From a virus (taxonomy: Duplodnaviria; Caudoviricetes): a stretch of DNA of 64,000 bases. Each line of letters opens with the position of its first letter. Within the stretch, counting starts at the first letter, position 1. The position numbers were made by a program, and so were the translations under genes. Where the stretch lies: positions 1 to 64,000 of IMG/VR virus record IMGVR_UViG_2933088407_000001. One strand, 5' to 3'. Below the pieces are notes generated by a model. That model saw only the letters and a program-made list of their open reading frames with translations. It had not been told where the DNA came from and searched no databases. Shown here one piece after another: positions 1-64,000 of this stretch.

Positions 1-1
1 G

Positions 2-352
2 GAAGCCGCCGACTCCCTAGGACTGACGCTGACCGCGTTCTCCGGGCGGCTCAAGAAGGCCCGCGGCCGGGTATTCGCGCTCTGGTACGAGCACGAGACA
101 CCACCCCGACGAAGACGACGCGACCAGCGGATCGTGAGCAAGTCCGGGGCCTGCCGAGGCCGCCGACTGCTCACCATGTCGGATCTGGAACGACTACGGG
201 GCATGCGCGCCGTAGGAGCCACCCTCCAGGCCCTTTCCGAGGAGACCGGCTACTCCGCAGGAGCCCTGTGCAACCTGCTCAACGGCAAACGGAAGCCCGC
301 ACCAGATCGCCCAGAGTCCCTCGGCTACAGCACTGCATCTGCCACTGGCTGA
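2..352 (+). CDS. 5'-truncated DNA-binding protein (sigma region-4-like HTH followed by a second HTH)
   Basis: Frame is open from base 2: EAADSLGLTLTAFSGRLKKARGR ... ATLQALSEETGYSAGALCNLLNGK. Confidence 0.55.
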   Translation, partial: EAADSLGLTLTAFSGRLKKARGRVFALWYEHETPPRRRRRDQRIVSKSGACRGRRLLTMSDLERLRGMRAVGATLQALSEETGYSAGALCNLLNGKRKPAPDRPESLGYSTASATG

Positions 353-364
353 CACACTGCCCAG

Positions 365-664
365 GTGCCACCCGAACCCGAGCCTGTTGAGGCCGTAGAA
401 ACCCCGCCCTGGAAACCAGCCGACGGCCCGCCGCCGGCCGTGCAGACCTGGCCCCGCACCACACGCCCGGCCCTCGTCATCCGCATCCGCGGCCAGTGGC
501 GATGCTGCCCCGTCATCGCGTTGCACCGTTACGAGGACGGCCGACGGGCGGTCCAGGTCGACGTGCACCTCGAGAGTGACACCAGCTACCAGGCCCGCAC
601 CTACCGCTGGGACCCGGCCGCGATGAGCGTCGTACACCGCGGCGACCCGCCTCTCGAGCTGTAG
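365..664 (+). CDS. hypothetical protein
   Basis: 99-aa ORF following the previous gene and ending before a hairpin. Confidence 0.6.
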   Translation: MPPEPEPVEAVETPPWKPADGPPPAVQTWPRTTRPALVIRIRGQWRCCPVIALHRYEDGRRAVQVDVHLESDTSYQARTYRWDPAAMSVVHRGDPPLEL

Positions 665-683
665 CCGGGCCGGCACACGAAAC

Positions 684-717
684 GAGCCCCACCACCCCGT
701 GAAGGGCAGTGGGGCTC
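684..717. terminator. hairpin between convergent genes
   Basis: GAGCCCCAC ... GTGGGGCTC inverted repeat. Confidence 0.6.
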
Positions 718-735
718 TCGAGACGGCACCCTTGG

Positions 736-1347
736 TCAGCGCGGCGGTAACTGGACCTCCGCCAGCCGGGCTAGGAGCAGCGCCCCGCACGGATCCGCCG
801 GCCCAACGTTGCGGCGCAGCAGCTCCAGCAGCCGGTCCGCGGGGAACACCGCAACCCCGCGCACCCGGAACCCGCCGCCGTCCACCGGGGCGTTGTGCAC
901 CACGATCAGCGGCGTTACGTGCACGCCACCAAGGGCCTTCGAAACCTGGTCCGTCTCCCACAGAGCGGTATCGACCTGCCGGTCCCGGTCGTGATCACCG
1001 TGCGTCAGCCGGCCACCGGCCAGCCGCACCCGGAACCCGAACCGGCCCGACCACAGCTTCGTGTCCAGCGTGAACACCTGCCCGTCCGGCCCGACGAGGA
1101 CGTGGTCGACGTTCGCTGAACGGCCCACGCGCCGGTCCGGCAGGATGTGCCAGCCCTCGCCGAGCAGCGGCTGGAGCATCGCGTGGGTGCGCTGCTCCCC
1201 GATCGAGCCGGCCTCGCAGCGCTCCCGGTGACGGCGCTTGCGGCCCATCTCCGGCGTCTCCACACCCACCGCCGCCACCAGGTGCTGCCACCAGCGCAGG
1301 CGCCCCTGCTCGCGGCCCCACGCGGCCGCAGAGGATCCCGCGGTCAC
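736..1347 (-). CDS. NERD-domain nuclease-like protein
   Basis: GE...GWHILPDRRV..ANVDHVLVGPDGQVFTLDTK pattern. Confidence 0.8.
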   Translation of the reverse strand: MTAGSSAAAWGREQGRLRWWQHLVAAVGVETPEMGRKRRHRERCEAGSIGEQRTHAMLQPLLGEGWHILPDRRVGRSANVDHVLVGPDGQVFTLDTKLWSGRFGFRVRLAGGRLTHGDHDRDRQVDTALWETDQVSKALGGVHVTPLIVVHNAPVDGGGFRVRGVAVFPADRLLELLRRNVGPADPCGALLLARLAEVQLPPR

Positions 1348-1811
1348 CGCTCACCCCCAGTGGCAACCACGCCCGCGGCCACGGCGATCCAGCCCTTGTG
1401 CCAGGCCTGGTCGATGCGGTAGCCGGCCTGCGGGTCCCTGGTGAGCCAGCCGCCCTTCCCGACGCGGTGCGCTGCGCGGACGAGACGCGTGGTGGGCTGC
1501 GTCTCGGGGTCTTCGGCCCAGCGTCCACCGGACCGGTCCGCGGCGTAGTGGGTGACGGCGGAGACCAGGAGCCCGGCGGTGGCGTAGCGCCAGTTGAGGC
1601 GCAGCCCCAGTCCACGGTCCGCGGCCGCCAGGGCGATGGCCTGGGTGAGGGTGTACGAGGCGACGTGCCGGGCGCACGCCACCCGCCCCTCGACACCGTG
1701 CTGGCCCTTGGCGACGGCGTCACGGTCCACCTGCACCAGATGGTCGGCAACCTCGTGAGCGGCGGTCAGTGCTGCGTACGCGGCGGAGAACTGTGCGGCA
1801 CGGGGGTTCAT
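1344..1811 (-). CDS. DUF3307-like membrane protein
   Basis: HEVADHLVQ..K, HVASY, THYAADR, DQAWH motifs; ATGA overlap with the upstream gene. Confidence 0.7.
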   Translation of the reverse strand: MNPRAAQFSAAYAALTAAHEVADHLVQVDRDAVAKGQHGVEGRVACARHVASYTLTQAIALAAADRGLGLRLNWRYATAGLLVSAVTHYAADRSGGRWAEDPETQPTTRLVRAAHRVGKGGWLTRDPQAGYRIDQAWHKGWIAVAAGVVATGGER

Positions 1812-2026
1812 CGGCGGGCCTCCTTGGATCGCCGCGCAACCTGCCACCGGGACCAGGCCGACGCAGTGGACCCTGCGGCCAGCAACACGATGACGTTGGC
1901 GAAGAAGAACGTCCACGGCGACACCTGCGACGAGCCGACGACGAGAACCCACACGACGGCGGCGATAGCGCCGACCACGGCTCCGATGCCGATCTCTTGC
2001 AGTATCTGCTTCCCGGTTTCGGGCAT
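1808..2026 (-). CDS. small two-TM membrane protein
   Basis: Two hydrophobic stretches and a basic tail; stop overlaps the next start. Confidence 0.55.
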   Translation of the reverse strand: MPETGKQILQEIGIGAVVGAIAAVVWVLVVGSSQVSPWTFFFANVIVLLAAGSTASAWSRWQVARRSKEARR

Positions 2027-2139
2027 GACGAGTAGACCCCTTTCAGGGCTGGTGTGACGGTGGGTTACGAATCCCGCTCAGATACTGGCGGGTACGGTTC
2101 TCCGGCCCGCGCTACAGGCCAAGTTCGATCAATTGACAG

Positions 2140-2649
2140 TCACGCAGAGCGGCCAATCGCTGGCCGCATGGCGGAACCCTGGACATCAGCGGCCGTCAGC
2201 ACGCCCTGCGCCATGGCCAGAGCTACCGCATGGCCTCGGTCTCGAGCCCCCAGACGGGCACGCAGCTGCCGAACCTGCTCGGCGACCGTGTACTCCGGAC
2301 GCCGCAGGACGGCAGCGATCTCTGAGTTGGTGCGGCCTGATGCGACCATGCGCAGCACCTGCATCTCCTGCGGCAACAGCCTTCGTGCCGGCGTCTTCAT
2401 CAAGTCGTCCAGGAGGCCCAGTTGGTGGGCACGGTGAATGCACTGGGCCGTGGTCCGCGCGTCCAGCGCCCTTCGAAGGCGGAGTACGTAGCCGCGGACG
2501 GTGACCTCGGAGACGCCGAGCTGGTCGGCTATCTCGGGGGTCTTGCTGCCTTCAGCGAGGAGGCGCAGGACGCGGAACTGGACTCGGGGAAGGAGGGGGC
2601 GGGGCCCGCCGCTGTTCGGCGACGAGCCCACCTCAACAGGAGCAGTCAC
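2140..2649 (-). CDS. tandem LuxR-type HTH regulator
   Basis: Two repeats of VLRLLAEG..EIA..L..SE.TV...LRR.L.AR; GTGA overlap at the start. Confidence 0.8.
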   Translation of the reverse strand: MTAPVEVGSSPNSGGPRPLLPRVQFRVLRLLAEGSKTPEIADQLGVSEVTVRGYVLRLRRALDARTTAQCIHRAHQLGLLDDLMKTPARRLLPQEMQVLRMVASGRTNSEIAAVLRRPEYTVAEQVRQLRARLGARDRGHAVALAMAQGVLTAADVQGSAMRPAIGRSA

Positions 2650-2984
2650 GCCGATTCCCCAGCAGCTTGCAACGCGGCCTCGAGCTCCCGAACTCGAGCG
2701 ACCAACCACGGCACGTCCTCGCGCGCCTGAGCGATGAACTCGGCGTCCGCCTCGATCTGCCGCTGATCGTCCTCCTCGGTCCAGTGCTCGTGCGACTGGT
2801 CATTGTCGATCGGGAACTCAATGGTCTGGGCGATCTGGCGGCGGCATCGATACCCGTGACCGGTCTCCCTCAGCCAGGCGGCGATGTCCAGGCGGCCAGT
2901 GCCGTCGTTGTAGAAGCCCCACGGCCCCTCGGTGGCGGCCTGGGCACGGCCGTCGATCGCATTGAGCCGGTCGGTGTCGGTCAT
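2646..2984 (-). CDS. phage hypothetical protein (Ea22-like)
   Basis: RLNAI..RAQAATEGPW ... DAEFIAQAREDVPWLVARVRELEA; AAGGAG RBS. Confidence 0.7.
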   Translation of the reverse strand: MTDTDRLNAIDGRAQAATEGPWGFYNDGTGRLDIAAWLRETGHGYRCRRQIAQTIEFPIDNDQSHEHWTEEDDQRQIEADAEFIAQAREDVPWLVARVRELEAALQAAGESA

Positions 2985-3117
2985 AGTGTTCTCCTTCATC
3001 GGGTTCGGGGGCGTCGGGTCCAGTGGTGGAGGCAGGCGCCTCGGGCGGTGCAGGCGGTGGTGCCGCGGTGGGCGGTGAAGCCGGCCCGACCGGACCGGCC
3101 ACACCACACGCAGGTGC

Positions 3118-3507
3118 TCACCCGGCAGCTGTTACGGCGACGGATTCGGTGGCGGCCTTGGCCTGCACGGCAAGGTCCTGCGCCTCGTCCATCCACTGCT
3201 CGATGTCTGCGCCAGCTGGGGCCGCAACACTGTGCTTGATCCACGAATAGACGCCCATCTGAGCGGAACCGTGGTCCACCAGATCCCCGTACCAGCCAGC
3301 GATAGCGTCGGCCTGCGCCGGGTCTACCTGCGCGAGGCTGTCCAGGAGGCGGGCGGCCAGGGCGGCGACGCCACCAGCTGTGGCCTGCCAGCCGAAGGCA
3401 GCCGGGTGCTGCGGCAGTGGGGAGGCGATGCTGCGCAGGTGCATCTGCGCGAGGTCGGTGACGAGTTCGGAGGCGAGGCTGGTCTCGCTTGCCAGGGTGT
3501 CGGTCAT
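3118..3507 (-). CDS. hypothetical protein
   Basis: GAAGGAG RBS upstream of MTDTLASE. Confidence 0.65.
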   Translation of the reverse strand: MTDTLASETSLASELVTDLAQMHLRSIASPLPQHPAAFGWQATAGGVAALAARLLDSLAQVDPAQADAIAGWYGDLVDHGSAQMGVYSWIKHSVAAPAGADIEQWMDEAQDLAVQAKAATESVAVTAAG

Positions 3508-3509
3508 GG

Positions 3510-3929
3510 TCAGTTCTCCTTCGGGTTGTGGCGGTTGCGGAGGGCGGTGGTGAACGGGAGCCGGCCGGACGGCCTGGCCTGAGCAGGGACGGTGACAGGC
3601 CCTGGCTTCGGGACGGGTGTGCGCGGCGCGTCTTGGGTCGGGGACCACATGCGGATCCACACGCCGCCCGTCCGCCACACCACCTCCAGCCCCACACTGG
3701 TGATGTCCAGGGCGGGCCGCTGGTCCCCCGGCTGGTCCAGGGCGATCGTCGCCTCCGTCGCGAAGGAGCGGAGGGTCTTCTCGTCGCCGATGCGGATCGT
3801 CAGCATCGGGGTGCCGTCGGGGGCGGTGCTCCGCGTCCAGATCGGCAGGACGGCGGGCAGGCCACGGTTGGTGATGTGCAGCGCCAGCACCTTTTCAGCG
3901 TGGAGCCGGGCGTCATTCACGAGGGTCAT
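3510..3929 (-). CDS. hypothetical protein
   Basis: GAAAGG RBS; operon packing. Confidence 0.6.
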   Translation of the reverse strand: MTLVNDARLHAEKVLALHITNRGLPAVLPIWTRSTAPDGTPMLTIRIGDEKTLRSFATEATIALDQPGDQRPALDITSVGLEVVWRTGGVWIRMWSPTQDAPRTPVPKPGPVTVPAQARPSGRLPFTTALRNRHNPKEN

Positions 3930-3954
3930 GGGCGGGCCTTTCTACGTGCAGAGG

Positions 3955-4362
3955 TCAGGCAGCGGTCTGGCGAGGGCGGGCGGTACGGGCACGGACACGG
4001 GGGTGAAGGGCATCGCGGCTGCTCGGGTCGATGCCGATGGCGAGGGCCAGGGCCCAGTAGTGGCCCTCTTGCTCCTCCTCAGTCCACCGGCCCGTCGGCG
4101 CCTTCCAGTCCTGCACGCTGCCGGTCGGTACGTCCTCCGCGGGGGCGGGGCAGGCGCGCAGTGCGGACACTGCGGCCTGCGTCTTGCGGGCCTTGTCGAC
4201 CCGGCGCTGGCAGGCCTGCCGGGCACTGCACACGTGCACCTCAGGGCCACCGAGACCGTCGGTGGGCACGGTGAGGAAGTACCGATCACCGATGCGTCCG
4301 CACTGGGCGCAGCTCTTGAGGTCGAGGTCGACAGTGGTGGCGTCCGGGAGGGTGACGAGCAT
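3955..4362 (-). CDS. hypothetical protein with Cys pairs
   Basis: AGGAG RBS; CAQC ... C-x5-C. Confidence 0.6.
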   Translation of the reverse strand: MLVTLPDATTVDLDLKSCAQCGRIGDRYFLTVPTDGLGGPEVHVCSARQACQRRVDKARKTQAAVSALRACPAPAEDVPTGSVQDWKAPTGRWTEEEQEGHYWALALAIGIDPSSRDALHPRVRARTARPRQTAA

Positions 4363-4464
4363 GCAGGTCTCCTGGCGGTGTCAGCGGGGCTGCAAAGAGA
4401 GGGCCGCCCCTCGCTGGGGGCTTGGGGCGGCCGTGGAGCCCCGGGGCGGGCTCCGGACTGTGGG

Positions 4465-4704
4465 TCAGGCGGCCTGCGCGAGGCGCTGCGTGGCGCCGTG
4501 CGGTACGGCGGGGAGGTTCTGGACGCGGTAGTCGCCGACGTAGAAGCGGTAGCCGTTGATGCCGTCGTGGCCTGCGGCGTGCACGGGCGTTACGTCGTAG
4601 CGGAGGTGGTTCTCCAGTGCCGGCGCGTTGGCGTCGGGGACGTTGAGGTGGATGGTGCCGGGGACGGTGGCGCCGTAGGGGTCGATGAGTCGGAGCTCGC
4701 GCAT
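4465..4704 (-). CDS. hypothetical protein
   Basis: GGAGG RBS; first gene downstream of the promoter/operator at 4767. Confidence 0.65.
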   Translation of the reverse strand: MRELRLIDPYGATVPGTIHLNVPDANAPALENHLRYDVTPVHAAGHDGINGYRFYVGDYRVQNLPAVPHGATQRLAQAA

Positions 4705-4753
4705 GGCGGCCACCTCCACTTGTTGAGCTGGGCCCGTGTGGTCTGACTCTTAG

Positions 4754-4786
4754 AGCATCCCACCTTTCTGTTGTGATCGCAACAGA
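4754..4786 (-). promoter_or_regulatory. promoter with palindromic operator (copy 1)
   Basis: TCTGTTGTGATCGCAACAGA at 4767-4786; minus strand reads TTGCGA-17-GATGCT. Confidence 0.65.
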
Positions 4787-4856
4787 GAAGGCGGAGGGGG
4801 TGGCAACACAAAGGCCCGACCCCACACGGGGCCGGGCCTACCTGCACGAACTCCGC

Positions 4857-5354
4857 TCAGAACGGCACCTCGTCCGAGTACCCGCCCGACGCAGCCGGCG
4901 CCGACGACGCCCACGGATCCTCCACAGACGCCGCACCATGAGCCTGCCGCGCCCGCTGAACCTCCTGCCGGCCCTGACCCGAACCGCCGGACTTCGTCAC
5001 CTTCGCCGTGGCCAGCTTCAAGCTGGGCCCGAAGTCCTCCACATCAAGGTCGAACACCGTGCGCTTCACGCCCTGGTTGTCCTCATACGACCGCTGCTTC
5101 AGCCTGCCCTGCACGATGACCCGCATCCCCTTCGACAGACTCTCCGCAGCATGCTCAGCAGCCTGCCGCCACACCGAGCACGACAGGAACAGCGAACCGT
5201 CCCGGTCGTCCTCCCACGTGTTCGTATCCCGGTTGAACTTCCTCGGGGTCGACGCCACCCTGAACTTGGCAACCGCCACGCCCGCCGGAGTAAACCTCAA
5301 CTCAACTTCGTCGACCAGGTTGCCCACGATCGTGATCACGGTTTCGCCGCTCAT
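4857..5354 (-). CDS. ssb: single-stranded DNA-binding protein
   Basis: [27 protein letters not shown]; C-terminal DEVPF. Confidence 0.97.
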
Positions 5355-5396
5355 GCTGCTCTTCTCTCTACTTGATCGATCGAATGGTTGAACTGC

Positions 5397-6482
5397 TCAG
5401 CTGGCCTTGACGAACCCGGCCTGCCCGTTGTGCCACAACGTCCGCGACGCCAAGCACGGCTGCTTCGACACCCGCTTCGGACGGATCGGCCCACCGAACC
5501 TCTTGTACGTCTCACCCGCAGCCACATCCGTGACGACCTTCCGGTTCACCCCAAGCTCCATCGCCTGCTCAAGGTCCGTCACGCCCTCCACGGCCCTCTC
5601 CCGGATACGCACCACCTGCGCCTCCGTCAGAATCGCCTGGTCCCGCTGAAACTCCCGAGGCACGGGCTCACCGCGCGACTCCAGCTCACTGCGGTAGCGA
5701 GCCACGAACCGGTACGTCGTCCCGTACGACTGACTCAACTCCCGGTCGATGTCCTTCCAGGTCAAGCCGCCCTGACAGAACCCGGTGATCTGCTCGGCCC
5801 TCTCTTCCTTCGAAAGCCGGCTGTGGACCTTCAGCGGCTGGTCGGGATCGTCACCCAAATACTTCTTGATGGCGTCAGACGCGGTCCGGGCCGAGACGCC
5901 CAACCGAGCGGCAACCTCCGCCAGCGACACACCCTCATACCGCCACTCCAGCACCTCTTCCATCCGCGCCAGCACCCGCTCGCCCTTGTTCCGCGGCTTC
6001 ACCTCAGCCACCGGAGCCGGCGCGGGCTCCACTTCAGTCACGGGCAGCAACTTCACCGCCAGGCGCAGCGTCATCCCCTCCACGCCCCCCCGCTCGGCGA
6101 GGTCCTTCACCGTCCGACCGGACACCGTCGACTCGAGGGCGAGCAGCCTGGCTTCCTCGGCGTCGAATTCCCCGTGCAGACGCACCTGCCGGTTCAACCA
6201 GTCACGCTGACGCCCTGTGAGGCCAGCACGAACGTTGCTGCGGCCGATGTCGGCCCCCCCTTCGGTGGCCCGCGCATCCCCCAAGCACTCGGCGAAGACC
6301 GGGCACTCCATGCACACCTCCCGAGCCTTCTCCTGGAGCTCCTTCGGGGCGTCGTCGTCCCACCACTGGGTGGGCCGGTTGTAGCAGGCGGAGCGGTCCT
6401 CCCAAGACGAGCGAAGGGTTTCTGCGCGTCCGGTGGCGCGGCGTGTCTCGTGGGGCGGCGTGTGCGGGGCGACGGTGGTCAT
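5397..6482 (-). CDS. WhiB-family Fe-S protein fused to several HTH modules
   Basis: W...SAC ... AREVCMECPVFAEC ... VRAGLTGRQR, then HTH-like segments such as VSLAEVAARLGVSARTA. Confidence 0.8.
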   Translation of the reverse strand: MTTVAPHTPPHETRRATGRAETLRSSWEDRSACYNRPTQWWDDDAPKELQEKAREVCMECPVFAECLGDARATEGGADIGRSNVRAGLTGRQRDWLNRQVRLHGEFDAEEARLLALESTVSGRTVKDLAERGGVEGMTLRLAVKLLPVTEVEPAPAPVAEVKPRNKGERVLARMEEVLEWRYEGVSLAEVAARLGVSARTASDAIKKYLGDDPDQPLKVHSRLSKEERAEQITGFCQGGLTWKDIDRELSQSYGTTYRFVARYRSELESRGEPVPREFQRDQAILTEAQVVRIRERAVEGVTDLEQAMELGVNRKVVTDVAAGETYKRFGGPIRPKRVSKQPCLASRTLWHNGQAGFVKAS

Positions 6483-7021
6483 TGCGGGGCTCCGTTCAGG
6501 GTGTAGAGGCGGATGAGGGCGCCGGGGGCGGAGAGGGCTTCGGGGTGTTCGCCGGGGTAGACCTTGCGGACGGCGAGTTCGGTGATCTGCGAGTCGTCGC
6601 GGATGACGCCGGATTCGGAGAGGGAGTCGAGGCAGGCGCGGGCGTGGTGGTCGATGTCTGAGCTGGCGCGGGTGATGGGCCAGGACTGCCGGCGCTTGGG
6701 GGCGGTCTTGGGTTTGGGGACGGTGATGGTGATGTCGACTGCGGTGGGGATGTTGGCGTAGAGACCGTGGTCGGGCTTGGGGATACGGCAGGTGAGGCAG
6801 ATGCCGCCCCAGTCGGTGTAGCCGTGGCAGCCGGTGGTGTCGCGGGTGGCGAGGATGATGGCTCGGCGCCAGGGCTTGAGCTTCTTTTCGTTGGTGTGGC
6901 GGGCTCCGCGGCCTTTGCCGTTGAAGCTGATGGCGCCTTGGCCGGCGGGTTCGCCGTGGATGACGATGGCTGCGCGGTGTTCCCAGGTGAGGGAGACGGG
7001 TTCGGGGGCGAGGGCGGTCAC
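6479..7021 (-). CDS. rusA: RusA-family Holliday junction resolvase
   Basis: GEPAGQG; DIDHHARACLDSL; IRDDSQI..L.VRK. Confidence 0.85.
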   Translation of the reverse strand: MTALAPEPVSLTWEHRAAIVIHGEPAGQGAISFNGKGRGARHTNEKKLKPWRRAIILATRDTTGCHGYTDWGGICLTCRIPKPDHGLYANIPTAVDITITVPKPKTAPKRRQSWPITRASSDIDHHARACLDSLSESGVIRDDSQITELAVRKVYPGEHPEALSAPGALIRLYTLNGAPQ

Positions 7022-7413
7022 CGGTTGGCCTCCAGCTGGGCGCGTGCGGCGTTGAGGGCGTCGTCCGTGGGGGTCCAGAAGCCGAGGCGGCCCTTGGCGG
7101 GGATGGGCTCGGGCAGGGCGCGGACGTCGTCGAGGGTCCAGTGGTAGGTGCCTTGGAAGGCCCACTCGGAGCAGCAGGGGTCGTTGCCGGTGTCGTAGTG
7201 GTAGCCGGTGATGCGGGCGACGGCGATGAAGGCTCCGTAGACGTCGAGGTTCGGGCCGTGGACGGTGGCGCTCTTGTCGGGCTCAGCGCCGGCGTGGATG
7301 AGGATGCGGGCCCCGCGGTACTTGTCGGGGAGCTTCCAGGTGCGGTTTTCGACGCGCTTCGACTGGTGGGCGATTGCGCCACTCCATGGCTGGCGGATGG
7401 TGAGGGCCTTCAT
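7018..7413 (-). CDS. ASCH-domain protein
   Basis: MKALTIRQPW..I...KRVENRTW ... ILIHAG ... PIPAKGRLGFW. Confidence 0.88.
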   Translation of the reverse strand: MKALTIRQPWSGAIAHQSKRVENRTWKLPDKYRGARILIHAGAEPDKSATVHGPNLDVYGAFIAVARITGYHYDTGNDPCCSEWAFQGTYHWTLDDVRALPEPIPAKGRLGFWTPTDDALNAARAQLEANR

Positions 7414-7643
7414 GTGGTGCGCTCCTGGATGTATTGGTGGAGTGGTACGGGGCCGTTGCGGGTGCGGCGGGTGTAGGTGGCTTGGCCGGGCGGGTTGCCG
7501 AGGTGGTGGCAGCCGCAGTAGCGGCAGGGGTAGACGCGGAGTGCGGGGCCGCCTCGGCGGCGTATGCCGTTGGCTTCGCGTTTGGCTGCGGCTCGGGTGA
7601 GCCACCAGCGTTTGCCGGTGCAGGAGACGTCGCGCTCGTTCAT
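7410..7643 (-). CDS. small zinc-binding phage protein
   Basis: CTGKR..TRAAAK ... YPCRYCGCHHL. Confidence 0.65.
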   Translation of the reverse strand: MNERDVSCTGKRWWLTRAAAKREANGIRRRGGPALRVYPCRYCGCHHLGNPPGQATYTRRTRNGPVPLHQYIQERTT

Positions 7644-7813
7644 CGGGCGGGCTCCTTGGTCGGTTCGGGGAGGCCGAGGGTTTGGGCGCAGGCGATGCGG
7701 GCGTCGCGGTCGTAGGCGGGGTTGTGGATGAAGCTGACGATGAGGGCTGCCCATGTGCGGAGGCGGGCGAGTTCGTCCTCGGCCGCGCGGAGGAGCGCGG
7801 TGTGGTCAGTCAC
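7640..7813 (-). CDS. small hypothetical protein (57 aa, not in the ORF track)
   Basis: VTDHTALLRAAEDELARLRTW...; overlaps both neighbours in operon fashion. Confidence 0.55.
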   Translation of the reverse strand: MTDHTALLRAAEDELARLRTWAALIVSFIHNPAYDRDARIACAQTLGLPEPTKEPAR

Positions 7814-8153
7814 CGCGGGCTGCCAGGGCGTGCGCGGCGGGCCCGTCGGGGCGGAGGAGGCAGGTGCCGTCGGCGTCGTGGATGGCGTCGAAGACGGCGT
7901 AGATGAACGTGTTGACGTCGGTGCGCAGCTGCTCGGCGGTCTGCGTCCAGTCGGTGATCTCGCCGAGGGCCTTGGCGGCGTTGTAGGGGTGCTGGTTGTA
8001 GTGGAAGTCGGCGAGGACGTAGCCGGTGTGGTGGGCGAGTCGCCAGGTGGCGCCGTTTCGGTAGACGTAGAGGCCGTCGGTGTCGGTGGGGTACGCCTGG
8101 ACCGGAATGGGGCCGGCGCTGGTCTGGAGGGTGAGCGTTCGGGTGTCGGTCAT
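7806..8153 (-). CDS. hypothetical protein
   Basis: AGGAG RBS upstream of MTDTRTL. Confidence 0.65.
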   Translation of the reverse strand: MTDTRTLTLQTSAGPIPVQAYPTDTDGLYVYRNGATWRLAHHTGYVLADFHYNQHPYNAAKALGEITDWTQTAEQLRTDVNTFIYAVFDAIHDADGTCLLRPDGPAAHALAARGD

Positions 8154-8217
8154 GCGCTGCTCCTGGTGGTCGGGGCGGGTGCCGGCGGTGTGGGCCGCCC
8201 GGCGGGTGGGGCTCGGG

Positions 8218-8433
8218 TCACGCGGTCTGGGTCTCGTCGGGATGCGGGATGCCGGGGAGCTGGACGCAGGTGTCAACGTCGGCGTCGAGGCAGTGACGCA
8301 GTTCCGCGAGGCGGCCGTCGTTGACGCTGAGGCGCTGCTGGATGCGGTCGAACTCGTAGGCCATGGCGAGTTCGGGGGTCATGGCGGTGTCGGTGGTGGG
8401 CTTCTTCGGGGTGGTGGCGGCCATGTCAGTCAT
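8218..8433 (-). CDS. hypothetical protein
   Basis: GGAG RBS; 71 aa. Confidence 0.55.
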   Translation of the reverse strand: MTDMAATTPKKPTTDTAMTPELAMAYEFDRIQQRLSVNDGRLAELRHCLDADVDTCVQLPGIPHPDETQTA

Positions 8434-8472
8434 CTCCGTTGATCACTGAGGGTGGGTGTGGTGGTGCGGGGT

Positions 8473-8781
8473 TCAGCTGGCGGGCTGGTACAGGTCGTTG
8501 GCCGCGGTGTAGGCGAGGTCGGCGGAGAGCCACTCGGCGGCGTAGGCGTCCTCGATGTAGGCCTGGTAGCCGCGGCAGTAGGCGGCGGTGTACTTGCTGG
8601 CGCCGGCCTGGGTGGTGCCGCTGATGCGGGGGTCGCGGTAGCACTCCAGCCGGTGTTCGAGCTCGGGGAGGGTGGTGCGCTCTGTGTGGTGCTCGTCGTT
8701 GGCGTCGCCGCGTCCGAGGTGCTCGTCGAGGATCTGGTCGGGGGTGGTGGGCTTGGGGAGGGTGAAGGCGAAGTTCTCCAT
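8473..8781 (-). CDS. hypothetical protein
   Basis: AGGAG RBS; high GC3. Confidence 0.65.
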   Translation of the reverse strand: MENFAFTLPKPTTPDQILDEHLGRGDANDEHHTERTTLPELEHRLECYRDPRISGTTQAGASKYTAAYCRGYQAYIEDAYAAEWLSADLAYTAANDLYQPAS

Positions 8782-8801
8782 GGCGGGTGCTCCTGCGGGT
8801 G

Positions 8802-9245
8802 TCAGGCGGCGAGGGCGCGCGGGGCGTCGAGGGTGTCGGCGGTGCGGAGGATGCGGCCGATGACCTCGGCCTCGGTGGGCGGCTGCTCGTCAGAGAACTG
8901 GGGGGTGCTGGCCCAGCGGGAAACGTGCTGCACGTACTCGGCGACCGTGTGGTCATCCGTGATCTGGATGAAGGGCGGTTCGGTGTCGAGGGCGTTGGAG
9001 AGGACGCGGATGGCCTGCATGGTGGGGGCGCTGCACTCGATGAGGCGGAGGGAGGCGTCTTCGTCCCTCTGGAACACGCTGGGGCCCTTGCCTTCGGCGG
9101 CGATGTAGATGGCGGCGCAGACGTCCAGCGGGGCGTGGAGGGAGCTGAAGCTCTCGCTCAGGCCTGCGAATTGGGGGCCGGTGTGGAGGCCGTAGGTCCC
9201 GATGAGGCGGGCGGCTTGCTGAAGGATGCGGGCGGTTTCGGACAT
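8802..9245 (-). CDS. DUF6197-like protein
   Basis: ILQQAARLI..YG ... DVCAAI ... W...P ... EVIGRILRTAD. Confidence 0.6.
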   Translation of the reverse strand: MSETARILQQAARLIGTYGLHTGPQFAGLSESFSSLHAPLDVCAAIYIAAEGKGPSVFQRDEDASLRLIECSAPTMQAIRVLSNALDTEPPFIQITDDHTVAEYVQHVSRWASTPQFSDEQPPTEAEVIGRILRTADTLDAPRALAA

Positions 9246-9368
9246 GGCGGGTCTCCGTTCGTGCAGGTGGTGGTCCGGCCCGGCCGGGGGAGCTACTGCC
9301 GGCGGGTGTCTGGGTGGGGGCCGCGGGGTGTTCGACCGGGGCCGGGCCGGACGTTGGGGGCGTGGGAC

Positions 9369-9731
9369 TCAGTCGCCGTAGTGGCGGTGGTCCTTGACGC
9401 AGGCGGGGCACTGGGGGCGCTGGACGTTCCCGTCGAGGTACTCGGCGCAGGCCTTGAACGCGGTGATGCGGTCGCAGGCGTCCGGGCAGTCGATGCAAGA
9501 GCACTGGACGAGGATGTCGCCGGCGGGGAGGTCGATGCCGAGGAACTGGGCGGCGGTGGCGTGGGCCAGGACGAGCTCGGCCGCGACGTTGGCGCCGGCG
9601 TGGGCGGCCTGCTCCAGGTCGTAGGTCAGCTCTTCGACGGTGTTCCAGCCGGTCTGCTGGATGGGGGTGAGGTCTCGGTGGGAGATGGCGGTGCGGTGGG
9701 TGCGCACGGGCCTGTCCAGGGTGATGCTCAT
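9369..9731 (-). CDS. Cys-rich hypothetical protein
   Basis: AGGAG RBS; CSCIDC..C ... CPAC. Confidence 0.65.
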   Translation of the reverse strand: MSITLDRPVRTHRTAISHRDLTPIQQTGWNTVEELTYDLEQAAHAGANVAAELVLAHATAAQFLGIDLPAGDILVQCSCIDCPDACDRITAFKACAEYLDGNVQRPQCPACVKDHRHYGD

Positions 9732-9791
9732 GGTCAGCTCCAGGAGCTAGTACTCGGCGGGGAGTTGGGTCCTCGCCTTGTCGGCTCTGCC

Positions 9792-9826
9792 AGCATGACA
9801 GTTTTCTGTGGTGATCGCAACAGAAA
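9792..9826 (-). promoter_or_regulatory. promoter with palindromic operator (copy 2)
   Basis: TTTCTGTGGTGATCGCAACAGAAA at 9803-9826; minus strand reads TTGCGA-17-CATGCT. Confidence 0.65.
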
Positions 9827-9896
9827 CTACGAATGGGCATGAGAAAGCCCCGACCCACCCCCCGGGCCGGGGCTCAATCACAGACGTCCATGCAGG

Positions 9897-10139
9897 TCAG
9901 CGCTGATGCGCCTCCGCCAACATCCGCTCGTACTCATCCCGCTGCACCAGCAGGACATCGGAGAAGCACACGTAATCCACTCTCCCGATGCGCTTCGTCA
10001 GGACCCCGTGGCGGTTGATCCAGCGCCTCAAGGTGCTCTGCGACGCCGGGTATCCGGTGTCCTTGAGCAGGAGGACGGCTTCCTTGAGGGTGACGAGGTC
10101 GCCGGTGACGGACTCTGGCGTGATGACGGACAGGGCCAT
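9897..10139 (-). CDS. small winged-HTH (excisionase/MerR-like) DNA-binding protein
   Basis: LVTLKEAVLLL...SQSTLRRWINR.G. Confidence 0.7.
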   Translation of the reverse strand: MALSVITPESVTGDLVTLKEAVLLLKDTGYPASQSTLRRWINRHGVLTKRIGRVDYVCFSDVLLVQRDEYERMLAEAHQR

Positions 10140-10250
10140 TGGCCACTACTCCCTTTTCGGGGGCCGTCGTTTTCGCAGCGCCGAGCCGGCCGAAACGGGT
10201 AATGCGGGTGTGGTGCAGCAGCAGTCGTGCCAGGTGGTGCGGGCAGTGCG

Positions 10251-10805
10251 TCAGGTCGCTGTCCGCCTCCGCTCTGCCTGGGTGGCGATGTGGTGGTGGG
10301 CGAGCTGGGACAGCGTCCATGTGCTGCGTCTACCCGCCGCGTCGGAGCAGTACCGGTTCACGCACGCCGCTCGCTGGGCGGGCCGGGACCAGAACAGTCC
10401 CCACGTCCGACAGGCAGGGCAGGCATGGCGGCGGATGACCTTCTCCTCCCCCGCCCGCAGTGCGTGCTCGAGGCCCTGCCGGTAAGCGAGCGCCTCATGG
10501 ACGCGGCGCCGGTCTTCGTCGAGCTGAGGGGTGGCGTCGACCATCCACTGGTAGATGCCCTCGTCGAGCGGTGCGGGCCCGGCTGCCGGGTTGGCGTCGC
10601 GTACGGCGGCGACGATTTCGGCGCGGGATGCCTCAAGGTGGTCGAGGAGCCCAAGGTCGATCGGGGCCGGCGCGTGGGCTGGTTTGGCGCGGCTGGGGCT
10701 CGTGTCGCCTTTGCGGGCGAGGGGCCCGGATATCTCTCGCAGGGTCCGCATGTGGGCCGCTGCTGTGGCGCTGGTGTCTGCGTTGCCCATATGGTCCCCA
10801 TCCAT
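10251..10805 (-). CDS. hypothetical protein with C-terminal zinc ribbon (start uncertain)
   Basis: APAPIDLGLLD ... CPACRTWGL ... CVNRYC. Confidence 0.6.
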   Translation of the reverse strand: MDGDHMGNADTSATAAAHMRTLREISGPLARKGDTSPSRAKPAHAPAPIDLGLLDHLEASRAEIVAAVRDANPAAGPAPLDEGIYQWMVDATPQLDEDRRRVHEALAYRQGLEHALRAGEEKVIRRHACPACRTWGLFWSRPAQRAACVNRYCSDAAGRRSTWTLSQLAHHHIATQAERRRTAT

Positions 10806-11021
10806 CTGCCTGCGGCCTGGGGGCGCACTGGGGGCAGGTGGGGCTGCGTGCATGCGCCGTGGCCGGAGCTGATCACTCCCGGTTAGCGTCCGGATGCTCA
10901 ATGATGGCACGAGTTAGTCGCGTATTGAACGGCTTCGGGCAAGTCCGCAGGTGGGCGAAAATGTTGATGCGAAACGGTCACAAAGGGTGGATCTATAGGG
11001 GTTACTGACGCCCTGAAGGGG

Positions 11022-11402
11022 TTACAGAGCGTCGGGCGCGTTGCACGCCGCGAGGAGCATGTTGCGCGGGGCGTCGAGGGCTCCGTCGGGGACGGTGCCT
11101 CGGGCGTGCGCCCCCTCGAGGAAGCTGATCGCCAGGTGCAGGGCGATGCGGTAGGCCTCCGCTGTCGCCGGGTCCGTGAGCGTCCGGTCGAACTCCTGGT
11201 ACAGGGCCTCGGCGTGCGCGGCGAGGCGTTCCAGTGCCGGGTCGGACGGTTGGGTGGCCACCCTCAAAGTGTCGCCGCTGCGGCGTCGCCTGGTGCGCCG
11301 GTGGAGGTCGATCACGTCGGCATCCGCGGTTGCCACGGTCGTGATGGCGGTGGGCGGGAGTGTGGGCGGTGGCGTGGTGCCGGCCGCCTCAGGTCCGGGC
11401 AT
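11022..11402 (-). CDS. hypothetical protein
   Basis: GGAG RBS upstream of MPGPEA; helical C-terminal half. Confidence 0.55.
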   Translation of the reverse strand: MPGPEAAGTTPPPTLPPTAITTVATADADVIDLHRRTRRRRSGDTLRVATQPSDPALERLAAHAEALYQEFDRTLTDPATAEAYRIALHLAISFLEGAHARGTVPDGALDAPRNMLLAACNAPDAL

Positions 11403-11995
11403 GGGCTCTCCACTCGGCAGCGTTGGGAAGGGAGGTCGGTCGGGCCTGGTGCTGCCGGAGACCGGGCCAGAGTGCCACTGTGACACCAAAGCGGGCCGAC
11501 AGGTTAGGTGGGGCTCAGTATTTGGCACGTCTGTGACTACGCAGGCGACGGATTCCGGCCGCCGACGGTCCGCGGGTATGAGAACGCCCCCGGCTGTGCG
11601 GTGGCCGGAGTTTTGCCGACAACAGCTACCGCAGCGCCGGGGGCGCGAGACCTCAGGGCGTGGCCCGTCAGTGACGGCAGTCTAGCCCGGATACGGTTCA
11701 GGCTGGTCGGGCCCATCCCCCCTTTTTCGTCCAGCGCACGTGCGGGGTGGCGGGGTAGGGGCCGCTCCCCTACCGCGGCCGCCCGCCCCACCACGACAGG
11801 CAGCACCACCCAAGCAACCCGGGCTCGCCGCCGACGTGAAGGGGCCGGTCGGCTTGTCACTCGGGTGGGGGACGGAGAAACCCCGGCAGTCTGGCGTGAT
11901 CTGGATGGGTGGGGCGACCGGCCCGAAACGCAGAAAACGGCCCCGCTCCCCCACCGTGGCGGTGAGAGAACGGGGCCGCTTGGCGATCGGGCCCG

Positions 11996-13198
11996 TCAGG
12001 AGGACTCGGCGCCCTCCTTGGTCAGCTCTCGCAGCAGCGCGTGATACGCCTCGGGCTGGTGCTCTCGCATAGCAGCCATCCAAACGCGGCCACCCTGGGC
12101 GAAGGCATCGCTGGACATCTTCAGACGCAGATGCTGAACGACGTAGAAGGGCTCGTCGTATGGCAGCTGTCGCGGTTGACTGCCCTTGCCCGGCGTCGGC
12201 GTGGCCGCTTCACCGGCCTCTTCCCCCAGCTCCTGGCCCCCTGTCTCCTCGTCGGCCGAAGGGTTGGGCTCTCCAGAGCCTTGGCCTGCATCGGATGAAG
12301 GTTGGGCACCGGGATGATCACGCCGTGATAGTTGGGCTGGCACGTCGACAGGGGAGGCCTCTCCGCCGTTGTCGTCGCTCCCGCCACTTTTTAGCGCGCT
12401 AAAACTGGAACCGTCCGAGGCGGCTGACTCCGCAGATGGCCCCTCTCCCTTACCTGCCACAGGCGACTTCGGGGCAGCCCCGCCCGGATTCCCCTTGCTC
12501 TTCTTGGCTTCTTGGCGAGCCTTCTCCAGCTGCTCGCGGCGCACGAGCTCGACCCTCCACTCTGCAACCTGCTCACCGGCTGGCAGGCCAGCAATGCGGT
12601 ACCCCTCGCGTTGGGGCATCTCGCCACTGCTCACCAGCATCTGAAGGTCGGGAACCAACTTCAGCATCTTGCGCTGCTGACTGACCCACCCCGCAGACTT
12701 CCCGTAGTGCGCAGCGACAGCGCCAACACCGTCAAGCTCTTGAACCATGGTGTCGATACCGAGTGCCCGCTCGATCGGGTCCAGGTCATCGCGGTCGTTG
12801 TTCTCGGAGAGGACCGCATCGAGGAAGTCGGCTCTGGAGCTGGCAACCTCTTCCCGGTGGACGACCCATAGCTTCTCGAGCCCAACTTCCTTGCTGGCTC
12901 GATAGCGGCGCTCCCCGTTCGCAATGACGTAGCTGGCGTCACCAACCAGCTCGGCCTCGTCTGGCCAGAGCTTGAGGTATGCCGTCCGGGAGACGACGAC
13001 CGCTGGTTGCAGCTGCCGCTTCTTCAGGACCTCGCCGAACTCGCAGAGCTGTTCCTTGTTCCCGAAGTTCCGGCGAGGGTTGAACCGAGTGGGCACCAGC
13101 TTGGTCAAGGGCATGTGCAGCAGCGTCAGGTCGCTGCTGCCTGGGACTTCCTCGACCTGGTCGCCGGCCAGTGAGGCGAGGCTTGTACGGCGACCCAT
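11996..13198 (-). CDS. parB: ParB-family partition protein
   Basis: NPRRNF, LQPAVV, IANGERRYRA, SENNDRDDL and an HTH; TAATG coupling to parA. Confidence 0.92.
   Translation of the reverse strand: MGRRTSLASLAGDQVEEVPGSSDLTLLHMPLTKLVPTRFNPRRNFGNKEQLCEFGEVLKKRQLQPAVVVSRTAYLKLWPDEAELVGDASYVIANGERRYRASKEVGLEKLWVVHREEVASSRADFLDAVLSENNDRDDLDPIERALGIDTMVQELDGVGAVAAHYGKSAGWVSQQRKMLKLVPDLQMLVSSGEMPQREGYRIAGLPAGEQVAEWRVELVRREQLEKARQEAKKSKGNPGGAAPKSPVAGKGEGPSAESAASDGSSFSALKSGGSDDNGGEASPVDVPAQLSRRDHPGAQPSSDAGQGSGEPNPSADEETGGQELGEEAGEAATPTPGKGSQPRQLPYDEPFYVVQHLRLKMSSDAFAQGGRVWMAAMREHQPEAYHALLRELTKEGAESS
12389..12404. promoter_or_regulatory. candidate parS site (inside parB)
   Basis: Perfect palindrome TTTTAGCGCGCTAAAA. 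Confidence 0.7.
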
Positions 13199-13863
13199 TA
13201 GGCGGCGCCTCCGTAGCCGAGCTCAATGGCGAGGCGGTAGAAGTCTTCTCGCGCCTCCATGGAGACCCGGTTCTTCGGGTACTGGGTAACGACTCGGCCG
13301 TCGACGGATGCGCGGGTGTGGACCTTGTAGCGACGGATCACGGTCCGGGCTACGGGCCATCCCTTGGCTTCGATGTACGCCTGGGTGTCCTCGAGGTCGG
13401 CTTTGCCGTCGCGCGGGTCCCAGTTGTTGATGACGACGCGGTAGGGCAGGCCGGTGGGCTTGATGACGCGTTCGACGGTTCGGGCGGTGGGGTCGAAGGC
13501 CAGGCCTTCAGGGGGCATGGGCACCAGTACGTCGTCGGCGTACTTGAGGGCTTCGAGGAGGAGGTTCTCGTCCTGGAGGCTGCCCGGGGTGTCGATGAAG
13601 ACGTGTTCCAAGCCGCGGTCGCTGTGGGCAAGGACGTCCGCGACGACTGCTGCGAGGTTCATCGTCTTGGTGGTCTTGCCGACGCCGCCCTTCTGGTTGG
13701 CGATGACGTGGACCTTGGCCTTCGTGGTGGCGAGGGCAGCGAGGTTCTCGGGAGTCTCGTGCTCCTGAGAGAAGTCGAACGGCAGTTGGTCGCCGATTCG
13801 GTTGGCCCACCAGACGGTGGAGGCCTGTGGGTCGATGGATACGACGTAGACGCTGGAAGGCAT
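13198..13863 (-). CDS. parA: ParA-family ATPase with rearranged motif order
   Basis: ANQKGGVGKTT, SIDPQAS, VFIDTPG, ADDVLVP; directly upstream of parB. Confidence 0.92.
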   Translation of the reverse strand: MPSSVYVVSIDPQASTVWWANRIGDQLPFDFSQEHETPENLAALATTKAKVHVIANQKGGVGKTTKTMNLAAVVADVLAHSDRGLEHVFIDTPGSLQDENLLLEALKYADDVLVPMPPEGLAFDPTARTVERVIKPTGLPYRVVINNWDPRDGKADLEDTQAYIEAKGWPVARTVIRRYKVHTRASVDGRVVTQYPKNRVSMEAREDFYRLAIELGYGGAA

Positions 13864-13966
13864 GTGCTCTCCGTGTGATTCCCGTGTTCCGGTACTACGG
13901 ACAGGGCGAATCATCGCAGATGCACTGGTGGAGATCTTCTTTGGCGGTCTCTCGGAGTGGCGGTCG

Positions 13967-13984
13967 GTTTTAGCGCGCTAAAAC
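13967..13984. promoter_or_regulatory. candidate parS site
   Basis: Perfect palindrome GTTTTAGCGCGCTAAAAC upstream of parA. Confidence 0.75.
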
Positions 13985-14085
13985 GGCGAGGGCTCGGGGA
14001 CAAGCTGAGGTTCGCAACCGGACATCGGAGACCTAGATGCGACTCCAATTGGAGTCATCTCGGTGCCTCCCTGCCCTCGGCGCTC

Positions 14086-14103
14086 GATTTAGCGCGCTAA
14101 ATC
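14086..14103. promoter_or_regulatory. candidate parS site
   Basis: Perfect palindrome GATTTAGCGCGCTAAATC. Confidence 0.75.
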
Positions 14104-14163
14104 ATGCCGTGATGTGCCGTACGGCCAGGCCCATGGCACGGGCTCGGCGGAGGCAGTCCGCCG

Positions 14164-14955
14164 TCATGCCGTGCGTTGGAAGGCGGTGCGGATTTCGGGG
14201 ATGCTGCCAGCTTCACGGTCGGCCTTGTGTTCGCGGGCAAGGCGGCGGATGAGCTGGTCTCGTTCGGCGCGGTTCTTCGCCTCGAGGTCGTCGGCGAACC
14301 ACACGGCTTCGGCGTGCTCGTCGTCAGGCTCGCGGTGCGTGCGCATGGCCGCGGTCTGCCGTTCGGCGGCGGCCCGGGTGCGCTGCTGGACATCGGTCTC
14401 GGTTCGCGCGGTTGCCTTGATGGCTTCGAAGGCGGCGCGGTAGCCAGGGGACGCGGTGTCGCGGGTCTTAACCGGGCCTAGGGCCACTGGCTCTTGGGTG
14501 AGCTCCGGGGCTGCCGGCTGGCCGCTGCTGAGGGGGCCGACGCGCTCGAGGCGGATCGCCCGTACAGGGGCGCCCTGCTTCTGGAGGCTGGTGACGAGCT
14601 GCTGGCCGAACATGCGGAGGAAGCTGGCGGCCGCGTCGGAGGACGGCTTGAGGGTGAGGCAGCCGCGGGTCTTGTCGTAGGAGGTGGGCTCCACCTTCCC
14701 GCAGAGTTCGGTGGGGCAGAGCTCGTTCCAGCGGTCGCGGAGGCTGCTGCCCTTGATGCCGGTCTGCCAGTCCTGGTCGGTGCTGAGGGTTTCGACGACG
14801 CTACCGAGCCCTACGGGATCCCGCCCGGTCCCGCGTCGGACTATCCGGGGGCGCTTGGGATTGTTGGACTGTTTGTTGGCGGGGATGGCCCAGGTGGACT
14901 TCTTGTAGGCGGCGAGGGCTTCGCGGCAGATGTCCTTGCCGGACGGCTCAGGCAT
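14164..14955 (-). CDS. DciA/DUF721-like protein with C-terminal extension
   Basis: RDPVGLGSVV..L....W ... LRDRWNEL ... LTLKPSSDAAASFLR...QLV..L resembles actinobacterial DUF721. Confidence 0.65.
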   Translation of the reverse strand: MPEPSGKDICREALAAYKKSTWAIPANKQSNNPKRPRIVRRGTGRDPVGLGSVVETLSTDQDWQTGIKGSSLRDRWNELCPTELCGKVEPTSYDKTRGCLTLKPSSDAAASFLRMFGQQLVTSLQKQGAPVRAIRLERVGPLSSGQPAAPELTQEPVALGPVKTRDTASPGYRAAFEAIKATARTETDVQQRTRAAAERQTAAMRTHREPDDEHAEAVWFADDLEAKNRAERDQLIRRLAREHKADREAGSIPEIRTAFQRTA

Positions 14956-16333
14956 GGGCGGTCTCCTGTTCGGCCTGGTTGCGGTTGACTGCGGCGTTCG
15001 TGTAGAGCCGGCGGGCCTGGTGTTCGCCGATGAGGTCGATGGCGAGGCCGATGACGCTGGGGTCCTTGGCGGCGGCGGCGCGCATGTCGATGACCTCGTC
15101 GCGGGTCAGGTCTTCGAGTGCGACGATCGGGCTGTCGGCGGAGTACTCGCCGATGCATTCCTCGTCGGTGGCCGGGCGCGGCTGGGTACGGCGGAAGGCC
15201 TCTGCGACGAGCTCCTGGACGTGGGCGCTGGATGGGCCGGGGCCGAAGGTCTCGTACTGGGTGGCGTCGTGTTCGGCGCGGGTGGCCTGCCGGGATTCCC
15301 GCCACGCATTCAGGCATTCCTGCCGGGCCTGCGGGGTGCGGAGGATGCGGGTGGCGCCCTTGAGGCGGCGGGCGAGGACGCCGGTGGGGCGGCGCATGCC
15401 GTCGGCGGGGCCGAGGGCGAACTGGTCGAGGTAGGCGCGGGTCTCGTCTGCGGACCATCCGGCGTCGGCGACTTCGCGGGCTACCCATGCGACGCGGGCG
15501 GTGTTGGTGTTGCCGAGCCACGGGATGGTCTGGATGAGTTCCTGGGCGAGCTGGTAGCGGCGGCCGACGCGGTTGAGGGCACGACGGGCCCGCTGCTTAG
15601 GGATCTGGGGAGTGGGGGAATCGCTGGTCCCGCTGGCGAGCTTGTTCTCAGGGGGATAGGTAGATGTACCCGCAGAGGAAGAGCCAGAGGTACCACCCTG
15701 CATTGGGGTGCAACGGCCCTTCCGCGTCCGGCGAGTGCGGCGGGTCTTGCGGGCGGCCTTCTTCGACAGCTTTCCGAGCTCGTCGCGGTGCTCGGGTGCG
15801 GCGCCGACGATGCGGCGGGCGGGGCCTTCGCCGACGGTCCGGATGCCGTGTGCCTCGTCGTAGGCGAAGGGGACGACCCGCTCGTACACGGATGCCTGCG
15901 CGCCGACGCCGGAGACCCGGGTGCCTTTGGAGCGGTACGCCAGCAGCCCGGCTTCGCGGAGCATGCCCAGGTGGTATTCGACGGTCCGCTCGCTGGCTTT
16001 GAGGAGCCGCATGAGGAAGGCGATGCCGGGCCGGCACTCGGTGAGGTGGGCGAGGGTGCGGGCGAGGCGGAGGGTGGTGTCGTTCATGCTGCGGGGGCCG
16101 TGAGCGCTGCTGGGGGTGTAGCGCTTGTGCTTGGGGTCGGCGGCCCAGTGGACGGCCATGAGCCAGTCGTGCCCGTCGGTGATGCGGCCGGTGGTGGTGG
16201 AGACCCACTGATGGCTGGGTGCGACACGGAGTGCCGCGGCCGGGCCCTGGTTGCACTGTCCGGGGAGGGAAATCCGGGGCGAATCGCCTGTTTCGGCATC
16301 GCTGAGCTGACAAGAGGTGTGAACGTCGTGCAC
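14948..16333 (-). CDS. putative replication initiator (HTH); start uncertain
   Basis: CRPGIAFLMRLLKASERTVEYHLGMLREAGLL winged HTH; position beside dciA-like and parAB. Confidence 0.65.
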   Translation of the reverse strand: MHDVHTSCQLSDAETGDSPRISLPGQCNQGPAAALRVAPSHQWVSTTTGRITDGHDWLMAVHWAADPKHKRYTPSSAHGPRSMNDTTLRLARTLAHLTECRPGIAFLMRLLKASERTVEYHLGMLREAGLLAYRSKGTRVSGVGAQASVYERVVPFAYDEAHGIRTVGEGPARRIVGAAPEHRDELGKLSKKAARKTRRTRRTRKGRCTPMQGGTSGSSSAGTSTYPPENKLASGTSDSPTPQIPKQRARRALNRVGRRYQLAQELIQTIPWLGNTNTARVAWVAREVADAGWSADETRAYLDQFALGPADGMRRPTGVLARRLKGATRILRTPQARQECLNAWRESRQATRAEHDATQYETFGPGPSSAHVQELVAEAFRRTQPRPATDEECIGEYSADSPIVALEDLTRDEVIDMRAAAAKDPSVIGLAIDLIGEHQARRLYTNAAVNRNQAEQETAHA

Positions 16334-16560
16334 TATGTACTCGCTTCCGTCATTGCGGGAGGGCACGCAAAAGCCCCCTCGTGTGCGGGGGTGGGTGTCG
16401 GAACCCAGTCGCTCTGGTAGGAGCCGGTCGCCAAACCGGATCTGTCCCGGAGCCTTAGCCCGGTCGCCAAACCGGGCCGTTGCAGAAGGCCGCGCACGGT
16501 GCGCCAACACCAGCGGCCAGCGGTAGAGGAAGCCCCGAGGGGCAAGACCTCCCGCTAGGT
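16334..16560 (-). promoter_or_regulatory. structured rep leader with three TTGGCG-loop hairpins and an attenuator-like stem
   Basis: Hairpins at 16424-16439, 16458-16477 and 16498-16511; CCCCC..GGGGGCTTTT before the start. Confidence 0.55.
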
Positions 16561-16565
16561 AGGAC

Positions 16566-16913
16566 CTACGTCAATTGATCTCCATCAGTCGGTGGGGCAT
16601 TGCCCGGTGCGGTCCCGACGACCATGTACGTCGTGGTCTCGGCGACGATGCGCATCGGAATCTGAGGGAAGCGCTTCTTGAGCTGACGCATGCGCTTCTG
16701 GGTGTCCGCGATTTCCTCGGAGGCGCTGGACATCATGGTCCAGGCGTCAGCGTCCCAACCCTCGACGCGGTATCGCTGCGTCATGCGGTTGCCGAGGTAC
16801 CCGGGGCACTCATCGAGGCTGTCGCAGTGTTCGCAGCAGTCGCCAGGGCGGTGCTGGGTGGGGTCGACGTACGCCTGCTGCGGGGCGAGGTACTCCTCGC
16901 CGCCGGCGGTCAC
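16566..16913 (-). CDS. hypothetical protein
   Basis: 115 aa; CCEHC; GTGA overlap with an upstream small ORF. Confidence 0.55.
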   Translation of the reverse strand: MTAGGEEYLAPQQAYVDPTQHRPGDCCEHCDSLDECPGYLGNRMTQRYRVEGWDADAWTMMSSASEEIADTQKRMRQLKKRFPQIPMRIVAETTTYMVVGTAPGNAPPTDGDQLT

Positions 16914-17029
16914 GCGATGGTCTTGGTAGTGGTGACAGGGTCTCCGCTCGGGCCCGCCGGTGTGATCTTCACGGCGGTGGCTGGAGTCCCACTGTCTGAT
17001 AGCCCGGATCCCCGGGTACTCTGAGCCAT
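16910..17029 (-). CDS. 39-aa leader-type ORF
   Basis: GAAAGG RBS; MAQSTRGSG...KTIA; TGA overlaps the GTG of the next gene. Confidence 0.4.
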   Translation of the reverse strand: MAQSTRGSGLSDSGTPATAVKITPAGPSGDPVTTTKTIA

Positions 17030-17363
17030 ATCGCTGGCCTTTCGTAGCTGTGGCTGGCGGTGGCCGGGTTCGCCCCCGGCAACGGCCCCGCCTTGATCCC
17101 GGTTACCAGCCGGGGGAGCGGGGCCGCTCCATTTGTCTTGTGTGCGTCATCAGAACCTGAATGGTCGTCTGGCGCAGGCACCAGCCTACCGGTTGAACTG
17201 TTCACGCCTCCACCCTTCAGCAAGTCGTGTCGATAACTGTTGATTAGGTCGTATGACCAGCTCATCGGGTCATCCCTTCGGTGGGCCCGGTTGTCCTATA
17301 CTTTTGGGACGTAAATAACGGTGTCCAGCGCAGGTCAGCGGCCTGCGGCTTTGAACGACCGAA

Positions 17364-17759
17364 TCAGCCAGCACGAAGGAACTCCGTTTCTCCGGTGGTG
17401 GGTTGGGTGTCGGGTAGTTCCAGGATGTCTGCGTGTTTGCGGTCGGGGCTGTTGGATCGTGCGCGGCTTGCGGCGGTGCGGCAGCGGGGGCAGCGGCAGG
17501 CGTGGTTGATGTAGGTGCTGACGCGTCCGTGCGCGAGGCGTTCGGGGGCGAACCGCGCGGACCGGCCCACGGTCTTGGCGTCGGTGAGGGCAGCAGCGAA
17601 GGCGCGGTTACGGGCGGCGAGCTGACTGGGCGTCTTCCGCCCCACCCCGACCTTGGCTGCGGCTTCCCCGACGTGGACGCCGTCAGCGACGAGCCGCAGG
17701 AACTCCGCCTGCAGCGTCTCGTCGAAGACGACGGGCCGTCCCCGCCCCGCGGCGGTCAC
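17364..17759 (-). CDS. HTH protein with HG..STY.N..CRC..C zinc motif
   Basis: HVGEAAAKVGVGRKT; HGRVSTYINHACRCPRC. Confidence 0.7.
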   Translation of the reverse strand: MTAAGRGRPVVFDETLQAEFLRLVADGVHVGEAAAKVGVGRKTPSQLAARNRAFAAALTDAKTVGRSARFAPERLAHGRVSTYINHACRCPRCRTAASRARSNSPDRKHADILELPDTQPTTGETEFLRAG

Positions 17760-18187
17760 TGCTCGTCTCCCCACCAGGGCAGGTCCTCGTCGGTGTGCTG
17801 ACCGCGGCCGCACTGCGCGGCGGTGGCCACGCTGGCACCCATGGCCTGATAGCCGGCCTCGTCCAGGGCGTCCCGGAGCCGGTCCAGCATTGCGGGGTTC
17901 CACTGTGGCCGGAGCATGGCCTTGCCTGCCCAGATGCCGACGACCAGGGCCATGTTCCAGATCGCCTGCACCGCGTCCTCGGGTACGTCGGGGAACAGCG
18001 CGGTGGGCAGGCGGTCGGGGCGCCCGGCGTGGTTGAGGAGCCCTGCGTCGAGTACGCCGGCGATGACGGCGGCTGAGCGGAGGTTGCGATTGTGCAGCTG
18101 GGCGTCGACCGCGGCTACGTCCAGCGCGGGCGAGGGTGTGGTCCTGGCTGGGGCCGTGGGCGTGGGGAGTTGGGGGGTGGTGGTCAC
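17756..18187 (-). CDS. hypothetical protein
   Basis: GTGA overlaps at both ends. Confidence 0.6.
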   Translation of the reverse strand: MTTTPQLPTPTAPARTTPSPALDVAAVDAQLHNRNLRSAAVIAGVLDAGLLNHAGRPDRLPTALFPDVPEDAVQAIWNMALVVGIWAGKAMLRPQWNPAMLDRLRDALDEAGYQAMGASVATAAQCGRGQHTDEDLPWWGDEQ

Positions 18188-19035
18188 GTGACGGCCTCCA
18201 GAACGGGGTGGGCGGGGAGGGCGAGGGGCTGCGCTACCCAGACGATGTGAATCTCCCGGCGGGCCGGGGCGGACGCCGTGCGCGGTGGGGCAGGCTGGCG
18301 GGGGACGCGCGGCAGGTGCTCCAGGCCGGGCAGGACCAGCTGGATCGTCATGCGCAGCGCGATCCGCCGCTGCCTGCTCCCGTCCGTGTTCGGTGCGGCG
18401 GGCACCGGGTGCATGCCGTCCGGGCGGATCCGGGCGCGCTTGGGCAGCACCCCCAGCTCGGCGGCCCGCGCCAGGAGCTCCCCGCGGCTGGCGACGTCCT
18501 TGTCCAGGCCGAGGAGGCCGGTGAGGATCGCCCTGTGCCAGTTGGCGGTGCGCACGTCCATGCCGGCCCGGTACGCCACCAGCTCCTCGTCGGACTCCCG
18601 CGCCAACGCCGCCAATACGGCCTGCTTCTGCGGGGTCCGGGCCTCGTCGAGCCGTGGATCCCCCGCCGCGAGGGCGACCGTGGGCTCGGCCGTGCGGCGG
18701 CGTGCGATCAGGTCCCGGTGTCGCTCCAGGGACCGCATGCCGCCGAGGACGCCCTCGGGCTCGGCGAGCTTGCCGTCGGGGGTCTCGGCCAGGCCGTACG
18801 CCCGGCACTGCGCCAGCACCGGACACGAGGCGCACACCGCGGCCGCGGCCTTCTCCCGCGCTATCCGCACCGACGGCGCCTCACCGTCGTCCTCCGTATA
18901 CGGCAACCACGCATCGACACCCAGCTCCAGGTCCCCCTGCGCCCGCGTCGGCTCGTCCAGGTCCGGGGCACAGCCGCGGTAGGCGTAGTGCCGGTGCTCC
19001 GTCAGGTTCATCCAGGCTCGGCGTGCTTCATGCAT
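18184..19035 (-). CDS. WhiB-family protein with C-terminal HTH-like domain
   Basis: RGC ... AAAVCASCPVLAQC ... EGVLGGMRSLER. Confidence 0.8.
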   Translation of the reverse strand: MHEARRAWMNLTEHRHYAYRGCAPDLDEPTRAQGDLELGVDAWLPYTEDDGEAPSVRIAREKAAAAVCASCPVLAQCRAYGLAETPDGKLAEPEGVLGGMRSLERHRDLIARRRTAEPTVALAAGDPRLDEARTPQKQAVLAALARESDEELVAYRAGMDVRTANWHRAILTGLLGLDKDVASRGELLARAAELGVLPKRARIRPDGMHPVPAAPNTDGSRQRRIALRMTIQLVLPGLEHLPRVPRQPAPPRTASAPARREIHIVWVAQPLALPAHPVLEAVT

Positions 19036-19297
19036 GGCCGTCCCCCTCCCTCTCCCCGCGAAGGGCGCTATCAACGACGGAAGCCGCGGCCTGAAGGACC
19101 GCGGCTTCCCGTTCCTGCTTCGTGAGCTCTTGTCTGACGTGCCGGGCAAGTGCTTGGACTTCCCGGGCTTGGGCTGCCTCTGTGAGGCGGCGGGTGGCGC
19201 GTTCGGCGGTGAGTTGGCGGCGCTGCCACCACCACGCAACCAACAGGCCGGCGGTGAGGAGGAGCGCCAGGATCACGGGTGTGAGCATGGCGCTCAC
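19028..19297 (-). CDS. small membrane-anchored coiled-coil protein
   Basis: N-terminal TM segment; AGGAGG RBS. Confidence 0.6.
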   Translation of the reverse strand: MSAMLTPVILALLLTAGLLVAWWWQRRQLTAERATRRLTEAAQAREVQALARHVRQELTKQEREAAVLQAAASVVDSALRGEREGDGHA

Positions 19298-19300
19298 CTC

Positions 19301-19570
19301 CTACGTAGTGACGTGGGGATGGGGGTCGGGTGCCGGTGAATACCAGGTCTCGTACAGGTCGTGCACGAGGGTTTCGGCGGTGACGATGGCCAGGTCCGCG
19401 GCGGCAGCCTCACGGGCGAGGCTCCGGCCCGTGCTGCGCAGGTGTCGGCGCTCCCACAGCACCCGGTACGCGGCCGCGCACCCGGTATGGAGCGCGGCCA
19501 GGACCAGCAGCGGGGATACGACCAGCGTCACCAGAGCAACAGCGGCGGATTCGAGCAGTCGGCGGAACAC
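19301..19570 (-). CDS. small membrane protein
   Basis: GGAGG RBS; hydrophobic N-terminal half. Confidence 0.5.
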   Translation of the reverse strand: MFRRLLESAAVALVTLVVSPLLVLAALHTGCAAAYRVLWERRHLRSTGRSLAREAAAADLAIVTAETLVHDLYETWYSPAPDPHPHVTT

Positions 19571-19734
19571 AACAGCACCTCCCTCGGGAGCGGTACGGGT
19601 ATCTGCCCGGGGCACGCCTCGGGCGCGGCCTGCGGTTCGGGCTTCTTCTTGGCGGGCTTCGCGGGTGGGGGCGGAGGGCCGACCGTGGCGGCCGGCACCT
19701 CCATCCCCTCCACGTCGAGCTGGCGAGCCGGCAT
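19528..19734 (-). CDS. small Pro/Lys-rich hypothetical protein
   Basis: TGATG coupling to the upstream gene. Confidence 0.4.
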   Translation of the reverse strand: MPARQLDVEGMEVPAATVGPPPPPAKPAKKKPEPQAAPEACPGQIPVPLPREVLLCSADCSNPPLLLW

Positions 19735-20003
19735 CAGTGCCAGTAGCTCTCGCGTCGTCGGGAGCGGGAACCGCTGGTGTCACTGGTGTGAGCGGACCGG
19801 CATCGGTGGTCGCAAAAGGCCGCGTCGGCCCGCTTGCGCAGCCTTCGGTGGAAGCCGCCCTGAGAGACGCACGGCTGCTTGTTCGTCTGGCAGTCGAGGC
19901 ACCAATCGATGGGGTCGATGTAGTCGCCGCACCAGGCACAGTGTCGTGTTCCGTCGCCGTAGAGAATGGCCTGGGCGGCGGAAGCGACCAGCCGGCGGGC
20001 CAT
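19734..20003 (-). CDS. zinc-finger protein
   Basis: CAWCG ... RADAAFCDHRCR. Confidence 0.6.
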   Translation of the reverse strand: MARRLVASAAQAILYGDGTRHCAWCGDYIDPIDWCLDCQTNKQPCVSQGGFHRRLRKRADAAFCDHRCRSAHTSDTSGSRSRRRESYWH

Positions 20004-20983
20004 CAGGCGGCGTTCCTCTCCTGCTTGCCAGCTTCAAGGGCGTCGATGCGGCCCTGCATCAGGTCGCCGAGCTTCACCGAGCCGTTCTTGGCCGGGACCA
20101 TCACGTCCAGTACGCCGAGCTTTCGCCCTTCGAGCAGGTTCTGCCGCATGCCGTCGACGTTCTTCCAGCTGTTGCTGACTTTTTCCATCAGCGCCTCCAA
20201 CGGCTCAGGCGACTCACCTTCAGCAGACGGGGCTGGCTGGACGCCATGCTCGGCAGCTACCTGCGCCGCCGCCTGCGGAGCCTCCTCCGCCTTCTTCGCC
20301 TCGCGCTCCGCGGCCTCAGCCTTCAGATGCTTGCCGCGGGCCACGATCAGCTCGCCGAGGGTGGTCTCCCCATCCGGTCCGGCGACGGTGGCGTCCAGCA
20401 GCCCATCGGCCTTCGCTTCCGCGTGCATCGCGGCCAGCGCCCCAGGGTTGTGCCACACGGCGCCCTTGCGAAGCCGCTCCATGTACCCGTCTGCGGGGCT
20501 GCGGTGCCCCACCGGGTGGTCCCGGTCCCCGTCATCCAGGGACTTCGCGTCGACCGGAATCATGAAGGTGTGAATCAGCGCGTACTTCAGGGCCGCGGAC
20601 ATCGCCTTGTTGGACGCCTTGTCGGCGACGTCGGACGCCTCGCCCATCGTGACCGCGCGCACGGAGTCGCCGGCGGGGCCGTAGAAGTGGAAGGCGACGC
20701 GCATGCGGACCGCGTTCATCTTGCCGCGGGACTCCGACTCGCAGTCCAGGACCTCGGGCGTCATGAAGACGCCGTGGTCGCGGAGCGGCTGGGCGAGGGC
20801 GGCGATGGCGTCGTCGACTCCGCGGAAGCTGTAGTTCTGGGAGTTGTTGCGGCCGTTCTTTCCGACGTTGCGGACGTCGCGCATGACCAGGGCCATGGCC
20901 TGGTGGATGGTGGGCTGGGCCTGGTTTTGGGTGTGCTGAGTGGGGCCCTCCGCAGAAGCGGGGGCCTGGGCCGTGTTGGACAC
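20003..20983 (-). CDS. ERF-family ssDNA-annealing protein
   Basis: NYSFRGVDD, FYGPAGD, GEASD.ADKA.NKAMSAALKYAL..F.IP...D.D. Confidence 0.85.
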   Translation of the reverse strand: MSNTAQAPASAEGPTQHTQNQAQPTIHQAMALVMRDVRNVGKNGRNNSQNYSFRGVDDAIAALAQPLRDHGVFMTPEVLDCESESRGKMNAVRMRVAFHFYGPAGDSVRAVTMGEASDVADKASNKAMSAALKYALIHTFMIPVDAKSLDDGDRDHPVGHRSPADGYMERLRKGAVWHNPGALAAMHAEAKADGLLDATVAGPDGETTLGELIVARGKHLKAEAAEREAKKAEEAPQAAAQVAAEHGVQPAPSAEGESPEPLEALMEKVSNSWKNVDGMRQNLLEGRKLGVLDVMVPAKNGSVKLGDLMQGRIDALEAGKQERNAA

Positions 20984-21064
20984 GTGAGGTCTCCTCGGTA
21001 TGGGGTTGTGGTGGTGCTGCGGGGCCCGGCCGGTGTCGGCGTCCGGACCAGACCCCGCCGGGTG

Positions 21065-21589
21065 CTATTTGCCCTTCGCCTTTGTGGCCGTGGGCATCGG
21101 CAGGACGTGCAGCAGGTAGGCCTTGACGATCTGTGTGGTCTTCGGCGCCCAGTCCAGCTCGCCGGCGTCCTTCAGTTCCTTGCCGCGGGCGTCGGCTTGG
21201 GCGCGCAGGTCCTTGTCGAGGGCGACGTTCAGCGTGACACTGTCGCGCTCATCAGGGTTGGTGGCAGCGCGCTGCGGACGCTCCGGGACGTACTTGCCAG
21301 CGATGAACAGGCGCAGGCCCTCCTCGGCGAGGTCGGATAGGGCTACGCCCTTGGCTTCGGCGGCCTGGTGCAGGTGCGTGCGCAGGGAACGCTCCATGTG
21401 GATCGACTTGTTGGGCGATAGCTTGCTGACCGCGGTGGGTTCGGTGCGGCGCAGCTTGCTCCAGCCGTTGGGGGCCAGTGCCTCGTCGATGGCTTCTGCG
21501 GCGTCCGCGAGGACACCAGGGTCGGGGGTGCCGGGTTCGCGGAGCTTGGCGGCGGCGGTGGTCAGGCGCTGGCGGAGGTTGCTCGGCAC
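21065..21589 (-). CDS. putative tandem ribbon-helix-helix regulator
   Basis: NKSIHMERSLRTHLHQAAEAKGVALSDLAEEGLRLF and TLNVALDKDLRAQA...TQIVKAYL. Confidence 0.55.
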   Translation of the reverse strand: MPSNLRQRLTTAAAKLREPGTPDPGVLADAAEAIDEALAPNGWSKLRRTEPTAVSKLSPNKSIHMERSLRTHLHQAAEAKGVALSDLAEEGLRLFIAGKYVPERPQRAATNPDERDSVTLNVALDKDLRAQADARGKELKDAGELDWAPKTTQIVKAYLLHVLPMPTATKAKGK

Positions 21590-21681
21590 GGTGCGGGGTC
21601 CTCTCGGCGGTGAGCGCCGTTCGGACCTGGGGCGGTTCGGCGGGCGCGTGGGGGCGTTTCGCACCAGTGTCCTCCTGCTGT

Positions 21682-21792
21682 CTGTTGTGATCGCAATAGG
21701 GGTTGCGGTCACGTTGGGCGGGTGGCGGCGGTTGCCGGTGTCACCACCATAACGCACTTTCTGTTGCGATCACAACGGTTAAGGGCTACGGT
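21682..21792. promoter_or_regulatory. divergent promoters with operator copies 3 and 4
   Basis: CTGTTGTGATCGCAATAG (21682-21699) and CTGTTGCGATCACAACGG (21761-21778); plus strand TTGCGA-17-TACGGT, minus strand TTGTGA-18-TATGGT. Confidence 0.7.
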
Positions 21793-21822
21793 GGGCACCA
21801 CACCAACCAAAGCGGGGACACG

Positions 21823-22107
21823 ATGCGACACACCAACCGCCACATCCACGCCGCACTCACCACCAGCCTCTCCGCCGCACACGCCACCCTCGGCCGCCTC
21901 GCCCACCTCCGCTACACCCTCACCACCACCCACCGCGTACAGATCGCCTACCGCAAGGAAAACGGCGAGACGTCCGTACGCATCGTCGAACCGGACAAGG
22001 TCTGGCGTTCCAAGGCCGGGGACTGGTGCCTCCGCGCCCACGACCTCCTCCGCGACGCCTCCCGCACCTTCCGCCTCGACCGCATCACCGCACTGGAGAC
22101 CGCCTGA
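21823..22107 (+). CDS. stand-alone WYL-domain protein
   Basis: VQIAYRKENGETSVRIVEP ... WCLRAHDLLRDASRTFRLDRI. Confidence 0.85.
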   Translation: MRHTNRHIHAALTTSLSAAHATLGRLAHLRYTLTTTHRVQIAYRKENGETSVRIVEPDKVWRSKAGDWCLRAHDLLRDASRTFRLDRITALETA

Positions 22108-22156
22108 CAGGCCCTCCGCGACACGGCACCATCACCTTGAAGCAGAGGAGAACAGA

Positions 22157-22369
22157 ATGAGCACCAAGCGACCCAGCAAGGCGTGGCGAATCGTCATCGG
22201 CACTGACATCTACCCGCAGCGTTCCGAAACCGCCACCCGGGACGCCGTGGCCGAGCACAAAGCCACTACCTCGGCAAACCGCATCGTCATTCAGAAGTGG
22301 GGTGCCGGTTCGTGGAGTGAGTGGCTGCGATGGAACCGTACCGAGGGCGGCAACTGGGTCGCCCAGTAA
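22157..22369 (+). CDS. hypothetical protein
   Basis: GAGGAG RBS; followed by a hairpin. Confidence 0.6.
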   Translation: MSTKRPSKAWRIVIGTDIYPQRSETATRDAVAEHKATTSANRIVIQKWGAGSWSEWLRWNRTEGGNWVAQ

Positions 22370-22480
22370 CGACGAAGGCCACCGCCCGAAGGTGGTGGCC
22401 TGAACATGCGACGCGTACAACGCGGACAGTGTACCCGAGGAACTGACCACACCGCCACCAACACCCGCAAGGAGCACCAC

Positions 22481-22771
22481 ATGGCCACCGAGACACAGCT
22501 GCACCTGGTCATCAGCAAGCCCGAGCCCGGAGAATGGCTCGACCGACTCGATGTCGTCGAGGCCCTGGAAACAGCGGGGTGGACCGGCGATGCCGACATG
22601 CCGCTCAGCATCCTGCGCCACCCGTCCGGAGCTGTCTGGGCCTTGGCGAATGGATCCGGCGACTCCGGGCTCGACTGCCCGAACGGCGCGGTCATCGAGT
22701 TCCCCAGCGACACCCCCACCATCGTCGTCGTCGCGGCCTGCCTGGCTGCGGCCGAGACACCCAGGCCGTGA
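22481..22771 (+). CDS. hypothetical protein
   Basis: AAGGAG RBS. Confidence 0.65.
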   Translation: MATETQLHLVISKPEPGEWLDRLDVVEALETAGWTGDADMPLSILRHPSGAVWALANGSGDSGLDCPNGAVIEFPSDTPTIVVVAACLAAAETPRP

Positions 22772-22959
22772 CTTCCCGCCCCGCTCAGCAGCCGTCCCTG
22801 CCCGACATCCCCGAGCAGGGACGCCGCCGTATCTGGTGCCGGCGCGAACTGCACGACCCCGACAGCCGCACGCGAGGCTGGGGAAGGGAGTGCGACCCGG
22901 CCAACACGACCCAGCACCGCGACCATGGCGTCGACCAGGACACCATCCCCGGCACCTGA
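22768..22959 (+). CDS. small hypothetical protein
   Basis: GTGA overlap; CRRELHDPDSRTRGWGREC. Confidence 0.5.
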   Translation: MTSRPAQQPSLPDIPEQGRRRIWCRRELHDPDSRTRGWGRECDPANTTQHRDHGVDQDTIPGT

Positions 22960-22970
22960 AGGAGACCGCC

Positions 22971-23174
22971 GTGACTACCGCGATCGACCAGCATGAAGAC
23001 CCCTTCGGCCCCTACGAGTACGTAGAACAGTCCGACCGATGCCGCGGCGCGGAAGGCGACTGCTGCCCGCTCTACGGCCCCCCACGGTGCACCGGACGCC
23101 AAAGCACCTGCCGTTGCACGTGTCCCGCATGCTGCGGCGACACTCCCGACGTGTGGGGCGCCCCGGTTTACTGA
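22971..23174 (+). CDS. small Cys-rich protein
   Basis: AAGGAG RBS; many cysteines in 67 aa. Confidence 0.55.
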   Translation: MTTAIDQHEDPFGPYEYVEQSDRCRGAEGDCCPLYGPPRCTGRQSTCRCTCPACCGDTPDVWGAPVY

Positions 23175-23188
23175 CTCAACGGGCACGG

Positions 23189-24385
23189 TCAGCCGCGTCG
23201 CAACGCCCTGTACGCCGCGTTTGCCGCCGACGCAGCCTTCCAGCACGCCTCGCACCGGCACCTGTAATTCCGGTACGTCGACTCCCGCCCATGCACCGCA
23301 AACCCCGGCACTCCCGGATGCGGCCCATCCGCCCACCGCGGCGGCCGCTCCACAGGCTCATCGAACCGGCCCCGGACCTCCGCCAACTCCGGCACCAACG
23401 CCTCCACATCCACCGCCCGACGCAACGCCTCCGGAGTCGTCGGCAACGGCACCCACGGCCCCAGCTCAGCCTGCTCCCACTGGCCGGCCAGGACTGCGTT
23501 CAACCGCTCGATCGCCCGCTGATGCCCCTCACGAAAACCCCACGCCCGCAACGGCATCCCAGCCTCGTACGTGAGCGGTTCACCGTCCTCGCCGTACCCC
23601 GTCGTGGTCGCCGCAACGGTCACCCACAGCGCCCCGTGGTCCGAACCCTCCAGGCCCGCCACCAGCCCATCCCGGAACCCCAGCCACTGCCGCAACGCCT
23701 CCACCGTCCCCGGCCGCAGCGGCAGCGTCGCCTCCACTATCGGCAGATGCGCCGCATTCTGCGTGTGATACACCGCCCGGATCCGCCCCGGCTCCAACTC
23801 CAGGTCATCCAGCGTCCGGGACACCATCGCCCCCGTCTGCATGCCCGTATCGAGGATCACCCCGACCACCGCCAGGGCCCGAGCCGACTGCGCATCCGCC
23901 GGCGAGCGTGCCGCCCAGTCCGCGAGCTTGCGGTACACCGCCGCAGCCTGCCGCTCCGACACCCGCTCGGCCCCCGACTCCCGCGCCACCCTCGGCAACA
24001 CCACCGCCACATCGGCTTCCTCGCCGAGGATCTTCAGGCAGTCCCTGAGCGTCGCGCGCGACGGCCACGACAAGGGCGTACCCACCAGGCCCGGCTTCCG
24101 GGGGTCCCGGAACACCCCCTCACCCGCCAGCTCCAAGAACGCATCGACGGCCTGCGGCGACAGCAGACGCTTCGCAGACCTGCCGCACCCCTCGGGCATC
24201 CCCTCATGCTCGACCGCGGCCGCGAGCTGCTTGACCGTCGCCCGCAGCTGCCGGGCCCGCGACACCGACACCTGCCGGCCCCGCCGCAACGGCGGCCGCG
24301 CCTCCCACCGCGCAGGGTCCCGCGGCGCCACCCGCTCCACCAACGCCTCAAGCCGCCGCACCGCCGGCGCCTGCTGCTCGGTCAT
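23189..24385 (-). CDS. degenerate tyrosine-recombinase-like protein with C-terminal zinc motif
   Basis: RALAVVGVILDTGMQTGAMVSRTLDDL; LPLRPGTVEALRQWL..R; TPEALRR; HGRESTYRNYRCRCEAC. Confidence 0.65.
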   Translation of the reverse strand: MTEQQAPAVRRLEALVERVAPRDPARWEARPPLRRGRQVSVSRARQLRATVKQLAAAVEHEGMPEGCGRSAKRLLSPQAVDAFLELAGEGVFRDPRKPGLVGTPLSWPSRATLRDCLKILGEEADVAVVLPRVARESGAERVSERQAAAVYRKLADWAARSPADAQSARALAVVGVILDTGMQTGAMVSRTLDDLELEPGRIRAVYHTQNAAHLPIVEATLPLRPGTVEALRQWLGFRDGLVAGLEGSDHGALWVTVAATTTGYGEDGEPLTYEAGMPLRAWGFREGHQRAIERLNAVLAGQWEQAELGPWVPLPTTPEALRRAVDVEALVPELAEVRGRFDEPVERPPRWADGPHPGVPGFAVHGRESTYRNYRCRCEACWKAASAANAAYRALRRG

Positions 24386-24402
24386 CGTGTTCTCCGCCCG
24401 TC

Positions 24403-24969
24403 TCAGGTCAACCCACTCATGGCGTCCCAGGTGTTCTGCCGAGGGGGTGCTGGCTGCGCGAACTCCTTGCGAAACGGATCCCAGTACCGCAGTTGGACGC
24501 CGAGCATCTTGGTTGGGTGACGCTCGCGGTAGCGGTCGTAGACCGTTCCCGGAAGGCCGTTCATTCCCTCGTTGGTGTTGCAGGTACGGCACAGCAGCCC
24601 GCGAACCAGCCCGGTGTCGTGGTCATGGTCCGTCACTAGCCGCTCGACGCCTCCGCAGATGGCGCAGCGGCCATCCTGCCAGGCACGCAATCGGTCCTCC
24701 GCTTGTTCTTCAGAGGCGGCGCCGGGTCGGTCTACAGGCCAGCTCCAACAGATGGGAGGGCCCGTCACAAGAGCGGCGTAACGCTGACGGTACGGCTCCC
24801 AAGCCGCGGCACTCTCCGCCTGCCTGGCCCTGTAGTCGGTGCGCTCTTCCTGGGTCAAATGGGTCACGCACGACTCGTACGGATGGAGCCGGAAGCCCTG
24901 GCACGGTTTCTTTGTCGTCGCGGTGGCTCGACCGCAGCGCGGGGGCGGTACGAACGCGATGTCATTCAC
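24403..24969 (-). CDS. endonuclease VII-family protein
   Basis: WQDGRCAICG ... DHDHDTGLVRGLLCRTCN..EG. Confidence 0.88.
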   Translation of the reverse strand: MNDIAFVPPPRCGRATATTKKPCQGFRLHPYESCVTHLTQEERTDYRARQAESAAAWEPYRQRYAALVTGPPICWSWPVDRPGAASEEQAEDRLRAWQDGRCAICGGVERLVTDHDHDTGLVRGLLCRTCNTNEGMNGLPGTVYDRYRERHPTKMLGVQLRYWDPFRKEFAQPAPPRQNTWDAMSGLT

Positions 24970-25997
24970 AGTCCGAGTCCGATCAGCGCGTTGTCCTGCT
25001 CGTCCCACTGGTCCACGATCTGCATGTAGCCGTCCAGCACCTTCGACCCCTCCTTGTGCCCCGTGATCGCCGCGATGGCCTTACGGTCCTTGCCCTTGCG
25101 GCGTGCCTCCGTCGCGAACCCGGAGCGTACCGAGTGGCCCGTGAACAGAGCCTCGACCCCAGCGCGGAGGCCGGCCGCGGTGATGAGATCGCCGGCACGC
25201 TGCGGCGTGAGGCCCTGCGGCTGCACGGCGCCGGTGTGGTGGATGCGGCGGAAAGCGTGCCGGTCCGGGGCGGCGATCTGCGCGGCCTCGACCCATTCCT
25301 TCCAGGCCCGCACGGGGCAGGTGGCCGGGTTGGTGCCGAACGGTACGGGCACCGTGCGGGGCTCGGTCTTGGACACGCGCACGTCGACCAGGAGCCCGTT
25401 GTCGTCGTCGCGGATGTTGCGCAGGCGCAGTCCGGCGAGCTCGGCGCGGCGGGCTGCGATGGAGAACCCGAGGAGCAGCATGGCCCGGTCGCGGATACCG
25501 AAGATGTCGCCGTCGCACTTGTCGACGATGAGACGCAGTGTGTCCAGCCGCATGGCTGGCGCCTTGCCCCGGCCTCGGGCTGGCTCCTCTGCCTCCTCGG
25601 CCTTCTTGCGGTAGTCCTTCAGCAACTCCCGGGCGGCCTTGGTGTCTTCGGGGCTGATGACGACGCCGTACTGGGTGCGCAGGGTGACGGTGACGCCGGC
25701 GAGCTTGCGGTCGATGGTGGAGTAGGCGCGTTTCTCCCGGTTCCACAGGTAGTCGACGAAGGCGCGCAGCGTGCCGCGGGTGGCGGCGGTGGTGGGGATC
25801 TGGAGCTGGCCGCAGAAAGCGGTCCAGGTCTTCCAGTCCGCGGCGTAGGAGCGGACAGTGTTGTCTGGGCGTTGGTCCTGGGCGTGCTCGTCGGATGCGG
25901 TGTCGAGGGCGGCGAGGCGAGCGCGGAGGGCGTCGTCGAACTCTGCGGGCAGCAGCGGGGCTTGGGCGGGTCTGGCGGGCAGATTGTCGGTGCTCAC
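24966..25997 (-). CDS. tyrosine recombinase, Cre-like (probable multimer resolvase)
   Basis: RDRAMLLLGFSIAARRAEL, SKT, GHSVRSG, ITGH, LDGY: full R-K-H-R-H-Y set. Confidence 0.92.
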   Translation of the reverse strand: MSTDNLPARPAQAPLLPAEFDDALRARLAALDTASDEHAQDQRPDNTVRSYAADWKTWTAFCGQLQIPTTAATRGTLRAFVDYLWNREKRAYSTIDRKLAGVTVTLRTQYGVVISPEDTKAARELLKDYRKKAEEAEEPARGRGKAPAMRLDTLRLIVDKCDGDIFGIRDRAMLLLGFSIAARRAELAGLRLRNIRDDDNGLLVDVRVSKTEPRTVPVPFGTNPATCPVRAWKEWVEAAQIAAPDRHAFRRIHHTGAVQPQGLTPQRAGDLITAAGLRAGVEALFTGHSVRSGFATEARRKGKDRKAIAAITGHKEGSKVLDGYMQIVDQWDEQDNALIGLGL

Positions 25998-26245
25998 GCC
26001 TGGCCGCCACTGTCCGCGGGGACAGGACCTGTCTCGAGAGAGTTGGTCAGGAGGACCGCTTCGGCAGAGATCAGGGAGGCAGCCTCGGTGTGACCTTGGG
26101 CGCGCAGCTTGTCGGCTAGTGCCCACGTGTAACGGGCGAGGTTGGCGTCGATGACCCATTCCTCGCCGGGCTTGAGCATACGGCGGGAGTGCAGCGCCTC
26201 GATGAAGGTGTCTCGGGCGCTGCCCATGACTGTCTGGTCGGCCAT
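25994..26245 (-). CDS. hypothetical protein
   Basis: GTGA coupling to the recombinase gene. Confidence 0.55.
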   Translation of the reverse strand: MADQTVMGSARDTFIEALHSRRMLKPGEEWVIDANLARYTWALADKLRAQGHTEAASLISAEAVLLTNSLETGPVPADSGGQA

Positions 26246-26373
26246 CTTCGTCCCCTTGTTCGGATCGCGATCACTCGCCATATGTGAGCTTATCCCGCAT
26301 CAGAACGAGTGATCCCCTATCTGGCGACCCGATCCTCTTGCGATCAATACCTTAAGGACTGTAAGGTTTCTTC

Positions 26374-26808
26374 ATGCAGAAGTCCTACGGCATTGAAGCC
26401 GCCCGCGCCCAGCTCGGCGAAATCGCCGACTACGTCCGCACCAGCGGCGAAACCATCGCCTTGACCCGGCACGGCCGACCCATCGCAGTCATCGGTCCCA
26501 CCAAGGCCGTAAAGCCGGCCGGCGGCGTGGAGGCCACGTTGTACTACCCGCACACTGAGCGAACCTGCGTCCTACCCGCCCTCCCCCGAACCGGCGAAGA
26601 GCTCGTCCAAGACGAGGAATTGAGCCCGACTGAGAGCACCGAAACGAGGTGGATCATTACCGAAGTGCAGTGGCACCTGGCCGTCGACAGCTCACCCTCA
26701 GTCGGTATCACCCTCGACCCGGCAGACGACCACACGCGCCAGATCATGAAGCAGCAGGAAGCAGACCGCATCGCAGCCGCACGCGCCCGCCGTACCACCG
26801 AGCAGTGA
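26374..26808 (+). CDS. Phd/YefM-like N-terminal domain fused to an unknown domain
   Basis: YGIEAARAQLGEIADYV..GETIALTRHGRPIAVIGP. Confidence 0.75.
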   Translation: MQKSYGIEAARAQLGEIADYVRTSGETIALTRHGRPIAVIGPTKAVKPAGGVEATLYYPHTERTCVLPALPRTGEELVQDEELSPTESTETRWIITEVQWHLAVDSSPSVGITLDPADDHTRQIMKQQEADRIAAARARRTTEQ

Positions 26809-26812
26809 GGAC

Positions 26813-27031
26813 ATGACCATGAGCGGACAGCGCCAATACGACGTCGACTGGACCGACGAAGGCAACCCGCGCATCGTCCACGCCCAGCCCGGCGACGACG
26901 CAATGACCTTGATCGAAGCTCAGCAGGCCCTGCGTGACGGCTTGGACGAGGTCGAGGCCGCCCGAGAGTCGGTCGAGCAGGGCCTGGAGAGCATGTTCCG
27001 GCGCCTCGGCCAGCCAACCACTGAGCAGTGA
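26813..27031 (+). CDS. small hypothetical protein
   Basis: 72 aa, directly downstream of the Phd-like gene. Confidence 0.55.
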   Translation: MTMSGQRQYDVDWTDEGNPRIVHAQPGDDAMTLIEAQQALRDGLDEVEAARESVEQGLESMFRRLGQPTTEQ

Positions 27032-27212
27032 GGACGCCCCCTCCGCACGTATGAAGTCCCGGCCGCTGGAATCGGCCGGGGCTTCTACATCCCACAGTAG
27101 ATCAAGCCAGGCCCCCGACCGCAGGAGCGGGCCGCGAAGCGGCTGGTCAGAGGCGCAGCTAAGCGGAATGCTCGACCCCGTTATTTATGTCCCAGAAGTA
27201 TAGGACGCCGGA

Positions 27213-29138
27213 TCAGGCAGGCAGAATCTCACGCCACGCAGCCACAATCCGCCGCGACAGATAGACGTGCCCCGCGTCCGTCGGATGCACCGCATCCCCA
27301 CCCACGTAAGCCGCCGCGTTGCCGCTCGTGATGAACCCGCCATGCGTCGCCAGCAACGTCCCGGCCGCGTCGTACACCGCCCCCGTGATCGGCGAGACGA
27401 ACGGGAACCCGGCGTTCGCGGCCGCCGTGCGCAGCGTGGTGTCCGTGTTTGTGATGCTCGCTCCAGGGCTCGCCGTCGGAGACCAGCACCCCAGCACCAG
27501 TACCTGGCAGTTCGGCAGCCCCGTCTTGATGGCGGAGAACAGGCTCGCCGCGGCTGTGCCGATCGCGGACTGCGAGCCGCCGTTGTCGTTGTAGCCTCCC
27601 CACACCACCAGGCGGTCCGGTGCCCACGCCACCACATCCGCGGCCAGCCGGTCCGCGAACGTCGCGTAGCTGCCCGGGGTGATGTACCCCGTGCCGCCCC
27701 TCCCCTGGTCCCACGCATCCGTCGAACCGAGCAGCCGAGCCGCGCGGTGAAACCACGTGCCGGCCCCGGCGCCGGTGTTGTGCGCCGAGCCGTCGCTGAT
27801 GCTGTCGCCCAGCACCATCAGCCGGCCGCCCTGCAGCGGCACGCGCCACATCGTCGCCGACGGCGGGAGGTAGACCCCACCGAACGGCATCGTGTAGAAG
27901 TCCAGCCGGATCCGGCGCGGAGCAGCCGACCCCAGGTCAATCGTCAGCATGTGCCCGGAGCCTGCGGTCGTGCCGCCGCTGGACTGCGTCAGGTCTGTCA
28001 CCTTGCGGCCGTCGATGCTCAGCCGGTACATGCTCGCCGAGGAGATGTACTTGAATCTGACCTGCAGCGTCTGGGCGTCCGTGCCGAACTCCACCGACCA
28101 CACGCCCTGGCCCGAGCTGTAGGTGTTCGGGTACTTGCTGAGCGGCAGGACGTAGTTGGTGTCCGGGCTGCTCGCCCCGATCGCGAAGCTCCCGGCGCCG
28201 GCGTAGGCGTACGGCCCGGTCACGTCCGTACCCGCCAAAGCCACCAGCGGCGGGGCGTACTTGATGTAGCCAGTCGTCGGCGTCGTCGTCTGTGCCGTGC
28301 TGATAGTCGGCGCGCTCCCGGTGTACAGGGAGTCCGCCAGCGCGGGATCCGGAAGGTCCCGGCGCCGCCATGCCGTAGCGACCGGTCCCTGCGGACCGGT
28401 CGCACCTGTGGCTCCCGTCGGGCCAGCAGGCCCCTGTGCGCCCGTCGCTCCGGTCGCGCCTTGCGGGCCAGTTGCGCCAGTCGGGCCGGGATCCCCCTGC
28501 GGGCCCTGGCTTCCGGTCGCCCCCGTGGGTCCCGCCGGTCCTTGCTCCCCGGTGTCGCCCTTGGGGCCGGTCGCGCCGGTGGGTCCTGTATCGCCGGCGT
28601 CCCCCTTCAGGCCTTGCGCTCCCGCCGGTCCCGTGGGGCCGGGGTCTCCCTGGTCTCCCTTCGGGCCAGTGGTGCCGGCCGGGCCTTGAGGGCCTGTTGC
28701 TCCGGTCTCGCCCTGCGGTCCGGCGGGTCCACTTGCCCCGGCCGGTCCGGTCGGTCCGGCCGGGCCCGGCACGTAGACGATCGTGCCCGTGCCCAGTGGC
28801 GTGCCGGACAGTGCGATACGCAGGTCTCCCAGCCAGTACGGCCCGTCGGTCTCCGGGACCACGACGTACGCGGTGTTCGGGGTGCCATTCAGTGCGCGGC
28901 CCTCGGTTATCGCCCAGGCCGTGTCGCCGGCATCCGCGGTGATGGCCCCGTTCGGGGTGAGGTCCAGTTCCCAGGACCCGTCCTCGCCGGGCGTCACCGA
29001 GTCCTGCCCGGTGATCTCGCCACTCTCACTGGAGACGTAGCCCACCACCCGCTCCCCCGCCAGATCCACCAGCACCGCTGTGACCTGCACGCGCGTCGGG
29101 TCTGGCACATCAAGCAGCTTGCCCTGCACCACGGTCAT
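27213..29138 (-). CDS. collagen-repeat tail fibre/spike with C-terminal SGNH hydrolase
   Basis: Long Gly-X-Y run; GDSI, GGTG, GGYND and DAVHP blocks. Confidence 0.85.
28380..28770 (-). repeat. collagen-like Gly-X-Y coding repeat
   Basis: [10 protein letters not shown]...GATGPQGP. Confidence 0.9.
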
Positions 29139-29455
29139 CGATCAGCGTCCTTCGGGTTGGGGCGCTGAACACGGAGGACCATCACCGTGCGCTGCGCCAA
29201 TAGGCCGGCGATCAGCAGGAGAACCACGGCCCGCAGAATGCGCAGGGCAGCAGCCGCGGGACCTTCCTGGCCCACGATGGCTATGGCGACGGTGTACGCG
29301 CCCAACGCGCCGATCGCTGCGCCCAGCGACATCAGGTGCCAGCCCATGATGGTCGAGCGCCACGGGGCCTTGAGGTGGTACGTCACGACGAACACGAGCG
29401 CGGAAACGAAGACAATTCCACTGACCACGGTGTTGATCCACTCGGCGCTGCTCAT
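29135..29455 (-). CDS. putative holin (3 TM)
   Basis: Three hydrophobic helices; APWRSTIMG; within the lysis cassette. Confidence 0.7.
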
Positions 29456-29673
29456 CTCGGGGTCCCCTCGATGGCCTCGCGGAACATCTCCGCAAAGTGG
29501 TTCCGCTCCCTCAGCCTGCGCAGCTTATTGGTGGCCTCGTCGACCTCTGGGCGACGCTCCTCAGCCTCAAGCCGGGCGGCCTGCGCGCGCTCAACCGCGC
29601 GCTGGGCCGCCTTCTGGCCGGGGGTGGGGCGCCCCCTCCGCCTAACGCAGAGGAGCCTCGTCCATCGGATCAC
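29452..29673 (-). CDS. small lysis-cassette protein
   Basis: Basic coiled coil with LRERNHFAE..REAI. Confidence 0.6.
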   Translation of the reverse strand: MIRWTRLLCVRRRGRPTPGQKAAQRAVERAQAARLEAEERRPEVDEATNKLRRLRERNHFAEMFREAIEGTPR

Positions 29674-29941
29674 TCTGCACCTCCCCCCGCTTGGGCAGAG
29701 AGTCCAGGACGTGGCCCGCGGTATGCGCGAGCTCCATCAGCTGCCGGTTCTGGTCGCGTTCCTCGGCCCGTGCCGCCTCCGACTCGGTGTGAGCGTCGCG
29801 CCAGGTGTTTCGCTCTTCCCTCATGTCGTCGTAGGTGCGCCGCGGTATCAGCCGGCCCGTGAGGACCATCAGGACGACGACGGCCAGCAGGGCCACAGCG
29901 CCACCTTGGGCGATGTCGATGCCCATCAGCTCAGCAGCCAT
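29642..29941 (-). CDS. single-TM lysis-cassette protein
   Basis: TM segment, GRLIPRRT, then a coiled coil. Confidence 0.7.
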   Translation of the reverse strand: MAAELMGIDIAQGGAVALLAVVVLMVLTGRLIPRRTYDDMREERNTWRDAHTESEAARAEERDQNRQLMELAHTAGHVLDSLPKRGEVQSDPMDEAPLR

Positions 29942-30069
29942 GCCGCCTCCAGGATCTTGCGTTCACTGCGTGTGGGGTCCGATTCGTGGGTGGGTGGTCG
30001 ACATGGTGGGCGGCTCATTCGTCTGCCGTGCTGCCGCAGCAGTCAGCGCGGCAGACGGGAGCCGCCACA

Positions 30070-30435
30070 TCAGACGCTGCGGACGGTGGTCGCGGGCCGG
30101 ACCTCCGCGGCAGATACCGGGGCGGTGACCTGCGTGCGGTCGAACATCGCCACCAGCGCGGCCGCGAGGGACATGAACACGGCCTGCTTGTCCGCCGACC
30201 AGTCCAGGCCGAAGCCGACTGCCAGGGCGACGACGGCCTGGACGAAGCCGAGGACGGCCGCGCCGATCGCGTCGTGCGCCATGACCGCGAGGATCAGGCC
30301 GACCGCGGCCGCCGCCACGGCGTTGATCCACGCCTGCTGGTCCGCGGTGACCTCGAGGGCGAAGGCGGAAACGACCTTCACGAGGATGGCGATGAAGCTC
30401 AAAATGAGTGCCGGTTCCCGGCCGAAGATCTTCAC
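30070..30435 (-). CDS. putative holin (4 TM)
   Basis: IFGREPA ... RTQVTAPV; immediately downstream of the endolysin. Confidence 0.75.
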   Translation of the reverse strand: MKIFGREPALILSFIAILVKVVSAFALEVTADQQAWINAVAAAAVGLILAVMAHDAIGAAVLGFVQAVVALAVGFGLDWSADKQAVFMSLAAALVAMFDRTQVTAPVSAAEVRPATTVRSV

Positions 30436-30469
30436 GATGGTTCTCCAATGGATGGGGGTGTGTAGGTGC

Positions 30470-31774
30470 TCAGACCTTGGGGACCTTGAGGGCCGCCCAC
30501 GACTTGGCGCCGGGAATCCCGTCGGCGTCTGATCCGGAATAGCCGAGCTTGATCTGCCAAGCGCGATAGCTGGCCTTGTCGACGTTGGTCCAGTTCGGAC
30601 CGGGGCCGTCCTTGTACCGGCCGCAGCCTTCAGCGACGAGCCGGCGGCCCATCGCGGTGATGATCTGGCTGTGTCGGCCGCCGTGGAAGAATGACGAGCC
30701 GGGGAACGGCTCGTACTGCGGAGTGCTGGGCTTGGACGCGGCGCCGGAGACCTTGAGCTTCTGGCCAACCTTGATCTCGTCGGCGTCCTTGAGGTCGTTC
30801 AGCGAGACGAGCTTGGCGACGGTCGTGCCGTACTTCTTCGCGATGGCGGAGAGCGTGTCGCCCTTCTTCACCGTGTACGTCGTCGTACCGCCGCTGTCCG
30901 AGGAGCCACCCGTGTCGCTGGCAGCCTTGCCGGGGACCTTGGCCGTGTCGATCGCGCCCGGATCTCCGTGATCATTGCCGGGGACCTGGGAGTGGCCGTA
31001 ATGCCCGGCCTTGGACTGCCAGACCGACCGGGACCGGGCATCGCTTCCGCTCGGGTAGGCCGGCGGCTTACCCGCGGGCCAGGTGTCGGGGATTCCCCAG
31101 GCGCGGCCAGCGGCCAGCAGCTTCTGGAAGTTCGGCTTCTTCGCCGGATCGAAGCCGTTGGTCCACGGGGATGCGGCGCGGCCAAGGACCTCGACCTGGA
31201 TGTTGACCTTGCCCTCGCGGTTGGTGCGGCGGGCGCCGTCGTTCTTGAGGGCGCGGCCGGACTGGTTGAGGGGCCCGAACTGGCCGATCTTGTCGGTGAC
31301 GGGATCGTAGATGACCTGAGGCTCGGCGCCGACGCGGATCAGGTACGCGCCGATCGACGTCAGGTACGAGCTGCCTGCCGGGGATTCGGTGGTGTGCCAG
31401 GTGAACCGCGCTCCGGACTCGGGGTGGTCCATGGAGCCGCCGATGGACTGGTCGCCGAGCTTGGTGGCGCCGGATATGTACGCCGGGCCGGATGCCTGCC
31501 GCGGCATGCCCTCCTCGGCCGGTCCCGGGTAAGGCTGCCGGACGTCGAACGCCGGGGCGTCGGTCGGCACGTACACGTCCAGGTCGCCGTCGTCCCGGAG
31601 TACGCAGAACGCGCCGGGCTGCCGGTGCTCCTTTACGAAGCGCGGCGCCTTGTCCAGCGCGGCGATGGCGCGGACCTCGTCGGCGTGCGCCTGGTCGACG
31701 GTGCCGAGGTAGGTGGTGGTGAGCTGGTTGGTCTCGGGGTCGAGGTGATCGACCGCGACGTGGTACTCGGTCAT
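30470..31774 (-). CDS. endolysin: N-terminal unknown domain, amidase, LysM, peptidoglycan-binding domain
   Basis: [22 protein letters not shown]; [19 protein letters not shown]; [10 protein letters not shown]. Confidence 0.92.
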
Positions 31775-32595
31775 TGGCTGGTCCTGTCGAGGCGGGGCTG
31801 GACGAGGTCGATCTCGCTGCGCAGCTGCTGGTAGACGGCGAGGGACATGCGGAAGGAGCCGGAGTCGCCCCAGGAGGAGCCCCAGCTGTTTTGCACGCGC
31901 AGGACGGTGTGCTCGTAGGAGAAGTCGCCCTCGACCTCGGCGACGGACTCCAGGGCTGTGATGAGGACTTCGTGGCCGCCGGCGACCGGAGAGGACTCCC
32001 AGTTGGGGATCTCATCGAGGAGTGCTGTGCTGGAGACCGGGGTGAAGAAGGCGTCCCGCCAAGGCATTCCCATGAGGACGGGGCCGGTCTGGAGGAGCAT
32101 GCACAGCTCTTCGGCGGTGGTGGCGTGGCCGTACTGGTCGATGAGGCCTCGGCGTCGGAGGGCCTTGGCGACGCCGAGGCCGGAGGAGCCGCAGTCGTCG
32201 TTGGGCCAGGTGTAGTCCAGCCATTCGTCGGCCTGGGTGGCGTCGGCGTACAGGCCGATCGCCCACCGTTCGGCGGCGATCGGGTCGCTGGTGTCGAGGC
32301 CCGCGGCGGTGCAGGCGGCGGAGTCGAGGAGGACGGAGATGCAGGCGGTGGCGGCGTTGGCGGTGCAGGAGCCGAGGGCGTCCACGTCGTCCACGCCGTT
32401 GAACATCTCCGACGTCCTGATGCCTTGCTTCAGCAGGTCCTGCTGGTCCAGGAGCGGAATCTTCGGGGCCCACTCGACGGTGCGGATGGTCTCGCCGGAG
32501 TAGGGGCGGCGGTAGGCGAGGCTGCGCGGGTCCAGCACGCGGTGCCGGCCCAATGAGCCAGTTACGTCGTACTGCTGAATGTCGAGGTCGGGCAA
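31771..32595 (-). CDS. papain-like (C1) cysteine peptidase
   Basis: [30 protein letters not shown]. Confidence 0.88.
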
Positions 32596-32614
32596 CGCCC
32601 CGGGCTCCTACGCT

Positions 32615-32625
32615 CCCCGCGCCTG
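32615..32625 (-). promoter_or_regulatory. late-gene leader motif (partial copy)
   Basis: CAGGCGCGGGG upstream of the peptidase RBS. Confidence 0.45.
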
Positions 32626-32739
32626 AGCTGATGTGTGTCTCTGACCGGCGCGGTGCGCTGTCAGTCCCTCGGGGAGAGCGGAGGGTCGCTGGGTTCAGAG
32701 TACGGGCGATCAGTCCCGGCGTTGCCCCTGCAGGGGTCA

Positions 32740-34617
32740 TCAGGCGATGCGGGTGACGCGCATCCACGAGCCGACGGCCATGCGGTTGAAGGTGGTGGAC
32801 GACGTGGACTGTGCCCAACCGAGGGCGAGGGTTCCGGCGCTGGTGGTGGTGACGGTGCCCGTTTCGATGGCGTAGCAGACGTTGGTGTTCACGTTGCGGC
32901 GGCCGTAGGTGATGGTGGTGCCGAAGTTGTGTGCGCCGCTCCTCATGGTGATGCCGTCGCCGTTGTTGTTGCCCGCGGTGGCTTCAGTCGCGGCCGAGGA
33001 CGGGCCCATGGCGCCCTTGAGGCCGGTAGCGCCGGTGGGCACCAGCCACTCCGTCACCGTGAGAGCGAACGTACTGCCGCCGGTGAACAGGTGGAACTCC
33101 ACGATGTAGGTGGCGTTCGCGAGGAGCGACACCGTCAGGTGTGGGTCTGCGGTCCGGCTGGTGGTGCTCGTGCGGTCGGTGTTCGCCGGCTTGCTGACCA
33201 GGTACGGGGTGTTCTGGGCCATGACGCTGCCCGTGACGGAGAGGCCGGACGAGGTGAACGTGTGATCGCTGCCGTTAGCGTTTACGTTCACGTAGTCGCC
33301 GGTGACGTAGACGGAGCTGTGCTTGCCGGTACCGGTGCCGTCCTGGACGTACATGTTCATGTACGAGGCGCCAGCGGTGGAAGAGCCGGAGGCGGCGTCG
33401 ATCGCGGCGAAACCGATCTCGCTCGTGGCCGTTGGGGCGTTCGTTGCCACGGCGAAGCGGCCGGGGAAGGATCCGGCTTTCGGTGATCCGAGGGAGATGA
33501 CGGCTTGGCTGTAGGCGCCGCTGGAGTCCTGGGCGACGATCGGCGCCCCGAGAGCTGTGGTGGGCTGCGCCGGGACACCCACGGTGGGGCCGGCGTTGAG
33601 CCCGGCGGGGAAGAGCTCACCGGTGACGCCGGAGTACAGGAGCATCGTCGGCCGGTTCACCATGCCGGCGGGCGGGGTGGGGGTGACCACGACGCGGGAG
33701 CCGGTGGTGTTGGTTTGGAGGACGCCGCCGGTGACGGTGGCGCCGGTGATGTCGGTGCCGTTGATGGTGCCGCCGGTGATGGTCTTGCCGGTGATGGCGT
33801 CGGCCTTGATGGCGGTGGCGTCGACGCTGCCTGCGGCGAGCTTGGCGGTGGTGACGGCGTTGGCGTCGAGCTTGTCGGTGGTGATGGCGAGGGCTGCCAC
33901 CTTCGCTGCGGTGACGGCCTCGGCGGCGAGCTTGTCGGTAAGGATGGCGCCGGCGGCTATCTGTCCGGCGAGGATCGCCCCGGCCACGATCTTCTGCGTG
34001 GTGACGGCGTCGTCGGTGATTTCGGTGGTGCCGACGGCCCCGGCGGCGATTTTCGCGGCGGTCACGGCGTCGGCCGCGAGCTTCGCCTCGGTGACGATGC
34101 CGTCGAGGATGTCGGACGCGACGACCGGTGTCGGCCCGTACGGGCCGGCCTCGGTGGAGGGGGTTGAGGCGGCGCCGGACGTGTTGCGGGCTAGCAGTTG
34201 TACGTACACCGGGTCGTCCGTCACTACGACGACGGTGGCGCCCTGCGCCGTCTCGATCGTGGACTGTAGCGTCGCCGCGGTCGCCGTGAAGCCGCTGCTG
34301 GTGGAGGCGTGGACCTCGATCCGGGCCCAGTCCAGGGGGATCACCGCGGCGTCGGCGAACTGGCCGTCCCACGAAACGGTGACGCCGCCCAGCACGGAGG
34401 CGACGACCGGGGTGGACGGGGCCGGGGGCGGGGGTCCGTTGACGACCTGGATGCCGGAGGTGCCGTCGGCCTGCTGCCCGACGATCGCGCGCAGGCCACC
34501 AAAGTCGTCGCGGGCCACGAGGGCGGTTCCGTCGAGGGAGGCTGACGAGAGGCGAGAGGCGCGTTCGACCTTCTTGATGCGGGCTTCCAGGATGGCGAGC
34601 TGGGCTCCGATGTCCAT
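32740..34617 (-). CDS. minor tail / tail fibre protein
   Basis: Fn3-like segment; repeated AVTAAKIAAG units; TGATG coupling. Confidence 0.8.
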   Translation of the reverse strand: MDIGAQLAILEARIKKVERASRLSSASLDGTALVARDDFGGLRAIVGQQADGTSGIQVVNGPPPPAPSTPVVASVLGGVTVSWDGQFADAAVIPLDWARIEVHASTSSGFTATAATLQSTIETAQGATVVVVTDDPVYVQLLARNTSGAASTPSTEAGPYGPTPVVASDILDGIVTEAKLAADAVTAAKIAAGAVGTTEITDDAVTTQKIVAGAILAGQIAAGAILTDKLAAEAVTAAKVAALAITTDKLDANAVTTAKLAAGSVDATAIKADAITGKTITGGTINGTDITGATVTGGVLQTNTTGSRVVVTPTPPAGMVNRPTMLLYSGVTGELFPAGLNAGPTVGVPAQPTTALGAPIVAQDSSGAYSQAVISLGSPKAGSFPGRFAVATNAPTATSEIGFAAIDAASGSSTAGASYMNMYVQDGTGTGKHSSVYVTGDYVNVNANGSDHTFTSSGLSVTGSVMAQNTPYLVSKPANTDRTSTTSRTADPHLTVSLLANATYIVEFHLFTGGSTFALTVTEWLVPTGATGLKGAMGPSSAATEATAGNNNGDGITMRSGAHNFGTTITYGRRNVNTNVCYAIETGTVTTTSAGTLALGWAQSTSSTTFNRMAVGSWMRVTRIA

Positions 34618-35711
34618 CACATGCCTCCGTAGACGTAGGAGCCGGCGGGCTTGAGCTGGAGGGTGGCCTGCTCGCCGCCTTGGGCGGTGGGCTTGACGGT
34701 CCAACTGACGATGCGGCACCAGCCCGCGAATGAGGTCCAGGGGTTGTTGACGCGGACGCGGACGTCGTCGCCGACCTGCCACGAGCCGATGGGGGCCGCG
34801 GGGTGGTCCCGCACGGTGATTTCCTGTACGGAGCCGAGGGTCTGGCGCCATTTCGATTCGGCGGCGGCGCGCTGGGCCAGTAGGTCGGTGCCGTTGACGT
34901 CGGGCAGGTCGAGGACTGTTTCGAGGCGGAGGCGGCCGTTGCGGATGGCGTTGATCGACCGCTTCTTCGCGGAGCCGTCTCCGGTGCCGACGGCGACGAC
35001 GACCTGGGCGTACTCGTCGCCGGCCTGCGGTACCTCGGGGTCCTCGAGGATGTTGACGCCGGTCGCGAAGCTGATGTCGGTCCGGCGCGCTCCGAGGCGT
35101 GGCCAGCCGAGCCGGACCCTGCGCACGGGCGCGGTACGGCCGGTGTTCCAGGCGACGTCGCAGGCGTAGTCGGGGGTCGCGTCCCCGGAGACGAGGTCAT
35201 CGATGGCGTCGCCCAGCACCGGGCTCTCCCACCAGGAGAACTTCAGCGGCTCGGCGGTGGTGCCGACCTTCGCGGTGCTGGTGGTGGCGTCGACGGTGAC
35301 GCCAAGGTTGCCGTCGGCGATGGACTGCGCGTAGGCCCAGACGTCGCGGATGACGGTGCAGGGGTCGGCGTTGGCGTAGGGGCCGCGGCCACCGAGGTTG
35401 CCGTCCAGGTCGTGGCGGTGCTGGAGGTAGGAGGACCAGCCGGCCGCCTCGATGGCGTATTCAGAGCCTTGCGGGCGGGCGTCCCAGACGAGGCCGCCCC
35501 AGCGCAGCAGCCCGTCGCGCTCGACGTAGATGAGGGTGGTGCCTGGGTCGGTGAGGGTGGTGTTGGAGGCGAGGAGGTGCGGGGCGAGCGTGCCGGATAG
35601 GGAGCCGGGCCCGTTCAGTTCGGAGCCGTACTCCAGGTCGGTGATCGGGAGGGCTTTGGACAGCCACTGGCCGGTGAGGGCGTGCTGGGTCAGTACCCGG
35701 TAGCCGGCCAT
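34617..35711 (-). CDS. minor tail protein (hub/Tal-like)
   Basis: ELNGPGSLSG..VERDG..WGG; GSWQVGDDVRV; position in the tail module. Confidence 0.8.
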   Translation of the reverse strand: MAGYRVLTQHALTGQWLSKALPITDLEYGSELNGPGSLSGTLAPHLLASNTTLTDPGTTLIYVERDGLLRWGGLVWDARPQGSEYAIEAAGWSSYLQHRHDLDGNLGGRGPYANADPCTVIRDVWAYAQSIADGNLGVTVDATTSTAKVGTTAEPLKFSWWESPVLGDAIDDLVSGDATPDYACDVAWNTGRTAPVRRVRLGWPRLGARRTDISFATGVNILEDPEVPQAGDEYAQVVVAVGTGDGSAKKRSINAIRNGRLRLETVLDLPDVNGTDLLAQRAAAESKWRQTLGSVQEITVRDHPAAPIGSWQVGDDVRVRVNNPWTSFAGWCRIVSWTVKPTAQGGEQATLQLKPAGSYVYGGM

Positions 35712-36652
35712 CAGTACGGCGCCTCGAAGAATTCGACGTCCGCGATGATCGTCGTTGAGGAGTCGACGGAGAACTTGCCCGCGTTGCCGGAGAAGCCGGC
35801 GACTTGGAGGCGCAGGAGCTGGGTGGTGCCGCGGTAGGCGGAGGGGATGAGGAGGTTGTCGCCGAGGACAACGGTGCCGCGGCGGACGCCGGTGCCCTGG
35901 TTGTCGTCGAGGATGACCTGCTGGACGGTGAGGCTGGCGCCGAAGGTGGCGCGGAGTTGCCCGAAGATCGTGCCGGTGCTGTAGCGGATCTGCCCCACGT
36001 CGATCTTGATTTTGACGCGGGCTGCCCAGGCGGGGATGGCGATGTTCCAGCCCGCGGCGGTGCTGAAGTAGGAGTAGGTGCCGCTGGATCCGCTGATCTC
36101 GGTGGACAGGGAGCCCGGGGACTGCATGTTCAGGGTGCGGTCGCGGCGGGCGTTGGCGATGCTCCGCAGGTCCGTGATCATCGCGTCGGTGATGATGGAC
36201 GTCGATGCCGGTATGTCGATGCGGGCCAGGGGGATCGCCGTGCGGGAGTCCGGGATTGCCGTGGCGGTGGAGGTGACACCGGAAATGATCTGGAAGTATT
36301 CGATCTGGTCGGTGGCCGGGTCGAGGCTGCTGCCGGGGTATTCGGGGTCCTCGACCCTCAATACGATCATGTCGGATCGCGGGGTGCCGCCTGTGGGCGC
36401 GATGTCGATGGTTTCGGTACCCACGTTGCAGACGGCATAGGAGCCCTGGAAGGCGTTGTCACGTCCACGGACAATGCCTGAGCCGTCGGAGATGTTGACG
36501 GACGCCCCCGGTGTGGACAGGGCCGTTACCTTCAGGTCGTCTCCTTCGGTGATGCCCTCCGACCCGCGGGCCAGGTCCCGCACGAGCATGCGGAACTGCT
36601 GTGCGCTGTGTGAGGCGCCGTCCGTGAGGATCGGTGCTTGGAACAGGGCCAT
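35711..36652 (-). CDS. minor tail protein
   Basis: PRSDMIVLRVEDPEY; IPLARIDIPA...ITDLR. Confidence 0.8.
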   Translation of the reverse strand: MALFQAPILTDGASHSAQQFRMLVRDLARGSEGITEGDDLKVTALSTPGASVNISDGSGIVRGRDNAFQGSYAVCNVGTETIDIAPTGGTPRSDMIVLRVEDPEYPGSSLDPATDQIEYFQIISGVTSTATAIPDSRTAIPLARIDIPASTSIITDAMITDLRSIANARRDRTLNMQSPGSLSTEISGSSGTYSYFSTAAGWNIAIPAWAARVKIKIDVGQIRYSTGTIFGQLRATFGASLTVQQVILDDNQGTGVRRGTVVLGDNLLIPSAYRGTTQLLRLQVAGFSGNAGKFSVDSSTTIIADVEFFEAPY

Positions 36653-36661
36653 GTCGTGCTC

Positions 36662-37564
36662 CTAGAGGGCGGTGTAGGCGTCGCGCCAGGTGATGGTGAG
36701 CCGGGCTGTGTTGGTCGGGTCGACGGCGGTCCACCGCATCTCGGACGTGCCGGGGGGCAGGGAGAACAGGTCGAGACGGGAGGCGGCGGCCAGGTACGTT
36801 TCGGCGTTGCCGCCGTTCTCCCGCACCACCGACAGTCGCCCCGGCCGGGTGTCCATCTCCACCCACTGGCCCGCGGTGAGGGCGAGCGTCGGCAGGGCCA
36901 GGACGCGGCCCGAGGTGGCGTGAGTGATGGTGACGTTGTTGCACGGCCCCTGGATGCGCAGGACGGGCCAGGTGTCGCGGGTGCCGGCGTTGGTGACCCA
37001 CCCGGGGCGTTCCGCGGTGGTGGTGGCGGAGGTGACGAAGATGGGTGCGACGACGGGGGCGGTGAATCCGCCGCCGGTCATCCAGCCGAGGGGGATGTCG
37101 AGGGTCTGCTCGGTGTCGCCGTACCAGGTGGGGTCGGTCGCTTCGAATGCCATGTCGAGTTCGATGCGGCCGTGGATGGCGGTGGCCATCTCCGGGGCGC
37201 AGCGGCGCAGTCGGCCGTTGGCGCGTCGGGTGGTGCCGCCGGGCCGGCGGACGCGTAGCGGCATCGTGGCGCCGCCGACGAGCCGGATGGCGGGATCATC
37301 GGCGGCGGCCTGGAGCTGCGCGAGGAGGGCTTCGCAGGCGGGGCCGTTGCCGGGGATGGTGATGCCGCCGTCGAACTCGATGGTGCGGGCCGTGTAGTAG
37401 TCCGGGCCCGGGTAGGTGCCGTCAGCGGACGGCCGGTCGACGTCGGAGTCGCGGGTTCCGGGCCAGCCGAGGCCGGTGACTTCCTTGAAGCGGATCGGGG
37501 TGCCGGTGCCCATGAGGACACCGCCGAGGTCCCACTGCCCCTCGTTCAGGTCAACGTCCGGCAC
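36662..37564 (-). CDS. distal tail protein (Dit-like)
   Basis: First gene after the tape measure; FEATDPTWYG, NAG...WP, LPPG. Confidence 0.8.
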   Translation of the reverse strand: MPDVDLNEGQWDLGGVLMGTGTPIRFKEVTGLGWPGTRDSDVDRPSADGTYPGPDYYTARTIEFDGGITIPGNGPACEALLAQLQAAADDPAIRLVGGATMPLRVRRPGGTTRRANGRLRRCAPEMATAIHGRIELDMAFEATDPTWYGDTEQTLDIPLGWMTGGGFTAPVVAPIFVTSATTTAERPGWVTNAGTRDTWPVLRIQGPCNNVTITHATSGRVLALPTLALTAGQWVEMDTRPGRLSVVRENGGNAETYLAAASRLDLFSLPPGTSEMRWTAVDPTNTARLTITWRDAYTAL

Positions 37565-40500
37565 GGGCTGCCACCCCTCCCCTGCGTGCGCGCCGCATCT
37601 GCCGGCCGACCTGGTGGCCGATGTCGTAGGCGGATGCGCCGGTCCTGGTCACGGGCACGTTCACGGTGGTGGGGCCTTCCTGGCTGATGACGACGGCACG
37701 TCCGGCGTTCGCGTCGGTCAGGCCGACGCCGAAGCGCTGGGCGACGTCGCCGAGGACTGCGGTGGCCGAGGCCCGCTTGTTGGCGCCGAGGGGGATGTAC
37801 GCCTCTCCGCCGGTGGAGGGCTCGGCGAACGTGACGGCGCCGGCGCGGGTTCCGTAGATGCCGGGGCGGATGCCGCCGTTGGCGTATGACAGGCCCTTCT
37901 GTGCGCGGGCCAGGTCGGCGAGGAATTTCGCAGAGCGGGAACCGAGGCTGCTCTTGATCTGACTGCTGGCTTTGGTGGCGACGGTGACGATGTCGTCTTC
38001 GCCCAGCCCGGTGGCGGAGGCCACGTCGTGGATGCCGGTCTTGGAGCTCTTGACCGCGGCGATGATCTGCACCAGTTGGGCGATCTGGTCGGAGGACAGT
38101 GCGTTGTTTGCCGCGGTGGCGGCCTTGTTTGCCGAAGCTGCCTTGCTCTTGTCCTTGGCTGCGGCGGCGGCCAGAGCCTCGGCGTCCTGATCGTTCTGCG
38201 ACGCGAGGCGCGTGGCGAGAGCCCCGTAGCCGCTGGCAGCGAGCCTGGTGAGGTTCGCCTGGAACGCGGCCTGGTCTTTCACCGCGGCGTTGAGCTGCGA
38301 GGTGTACTCGCCCAGGGACGCCTTGGCCGAGGCTGCGAGGTTCCGCAGCTGAGAGGCCATGTCGTTGATGTACTTCGACGAACCGTGGGCCATTTTCTTC
38401 GTCAGCGCGATGCCTTCGTCGCCCATGTCGGCGAGTGCGGCAGCGACGTCCTGGCCGGCGCGGGATGCGACCGTGGCGAGGTCCTTGCGCCAGGCGTCGA
38501 GAGCGTTGTTGGAAGCGCGCAGCTTGCTCGTGAAGACCGAGAGGCTGAAGTTGCCGTTCTTGTCGTTTGAGGCGGAGATCAGTCCAGACAGGGTGTACTT
38601 CTGGGCTGCGCCGCCGAATCCGGAGTAGGTGAAGTCCAGGCCGCCGCCGTCAGCGAACCGGGTAACGGAGCCGTCGGCGTTCCACGCGATGCCCCGGCCG
38701 CCCAGGCGGCGCACGGTCTCCTCGGCGATGGCGCGGGAGCGGCGCCGCTTGCCAACGGCGAGGGGAATGTAGGCCTCGCCGCCGGTCTCGTCTTCGGCCC
38801 ACACGCGCCATTCGCCGGCGCGGGCGATCTGCGCGGTGTGCTGCTCGCGCCGCATGCCACCGCCGGCGTAGTGCGCGACCTGGACGGATCCGTCGGCCTG
38901 GTAGCCGCTGGCGTACGGGCCTGGGTTGGCCTTCCTGACGATCGTGTCGATGAACGTTTTCTTGTAGATGCTGATGGTCGCTGAGCTGCCGTGGACACTG
39001 TCGATGGCACCCTGGATTGCGGCGACCTGGGATTTCGGGGTGCCGGTCGGCACGCTGACAACGACCGTTTTCCCGTCCGTCGACTGGATTTTGAATCCGA
39101 GGAGTTCCAGCTGGCGGCGCCCCTCTGCGGTGGGGACGTTCATCGTGATGGTCTTGCCGTGTTGCTTTTGGACCGCTGCCTTGAGGTTTTCCAGATCGCG
39201 GAGTGCCCCGGCGGTCTTCGCGCTCATGTTGAGGCTCTTGCCGCCGGGTACGGCCTGCATCTGCTTGAGCAGGTTGGCGAGGTCTGCTTTTGCCTGCCCG
39301 GTCTTCGCGGTGACCTTGTATTCGCGGGTTCCCGGGATGAGCTTGACGGTGTAGCCGAGCTCCTCGAGCTTCTTCTTCGCGTCGTCGGACAGGGTGTCGA
39401 CCTTGACCGTCTTGGACTTCGGGACCTTCGCGAACTCCGCTTGGACGGCGAGGAGCTCGGCGAGGGTGGAGTCGACGCCCTTGGTTTGGAGCAGGATGGA
39501 GACCTGGCCGGGGATGAGGCCCATCGCGTCGGCGACGCCCTGCGCCTGCTTGCTGGACAGGCCGTAGCCTTCGCCGAGCTTGATGGCCGCGTCGCGGGCC
39601 TTTTGCATCTCCGCCTGTGAGGCCTTCAAGCTCTCGGGAAGGCCCTTGCCCTGCGACTGCGCGAAGTCGTAGGCCGCGATTGCGGCGTCCGCTGACCCGT
39701 CGGCGATGTTGTTGAAGGTGTTGAACAGCGACTGGCCGTTCTTCGTGGTGGTGTCGATCTGCCCGTTGGCTTTGACGAGGGCCTTGCCCCAGCCGTCGCT
39801 CTTGCTGATGCCGTTGGTCATTGCGTCGTTGGCCTGGGTGATGGCCTCGTTTACGCGTGCCTGGGCGGCTTGGAGGCTGATGCTGCCGCCGGAGAGCAGG
39901 TCGAGGCTGGCGCGCAGGGCGCGGGTGCGGGAGTCGGCGTCGCCGGTCTTGTCGGCGAGAGCCGCAACCGAGTCCTTGAGTCGCTGGTAGGCGGAGACGC
40001 CGTCTTCGGATCCCTTCTGCGCGGCAGCCAGTTCTTTCGCAGACCGCGCCGCTCCGGACATCTCCCCCTTCATGCTGCCCAGGGCGGCGGCCGCGTCCTT
40101 CGCGGACTTGCCGACCGGGTCGATGTCGGTGACGACGCCGCCGCCGCTGGAGACGGTTACCTTCGTGTGCGCTTCAGCGACTCCCTCCAGTTGCTTTTGG
40201 AGTTCGCCGAGGCTCTTGCCTTCGCCCAGGTAGGAGCTTGTGAGGCTCTTGAGGGAGACGCCGGAGCGGCGCATCACGTCGACGAGTTTCTGCCGGCCGT
40301 CGCCGACCTTCATGTCCTGGATCTGTTGAGCGGCGACGGCGCGGACGTTGTCATCGACAGCGCCTTTGGACTCGCGCAGAGCCTGGGAGAGGTTCGCGAT
40401 CCGCTGGTCGTGCTCTGCGGCGGCTTGGGCTGCTTTCTGCTGTGCGCTGGCGAGGAAGCCCAGGGCAACGGTTGCGCCAGCGATGGCTACGCCCCACGGG

Positions 40501-42755
40501 CCGCCCATGGCTGCGGTGAGGCCGGTCATGGCTCCGCGCAAGCCGGTACCTGCTGCTGCGGCGACTCCGCGGAGTGTGCTGGTGAATCCGGATCCGGCGG
40601 CGGCGGCGGTCCGGAAGCTGCCGGCCATACGGCCGATGATCGGCACCCGGTCTTGGAGGACAGCGAATGCCGCACCGTAGCGGGAGAGGGATTGGCCGGC
40701 TGCACCAGCGAGGGTGCGCTGGTAGGCCATCTGCTGTGACAGGGACTGGAAGGCTCCGGTGACGCGGCCGCGGACGGTGTTGGCGATGTTGGACAGGGGG
40801 CCCTGGACGCGGCGGAAGAGGAGCATCGCGGCGACGGCTGCCTGCACCGGGCCGGGGAGCGACCCGAAGGCGGAGACGATGCCGCCGACGACGTGGCCGA
40901 TGGGGCCGAGGATCCCGGAGAGCCAGCCCAGCACGGACAGGACCGCGTCGAGGGCCATGACGGCGATGTCGACGGCTGTGCCGAGGCCGGAGGAGCCCTT
41001 GGCTAGCGAGGAGAAGCCGGAGACGACGGGCTCGATGAAGGCGACGATGTTGGAGAAGATCTCGCCTGCGGTGTCGCCGATGGACAGCAGGGTGTGCAGG
41101 AACTGGGCGAGGGCGTGCTCGCCGAAGTCTTTGAGCGGGCCGATCATGCCGGAGACGCTTTTGCCGAGGGTCGAGAAGCGGCTGGAGAGGGCGGCGCCGA
41201 TTTCCGGGCCGAAGAGGGTGGCCGCGGAGTTGAGGTACTGGAAGAACTTTTCGATCTTCGGGGTGGCGGCGGATAGTCCCTTGGTGATGCCGCGGGTCAT
41301 CCATTCCATCCCGGGGGCCATGCCCTGGTAGATGGCGAGTCCGGTCTGGCGGGCCTGGGTTTTGAGGCCGAGCATGGCGCCGGCCAGGCCCTTGCCCTTC
41401 GCGGCGGCGATGTCGGCGGCCGAGCCGGTGCCCTTGACTGCGGCCATGAGGTTGTCGAAGGAGTCGACGCCCTGGTGGGCCATGGCGATAGCGCCAGACA
41501 TGGCGGGCTTGCCCATGGACTTCTTGACGGCGGCCGCGAAGTCCTGCTGGGTCATGTTGTGCTGGGCCTTGGACAGGCCGTCGATGACGTAGCGCAGGCC
41601 CTTGAAGTTGCCCTGGGCGTCCCACGCTTCGATGTTCATGGCCTTGAGGCCTTCGATCATCTGCGGGGTGGGGGCGGCGAGGTTGGCCATCATGCCGCGG
41701 AGGGTGGTGCCGGCGGTCTGGCCGAGGATGCCTGCCTTGCCGAGCATGCCGACTGCGGACGCGGTCTCCTCGATGGAGACACCGAGCCCGTGGGCGACAG
41801 GTCCGGCATATTTCATTGCATAGTAAATGTCCTTAATGTCGCCCGATGCCGCGTTGGCGGTGGACGCGAGGGTGTCGGCGGCGCGGGATGCCTGGTCGGC
41901 ACCCATGCCGAACTGGTCCATGATGTCGCCGAGATACTTCGCGGAGTCGGCGGCGTTGACCTGGGCGGCGGAGGCGAGGCGCAGGGATGCGCTGGTGGCG
42001 GAGATGGCCTGGTCGGTGCGGAAACCGGCCTTGGCGAGTTCGACCATGGCCTCGGCGGCGTCGCCGGCGGTGGCGCCCGGCAGGGACAGGTCGTTGCCGA
42101 GCTGGTTGGCGGTCGCGGCCGCGCGCTTCATCTGCATCTGGGTGGCGCCGGTGACCGCCCCGAAGGCGTTCATCTCCTGCTGGTACTCATTGCCCTCTTT
42201 GACCATGGCGCCCAGGCCCATGACCAGTGCGCCACCGGACAGGAGGGCGGCCATGCTGCGCAGCTGGGAGTGGGCGCGGCCGGTCTCGCCGGCGAAGCGC
42301 CGCATGTTCGAGACGCCTCGGTCGCCGACCCGGTTGGTGTGGGCGGCTGCGGTGCGGGCTGCCGTGCCGAGGCGGTTGAGGTCGCGGATGGCGCCGCTGA
42401 GCTGGCTGGACATGCGGGAGATCTGGCGGGATGCGTCGCGGCTGTTGGTGCCGAGGCGGTCCATGCCGCGCTGGGCGGTGCGGGCCGCGTCGCCGTAGCG
42501 GTTGAGGTTGCGTGCGGCGTCGCGGCTGGCGTTGGCCAGGCGCTGGATGTCGCGTGCGGCGTTGCGGGCCTCACGGCCGAGGGAGCGGAGGTTGCCGCGG
42601 GCGGCGAGGGCGGCTGTGTCGAGTTCGCGCAGGCCGGTGCGGGCCCGGGTGAGGGACTGGTCGAGGGTGCGGGCGTGGGTGGCGGACTCGCGGAGCGCGC
42701 GGGCCAGGCTGGTGCCGTTTCCCCGCAGGTCAACGCTGAGGTTCCAGTTCGCCAC
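37551..42755 (-). CDS. tape measure protein
   Basis: 1734 aa, Ala-rich; TP901-type core (AAEAMVELAKAG, GQTAGTTLRGM). Confidence 0.95.
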   Translation of the reverse strand: MANWNLSVDLRGNGTSLARALRESATHARTLDQSLTRARTGLRELDTAALAARGNLRSLGREARNAARDIQRLANASRDAARNLNRYGDAARTAQRGMDRLGTNSRDASRQISRMSSQLSGAIRDLNRLGTAARTAAAHTNRVGDRGVSNMRRFAGETGRAHSQLRSMAALLSGGALVMGLGAMVKEGNEYQQEMNAFGAVTGATQMQMKRAAATANQLGNDLSLPGATAGDAAEAMVELAKAGFRTDQAISATSASLRLASAAQVNAADSAKYLGDIMDQFGMGADQASRAADTLASTANAASGDIKDIYYAMKYAGPVAHGLGVSIEETASAVGMLGKAGILGQTAGTTLRGMMANLAAPTPQMIEGLKAMNIEAWDAQGNFKGLRYVIDGLSKAQHNMTQQDFAAAVKKSMGKPAMSGAIAMAHQGVDSFDNLMAAVKGTGSAADIAAAKGKGLAGAMLGLKTQARQTGLAIYQGMAPGMEWMTRGITKGLSAATPKIEKFFQYLNSAATLFGPEIGAALSSRFSTLGKSVSGMIGPLKDFGEHALAQFLHTLLSIGDTAGEIFSNIVAFIEPVVSGFSSLAKGSSGLGTAVDIAVMALDAVLSVLGWLSGILGPIGHVVGGIVSAFGSLPGPVQAAVAAMLLFRRVQGPLSNIANTVRGRVTGAFQSLSQQMAYQRTLAGAAGQSLSRYGAAFAVLQDRVPIIGRMAGSFRTAAAAGSGFTSTLRGVAAAAGTGLRGAMTGLTAAMGGPWGVAIAGATVALGFLASAQQKAAQAAAEHDQRIANLSQALRESKGAVDDNVRAVAAQQIQDMKVGDGRQKLVDVMRRSGVSLKSLTSSYLGEGKSLGELQKQLEGVAEAHTKVTVSSGGGVVTDIDPVGKSAKDAAAALGSMKGEMSGAARSAKELAAAQKGSEDGVSAYQRLKDSVAALADKTGDADSRTRALRASLDLLSGGSISLQAAQARVNEAITQANDAMTNGISKSDGWGKALVKANGQIDTTTKNGQSLFNTFNNIADGSADAAIAAYDFAQSQGKGLPESLKASQAEMQKARDAAIKLGEGYGLSSKQAQGVADAMGLIPGQVSILLQTKGVDSTLAELLAVQAEFAKVPKSKTVKVDTLSDDAKKKLEELGYTVKLIPGTREYKVTAKTGQAKADLANLLKQMQAVPGGKSLNMSAKTAGALRDLENLKAAVQKQHGKTITMNVPTAEGRRQLELLGFKIQSTDGKTVVVSVPTGTPKSQVAAIQGAIDSVHGSSATISIYKKTFIDTIVRKANPGPYASGYQADGSVQVAHYAGGGMRREQHTAQIARAGEWRVWAEDETGGEAYIPLAVGKRRRSRAIAEETVRRLGGRGIAWNADGSVTRFADGGGLDFTYSGFGGAAQKYTLSGLISASNDKNGNFSLSVFTSKLRASNNALDAWRKDLATVASRAGQDVAAALADMGDEGIALTKKMAHGSSKYINDMASQLRNLAASAKASLGEYTSQLNAAVKDQAAFQANLTRLAASGYGALATRLASQNDQDAEALAAAAAKDKSKAASANKAATAANNALSSDQIAQLVQIIAAVKSSKTGIHDVASATGLGEDDIVTVATKASSQIKSSLGSRSAKFLADLARAQKGLSYANGGIRPGIYGTRAGAVTFAEPSTGGEAYIPLGANKRASATAVLGDVAQRFGVGLTDANAGRAVVISQEGPTTVNVPVTRTGASAYDIGHQVGRQMRRARRGGVAARAGR

Positions 42756-42767
42756 CGTCCCCCCTCC

Positions 42768-43178
42768 CTACTCGTCGTCGTGGTCGTGGTGCGTGCGTCG
42801 GGCTGCTTGGAGTTGCTTCATTGCCTCGGTGGCGGCGTGCACCGTGGCGGGGATGAGCAGGACCTTTTTGCCGCGGCTGCTGGCGTCGTCGTCTTTGAGG
42901 GAGTCCTGTTTGTCGGCGATGGTCTGGCAGCCGATGCACAGGTGGGTGACGGCGACGTAGGCGTCTTCGGTGTCGTCGTCTCCGCCCTGGTCCCAGTCGT
43001 CGGCGCGGGTGCCGCACTGGGGGCAGACGGTGCGCTGGTAGTCGCGGTAGGCCAGGGCCTTGGCGCGGTCGCGCGGGGTCCATTCGCCGGTGCCGAGTCC
43101 GCGGAACTGCGAGTGCGGGATGCCCCATCGGTCGCACAGTTCGAGTTCGCCGCGTAGCCGGGCATCGGCGATCAGCCT
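42768..43178 (-). CDS. -1 frame extension of the tail assembly chaperone
   Basis: Start-less open frame RLIADARLRGELELCDRWGIPHSQF...CPQC...CIGC, reached through G GGA AAA. Confidence 0.8.
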   Translation of the reverse strand, partial: RLIADARLRGELELCDRWGIPHSQFRGLGTGEWTPRDRAKALAYRDYQRTVCPQCGTRADDWDQGGDDDTEDAYVAVTHLCIGCQTIADKQDSLKDDDASSRGKKVLLIPATVHAATEAMKQLQAARRTHHDHDDE

Positions 43179-43723
43179 TTTCCCAGGTCCAGGCGGGACT
43201 CCAGCTGGACGTTCCAGGCGGTGGAGAAGAGGGCGCCGGCTTCGGCGTCGGACCAGGTGTCGAGGAATTCGCGGGCCTGCTCTTCGGTCATGCCGTCGGT
43301 GTTGGAGGCGGCGACGAGGGCGGGCCCGAGGGTGTCGGCGTTGATTTCGAAGCCGTCTTCGGCCTGCTCCTCGGTGGGCGGGTGGGCCTTCTTCAGGGCG
43401 TCGAGGTCGGTGCGCTCCAGGGCCCGGAAGGTGAGCACGATGGATGCGTCGTCCACGGCCTTCTGGGCGGCTGCGACCTTCTGTTCGGCGGCGCGCAGGG
43501 CCTTCTTGGCTTCGGGGGTTGTCTCGTTTCCCTCGTACTGGCGCTGGGTGTTGCGCTGCTCGTAGTGGGCGGTGCCGAGGTTGTTCTTGGCGGCGCTGTC
43601 GTCGCAGATGGTGAGGGTGGCGGTGGGGCGCTGGCGGTTGCGCAGGCGCTCCAGGGTGGAGGCCCAGTGGGCGTCCTGGGCGACGGCGTTGGCCGGGGGC
43701 TGGGGCTGGGTGGTGGTGGTCAT
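43172..43723 (-). CDS. tail assembly chaperone
   Basis: Between the tail tube and tape measure genes; ends LGKG on a slippery site. Confidence 0.85.
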   Translation of the reverse strand: MTTTTQPQPPANAVAQDAHWASTLERLRNRQRPTATLTICDDSAAKNNLGTAHYEQRNTQRQYEGNETTPEAKKALRAAEQKVAAAQKAVDDASIVLTFRALERTDLDALKKAHPPTEEQAEDGFEINADTLGPALVAASNTDGMTEEQAREFLDTWSDAEAGALFSTAWNVQLESRLDLGKG

Positions 43724-43805
43724 GGTGTCTCCAGTGGGAAGGGGCCCGGCCGGCACCGCGGCGCCCCTTCCCAAAAGCGGAGGGCGCCGGCCGGGGGCTG
43801 GTGGG

Positions 43806-44279
43806 TCAGGTGGCGGCCGGGACGGCTGCGCCCTGTACCGGGGTGTCCGTGATGCTGAACTTGGCCATCCACTTGGCGGCCTCGTTGTCGGCGGTGATCT
43901 CCGAGCTGCGGGAGGCGACACGCACCGGGTAGACGTCCATGCTGTTGGAGGCGGGGACGTCGCCCTTGCGGAGGATGATGATGAAACCCGTGGTGCCCTT
44001 GGCGAGGGACTGCTCGAGGTCGTCGTCGGTGTCGTCCTCGTAGAACGTCAGCGAGGAGTCGGCGGCCTGGTCGGAGCCGGGGATCTTGGAGTCGAACGTG
44101 GACTCCATGTCGGGGGTTTCGATCTCCTGGTTTTCCAGGGAGAACCCGTCGACCGCGGCGATGGCCTTGGTGAGCTTGGTGGCGCCGGTGATTTCGACGC
44201 GGGTGGGGATGTATGTCGTCGCCGCGATGGTCTCGGCGAACAGGATCTTGGTTACGCCCTTACGGGAAAACCTGGCCAT
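43806..44279 (-). CDS. major tail (tube) protein
   Basis: GFSLENQEIETPD...FDSKIPG; DVYPVRV; position. Confidence 0.85.
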   Translation of the reverse strand: MARFSRKGVTKILFAETIAATTYIPTRVEITGATKLTKAIAAVDGFSLENQEIETPDMESTFDSKIPGSDQAADSSLTFYEDDTDDDLEQSLAKGTTGFIIILRKGDVPASNSMDVYPVRVASRSSEITADNEAAKWMAKFSITDTPVQGAAVPAAT

Positions 44280-44397
44280 GAGATGGGCCCCTTGTCCCGG
44301 GGCCGGTGGCCCCTTCACGTCTGTGTGGGTCGTCTCGGCCACGAGGTGGCACGTCCGCGAAAGGGGCCGCCGCGGTGCGGTAATGCCTGACCAGGGG

Positions 44398-44853
44398 TCA
44401 AGCTGGGGTCAGGTCGAACCTGAACCGCTGCACGTAACTGATGATGCCATCGGCGGGATCATTCATTGCCCCGGGTTCGGTCTCCAGCTCCCGGCACATG
44501 CAGCGGACACTGGGCACGGTGAGGGCGTTGGTCCACTGGCCGGTGGTGGGGTGTCGGGAGAGGAACGCCGTGCGGGCTTTGTCGGCGAGGCCTTCGGCCT
44601 GCTCGAGGGTGCCGGCGCTGCCGGGGCGGGTCTTGTCCGGGGCGGAGACCGAGGTGACCTGGACGACGAGGGACAGGTCCTCGTTCATGTCGGCGTAGAA
44701 CGCGCCGGAGAGGGAGGAGTCCAGGGGGGTCAGGACGTAGTAGGCGGTGGCGTTCGCGGCCCCGGCTGGCAGGACGCCCTTGCCGACGGGCAGGCTGGTG
44801 GCCGTACCGAGGAGGCTTGTCAGCGCGTTGGTGACCAGGCGGCGTTCGATCAC
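44398..44853 (-). CDS. tail terminator-like protein
   Basis: Position; VQVTSV ... QAEGLADKAR. Confidence 0.65.
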   Translation of the reverse strand: MIERRLVTNALTSLLGTATSLPVGKGVLPAGAANATAYYVLTPLDSSLSGAFYADMNEDLSLVVQVTSVSAPDKTRPGSAGTLEQAEGLADKARTAFLSRHPTTGQWTNALTVPSVRCMCRELETEPGAMNDPADGIISYVQRFRFDLTPA

Positions 44854-45236
44854 CGCAGCACCTCCGCGACGGCGGACAGCATCCCGAACCGCAAGGCCGC
44901 TGTCATGGCGGGCAGGGACGGCTGCACGTGCGGGTACGGCGGCTGGTTGTATACGCGGCCCAGGCTGTCGGCACCCACGAACCCGAATTCGAGGCGCCGG
45001 CCGTAGGGCTCTTCGGTGCCGATGGTGCACTGCGCGCCGTAGGGCAGGCGGCGCGTCTCGATCTGCCAGCTGTTGCGGTAGTAGCCGGTGATGACGTTCG
45101 GCCCGGGGCGCCCGGAGGCGTGGCCCTTGATCTGCGCGCGCCCGAAGTCGGCTGCGTGCTCGACGCTGTGGGTGATGGCGGGTCCGATGCGGTGCGCGGC
45201 CGCCTCCAGCCGGGCGGCCAGCTGCTCGGGCGTCAT
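44850..45236 (-). CDS. HK97 gp10-like neck protein
   Basis: PNVITGYYRNS; YGRRLEFG; PYPHVQP. Confidence 0.8.
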   Translation of the reverse strand: MTPEQLAARLEAAAHRIGPAITHSVEHAADFGRAQIKGHASGRPGPNVITGYYRNSWQIETRRLPYGAQCTIGTEEPYGRRLEFGFVGADSLGRVYNQPPYPHVQPSLPAMTAALRFGMLSAVAEVLR

Positions 45237-45682
45237 GCCGCCCCCCGCGGTGCCTGGTTCTGGTCAAGCGGAGTGATCCGTACGACCTCCACCGTGGCGG
45301 CGCGGGAGGGGTCCTGGCTGGTCCATGACCGGCCGAGGAGCGCCAGGTTCGCGGTGTTGTGGACGCCGATGACCTCGATGGTGGCGTCCTTGGGTGCGAT
45401 GGGGGCGGTGAGGGGGGTCAGGAGCCTGTAGCGGCTCTTGGTCTCTCCCACCCACATCTGCCCGGCGTCCGGGGTGGCGCTGATCTCGGACTGGGCGGTG
45501 CCGCCCTGTACAGCGCCGGGGCCCTCGTAGAGGACCTCGCCCGGCGGGTATTCGTTCTGGCCGGTGTCGGGGTTGTAGACCGGGCCGTCGGTGGCGGGCG
45601 CGGTGATGCGGACCGTGTCGACGAGGAGGTTGGCGCCGAGCCAGCGGGTGACGCTGGCGAGCGCGGCATCGAGGCCTGCCAT
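45233..45682 (-). CDS. head-closure protein (DUF6093-like)
   Basis: DTVRIT..YNPDTG...LYEGPGAVQ. Confidence 0.7.
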   Translation of the reverse strand: MAGLDAALASVTRWLGANLLVDTVRITAPATDGPVYNPDTGQNEYPPGEVLYEGPGAVQGGTAQSEISATPDAGQMWVGETKSRYRLLTPLTAPIAPKDATIEVIGVHNTANLALLGRSWTSQDPSRAATVEVVRITPLDQNQAPRGAA

Positions 45683-46062
45683 CAGGCTGCTCCTCTCTCG
45701 TCGGCCCACTCCATCAGCTGGGTGAGCATGGCCCGGGTGAGGGCGTACCGCTCGTCGTCCAGGTCGTCCCGGTCGAGGGCGGCCTGCTCGAGTTGGACGG
45801 GGTTCACGGCGCACAGGAACGTGCGGATGGTTTCGGCGGGGTCGGGCTGGTCGGCTACCGCGACGTGCGCCAGTCCTTCGAAGGTGGCGCTGGCAGGCTG
45901 CCGGATGTGCAGGACCAACTGCGGCAGGGACCCGTGGACGTCGTGCTGGAGGGTGTAGCCGATGACGTCGTGCCCGACTTCGGTGCCGTCGAGGCGGATG
46001 CTGGCGCTGCCGGGTTGGGCGTCGATGCGGACGCCGTGCGCGGTGGGCTGCTGGTCGCTCAT
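45682..46062 (-). CDS. hypothetical protein
   Basis: Coupled start/stop at both ends. Confidence 0.6.
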   Translation of the reverse strand: MSDQQPTAHGVRIDAQPGSASIRLDGTEVGHDVIGYTLQHDVHGSLPQLVLHIRQPASATFEGLAHVAVADQPDPAETIRTFLCAVNPVQLEQAALDRDDLDDERYALTRAMLTQLMEWADERGAA

Positions 46063-46901
46063 GCCGGGTCTCCGTCCGCGATGTCGGTCCGGCCAGTGAG
46101 GTCGGGGCGGGGGTAGAACTCCCGTATGCAGCCGTGATGCGCACTGGGGTAGGTGGCGCATTCGTCGGCGGAGCGGAGGGTGCCGTCGGCGTGGTCGGTG
46201 TCCGGATGGCTCGTCCATCCGCACTCCGGCCCGTCCCGGACCTGCATCCACTCGGCGTCGAGCTCGTCGCGGGCGGTGTTGATCGAGCCGTGGTTGGCGG
46301 TGACGACGCCCTGCCAGGAGAGCGCGGCCGCGGCCCAGGCGTGGACGGGGTGGCGGGCCTGGTTGGAGTAGATGACGGTGTCGAGGGGGTGTTCCTCGAG
46401 GAGCCGTTCCGCCTGTACGCCGAGGACGGAGCGGGCGGCGTCCTGCGCTGCGCGGGCGAAGGCATGGGCGCGGCGGACTGCTTCGGTGATGCGGCGGATC
46501 AGGTCGGCCCAGAACGGGGCGGTCAGGCCGGTGACGGAGGCCTGGTGGCTGGCGGTCCAGGTGAACAGGCCGGCGTCGGCTTCGGCCGCGCGGAGGGCGC
46601 GGACGGCTCCGTCGCGGTAGGCGATGGGGAGGTCCTGGGCCGCCCAGCGTTCGGCGAAGGCGCGGGCGCGGCGGTCGAACTCGCCGACGTCGGCGTTGAA
46701 CGCGACGAGCGCGGTGCGGATCTGCTGCGTGGCCCCGACGGCGCGGCCGCCCTGGATCTGGTCGAGGCGGTCGAGGAGGGTGTGCTGGCTGGTGTGCAGG
46801 ATCGACCAGGCGGTGGTGAGCTGCACGGCGCCGGCGGCGATGAGCGTGGTGAGCTCTTCGCGGCCTTGACGGGTGCGGGTGTCGCGTACGGGCGTGGTCA
46901 T
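46059..46901 (-). CDS. minor capsid (MuF-like) protein
   Basis: DGPECGWTSH...ADG...HHGCIR. Confidence 0.65.
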   Translation of the reverse strand: MTTPVRDTRTRQGREELTTLIAAGAVQLTTAWSILHTSQHTLLDRLDQIQGGRAVGATQQIRTALVAFNADVGEFDRRARAFAERWAAQDLPIAYRDGAVRALRAAEADAGLFTWTASHQASVTGLTAPFWADLIRRITEAVRRAHAFARAAQDAARSVLGVQAERLLEEHPLDTVIYSNQARHPVHAWAAAALSWQGVVTANHGSINTARDELDAEWMQVRDGPECGWTSHPDTDHADGTLRSADECATYPSAHHGCIREFYPRPDLTGRTDIADGDPA

Positions 46902-47236
46902 CGGCGGCGCCTCTCGACGAGGCGGATGATCCCGAAGCGGCTGTCGCTGTCGTCGCCTGTGTCGGCGGGCTCGTCGGGGGCGGGCGGAGCGTCTTCGGAT
47001 TCGAGGTAGGCGATCTGCCGCTCGAGGGCGGCGATGTTGCCTGTTGTGTTGATGTTCACGACGGAGCTGACGCCGATGACGCTGGGCTGCGCGATGAGGT
47101 CGGCTTTGCGCTGGTTGAGGATTTCGATGGCGACGGCGCGGGCTTTGCCGAGGCGGGTATAGCGGGCTTCGAGGTCGGCGAGGTTGGTGTCGGTGCCGAG
47201 CTGGGACAGGAGCCAGTTGCGTGTGGCGTCGTCCAC
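46898..47236 (-). CDS. head-tail adaptor-like protein
   Basis: Position after the capsid gene; helical. Confidence 0.6.
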   Translation of the reverse strand: MDDATRNWLLSQLGTDTNLADLEARYTRLGKARAVAIEILNQRKADLIAQPSVIGVSSVVNINTTGNIAALERQIAYLESEDAPPAPDEPADTGDDSDSRFGIIRLVERRRR

Positions 47237-47318
47237 TGCGGCCTCCGGTGTGTGGTGCGGGTGGGAAGGGTGGGGTTGTGCGGGCCCTGGCGCCCCAGCT
47301 CAGGGCCCGCACGGTGCG

Positions 47319-47612
47319 TCAGCTGCCTGCGCCCTCGTCGGCTGCTGACTTCCGGCCCCGAGCCGGTCGGTTGGCCGCCGCCTTCTTCGCGGTGGCCGGC
47401 TTGTCGCCCTCGTCGCCGTCCGGCGACGGTTCGGGCGTGGACTGCTCCTCAGTGGCCTTCTTGGCCGGGGTGGGGAGCTTGCCGTCCTGCCAGCACGCCG
47501 GGTTGGTCACCAGCGCCGCGAGGTGCGGCTCCGGCTCAGACCCTTCGGGCAGGACGGTCATCTGGTGCGTCTCCGGGTCCACGACGTGCGTGGTCGCTGC
47601 GAGCCGCGCCAT
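47319..47612 (-). CDS. small head-associated protein
   Basis: LVTNPACW; directly after the capsid gene. Confidence 0.6.
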   Translation of the reverse strand: MARLAATTHVVDPETHQMTVLPEGSEPEPHLAALVTNPACWQDGKLPTPAKKATEEQSTPEPSPDGDEGDKPATAKKAAANRPARGRKSAADEGAGS

Positions 47613-47614
47613 GA

Positions 47615-48664
47615 TCAGAACACCGACGCCGTGACGTGGATGTCCGGGACATACATCACCGGCATGGCGACAGCGGCGCCCTTGGTCCACACCTGGACCG
47701 GGTCGTCCTTGTAGCCGTGGGTGACGACGATGCCGGGGGCTTCCTCCCGCTCGATGGCGGGGTTGCCGCCGGAGGACAGGACCAGGGACTCGGCGGTGAC
47801 GCCGTACTGCGTCTCGGCCCACTCCTGCGGGTTCGGGGGCAGCAGGATCCACTTGTTGTCGGGGATGGGGCGGGCGGTGGTGCCGTCGTCCAGGGGGATC
47901 TGCACGTCGTAGATCTGGATGGGCGGCAGCCCGTAGCGCGCTCTCACGACGTCGACCTCGTTGGGCGCGAGGGTCGCCGTGGGGGTGTTCGACGGGTTCA
48001 CCGAGCCGTAGTAGGCGGCGCGATAGGCGTTGTTCGCCATGAGCAGCGCGCGGGCCTTGTAGGAGGTCAGGACGCGGGAGGGAAGAGGCGCGCCGGAGGC
48101 CCGGAGCGTTTCGATCCAGGCCTGCTCGTCGGCGATGGCGTCGGCGGTCGGGTCCGTCCACGCGGTCGAGGCGGTCGGCATGTTCGCCGAGGGAACGCCG
48201 GCGTCGTACTCGACGGTCAGGCCGTTCTCTCCGGAAAGGGTGAACTTGCCGTCGGTGAGGAGGTCGCCGACGGCGAGCTCCAGGCGGGACTTGATGGACT
48301 GCACGTGGGCGGCGACGTCCTGGTAGAGCAGTTCGACCAGTTCGGAGGAGTCGGCGCCGCGGGCGGTGTCGAGGAGGATCTGCTCCAGTTCGCCGACCAG
48401 GTACTTCTGGCCGAGCGGGGGCAGCATGCCCTCGGTGACGATGCGCTGCGCCTCGCGGGTGGCGACGGCGGTCTGCGCGTCCCAGGCGCGGTACTTGGCG
48501 GCGGCGACCCGTCGCGAGCTGCGCTTGATGCGGAACTTGACGGAGTTGATGGCGCGTTCCGGCATGACCGAGAGGGTCAGGGCGTAGTCGGCGGGTGTCT
48601 GGACCTCGCGGACGAACGCGTTGATCGCGGTGGCGTCGATGTCCCTGAGCAGGGCGTCAAGCAT
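47615..48664 (-). CDS. major capsid protein
   Basis: 349 aa; AKYRAWDA, LPPLGQK, SRLELA, DPVQVWTKG.AVAMPV. Confidence 0.88.
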   Translation of the reverse strand: MLDALLRDIDATAINAFVREVQTPADYALTLSVMPERAINSVKFRIKRSSRRVAAAKYRAWDAQTAVATREAQRIVTEGMLPPLGQKYLVGELEQILLDTARGADSSELVELLYQDVAAHVQSIKSRLELAVGDLLTDGKFTLSGENGLTVEYDAGVPSANMPTASTAWTDPTADAIADEQAWIETLRASGAPLPSRVLTSYKARALLMANNAYRAAYYGSVNPSNTPTATLAPNEVDVVRARYGLPPIQIYDVQIPLDDGTTARPIPDNKWILLPPNPQEWAETQYGVTAESLVLSSGGNPAIEREEAPGIVVTHGYKDDPVQVWTKGAAVAMPVMYVPDIHVTASVF

Positions 48665-48679
48665 GGTGTGTCACCCCTT

Positions 48680-49411
48680 TCAGGAGAAGTTGATGGAGTC
48701 GGTGCGGCCGGTGGATGCCGGGCGCTCGAAGGGGAGGGGGAGCTTGTCCATGCGGACGTCGCCGTGGACGAGCATTGCGGCGCCGCACTTGGTGGAGCCG
48801 GGGTTGAACGCGGTCTCGGTGTAGAGGAGGCCGGCGAAGACCTGGGTGCCGTCGGAGGCTCCGGCCGCGCCTCCGGCGGTGGTAGTGGCGACCGAGACGG
48901 CGGGGCTGGAGCCGCCGGTGAGGGAGGCGCCGGAGGCGGTCATCTGCGCGACGTCGTCGCCGAGGTTCGCGCCGCCGAAGGTGACGGTGTAGGGGCCGCC
49001 CGCGGATCCGGTGACGGTGACGTCGCCGGGCGCGATGTTGGACAGGGCCTCCAGCGCGGTGCGCACGGTGGCGGCGGTCGCGTTGTAGGCGATGGCGGCG
49101 GTGGTCTGCGAGTTCCAGGTCAGGGTGAACGTGCCGCCCGTGGGCGACCCGGTGATGGTGACGGTCTGGACCTCGTTGGTGGCACCGGCGTACGGCGCGT
49201 ACAGGCCGGAGGAGGTGACCTTGCCGAGCGGCAGGCCGGACTTCAGGCGCCGCATCGGCTGGTAGGCGGTGCCCTCGACCCAGTGGACGTTCTCGGAGAA
49301 CTTCGTCAGGTCGAGGGTGACGGTCTTGTTGGTCTCGGAGCCGTGGAGGGACAGCAGCCAAGGCCGGTCCGCTGTGACGGTCTCACTCGTGGTGGTCGGC
49401 TGGATGTCCAC
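48680..49411 (-). CDS. head decoration protein with an inserted domain
   Basis: LKSGLPLGKVT.SGLYAPY ... FAGLLY ... MLVHG, interrupted by an NEVQTVTITG domain. Confidence 0.75.
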   Translation of the reverse strand: MDIQPTTTSETVTADRPWLLSLHGSETNKTVTLDLTKFSENVHWVEGTAYQPMRRLKSGLPLGKVTSSGLYAPYAGATNEVQTVTITGSPTGGTFTLTWNSQTTAAIAYNATAATVRTALEALSNIAPGDVTVTGSAGGPYTVTFGGANLGDDVAQMTASGASLTGGSSPAVSVATTTAGGAAGASDGTQVFAGLLYTETAFNPGSTKCGAAMLVHGDVRMDKLPLPFERPASTGRTDSINFS

Positions 49412-49517
49412 GCCGTCCTCCCCTTTCGCGATGATCGCGGGATGTGTTCGGCTTCACCGCTGGGGTGTCGCGTCCACGTGGGGAGGGCGTGGTCCCTGGC
49501 TCTATGGGTGGTGCGGG

Positions 49518-50264
49518 TCAGGCGGCGTCGGAGCGGGTGCGGAAGCCCATCTGCTCGGCGCGCTTGCGGGCCTGCGCCTTGACGTTGTCCTTGGTGGCTG
49601 GAGTGCGCGGCGGCGGTCCGCCGGCGGGGGATCCGCCGGGAGCGGGCGGCAGCGCGGTCGCGGGCTGGGGGGCGGGGTGGGCGCCGAACAGTTCGGGGCG
49701 GCGTTCCTTCAGCTTCTCCGCGGCCTCGGCCAGCGCGGCATCGTCGGCGTCGTCGGCGACGCGCAGCAGGGCCGCGGCGTCCTCAAGGTCCTCGCCGGTC
49801 GCACCAAGTCCGACCAGGACGGAGCGGCGGCTGGCGGCGCGTTCCCGGGCTACGGCGGCGGCTTCCTTGGCGGCGAGCTCCTGCTCGCGCTTGTCGAGGG
49901 CGGCCTTGCGCTTCTCTTCCTCGGAGAGCGCTGCTTCCTTGGCCTGGCGGGCGGCTTCGATGAAGGCCTTGGCGTCGTCGGCGCTGCTGAAGCCGTTGGC
50001 GGTGGCGAAGTCCTCGAGGGCCTTGCGGGCGCCGGCGCGTTCACCCTGGGACTTTTCCTTGGCGGCGAGGGCCGCAACTTCGTCCTGGGTGAAGACCTTG
50101 GTGGAGGGCGGGGCGGGCTTGGGAGCCTCGGAGGCGGGCGCCGGTTCGGTGGGCGGGTCGCCGCCGTCGGCGTAGAACGTGTGTGAGTTCGTGGCGTAGG
50201 GGTGCGACCAGCCGGCCGCGTGCGCGGCGGCAGTGTGCGGGTGGTGCAGCGCGGGGCGGCGCAT
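49518..50264 (-). CDS. capsid scaffolding protein
   Basis: FTQDEV, coiled coil, RPELF; position. Confidence 0.8.
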   Translation of the reverse strand: MRRPALHHPHTAAAHAAGWSHPYATNSHTFYADGGDPPTEPAPASEAPKPAPPSTKVFTQDEVAALAAKEKSQGERAGARKALEDFATANGFSSADDAKAFIEAARQAKEAALSEEEKRKAALDKREQELAAKEAAAVARERAASRRSVLVGLGATGEDLEDAAALLRVADDADDAALAEAAEKLKERRPELFGAHPAPQPATALPPAPGGSPAGGPPPRTPATKDNVKAQARKRAEQMGFRTRSDAA

Positions 50265-50292
50265 GGGGCGTAGTCCTCCCACAGGAGAGTCG

Positions 50293-50319
50293 TCAGGCCC
50301 CGCGCCTGTGATCAGGGTA
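50293..50319 (-). promoter_or_regulatory. late promoter/leader motif
   Basis: TACCCT-N5-CAGGCGCGGGGCCTGA upstream of the scaffold gene. Confidence 0.6.
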
Positions 50320-50329
50320 GGCACATTCG

Positions 50330-52279
50330 TCATCGGGTATTCCCCCTATCCTGCCCGGGTTTCCCGTTTCCGCTGGTCACGGCTTCCGCCTGGGTCCCGT
50401 CGGCGGCTGCCTGATCGTCAGCTGCGGCCTGGTCTCCGGGGAGCGCCGGGAGGACGACGGCTGGGGCGACGGGGTCGGGGTTGAGGTCGAGGCCGAGGTA
50501 GTCGCCGACGGCGCCGCTGTCGCCGGTGGCATCGGCCAGGGCCTTGGCGGCGTCGAACTGCCTGGACTGGATGCGCTCGATCTCCTCGGCAGCGTCGTCG
50601 ATCGGGAATCCAGCGTCCTCGAGCATGCGCACACCCGTCTCCAGGGAGAGGACGCCCTTCTCGACGCCGGTGGTGACCTGCTCGAGGACCGCAGTCTTGT
50701 CGGTGGGGGTGTAGGCGCCGAAGGTGAGCTTCGCGGGCTGCGGTTGGATGCCGGCCCAGTCGGGGTGCTGTCCCGCCAGGAAGAGGCGCTGCACCATCTT
50801 CAGGAGCAGGGCGTACTTGTGGTCGCGGGCCAGGCGCATGGCGGCGACGAGGGAGTCCAGCGGTCCGAGGGATAGCTGGAGGGCGTAGCCGGACGGGACC
50901 TTGGAGGGGTCCATGGTGCCGAGGGCGACGGCGGGGATGCGGGCGACGTTTGCGGTGCGGTCGTGGAGGTCGTGGACGTGGTTGCGGAGTTCGGCGAGGT
51001 TGCGGCTGGTGTCGACGGCGACCATGCCGCCGCCTTCCCCCAGCGTGTAGACGATTCCTGGGCCGACCTCCTCGAGGACGCCGCTGCCGGTGGCGGCCTT
51101 GCCCCAGATGCCGATGGGCGGGGATCCGGTGGTGGCGGAGGCGCGGGCCGAGTCGGTGTCGGAGCCGGCGAGCTCGTCGAGGACCTGGAGGACCTTGGCG
51201 AGGGAGGACTGGCCCCAGTGCTCCTCCGCCGGGGGCACCGTGTTGGGGAGGTGGATGACCGGGATGAAGTCCAGCAGGAGGTCGAGGTGGTCGAGGACTT
51301 CGCCGTCGGAGCGGGTCGCGAACGTCGCGGCGCCCAGCGGAAGACTGTCGACGTCGCAGGGGCCCTTGATGTCGCCCAGGTTCCAGGTGGCGTCGGTCAG
51401 GTAGCAGGTGGCAAAGGATGGCTGGTCGTTCCAGGCGTACATGCGGGAGATGGCACCGCTGCCGGGGTCGAACATATCGCCGGGGCCAAGCGGCGGGGGC
51501 GGCTGCTCGCCTTCGACGGCGTCCTCGGGCAGTTCGACGGGGAGCGGGGCGCGCACGGCCCGGCCGGCCTGGTCGACGCCGGATGCGGTGGCGGGGCGGA
51601 TCCAGTCCAGCTCGTAGGTGATGCGCCGGATCCGGGCCTTGAGGCCGCGCTTGGGGTCCTCGGGCAGTTCCCAGGCGAAGTGGACACGGGTGGGGAACTC
51701 GCCACCGTCGTCGTCCTCGCCGATCACCGGGAAGTAGAAGCCCGGGTCGTGGACGCGGAGGGTGGGCCGGTTCTTGCCGCGGTCCCACGCGAGGCGGTAG
51801 ACGCCGTCGCCGAGGGAGACCGCCTTGCGTTCGGCCTGCTGAAGGCGCATCGGGAGCTGCTCGGCCTCGGACCAGTCGCGCAGCAGCTCCTGCACCTTCG
51901 CGGCCATCGCGGTGTCCGCGTCGGCGGCGTCGGAACCTTCGTGCTCAGCTCCGGGCACGGTGATGGTCTGCTCGCGCCCCAGGACGTGGGCCATGACAGT
52001 GTCGATCAGCATGCTGGGGTCGCCGAACTCCCGGCGGTCCCGCGCGTGGATGTCCCCGCCGACTGCGGCGAGCTCGGCGGCCTGGTTCTGGTCGTACGCA
52101 GCGAGGAGCTTGTAGGCGGCGAGGCGCTTCTCGTCTTCGGCGGGCACCCACATGGCGTGGGCCTCGGTGAAGGCGCGGCGGTTGGGCATGCCGTTCGTGT
52201 CGCTGCTGTAGATCGGCTTGTAGTTCAGCCATGACCAGGCATGGATGACGACCTCGCGGCTTCGCCCGAGCAGGCCCAC
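50330..52279 (-). CDS. portal protein
   Basis: ERKAVSLGDG, FIPVIHLPN...WGQS, PSGYAL; position. Confidence 0.85.
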   Translation of the reverse strand: MGLLGRSREVVIHAWSWLNYKPIYSSDTNGMPNRRAFTEAHAMWVPAEDEKRLAAYKLLAAYDQNQAAELAAVGGDIHARDRREFGDPSMLIDTVMAHVLGREQTITVPGAEHEGSDAADADTAMAAKVQELLRDWSEAEQLPMRLQQAERKAVSLGDGVYRLAWDRGKNRPTLRVHDPGFYFPVIGEDDDGGEFPTRVHFAWELPEDPKRGLKARIRRITYELDWIRPATASGVDQAGRAVRAPLPVELPEDAVEGEQPPPPLGPGDMFDPGSGAISRMYAWNDQPSFATCYLTDATWNLGDIKGPCDVDSLPLGAATFATRSDGEVLDHLDLLLDFIPVIHLPNTVPPAEEHWGQSSLAKVLQVLDELAGSDTDSARASATTGSPPIGIWGKAATGSGVLEEVGPGIVYTLGEGGGMVAVDTSRNLAELRNHVHDLHDRTANVARIPAVALGTMDPSKVPSGYALQLSLGPLDSLVAAMRLARDHKYALLLKMVQRLFLAGQHPDWAGIQPQPAKLTFGAYTPTDKTAVLEQVTTGVEKGVLSLETGVRMLEDAGFPIDDAAEEIERIQSRQFDAAKALADATGDSGAVGDYLGLDLNPDPVAPAVVLPALPGDQAAADDQAAADGTQAEAVTSGNGKPGQDRGNTR

Positions 52280-52297
52280 AGTGGTCTCCGTCCACGT

Positions 52298-52324
52298 TCA
52301 GGCCCCGCGCCTGATCACAGGGTA
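52298..52324 (-). promoter_or_regulatory. late promoter/leader motif
   Basis: TACCCT-N5-CAGGCGCGGGGCCTGA upstream of the portal gene. Confidence 0.6.
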
Positions 52325-52468
52325 CGGGCGGATCGTGTGGGCGTTGCCCCCGGTGCCGGGGCGGGAGTCTTGCGGGGCGGTTGGCGTGGAGGCGCTTCTC
52401 CGCTCGGGTACGGTACGGACGGCGCCCCGGCTGCTTTCCTCAGCCGGGGCACCGCTGCGTTTGGCCAC

Positions 52469-53290
52469 TCACTCGTCGTCGTCCGCCTCACCCTCGTCGG
52501 TCGGTTCGGTGGCGCACTCCTCGCAGCCGACCGCTGGCTGCTCCTCGTGCTCGTGGCAGACGACAAGGATCTCGATCTTGTCGGTCTCGTCCTCTTTGGC
52601 GAGCTGCCCGAGTTCGTCCGCCGCCCAGTTCGCGACATCGGTGGCGCAGTCGCCGGAGTAGACGAAGCCGCCCGCGCCCTCGGACCACGCGCCGTAGGTG
52701 GTACCGGGCTCGCATGCCGGGATCGTGCCGAGCTCGATCGCCCGGCCGCCGCGCTTGTCCTCGATGCTGTGGGCGTTGCAGTTGGTCTGGCTGCTGCATG
52801 TCGCGCGGCGCTGACGGATGGTCTCGCTTTGGCGGGCGGCCTCGGTTACCTCGTCTGCGCTGTTCTCCTGCGCCTTTTGGCCCTCGGCCTTGTCGATCGC
52901 CTTAAGGGTCTGCTCAAGCGCCGCCTCCAGTCGGCCAACCCAGTAGATCGGGTTCGTCTTCCAGCCATTGACCTTCAGTTCAGTCAGGGCGATGCGGGCG
53001 GCAGCGATGGCGGCGTCACTCGACGGCACGTACTCATCAGAGTCAGTGCTGGTGATGGCGGGCTCGGTCACGGTGGTCTCCTGTGCGTCTTCGATGGTCT
53101 CTTCGGTGGTGCCGAAGTGGGCGTAGGGCTTGTTGCTGCCGGGGCATGGGGCGGCGGCCATGTCCTGGACGGAGTTCGGGCGGCCCCACTTGTCTTCGCG
53201 TGTCGCCGGGCGGTGCTTGCGCATGGTGCCGTCCTGGTTCACGGGGCCGTACCACATGCAGTAGTTGCAGCATTCGCGTTCGCGCTTCAT
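52469..53290 (-). CDS. acidic Cys-containing hypothetical protein (moron-like)
   Basis: GGAG RBS; inserted between the terminase and portal genes. Confidence 0.55.
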   Translation of the reverse strand: MKRERECCNYCMWYGPVNQDGTMRKHRPATREDKWGRPNSVQDMAAAPCPGSNKPYAHFGTTEETIEDAQETTVTEPAITSTDSDEYVPSSDAAIAAARIALTELKVNGWKTNPIYWVGRLEAALEQTLKAIDKAEGQKAQENSADEVTEAARQSETIRQRRATCSSQTNCNAHSIEDKRGGRAIELGTIPACEPGTTYGAWSEGAGGFVYSGDCATDVANWAADELGQLAKEDETDKIEILVVCHEHEEQPAVGCEECATEPTDEGEADDDE

Positions 53291-53332
53291 CTCGGTCTCC
53301 CCTGCTCGCCACTCCCTTATGCCCTTAAGGTT

Positions 53333-53380
53333 GGCCTAGCAACTTGGCATTGTCAAGTGGTTCGGCCTAGCAGCTTGGCC
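53333..53380. promoter_or_regulatory. paired operators between divergent genes
   Basis: GGCCTAGCAACTTGGC and GGCCTAGCAGCTTGGC flank a minus-strand TTGACA. Confidence 0.6.
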
Positions 53381-53402
53381 AAGTAGATGGCATGATGGCG
53401 GC

Positions 53403-53624
53403 ATGGATACCGCCAAGCTCGAACTCGCGGCGCAGCGCTACCGCGAAGCGGAAGCCGCACTCGATGCAGCCAGGGCAGACCTCCGCGCCGAAGCTGTCGC
53501 CGCGATGCGCCAGGACCCCAAGCGCGGCGACCAGGCAGAAGTTGTCCGCATCACCGGATGGACACGCGAGCAGATCCGGCTGCTCATGAAGGCCGCAGAA
53601 CAGGGGACTTCAACGACGGCCTGA
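53403..53624 (+). CDS. small HTH regulator
   Basis: DQAEVVRITGWTREQIR. Confidence 0.75.
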   Translation: MDTAKLELAAQRYREAEAALDAARADLRAEAVAAMRQDPKRGDQAEVVRITGWTREQIRLLMKAAEQGTSTTA

Positions 53625-55175
53625 GAGTCGCCTGTCGGTGTACGCGAGCGTCCCGACTGCCGCCGCGGCGGGGTCTGCAAGCTCGGTGAGGGCGTGCACG
53701 GCCGCGTCCATCCGGTCCGGGGAGTCAAGGCCAGGGAGCCAGGTGACCATCTGCGTCTCCAGCTGTGGAAGCTCCCCCACGTGGTGGACGAGTCCCTGCT
53801 CGTATAGCTGGGCGATCGGCTCGGCGCGGAGGCGTTTGCCCTTCTTCGCGTTGACTTCGATGATCCGCGGCGCCGTGCGGCCCTTGGTGAGGTTCTCCCG
53901 CTGGAGCTGTTCCCAGCCTTGGACGACGGCTTGGCGAGCCATGTCGCCGCCGTAGTTGGTCTCCACGACGATGGCGTCGGCGTCGAGCTCGAGGGCGAGG
54001 AGGCAGGCTTCGCGGCCGCGGTCGTTGGGGCCGTGGCGTCCGGAGCGGTCGGCGAGGACGTAGTACTCCCCCGCGGCGTCACGGCCGGCTGCAACGATGC
54101 CGCTCTCGTCGTTGGTGGCGCTGTCGCCGCCGGCGGGGTCGAGGGCAACGACAACGCGAGTGAGGTCGACGCCGCGGAATGCCATGGGGCTGGTGCGGTG
54201 GTCGGTGATCCAGGCCCATTGCCATACGCCGCCTTCGAGGGGGCGGGGCTGCTGTTGGTAGAGGGCCCACCAGACGCGTTCACCGACGGCGCGCTTGGTG
54301 CGGGCGAGCTCCTCGGCGTCGTACTGCTCGGGCCACAGGGCGTCGCCAGGTTGCCTGCCAAGGGGGTCGTCCTCGGAGAGGGCCAGTGCCGGCAGGTCGA
54401 TGAGGGTCCAGTTTTCTGGCTCGGTGGCGAGGATCCGGCCGGAGAGGTCGTCCTCGTGCCAGCGTGTGTTGATCAAGACTATGGAGGCGCCGGGTGCGCG
54501 GCGGGTGTAGAAGACGGACTGGTACCAGTCCCAGACGCGTCCTCGCTGGGCAGGGCTGTTCGCATCGTCGGAGCCCTTAAATGGATCATCGATAATGCCG
54601 AGCGAAAATCCCTTGCCAGTCAAGCTCCCCCCGACGCCGGCGGTGACCATGCCGCCGCGGATGCTGGAGCCGCGGGGGGCTGCGAGGTCGAAGCGGTTGG
54701 CAGCGCGGGAGGCATCGTCGAGGCGGACGCCGAGGGTGTCGGCGTGTTCGCGGAGCTGGTCGCGGACCCACCGGCCGTGGTCGTCGGCGAGATCTGCCCC
54801 GTAGGAGGCAAGCATGACGCGGGCGGTCGGGTTGCGCCGCAGATACCAGAGCGGTCCCCATCGCGACGCTCTTTGCGATTTTCCGTGTCGAGGAGGCATC
54901 GTCAGCATGACCTGCATCCGCTCGCCTGCGGCGATGCGCTGGAAGACGCCGTCGATCAGGTCGAGATGGCGGGCCTGCTTCTCCCGTCCCTCGGTGAGGA
55001 CCGCGGCGAGAGCTCCTGGTGAGCGGTCCATAGCCATCTGCCGCTCTACCCAGGCGAGGCGGAGGCGTACCTCGGGCCCGGCTCGTTCGGCGATGCGGCG
55101 GCGGTCGGCGGTGGGCAGGGTGCGGTAGTGCTGGAGGAGGGCGTCCTCGAGGAGGTCATCCGTCGCTGTGGTCAC
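53610..55175 (-). CDS. terL: terminase large subunit
   Basis: MPPRHGKS, IIDDP, TRWHEDDL, YQQQP, VALDPA, SPDRMDA. Confidence 0.95.
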   Translation of the reverse strand: MTTATDDLLEDALLQHYRTLPTADRRRIAERAGPEVRLRLAWVERQMAMDRSPGALAAVLTEGREKQARHLDLIDGVFQRIAAGERMQVMLTMPPRHGKSQRASRWGPLWYLRRNPTARVMLASYGADLADDHGRWVRDQLREHADTLGVRLDDASRAANRFDLAAPRGSSIRGGMVTAGVGGSLTGKGFSLGIIDDPFKGSDDANSPAQRGRVWDWYQSVFYTRRAPGASIVLINTRWHEDDLSGRILATEPENWTLIDLPALALSEDDPLGRQPGDALWPEQYDAEELARTKRAVGERVWWALYQQQPRPLEGGVWQWAWITDHRTSPMAFRGVDLTRVVVALDPAGGDSATNDESGIVAAGRDAAGEYYVLADRSGRHGPNDRGREACLLALELDADAIVVETNYGGDMARQAVVQGWEQLQRENLTKGRTAPRIIEVNAKKGKRLRAEPIAQLYEQGLVHHVGELPQLETQMVTWLPGLDSPDRMDAAVHALTELADPAAAAVGTLAYTDRRLSGRR

Positions 55176-55689
55176 CGTCAGCGTCCTGGTCTTCGGCGGC
55201 CGCGGGCGAGGCCTGGCCGGCTAGGCCGATGAGGGCGTTGAGTTCGGCGAGGGAGCCGTTGCCGAGGGGCACGGCGCCACCGTCGGGTCCGGACAGTTCG
55301 GTGCGGACGGGCGCGTCGAGGCCGTTGAGCTTGGCTCGGCGGTCCATGAGGCGCAGGACTGTGTCGACGGCGCGCATGTCGATCTCCTCGGCGACGACGT
55401 TGCCTTCCTTGTCGAACACCGGGTGGGGCTTTGTGGCGCGGGGCCAGGCGGCCTCGAGGAGCGCGTCCAACCGCTCGTTCTCTTCTTGCCGGTAGACGGA
55501 GACCTCGGCGGCCTGTTCGTCGCGGGCCTGCTCCAGGGCGCGGATGAAGTCCTTGCGGGCGGCACCGGGGGTGGCGTACCCGAGGGTGGTGATGCGTTCG
55601 TCGTCGTACCGGACGCCTTGGCGGCGTAGGGCGACGAGGTGTTTGCGTCGGTCGGCGACCTCGGCTTGTTCGGCTTTGTTTCGGGGCAT
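55156..55689 (-). CDS. terS: terminase small subunit
   Basis: N-terminal HTH; RRAKLNGLDAP.RTELSGPDGG; overlaps terL. Confidence 0.8.
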   Translation of the reverse strand: MPRNKAEQAEVADRRKHLVALRRQGVRYDDERITTLGYATPGAARKDFIRALEQARDEQAAEVSVYRQEENERLDALLEAAWPRATKPHPVFDKEGNVVAEEIDMRAVDTVLRLMDRRAKLNGLDAPVRTELSGPDGGAVPLGNGSLAELNALIGLAGQASPAAAEDQDADGDHSDG

Positions 55690-55722
55690 GGCGGTGGGGC
55701 TCCCGCTGTGTCGTTGTCGTGC

Positions 55723-55749
55723 TCAGGCCCCGCGCCTGTCTTGATGATC
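55723..55749 (-). promoter_or_regulatory. late promoter/leader motif
   Basis: GATCAT-N5-CAGGCGCGGGGCCTGA upstream of terS. Confidence 0.6.
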
Positions 55750-55804
55750 CCGCGGTTTTGGTTGAACCTTCCCCCTTGTCCGCTGGTGGTGGGATCCTCC
55801 GGGC

Positions 55805-56236
55805 ATGAGACGTAGTGGTGGTGTGGGGGCCGCGGTACTGGTCGCGACGGCATTGGTGCTGGTGTCGGGGTGTTCGGACAGCGGCGATGGCGGGGGCGGC
55901 GGGAGGGCGTCGGCTTCGCCGTCGGTCCGGTCGTCGGCGCCGGCCCTGACGGTGGAGGAGGCGCTGGAGCGGTACGGCGAGGTGACGTCCTCGGGCTGTA
56001 CGGATGCGGCGGCCTGCCAGAAGTTCATGGCGGCAAAGCTCGCGGCGGCGGAGGAGTTGCGGGTGGCGATGGTCGCGGAGAGCCCTACGCGGTATGCCGA
56101 GCCGATCGGTTCGTTGGAGGAGGCGGCCCGGCGGGCGGATCACTACGGTCGGGACAACCTGGGGGCGAAGGGCAACAGCTTCGCGGTGTCGCAGCCGATC
56201 CAGGAGGCGATCGCCTGGTTGCGGGGGAACCGCTGA
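55805..56236 (+). CDS. putative lipoprotein
   Basis: Signal peptide with lipobox LVSGC. Confidence 0.75.
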   Translation: MRRSGGVGAAVLVATALVLVSGCSDSGDGGGGGRASASPSVRSSAPALTVEEALERYGEVTSSGCTDAAACQKFMAAKLAAAEELRVAMVAESPTRYAEPIGSLEEAARRADHYGRDNLGAKGNSFAVSQPIQEAIAWLRGNR

Positions 56237-56481
56237 CGTGAAGGGGCCCCGCGCCACGGGGGATGTGGGCGGGGCCGGCCCGGGGGGGTGCGTTGCCTGC
56301 CGGGCGGTGCGCCTGGTCTGGGGGATGACGGGCGCACGATTGGGGGTGCACGGCCCAGTGGTTCCTCGGCGCGGGGACACTAAGGAGTCCCGGGCCGTGC
56401 ACTGATGATGCTGCTGCACATCTGGGGGTTTGTCCGACGTGTATTGCCCCGGTGCTCCTGGCGGCGACCCGGCGGGTGTGG

Positions 56482-56955
56482 TCAGAACGCGTCTTGCAGG
56501 TCGAAGGGCCGGTTGCCCTTGCCTTGGCCGGGGCGGGCGGTGTGGATGAAGGGGAGGAAGCCGCGGGCGCCGTCGTGGAATTCGAGGCCGACGCCGGGGT
56601 GGGCGGTGGGGGTGTCGCCGGCGGAATAAGGGTAGGTCCGCTTGATCTCTGCGTTGCCGGAGTTGTTGAGGATGGCTGCGATGTACGCCTCGGCGGAGGT
56701 TGGTGTGACCTTTCCGTTCTGGAGGAGGTCGGGAACGGGGATCTCGGCGGGAGGTGCCTCGGTGACTGGCTTCTCGGAGTATCCGCCGGGCGGGGAGGCG
56801 CCCACGACGCCGCACCACATTTCGGCTCCGGTGGCGAAGGTGGCCTGGACGCCGAAGGGCCGGGTGGTGCCTTCCTGCCACACCTCTGTTCGCTGGACCT
56901 CGGGGGCGTTTCCGAGGGTTGTAGCGACGAATTCCATGAGGCGTTGCGGGTGCAT
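56482..56955 (-). CDS. hypothetical protein
   Basis: GGAAGG RBS; 157 aa. Confidence 0.65.
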   Translation of the reverse strand: MHPQRLMEFVATTLGNAPEVQRTEVWQEGTTRPFGVQATFATGAEMWCGVVGASPPGGYSEKPVTEAPPAEIPVPDLLQNGKVTPTSAEAYIAAILNNSGNAEIKRTYPYSAGDTPTAHPGVGLEFHDGARGFLPFIHTARPGQGKGNRPFDLQDAF

Positions 56956-56989
56956 GTGCGGCAGTCCTTCCGGTGGGGAGCGAGTCAGT

Positions 56990-57172
56990 TTACGAGGCGG
57001 GGCGGTTGATCACTTCGTGGTCAGGGGTGAGGTGCGCGGCGCGCAGGGCTCGCTGGAGGGGGCTGAGGGGGTCGTGCACGAGGTGTGCGATGACGAGCCG
57101 CCCATCGTCGGTGCGGGCGGCGTATACGTCGGTGGTGCGGTCCGGTTCGGGGGCCGGGGTGGTGCGGGGCAC
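56990..57172 (-). CDS. small hypothetical protein
   Basis: Directly downstream of the FtsK-like gene. Confidence 0.35.
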   Translation of the reverse strand: MPRTTPAPEPDRTTDVYAARTDDGRLVIAHLVHDPLSPLQRALRAAHLTPDHEVINRPAS

Positions 57173-57177
57173 GTGGG

Positions 57178-59448
57178 CTACTCCCCCGTGGCTGTTTCGT
57201 CCGGGGCGGGGCCGAGGCCGTACATGCCGCGGATGGGCTTGCCGTCCTGGGTCTGCCCGTGGATCTTTCCGGCTTTCTTGAGGCGGGTCAGAGCGTTGTC
57301 GAAAGTCTGTCCGGATGCGCCGGCCAGCTTGGCGATCTCGTCCTTGTGCTTGTAGATGACGTCGATGCCCAGCGGGTCAGCGGTGTCTTCGAGGGCTTGG
57401 AGGATCTTCTCATCGGTGCTGGCCGGCTTCTTGGGGGCTTCGAATCCACCGAAGAAAGGGCTGGGAGAGTCGCTGAAGTCTCCGTCTGCGCCGTCCTCGC
57501 CGAGGATGGACGTGGCGGCGATCTCGTGGCGGTTCTCCCAGTCGGGCCAGTCCACCGGGTAGGCGACGGCGTTCGGGTCGATGTAGGGGGCTGCGGATTC
57601 GAGGATGAAGGTGCGCATCATTTCGGCGGCGCCGCCGGGGCCGAGGGTGTAGCCGAGGCCGAAGGTGGAGCGGGGGTCTTGGAGGGCGACGTTCTCGTCG
57701 TAGATGAGGGGGCGGTCGACGTCCCAGGCAGCGGGGATCTGGCCGGGGTCGACGCCTTCGAAGCCGGTGGTGGCGAGGTGCTGCTGGTCGGAGTCGGTGC
57801 GGAGCATGACGAGGCTGCCGCCTTGGATGACGTTGGTGCGCAGGGCGGTGGAGCCGCCGAGCTTGTCGGCGTTGACGGCCTGGTTGACGACGCAGAGGCA
57901 GATGCCGAGGGAGCGGGCCTTTGCGGCGAGGGCTTCCAGGATGATGCGGGCTTCCTTTTTGTGGTGGTCGAGCTCGGAGAGGGGGACGTGGGCCTCGTCG
58001 AGGATGAAGCGGACCCAGGGCCGTTCGGGAGTGGCCTGGAAGTTCTTCATCTTCAGGCGGGCGGATTCTTCGATGCGCCACTGCATGAGGGCGTAGGCGA
58101 CGCGGAGGGCGCCCATCGAGCCGTCTTCGCCGAGGCCGGAGTAGGCGGCCATGGTTTCGACGTCGGGGTTGGAGGAGCCCTTGGGGTCGGCGTAGATGAT
58201 GGCGTGGCCGTTGACGTGGTCGCCGAGGGCGATGATCTGGACGAGGCCGCCCTTGCCGGAGCCGGTGACGCCGGCGACGAAGACGTGCTTGGCGCCGCTG
58301 ACGGGGTCGGTGAACTGGATGCGGGCGGGGAAGCCGGAGACGTGGCGGCCGATCTGGACGTAGCCGCCTTCGGAGATTTTCAGGACGTCGGTGCCGGGGA
58401 ACGGGGTGCCGTCCTCCAGGGGGTTGTGTTGCATCAGTCGGATCTCTCCGCGGCGGGGGTTGCCGGGGGTGGGTGAGTAGGAGCACAGGAGGGTGGTGGT
58501 GCGGAGGGCTCCGGCGAGGTCGTCTTGGCTGGGGGTGACGAGGCGGGCGGTGTCTTCGTTGGCGACGACGACGGCGACTTCGCCGCCGGTGTGGGGGTCG
58601 GTCTGGACTTCTTCGAGGTGGGAGCCCTTCATCACGGAGGGGGCGACGTACTTCTTCCAGGCGCCGGCGAGGGTTGAGGGGTCGAGCTCGGCGGGCGGGG
58701 TGAGGTTGACAGTGATGTGCTTCTCCCCGACGTGGGCGCCGGGCTTGAAGGTGATCCAGGCGGCGTCCTTGCGGTAGACGGAGGAAACGTTCTCCGCGGT
58801 GACGGTGACGGATTCTCCGATGGGGGCGGTGATGGTGCCGGTCCAGCGGGTGGGGCCGAGAGTGCGGAGGGTGAGTTCCTGGCCCTTGTGGGTGCCGTCC
58901 TGGGGGTGGGAGATGTGCTGGGCCCACTGCTTGAGGATGTCGTCAGCGTCGGTCGGTGCGAGCGCGGTCGCCAGCTCCGCGGCCGCGGTCTCGGACACGA
59001 CGGCCTTTCGCGCCTTGCGGCCAAGGACGTTGCGGAGCTTCCACGGGACGAGGCCGACGGCAGCCCACCAGCCGAGGGAGACCATGCCGGGGATGGAGGG
59101 CTGGTCGAGGGCGCCGGCCATAAGGGCGTCGGCGCCCTCGGGGCCCATGAGGGTGCCCATGCCGAGGGCCATGCCGGTGGTGAGGGTGCTGATGAACATC
59201 GGGGATCGGTGGGCCTGCATGATGTCCGCGGCGGGGACGTTGGCGGCCAGGCCGCGCGGGAGGCGGTTCATATAGTTGGCGGCCATGAAGCCTGCGGCGC
59301 CTCCGTAGGCGACGGCTGCGGTGAACGCGGCGCCGCCGTCGAGGAACGGGGCCAGGACGCCGACGGCGACGGGTGCGGCGGTCGTGGCGAAGGCGACGGC
59401 GCGTTCGGTGGATGTCGCGCGGGGGGTGGTGGCGGCGGGCGTGGTCAC
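57178..59448 (-). CDS. FtsK/SpoIIIE-family conjugative DNA translocase (TraB-like)
   Basis: N-terminal TMs; AGVTGSGKG; DPKG; FILDEAH; ARSLGI; C-terminal winged helix. Confidence 0.85.
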   Translation of the reverse strand: MTTPAATTPRATSTERAVAFATTAAPVAVGVLAPFLDGGAAFTAAVAYGGAAGFMAANYMNRLPRGLAANVPAADIMQAHRSPMFISTLTTGMALGMGTLMGPEGADALMAGALDQPSIPGMVSLGWWAAVGLVPWKLRNVLGRKARKAVVSETAAAELATALAPTDADDILKQWAQHISHPQDGTHKGQELTLRTLGPTRWTGTITAPIGESVTVTAENVSSVYRKDAAWITFKPGAHVGEKHITVNLTPPAELDPSTLAGAWKKYVAPSVMKGSHLEEVQTDPHTGGEVAVVVANEDTARLVTPSQDDLAGALRTTTLLCSYSPTPGNPRRGEIRLMQHNPLEDGTPFPGTDVLKISEGGYVQIGRHVSGFPARIQFTDPVSGAKHVFVAGVTGSGKGGLVQIIALGDHVNGHAIIYADPKGSSNPDVETMAAYSGLGEDGSMGALRVAYALMQWRIEESARLKMKNFQATPERPWVRFILDEAHVPLSELDHHKKEARIILEALAAKARSLGICLCVVNQAVNADKLGGSTALRTNVIQGGSLVMLRTDSDQQHLATTGFEGVDPGQIPAAWDVDRPLIYDENVALQDPRSTFGLGYTLGPGGAAEMMRTFILESAAPYIDPNAVAYPVDWPDWENRHEIAATSILGEDGADGDFSDSPSPFFGGFEAPKKPASTDEKILQALEDTADPLGIDVIYKHKDEIAKLAGASGQTFDNALTRLKKAGKIHGQTQDGKPIRGMYGLGPAPDETATGE

Positions 59449-59536
59449 GGGGATACTCCTGGGTGCGGGTTGTAGTGATCCGAGAGGTAGAGGGCGGGAC
59501 CGGGGTGCCTCCCGGTCCCGCCCGTCGGGTTTGCAG

Positions 59537-59914
59537 CTAGTCCTGGCGGAGCCAATTCCGGTCGAGGTGGCTCATGTCGAACGCGGCTCGGGAGAATGCC
59601 TCCTGAATACCGCCGTGGGTGGTGTTGGCCTGGATGGCGGCGGCGGCCGCGGATTTGGCGGTGTTGTCGCCGGCGGAGGCGTAGGCGATGGCCGCTTCGG
59701 AGACGCCGTTCATGAGGCGCGACAGGTCGCGGGTCTCGCCGACGGTGGCGGTGTCGACGCCCATCCCGGCGATCATCTCTGCGATGCGGGCGGTGTCCTT
59801 GGCTTCCTCGTCGATCTGCTGGGCTCTGCCGCGGATAGCGTCTGAGGCCCGGCTGACCTCCTTGGCGAGGCCTTCGACGGCGGCCTTGAGCTGCTTGTAG
59901 GTGATGTCAGCCAT
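59537..59914 (-). CDS. helical-hairpin transfer-region protein
   Basis: 125 aa, all-helical; overlaps the upstream gene. Confidence 0.7.
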   Translation of the reverse strand: MADITYKQLKAAVEGLAKEVSRASDAIRGRAQQIDEEAKDTARIAEMIAGMGVDTATVGETRDLSRLMNGVSEAAIAYASAGDNTAKSAAAAAIQANTTHGGIQEAFSRAAFDMSHLDRNWLRQD

Positions 59915-61814
59915 GGGTGGTGGCTCCGTCCTTGTAGAAGTCCATTTCTCCGGGTACTTCCTCGTCGGAGTCGACGACGGCCTTGTACATGGCGCCGTAT
60001 CGGGTCTGAGCGTTGGCGAGGACTGCGGCGCAGCCGTCGGCGGCGCGGACGGCCCGCTTGTGGGTCTCCTCGGCCAGGTCGGCCTGGACCTTCGCGTCGT
60101 CCGCGGTCTTGACCAGGGAGGCGATCAGCTTTTCCCCGCCTTTGACTGACTTGGTGGCCTCCATGAGCGCGGTGGCCTTCTGGGACTGCGCCTCCGCGTG
60201 GGCTTTCAGCAGCTTTGTTCCTTCCGCGGCCTTCTTCATGGACGTCACTTTCGTCTCCAGGCGGCGTTCGAAGTGTTTGAGGGACCGGACCTCGCCGCGG
60301 CTGAGGGAGTTCCGGTCGGCGCCTTCGCCCAGCCAGACGGTGTCGGCGTCGATGCCTTTCACTTCGATGGGCTGGGGTTTGTGGTGGTCGGCGCTGCTGC
60401 CGGCTCCGCTCACGTCTTGCTCCTTTTCTCGGGCTGCGTCCTGGGCCTTGTTGCGTTCCTGGTGTGCCTTGTCGAGGTGGGCTTTCTGCCGTTCGGCGGC
60501 TTCTGTGGTGTCGGTCCAGCCGTCTTTGGCGCCGTCGCGGTAGGCCTTGGCGTGGGCGACGATCTTGGCTGCTCGGGTGCCGTCGCGGTATCCGGTCTCG
60601 CGGGATTCCTTGGTCGAGAAGGGCTTGCCGTCGGTCTTCTTGCCGGGCGTGGTCGCGGCCTGGGGCTTGGCGTCCTTGCTGGCGTTGCCGTCGTCGTCGG
60701 TTTTGGCCTTGTCCTTGGTGGTCTTGTCTGGCTTGGTGGTGGTGTCCGGCCGGGCCGGGGCGGGGTTTCCGGGCTTCGCCCCGGCGTTCTTGCGGAGGTC
60801 GACCTTTCCGGCCTTGCTGTTCTTGGTGCTGGCCTTGTCGGTGCCGGTCTTGTCGCGGCTGGCCTTCGGGCTGGGGGTCTTGCTGTCCTTGCCGGCGTCG
60901 GCGGGACCAGTGCCCTTGGTGCTACCGCCGTTGGTGGTGGTGCCGCTCTTGCCGGTGGCGCCTGCCGGTCCGGTGGCGCCGTTCTTGCCGCCGCTGGCTC
61001 CTGCGTCGCGACCGCCGTGGCTGCGGTCCTTGCCCTTGACCCTGTCCTTGGTCAGGTCGGTCTTCGAGGGCTTCGGGCCGTGCCCCTCCTTGCCCCCGTC
61101 CGTTTTGGGGCCCTTCGGCGTGGCGCCACCTCCGCGGCTGGCACTGCCGTTGCCCCCAGCGGCCCCACTGCCAGCGGGACCGCGGCCGCCCCCCGACCTG
61201 CCGCCGACGCCGGCGTCACCACCGGACCGGCCTCCCGACCCCTTGTGAGCGTTCCCGTTGGAATGGCCTTCGCTCTTCGCCGGGCCCTTGGCGGGGCCTT
61301 TCCCGGACGTACCTGAACTTCCCTTTCCGCCACCAGAAGACCCCTTTCCGCCGCCCGAGTTCCCATTGGCAGCCGAACCCGCAGAGCCCTTTCCGGGAAG
61401 CAGGCCGCCGGAGCGGTTCACGGAAATCTGCCGCGCCTCTTTCACTTGATGCGCTGCAACTTTTGCTTTCAGCATGTCGAGGCGCTTGTTGTGCGCGCCT
61501 CCGCCCTTTGCCCAGCGGGCTGCGCCGGCGAGGAGCCAGGCTCGCCAAATGCCTTTCTTGTCGGCGGTTGTGCTGCTCTTTGGGCCGGTGCTGTTCGCTT
61601 CGTCGCTGCCGTGGTAGACGGCGCTGGAGGCGCCCGTGACGGGGGCGTCGGTGGCGCCTTCCCCGGTGGTGGGGGTGAGGTCGAACGTGGTCGGGCGGGC
61701 GGGTTCAACGGGGGCGAGCATGGATGCGAGCAGCCCGGAGGGGGCGGCGCTGGGGCTGGTGTTGGCCGGGTCGTTCGGGTCGGGAACGGCCGCGGGGACG
61801 GTGGCGGTTGCCAT
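59907..61814 (-). CDS. transfer-region protein with a Gly/Lys-rich disordered centre and a helical C-terminus
   Basis: AGGAG RBS; WRAWLLAGAARWAKG; ETGYRDG. Confidence 0.7.
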   Translation of the reverse strand: MATATVPAAVPDPNDPANTSPSAAPSGLLASMLAPVEPARPTTFDLTPTTGEGATDAPVTGASSAVYHGSDEANSTGPKSSTTADKKGIWRAWLLAGAARWAKGGGAHNKRLDMLKAKVAAHQVKEARQISVNRSGGLLPGKGSAGSAANGNSGGGKGSSGGGKGSSGTSGKGPAKGPAKSEGHSNGNAHKGSGGRSGGDAGVGGRSGGGRGPAGSGAAGGNGSASRGGGATPKGPKTDGGKEGHGPKPSKTDLTKDRVKGKDRSHGGRDAGASGGKNGATGPAGATGKSGTTTNGGSTKGTGPADAGKDSKTPSPKASRDKTGTDKASTKNSKAGKVDLRKNAGAKPGNPAPARPDTTTKPDKTTKDKAKTDDDGNASKDAKPQAATTPGKKTDGKPFSTKESRETGYRDGTRAAKIVAHAKAYRDGAKDGWTDTTEAAERQKAHLDKAHQERNKAQDAAREKEQDVSGAGSSADHHKPQPIEVKGIDADTVWLGEGADRNSLSRGEVRSLKHFERRLETKVTSMKKAAEGTKLLKAHAEAQSQKATALMEATKSVKGGEKLIASLVKTADDAKVQADLAEETHKRAVRAADGCAAVLANAQTRYGAMYKAVVDSDEEVPGEMDFYKDGATTHG

Positions 61815-61941
61815 CACACTCCTCACTCTCGGTAGCTGACTTGAGTTCCTACTACTCGTCCAACGGCCCGAAAATGCCTCTTCGGGCGGGCTTCAGGGGG
61901 TGCGAGGAGGTTCTTTCGGGCCGTGGGATGAGTAGTAGGAA

Positions 61942-62538
61942 CTAGGCGGGGTTACTGCGCGTGCCCTTCTTCGCGGCGTAGACGAGGAACAGGACGAGGG
62001 CTCCGCCGCCGATGAGGAGGCCCTGGTTGACGCCTCCGCTGCTGCTGTCGCCGGCGGTCTGGGAGGAGGCGGCGGCCTCCATGTCGCTGCCGTTGAGGGT
62101 GTCGGCGTACTGGGTCTGGCACGCTTCGACGACGTCGCGGTAGGTGGTGCCGAGGACCTTGCCGACCTGGTCGTCGTGGCTTTTCACGCACGAGTCGATG
62201 GAGGCCTGGCGGTTCTTGGCCTGACTGTTCTGCGCCTTCCGTCCTGCCTCGTTGACCTGGTCTTTCCATTTCATCTTCTGGAGTTCGAGTTCTTGGGTCT
62301 TGAGGGCGATTTCCTGTGCCTTGACTTCGTTGGCGGCGTGAATCTGGTAGCCGACCAGTCCGCTGCTGGCGATGACGGCTGCGCCGATTCCGAGTGCGAC
62401 CTTGCCGCGCTTGGTCAGGCCCGGCTTGGTGGTGTGGTGGGGGCCGCCGTAAGGGGTGTTGTCGACGTATTCGGCGGGGTGGTTCACGGGGAATTCCTGG
62501 TTCATGATTCGGTCGAATTCGGGGTCGGGGGCGGGCAT
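61942..62538 (-). CDS. two-TM membrane protein (spread/transfer candidate)
   Basis: TM, coiled coil, Cys pair, TM. Confidence 0.65.
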   Translation of the reverse strand: MPAPDPEFDRIMNQEFPVNHPAEYVDNTPYGGPHHTTKPGLTKRGKVALGIGAAVIASSGLVGYQIHAANEVKAQEIALKTQELELQKMKWKDQVNEAGRKAQNSQAKNRQASIDSCVKSHDDQVGKVLGTTYRDVVEACQTQYADTLNGSDMEAAASSQTAGDSSSGGVNQGLLIGGGALVLFLVYAAKKGTRSNPA

Positions 62539-62539
62539 T

Positions 62540-63046
62540 TCACTCTCCGTTTTGTCGGGCGGTGCGGGCGGCGGTTTCGAGGAGGGTCTGGACGGCGGGA
62601 AACTGCTGGTCGGGGAGGTCGTTCCAGGCGAAGAACTGCATGCGGACACCGGCCTGGGCGAGGGTCTGCTGCATGTAGTGAGTGGCGCGGTCGCGGGCTT
62701 GGGGGGTGACGTGGCCGGTCTTTTCGAGGAGTTGCTGGGCGCCGCGGATGCAGAGCCGGCCGGTGGGGCTGGTGTCGAGGGACTGGCACCAGCCGTAGCG
62801 GCGGAGCACGGCGAGGGTCTGGTCGAGGTGCGCGGACGGCTTCTGGGGGGTGGGGTCCTGCCACCAGCCGAGGTCAGCGAGCAGACCGCGGACGGTGGCG
62901 GGGAGGAGGCGGTGCCCCCACGACGGGGCTTCGGGGGCCGTCGGGAGCCCGCGCAGGGCCTCGTCGACCAACTGCCGCGTGGACTTCGAGGGCAGCGGCA
63001 CAACGGTCGCCGGCGCTGGCCGTACAGCTTGGTCGATGCTGCTCAT
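62540..63046 (-). CDS. DUF6197-like protein
   Basis: LRRYGWCQ...G.LCIRGA ... AWND. Confidence 0.7.
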   Translation of the reverse strand: MSSIDQAVRPAPATVVPLPSKSTRQLVDEALRGLPTAPEAPSWGHRLLPATVRGLLADLGWWQDPTPQKPSAHLDQTLAVLRRYGWCQSLDTSPTGRLCIRGAQQLLEKTGHVTPQARDRATHYMQQTLAQAGVRMQFFAWNDLPDQQFPAVQTLLETAARTARQNGE

Positions 63047-63090
63047 GGCGGTCTCCTTCCGGTGCAGGTTGGGGTGTTTGCGCTGGTCAG

Positions 63091-63567
63091 TCAGCCGGTG
63101 AGGGCTTGGCCGTAGCACCGGTCAGCGTGCTCCTGGGCGTGCTTGACGGCGTTGACGAACCAGGCGATGACGTGGCCCTGGCCGCATCCGTGGCAGGTCC
63201 AGCGGACGGATTCCTCGCCGGTGTCGCGGTTGTCGGTGGGGCGGGGGCGGGTGGCGATGACCTCGACGGGGGCGTGGGCGCGGTTGTTGATGCGGAGCCA
63301 GACGTGGCCGTTTCCGCTGGTGGGGAGGTCGGGGCGGAGGGCGTAGACGGCGCTGCGGTCGGTCTCGTGGAGGCGTCCGCTGCTGTGCAGGGCGTGGAGG
63401 GCGTTGTAGGCGTCGGTGTAGCCGACGGTGGGCTGGCCGGCGCCGCGGAGGTATTCGATGACGGTGAAGGGGGTGATGCGTTCGTTGATCTCGGCGACCT
63501 GGTGGAGGTTGGCGGCGAGGTCGGCGATGAGCTCGTCGGTGGACAGCGGCTGGGCGACGGTGGTCAT
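63091..63567 (-). CDS. winged-helix plus zinc-finger hypothetical protein
   Basis: WTCHGCG ... AQEHADRC. Confidence 0.65.
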   Translation of the reverse strand: MTTVAQPLSTDELIADLAANLHQVAEINERITPFTVIEYLRGAGQPTVGYTDAYNALHALHSSGRLHETDRSAVYALRPDLPTSGNGHVWLRINNRAHAPVEVIATRPRPTDNRDTGEESVRWTCHGCGQGHVIAWFVNAVKHAQEHADRCYGQALTG

Positions 63568-63627
63568 GTCGGGCTCCTTCGGTCAGGTGTGGGTGGCTTG
63601 TGATGGGCGGTTCAGAGCGGTTGGCGG

Positions 63628-63999
63628 TTACGCGTTGTTGCCGGTGACCTTGGTGTGGACGTCCTTGTACAGGGCGCGAATGTCGTCGGTCTTCAGCCCG
63701 TATCCGGCATCGCGCCACGCCTTCTCGAAGGCGTTCTGCGAGGGGGCCGGGCCGGTCTTGCGGAGGTCGAAGTAGAGGTCGAAGGCGAGCCTGTGCCGGT
63801 CCGCTGTGCCCGTGTCGGGCCCCTTGTTCGCCTTCGCCTCGCCGGGGTTCGCCTCGGGCGTGCCTTCCTCTCGCCCCTGGGTGCGCCCTGATGCGCCCCC
63901 GCTGGTCAGGGCGCTGATGTCGTCGGGCGTGGCCTCCGGTGCGCCCTGCGGGTCGCTGGCGGGGCGCAGGGACCGCAGGGCGTAGGTCTCGGCCCGTTC
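63628..63999 (-). CDS. C-terminal part of a gene running off the window (possibly Spd-like)
   Basis: Open frame ERAETYALRS...PSQNAFEKAWRDAGYG...NNA-stop. Confidence 0.55.
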   Translation of the reverse strand, partial: ERAETYALRSLRPASDPQGAPEATPDDISALTSGGASGRTQGREEGTPEANPGEAKANKGPDTGTADRHRLAFDLYFDLRKTGPAPSQNAFEKAWRDAGYGLKTDDIRALYKDVHTKVTGNNA

Positions 64000-64000
64000 C

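Follow-up and report, generated by a model that had tools for sequence, protein, structure and literature searches.

The P-loop NTPase fold is one of the oldest and best studied, and the order of its motifs, with Walker A first, is regarded as fixed. In ParA, MinD and Soj proteins the order is Walker A, A′ (DPQ) and Walker B, referred to here as A-B-C after the modules that carry the motifs. The ParA encoded in the window, the 64,000 nucleotides of viral DNA analysed here, violates this linear order, with A′ at residue 11, Walker A at residue 58 and Walker B at residue 91. This raises the question of whether the gene is a genuine partition gene and, if so, how a chain connected in this way could form a ParA.

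Table 1. Features of the parA–parB locus, with positions in the window.
Feature	Positions	Strand	Description
parA	13198..13863	-	221 codons and stop; small ParF-like ParA with B-A-C order; from ORF translation
Module B, residues 1-47	13723..13863	-	β2 and DPQ A′ motif
Module A, residues 48-84	13612..13722	-	β1, deviant Walker A, helix, short linker
Module C, residues 85-221	13201..13611	-	Walker B strand 87-91 (D91-T-P-G) and remaining ParA core
Shine-Dalgarno-like GGAGAG	13867..13872	-	3-nt spacing to the ATG at 13863
parB	11996..13198	-	400 aa; ParB_N and HTH_ParB
Candidate parS TTTTAGCGCGCTAAAA	13968..13983		16-bp perfect palindrome, 105 nt upstream of parA
Candidate parS ATTTAGCGCGCTAAAT	14087..14102		16-bp perfect palindrome, 224 nt upstream of parA
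Candidate parS TTTTAGCGCGCTAAAA	12389..12404		16-bp perfect palindrome inside the parB coding region

All three motifs are visible in the translation. Module B starts the chain with VYVVSIDPQAS (residues 5-15), so that the A′ motif S-I-D11-P12-Q13 is present at the end of the first strand (residues 5-9), but ahead of Walker A; in the AF2 model this is followed by helix 15-26, strand 30-33 and helix 38-46. Module A contributes strand 50-54 and, within residues 50-65 (KVHVIANQKGGVGKTT), the deviant Walker A KGGxGK[ST] with its signature lysine, here KGGVGKTT (K58-G-G-V-G-K63-T-T), leading into helix 63-77 and the linker. Residues 87-94, HVFIDTPG, then come immediately after the Walker-A helix and form the Walker B hydrophobic strand ending in an aspartate (H-V-F-I-D91-T-P-G). 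Whereas in canonical ParAs the module-B segment comes after the Walker-A helix, here it comes before. The start codon is assigned to the ATG at 13863 rather than to an upstream ATG at 13914, as homologues begin at the equivalent of the former. A consensus scan for promoters and terminators across 11800-14300, which is uninformative for a high-GC actinomycete, returned 0 and 0.

The modules were mapped onto canonical proteins with phmmer, using sequences from the PDB. The best match was 3cwq, a canonical ParA from Synechocystis (E 1.2e-10), with residues 53-75 aligning to 4-26 of the 3cwq chain, residues 86-200 to 69-181 and residues 7-36 to 33-60, the last of these being weak on its own (-0.9 bits). 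The correspondence is closer with P0281, a canonical A-B-C relative from Streptomyces thermolineatus, where residues 3-44 map to 38-78 with 63% identity over 41 residues (module B), residues 49-82 to 2-35 with 81% identity (module A) and residues 86-221 to 85-220 with 74% identity (module C). At the level of sequence the three blocks are unambiguous against this protein. The canonical ParAs of actinomycete plasmids (S. thermolineatus, Micromonospora, Actinoplanes and Pseudonocardia) have the same modules and fall in the same length class, and it is the module order alone that differs. The initial annotation had proposed an intact gene with the order B-A-C, the result of a segment swap and not of a simple circular permutation. 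Its proposals are borne out by the 221-residue open reading frame, the translation and the mapping onto 3cwq and P0281: two adjacent internal segments have been exchanged, and no single circular permutation can give B-A-C.

An unexpected order of this kind might be attributed to an assembly or gene-calling artefact, or to a chance likeness to DPQ at the N-terminus, for which the -0.9-bit match of residues 7-36 to 3cwq is the sole point in favour. The likelihood of this is negligible, the reading being already refuted by the identity of module B to that of P0281, by complete plasmids and 53 independently assembled genomes in which the order recurs, and by an independent Logan contig, 27,942 b long, that spans the parA stretch with 0 differences. 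Misassembly is refuted by that contig together with the same-order homologues in independent assemblies. In relatives, both module junctions are bridged by short contigs from soil metagenomes.

Relatives with the B-A-C order are abundant. DPQ precedes Walker A in 117 of 120 ParA proteins, the other three being truncated or degenerate, and segment-wise phmmer identifies B-A-C in 126 of the 353 relatives that were fetched. Among 80 loci from species-representative genomes 53 are B-A-C, found in Streptomyces (36), Kitasatospora (10), Embleya (2), Actinomadura (2), Actinocorallia (1), Actinoallomurus (1) and an unclassified organism (1). In IMG/VR eight of the nine full-length loci among the matches listed have this order. 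It is also seen in ParAs on annotated complete plasmids, including pCQ3, and on many large low-copy plasmids.

A third set of ParAs, known from metagenome gene calls alone, has the order B-C-A (P0122, P0127, P0140, P0180, P0274, P0277, P0285 and P0273). In these proteins module A is at the extreme C-terminus, making them true circular permutations. They belong to the same family as the window's ParA, with module A likewise displaced from the N-terminus, and their C part is up to 72% identical to its module C. No B-C-A locus was found among the 80 of the genome scan with P0274, nor in viral scans with P0274, P0140 and P0127, nor among the matches listed from the metagenome scan, which included at least two full-length loci, both A-B-C. 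Within one tight family of plasmid ParAs the nucleotide-binding module is found at three positions in the chain. Elsewhere the sequences remain 60-80% identical, and the ParB partner is the same one wherever the DNA context is available. This provides a natural experiment on the weight of chain connectivity in ParA folding, dimerisation and ATPase switching.

The residues expected to bind and hydrolyse nucleotide are strongly conserved. In 124 sequences of 46-91% identity Gln57, Lys58, Gly59, Gly60, Gly62, Lys63, Thr64 and Thr65 are invariant, as are Asp91, Pro93 and Gly94, and Asp11, Pro12 and Gln13 are conserved in at least 90%. Three pairwise comparisons gave a dN/dS for the whole of parA of 0.12-0.24. 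When divided by module the values were 0.10-0.17 for B, 0.22-0.56 for A and 0.13-0.21 for C, so that purifying selection is strongest on module B and the highest ratio, up to 0.56, is in module A.

The AF2 model of ParA is a single compact domain (pLDDT 92.9, pTM 0.91, no segment below 50) with the elements E-H-E-H from module B, E-H from module A and E-H-E-H-E-H-H-H from module C. Helix 63-77 passes through a loop into the Walker-B strand 87-91, and a canonical DPQ strand, which was looked for after Walker A in this model, is not there. Foldseek matches the model with a probability of 1.00 to ParF/TP228 ParA, 3cwq, Soj, MinD and MipZ, the best being ParF (5u1g, 4e07 and 4e03; TMq 0.66 for 4e07), 3cwq and Soj. 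Across these structures TMq is 0.44-0.66, and TM-scores of 0.50-0.66 come with an rmsd of ~5 Å over 208-221 columns. Such low values are expected when a sequential aligner is applied to a permuted chain, and are not in themselves proof that the N-terminal strand lies in the β2 slot. In the SIMIBI sheet the strands are parallel and all start on the same side, a topology that plausibly permits rewiring of this sort. It is predicted that the three-dimensional core stays that of ParA despite the B-A-C order, with the N-terminal strand spatially equivalent to β2.

The sequential TM-scores of 0.50-0.66 would also be consistent with a chain that folds unlike the monomer model, with the B segment either domain-swapped in a dimer or a flexible appendage to a monomeric core that lacks β2. 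This would seem unlikely, however, as residues 1-47 have a pLDDT of 88-93, which with the pTM of 0.91 indicates that the B segment is confidently positioned relative to the remainder of its own chain. The B segment also retains the catalytic DPQ motif and, of the three modules, experiences the strongest purifying selection. In addition, the B and C parts of a B-C-A model (AF2; pLDDT 94.6, pTM 0.91) superpose on ParF at 2.4-3.2 Å over 181-185 columns.

The gene lies in the setting of a partition system. The initial annotation had claimed coupling to parB and flanking candidate parS sites, and both hold: the parA stop overlaps the parB start (TAATG, 13196-13200), consistent with translational coupling, and palindromes are present upstream of parA and within parB. 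ParB scores 32.8 bits against Pfam ParB_N (cut-off 26.3) and 24.9 bits against HTH_ParB (cut-off 22.6), and a GERRYRA motif can be read in its translation. The 14-bp palindromic core TTTAGCGCGCTAAA has three exact copies in the window against 0.00 expected, one within parB (12390) and two upstream of parA (13969 and 14088), with no further copies anywhere in the 88,119-b record. Among 143 loci this exact palindrome is seen at its own locus only; the layout, upstream of parA with one or two within parB, recurs in eight related loci with a different palindrome. Both elements by which a parABS system is recognised, an adjacent parB with ParB_N and HTH domains and a repeated palindromic candidate parS, are therefore present. 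A ParB homologue is directly downstream of parA in all 80 related loci, and parB occupies this place in 53/53 B-A-C and 26/26 A-B-C loci. The window also encodes tape-measure, portal and tail-fibre genes. Counterparts of the rep-HTH and DciA neighbours of the window's parA are found upstream in 6-7 of the 53 B-A-C loci versus none of the 26 A-B-C loci.

ParA is matched by the Pfam profiles AAA_31 (38.5 bits, cut-off 27) and CbiA (34.1 bits, cut-off 25.4). The NCBIfam ParA_partition equivalog NF041546, on the other hand, scored 72 bits, where 180 are required, in three stretches, the best running from residues 79-201 of ParA to 71-194 of the 203 profile positions, and the threshold is missed because the profile matches in three out-of-order pieces. 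Motif-order rules and HMM cut-offs will thus mis-score a type of ParA that Streptomyces plasmids and phage-plasmids commonly carry. The missed cut-off could also be taken to point to an ATPase-dead adaptor or regulator that lost its partition function after the rearrangement. Such a loss is highly improbable given that the residues for nucleotide binding and catalysis vary little or not at all, that parB follows in all 53 B-A-C loci and that the B-A-C type is carried by so many large low-copy plasmids. Nor is there another ParA homologue in the element, where parA is a single copy (a 100% match to itself) and the sole ParA homologue of its record.

The reading that we prefer, with a probability of roughly 0.85, is that this ParF/Soj-like, segment-swapped protein serves as the working partition ATPase in the parABS system of a circular Streptomyces phage-plasmid of ~88 kb. 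That it functions as a ParF-like partition ATPase, presumably both hydrolysing ATP and dimerising, is suggested by its conservation and the purifying selection on it, by a fold that is predicted with confidence and by a parB partner that is itself conserved. ParA would form an ATP-dependent dimer through the signature lysine, Lys58, and hydrolysis would use Asp11 of the relocated A′ motif and Asp91 of Walker B, with stimulation probably provided by ParB bound to the three 16-bp palindromes.

ParF of TP228 and the other type Ib small ParAs, including 3cwq and those of NF041546, resemble the window's ParA in being about 205-220 residues long without an N-terminal HTH, and share with it the signature-lysine deviant Walker A, the DPQ-type A′ and the D-T-P-G Walker B. 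They differ from it in being A-B-C. The partner is also different, since TP228 ParF is paired with ParG, a ribbon-helix-helix protein, and the window's ParA with a ParB_N/HTH ParB bearing GERRYRA. The circular Streptomyces plasmid-phage pCQ3 (85,518 bp) has the same HTH, DUF721 (DciA), ParA, ParB order as the window, and its ParA is 80.7% identical. To our knowledge the circularly permuted GTPases, with the motif order G4-G5-G1-G2-G3, are the sole established textbook exception in nature to the order of P-loop motifs. These are TRAFAC-class proteins permuted over the whole domain, in contrast to the window's ParA, which belongs to the SIMIBI class of ATPases and has had two adjacent internal segments exchanged. 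The YlqF/RbgA, YjeQ/RsgA and Lsg1 family has such a naturally permuted P-loop NTPase core (PMC1262696). The Streptomyces plasmid-phages pSLE1 and pZL12 are described as syntenic and as encoding ParA and ParB (PMC4487206); the passages on them treat ParA as ordinary, with motif order unmentioned. A literature search of full texts found no published description of a permuted ParA and no biochemical or genetic test of any B-A-C ParA, and in passages of a ParA survey preprint (10.64898/2026.10.19.760177) 'permut' concerns FHA domains alone.

The rewiring would be a rare example from nature of a rearranged ancient enzyme fold. We lean slightly towards the broader view that A-B-C, B-A-C and B-C-A proteins are all active partition ATPases with the same three-dimensional core. 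In that case β1/P-loop/α1 would act as a relocatable cassette, and B-A-C would stand as the first permutation in nature of a P-loop NTPase core that is a segment swap and not circular.

The family is also a natural experiment on how permutations arise and how profile-based annotation misses or under-scores them. A tree of module C only (134 rows) was poorly resolved. In a tree of concatenated A, B and C modules (75 rows) the main B-A-C clade had an SH-aLRT of 95 and was nested among A-B-C rows, consistent with the canonical order being ancestral and with module A having moved from the N-terminus to between module B and the Walker-B strand. In the quick 75-row tree P0138 was separate from the other 17 B-A-C rows and the B-C-A rows were split. 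In AU tests, however, a single clade was rejected neither for the B-A-C rows (p 0.78) nor for the B-C-A rows (p 0.88), nor for the two combined (p 0.62), and the constrained trees had a higher likelihood than the quick free tree; a claim of repeated origins for the permuted orders was therefore dropped. B-A-C most probably arose when a partial tandem duplication gave A-B-A-B-C, from which the first A and the second B were then lost. None of 353 proteins has two A or two B modules, as a duplication intermediate would, and a search of the 450 nt upstream of 53 B-A-C genes turned up no remnant of module A (best E 0.3), so this route is without support from intermediates. Three further contigs of the same sample match 13655-13708, the DNA coding for Walker A, in other ParA-like genes, and recombination at this DNA may have helped the relocations.

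The window's ParA, P0001, carries its ATPase core in the order B-A-C, where module A comprises β1, the Walker-A P-loop and a helix, module B β2 and the DPQ A' motif, and module C the chain from Walker B onward. This swap of two adjacent segments, proposed in the initial annotation, was borne out by phmmer against PDB sequences. Residues 53-75 align to residues 4-26 of the canonical ParA 3cwq, residues 7-36 to 33-60 (a match of -0.9 bits, weak in isolation) and residues 86-200 to 69-181, so that B-A-C is the correct reading. By sequence P0001 is a member of the ParA/MinD superfamily, matching the Pfam families AAA_31 (38.5 bits, cut-off 27) and CbiA (34.1 bits, cut-off 25.4). The NCBIfam equivalog ParA_partition matches in three separate stretches with 72 bits, where 180 are required, because the modules map onto 3cwq out of order. 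Translation from an in-frame ATG at 13914 would make the protein 17 residues longer; homologues start at the Met of 13863, whose ATG has GGAGAG 3 nt to its 5' side.

Positions of the features discussed, with AlphaFold2 elements and dN/dS for parA and its modules
Feature	Position	Strand	Predicted elements	dN/dS	Description
parA	13198-13863	-		0.12-0.24	ORF, translated: 221 aa, P0001
Module B	residues 1-47		E5-9, H15-26, E30-33, H38-46	0.10-0.17	VYVVS-IDPQAS-TVWWANR and onward
Module A	residues 48-84		E50-54, H63-77	0.22-0.56	KVHVIANQKGGVGKTT and helix
Module C	residues 85-221		E87-91, H96-106, E111-116, H120-137, E141-145, H155-167, H180-188, H199-215	0.13-0.21	HVFIDTPGS to C-terminus
Candidate parS palindromes	105 nt and 224 nt upstream of parA; one inside parB
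GTATACCGCGGTATAC copies	around locus positions 3700-3900 and 5390-5500				in L002-L008 and L010
Gene directly upstream of parA	14164-14955	-			DciA-domain protein
Next gene upstream	14948-16510	-			520-aa protein, weak HTH matches
Phage structural genes	27213-29138, 32740-34851, 37551-42755, 50330-52279	- (all)			tape measure, portal, tail-fibre-like

AlphaFold2, run on a 124-protein alignment, predicted P0001 with a mean pLDDT of 92.9, a pTM of 0.91 and no segment below 50. In this model a loop alone, with no cryptic β2, joins the Walker-A helix to the Walker-B strand; a canonical DPQ strand after Walker A, set beforehand as refuting the swap, is absent, and the swap stands. The high pTM suggests that strand 5-9 sits in the β2 slot. 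Foldseek matched the model to ParF/TP228 ParA, 3cwq, Soj, MipZ and MinD, all with probability 1.00, at a TMq of 0.44-0.66 and, for the best matches, an rmsd of about 5 Å over 208-221 columns, values that a sequential aligner must give for a permuted chain. P0001 is most likely a partition ATPase that operates in the ordinary manner of ParF and Soj, although its chain is rewired. Across 124 aligned B-A-C proteins (46-91% identity to P0001) Q57, K58, G59, G60, G62, K63, T64, T65, D91, P93 and G94 are invariant, and D11, P12 and Q13 are kept in at least 90%. Nei-Gojobori dN/dS values between the parA genes of the window, the plasmid-phage pCQ3 and an S. scopuliridis plasmid indicate that the displaced N-terminal segment, module B, is constrained at least as strongly as the rest.

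The B-A-C order characterises the family and is no artefact. In a word-indexed search that scored 8000 candidates, 1247 matches reached E <= 0.001, and DPQ precedes Walker A in 117 of the 120 ParA proteins gathered up to that point, the other three being truncated or degenerate. When P0001 was cut into its modules and each piece searched against 353 ParA-like proteins, 145 were A-B-C, 126 B-A-C and seven B-C-A; 34 gave A-C (B too divergent to score), 30 C only (fragments), three B-C, three B-A, two C-A, two A-B and one no module. A survey of one genome per species retained 80 related loci. Of these, 53 are B-A-C (Streptomyces 36, Kitasatospora 10, Embleya 2, Actinomadura 2, Actinocorallia 1, Actinoallomurus 1, unclassified 1), 26 are A-B-C (Micromonospora 10, Actinoplanes 4, Salinispora 2, Pseudonocardia 2, Streptomyces 1, Angustibacter 1, Dactylosporangium 1, Planosporangium 1, unclassified 4) and one is interrupted by a contig end. 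Matches occur in 275 plasmid records, the B-A-C gene being present on annotated complete plasmids such as pCQ3, and in IMG/VR 8 of 9 full-length loci among the matches listed are B-A-C (contigs of 71-93 kb). The possibility of a misassembly, or of an order lacking homologues, was checked: a Logan contig of 27,942 b, from the sequencing run that may be the source of the window, covers window positions 12900-14200 with 0 differences, short contigs of relatives from soil metagenomes span both junctions between modules, and B-A-C is common among relatives. In one B-A-C homologue, from Streptomyces sparsogenes (P0061, 283 aa), the P-loop is degenerate (KGGGGRTT) and DPL replaces DPQ; this protein is possibly a decaying copy.

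Exhaustive phmmer over 1.84 billion representatives gave 690 matches at E <= 0.001, 177 at <= 1e-10 and 39 at <= 1e-30. Only two full-length representatives, P0120 and P0138, both B-A-C, match in one stretch; most others match in three because their order is canonical. The canonical S. thermolineatus ParA (P0281, 222 aa) matches P0001 at 63% in module B (its residues 38-78), 81% in module A (2-35) and 74% in module C (85-220), identities comparable to those between many B-A-C members. In the circularly permuted B-C-A set, known here from metagenome gene calls alone (JGI, ENA, Logan; contigs up to 63.7 kb), module A lies at the extreme C-terminus (P0122, P0127, P0140, P0180, P0274, P0277, P0285 and the longer P0273), and DPQ and KGGxGKTT are invariant (33-77% identity to P0274). 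The AlphaFold2 model of P0274 (pLDDT 94.6, pTM 0.91) has the predicted elements of P0001 with E195-199 and H208-224 last, and its parts B and C superpose on ParF and 3cwq at 2.4-3.4 Å over 181-185 columns.

In a tree of the concatenated A+B+C alignment (75 rows, 223 columns) 17 B-A-C rows form one group (SH-aLRT 95) nested among canonical rows, which indicates that A-B-C, to our knowledge the order of all other ParA/MinD proteins, is ancestral. This quick tree placed P0138 outside the group of other B-A-C rows and scattered the B-C-A rows over more than one group; AU tests rejected neither B-A-C as one clade (p 0.78) nor B-C-A as one clade (p 0.88), nor the two together (p 0.62), and the constrained trees outscored the quick free tree, so that the data fit one or more rearrangement events. 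B-C-A is the product expected from tandem gene duplication followed by trimming, a route that cannot give B-A-C; the window's order is, as first described, a segment swap rather than a simple circular permutation. B-A-C could have arisen, for example, through a partial duplication, A-B-A-B-C, with loss of the first A and second B. The module-wise search found no duplication intermediate, with two A or two B modules, among the 353 proteins, and the 450 nt upstream of 53 B-A-C genes hold no relic of module A. Shared Walker-A coding DNA could be a recombination substrate moving module A. Three further contigs of the same run (depths 163-1038) match the window solely in its Walker-A coding stretch, 13655-13708, over 45-50 nt, and presumably carry further ParA-like genes from the sample.

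The coupling of parA to parB noted in the initial annotation is evident in TAATG, where the final A of the parA stop codon is also the first base of the parB start codon. The parB product has ParB_N and HTH_ParB domains with a GERRYRA motif, and a ParB homologue follows parA in 80/80 related loci. The candidate parS sites proposed around parA also held: the 14-bp palindromic core TTTAGCGCGCTAAA occurs in three copies (0.00 expected), two upstream and one in parB, each extending to a perfect 16-bp palindrome found nowhere else in the 88,119-b record. In eight IMG/VR relatives (L002-L008, L010) the 16-bp palindrome is another one, GTATACCGCGGTATAC, with 2-5 copies per relative in a matching layout, upstream of parA and once or twice within parB. 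The differing palindromes suggest diverged centromere specificities.

The DciA-domain protein upstream of parA (PF05258, 38.1 bits) and the HTH gene beyond it follow the order annotated in pCQ3 (HTH / DUF721 / ParA / ParB). Upstream of parA, homologues of these two genes occur in 6-7 of 53 B-A-C loci vs 0 of 26 A-B-C loci, and the pair probably forms the phage-plasmid's replication module. The phage structural genes, including a 1734-aa tape measure (phrog_10780, E 9.4e-121) and a portal (phrog_64), together with the direct terminal repeats of the record, identify a phage-plasmid of the pZL12/pCQ3 type (PMC4487206). A full-text literature search turned up no account of a permuted ParA, and the text available of a ParA survey preprint (October 2026) uses 'permut' of FHA domains only; circularly permuted GTPases are the known analogue (PMC1262696). 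Elsewhere in the window, a 661-aa ORF (5397-7382, minus strand) matches WhiB-like regulators at residues 324-383 and, C-terminally, an endonuclease (phrog_6156, E 9.6e-22).
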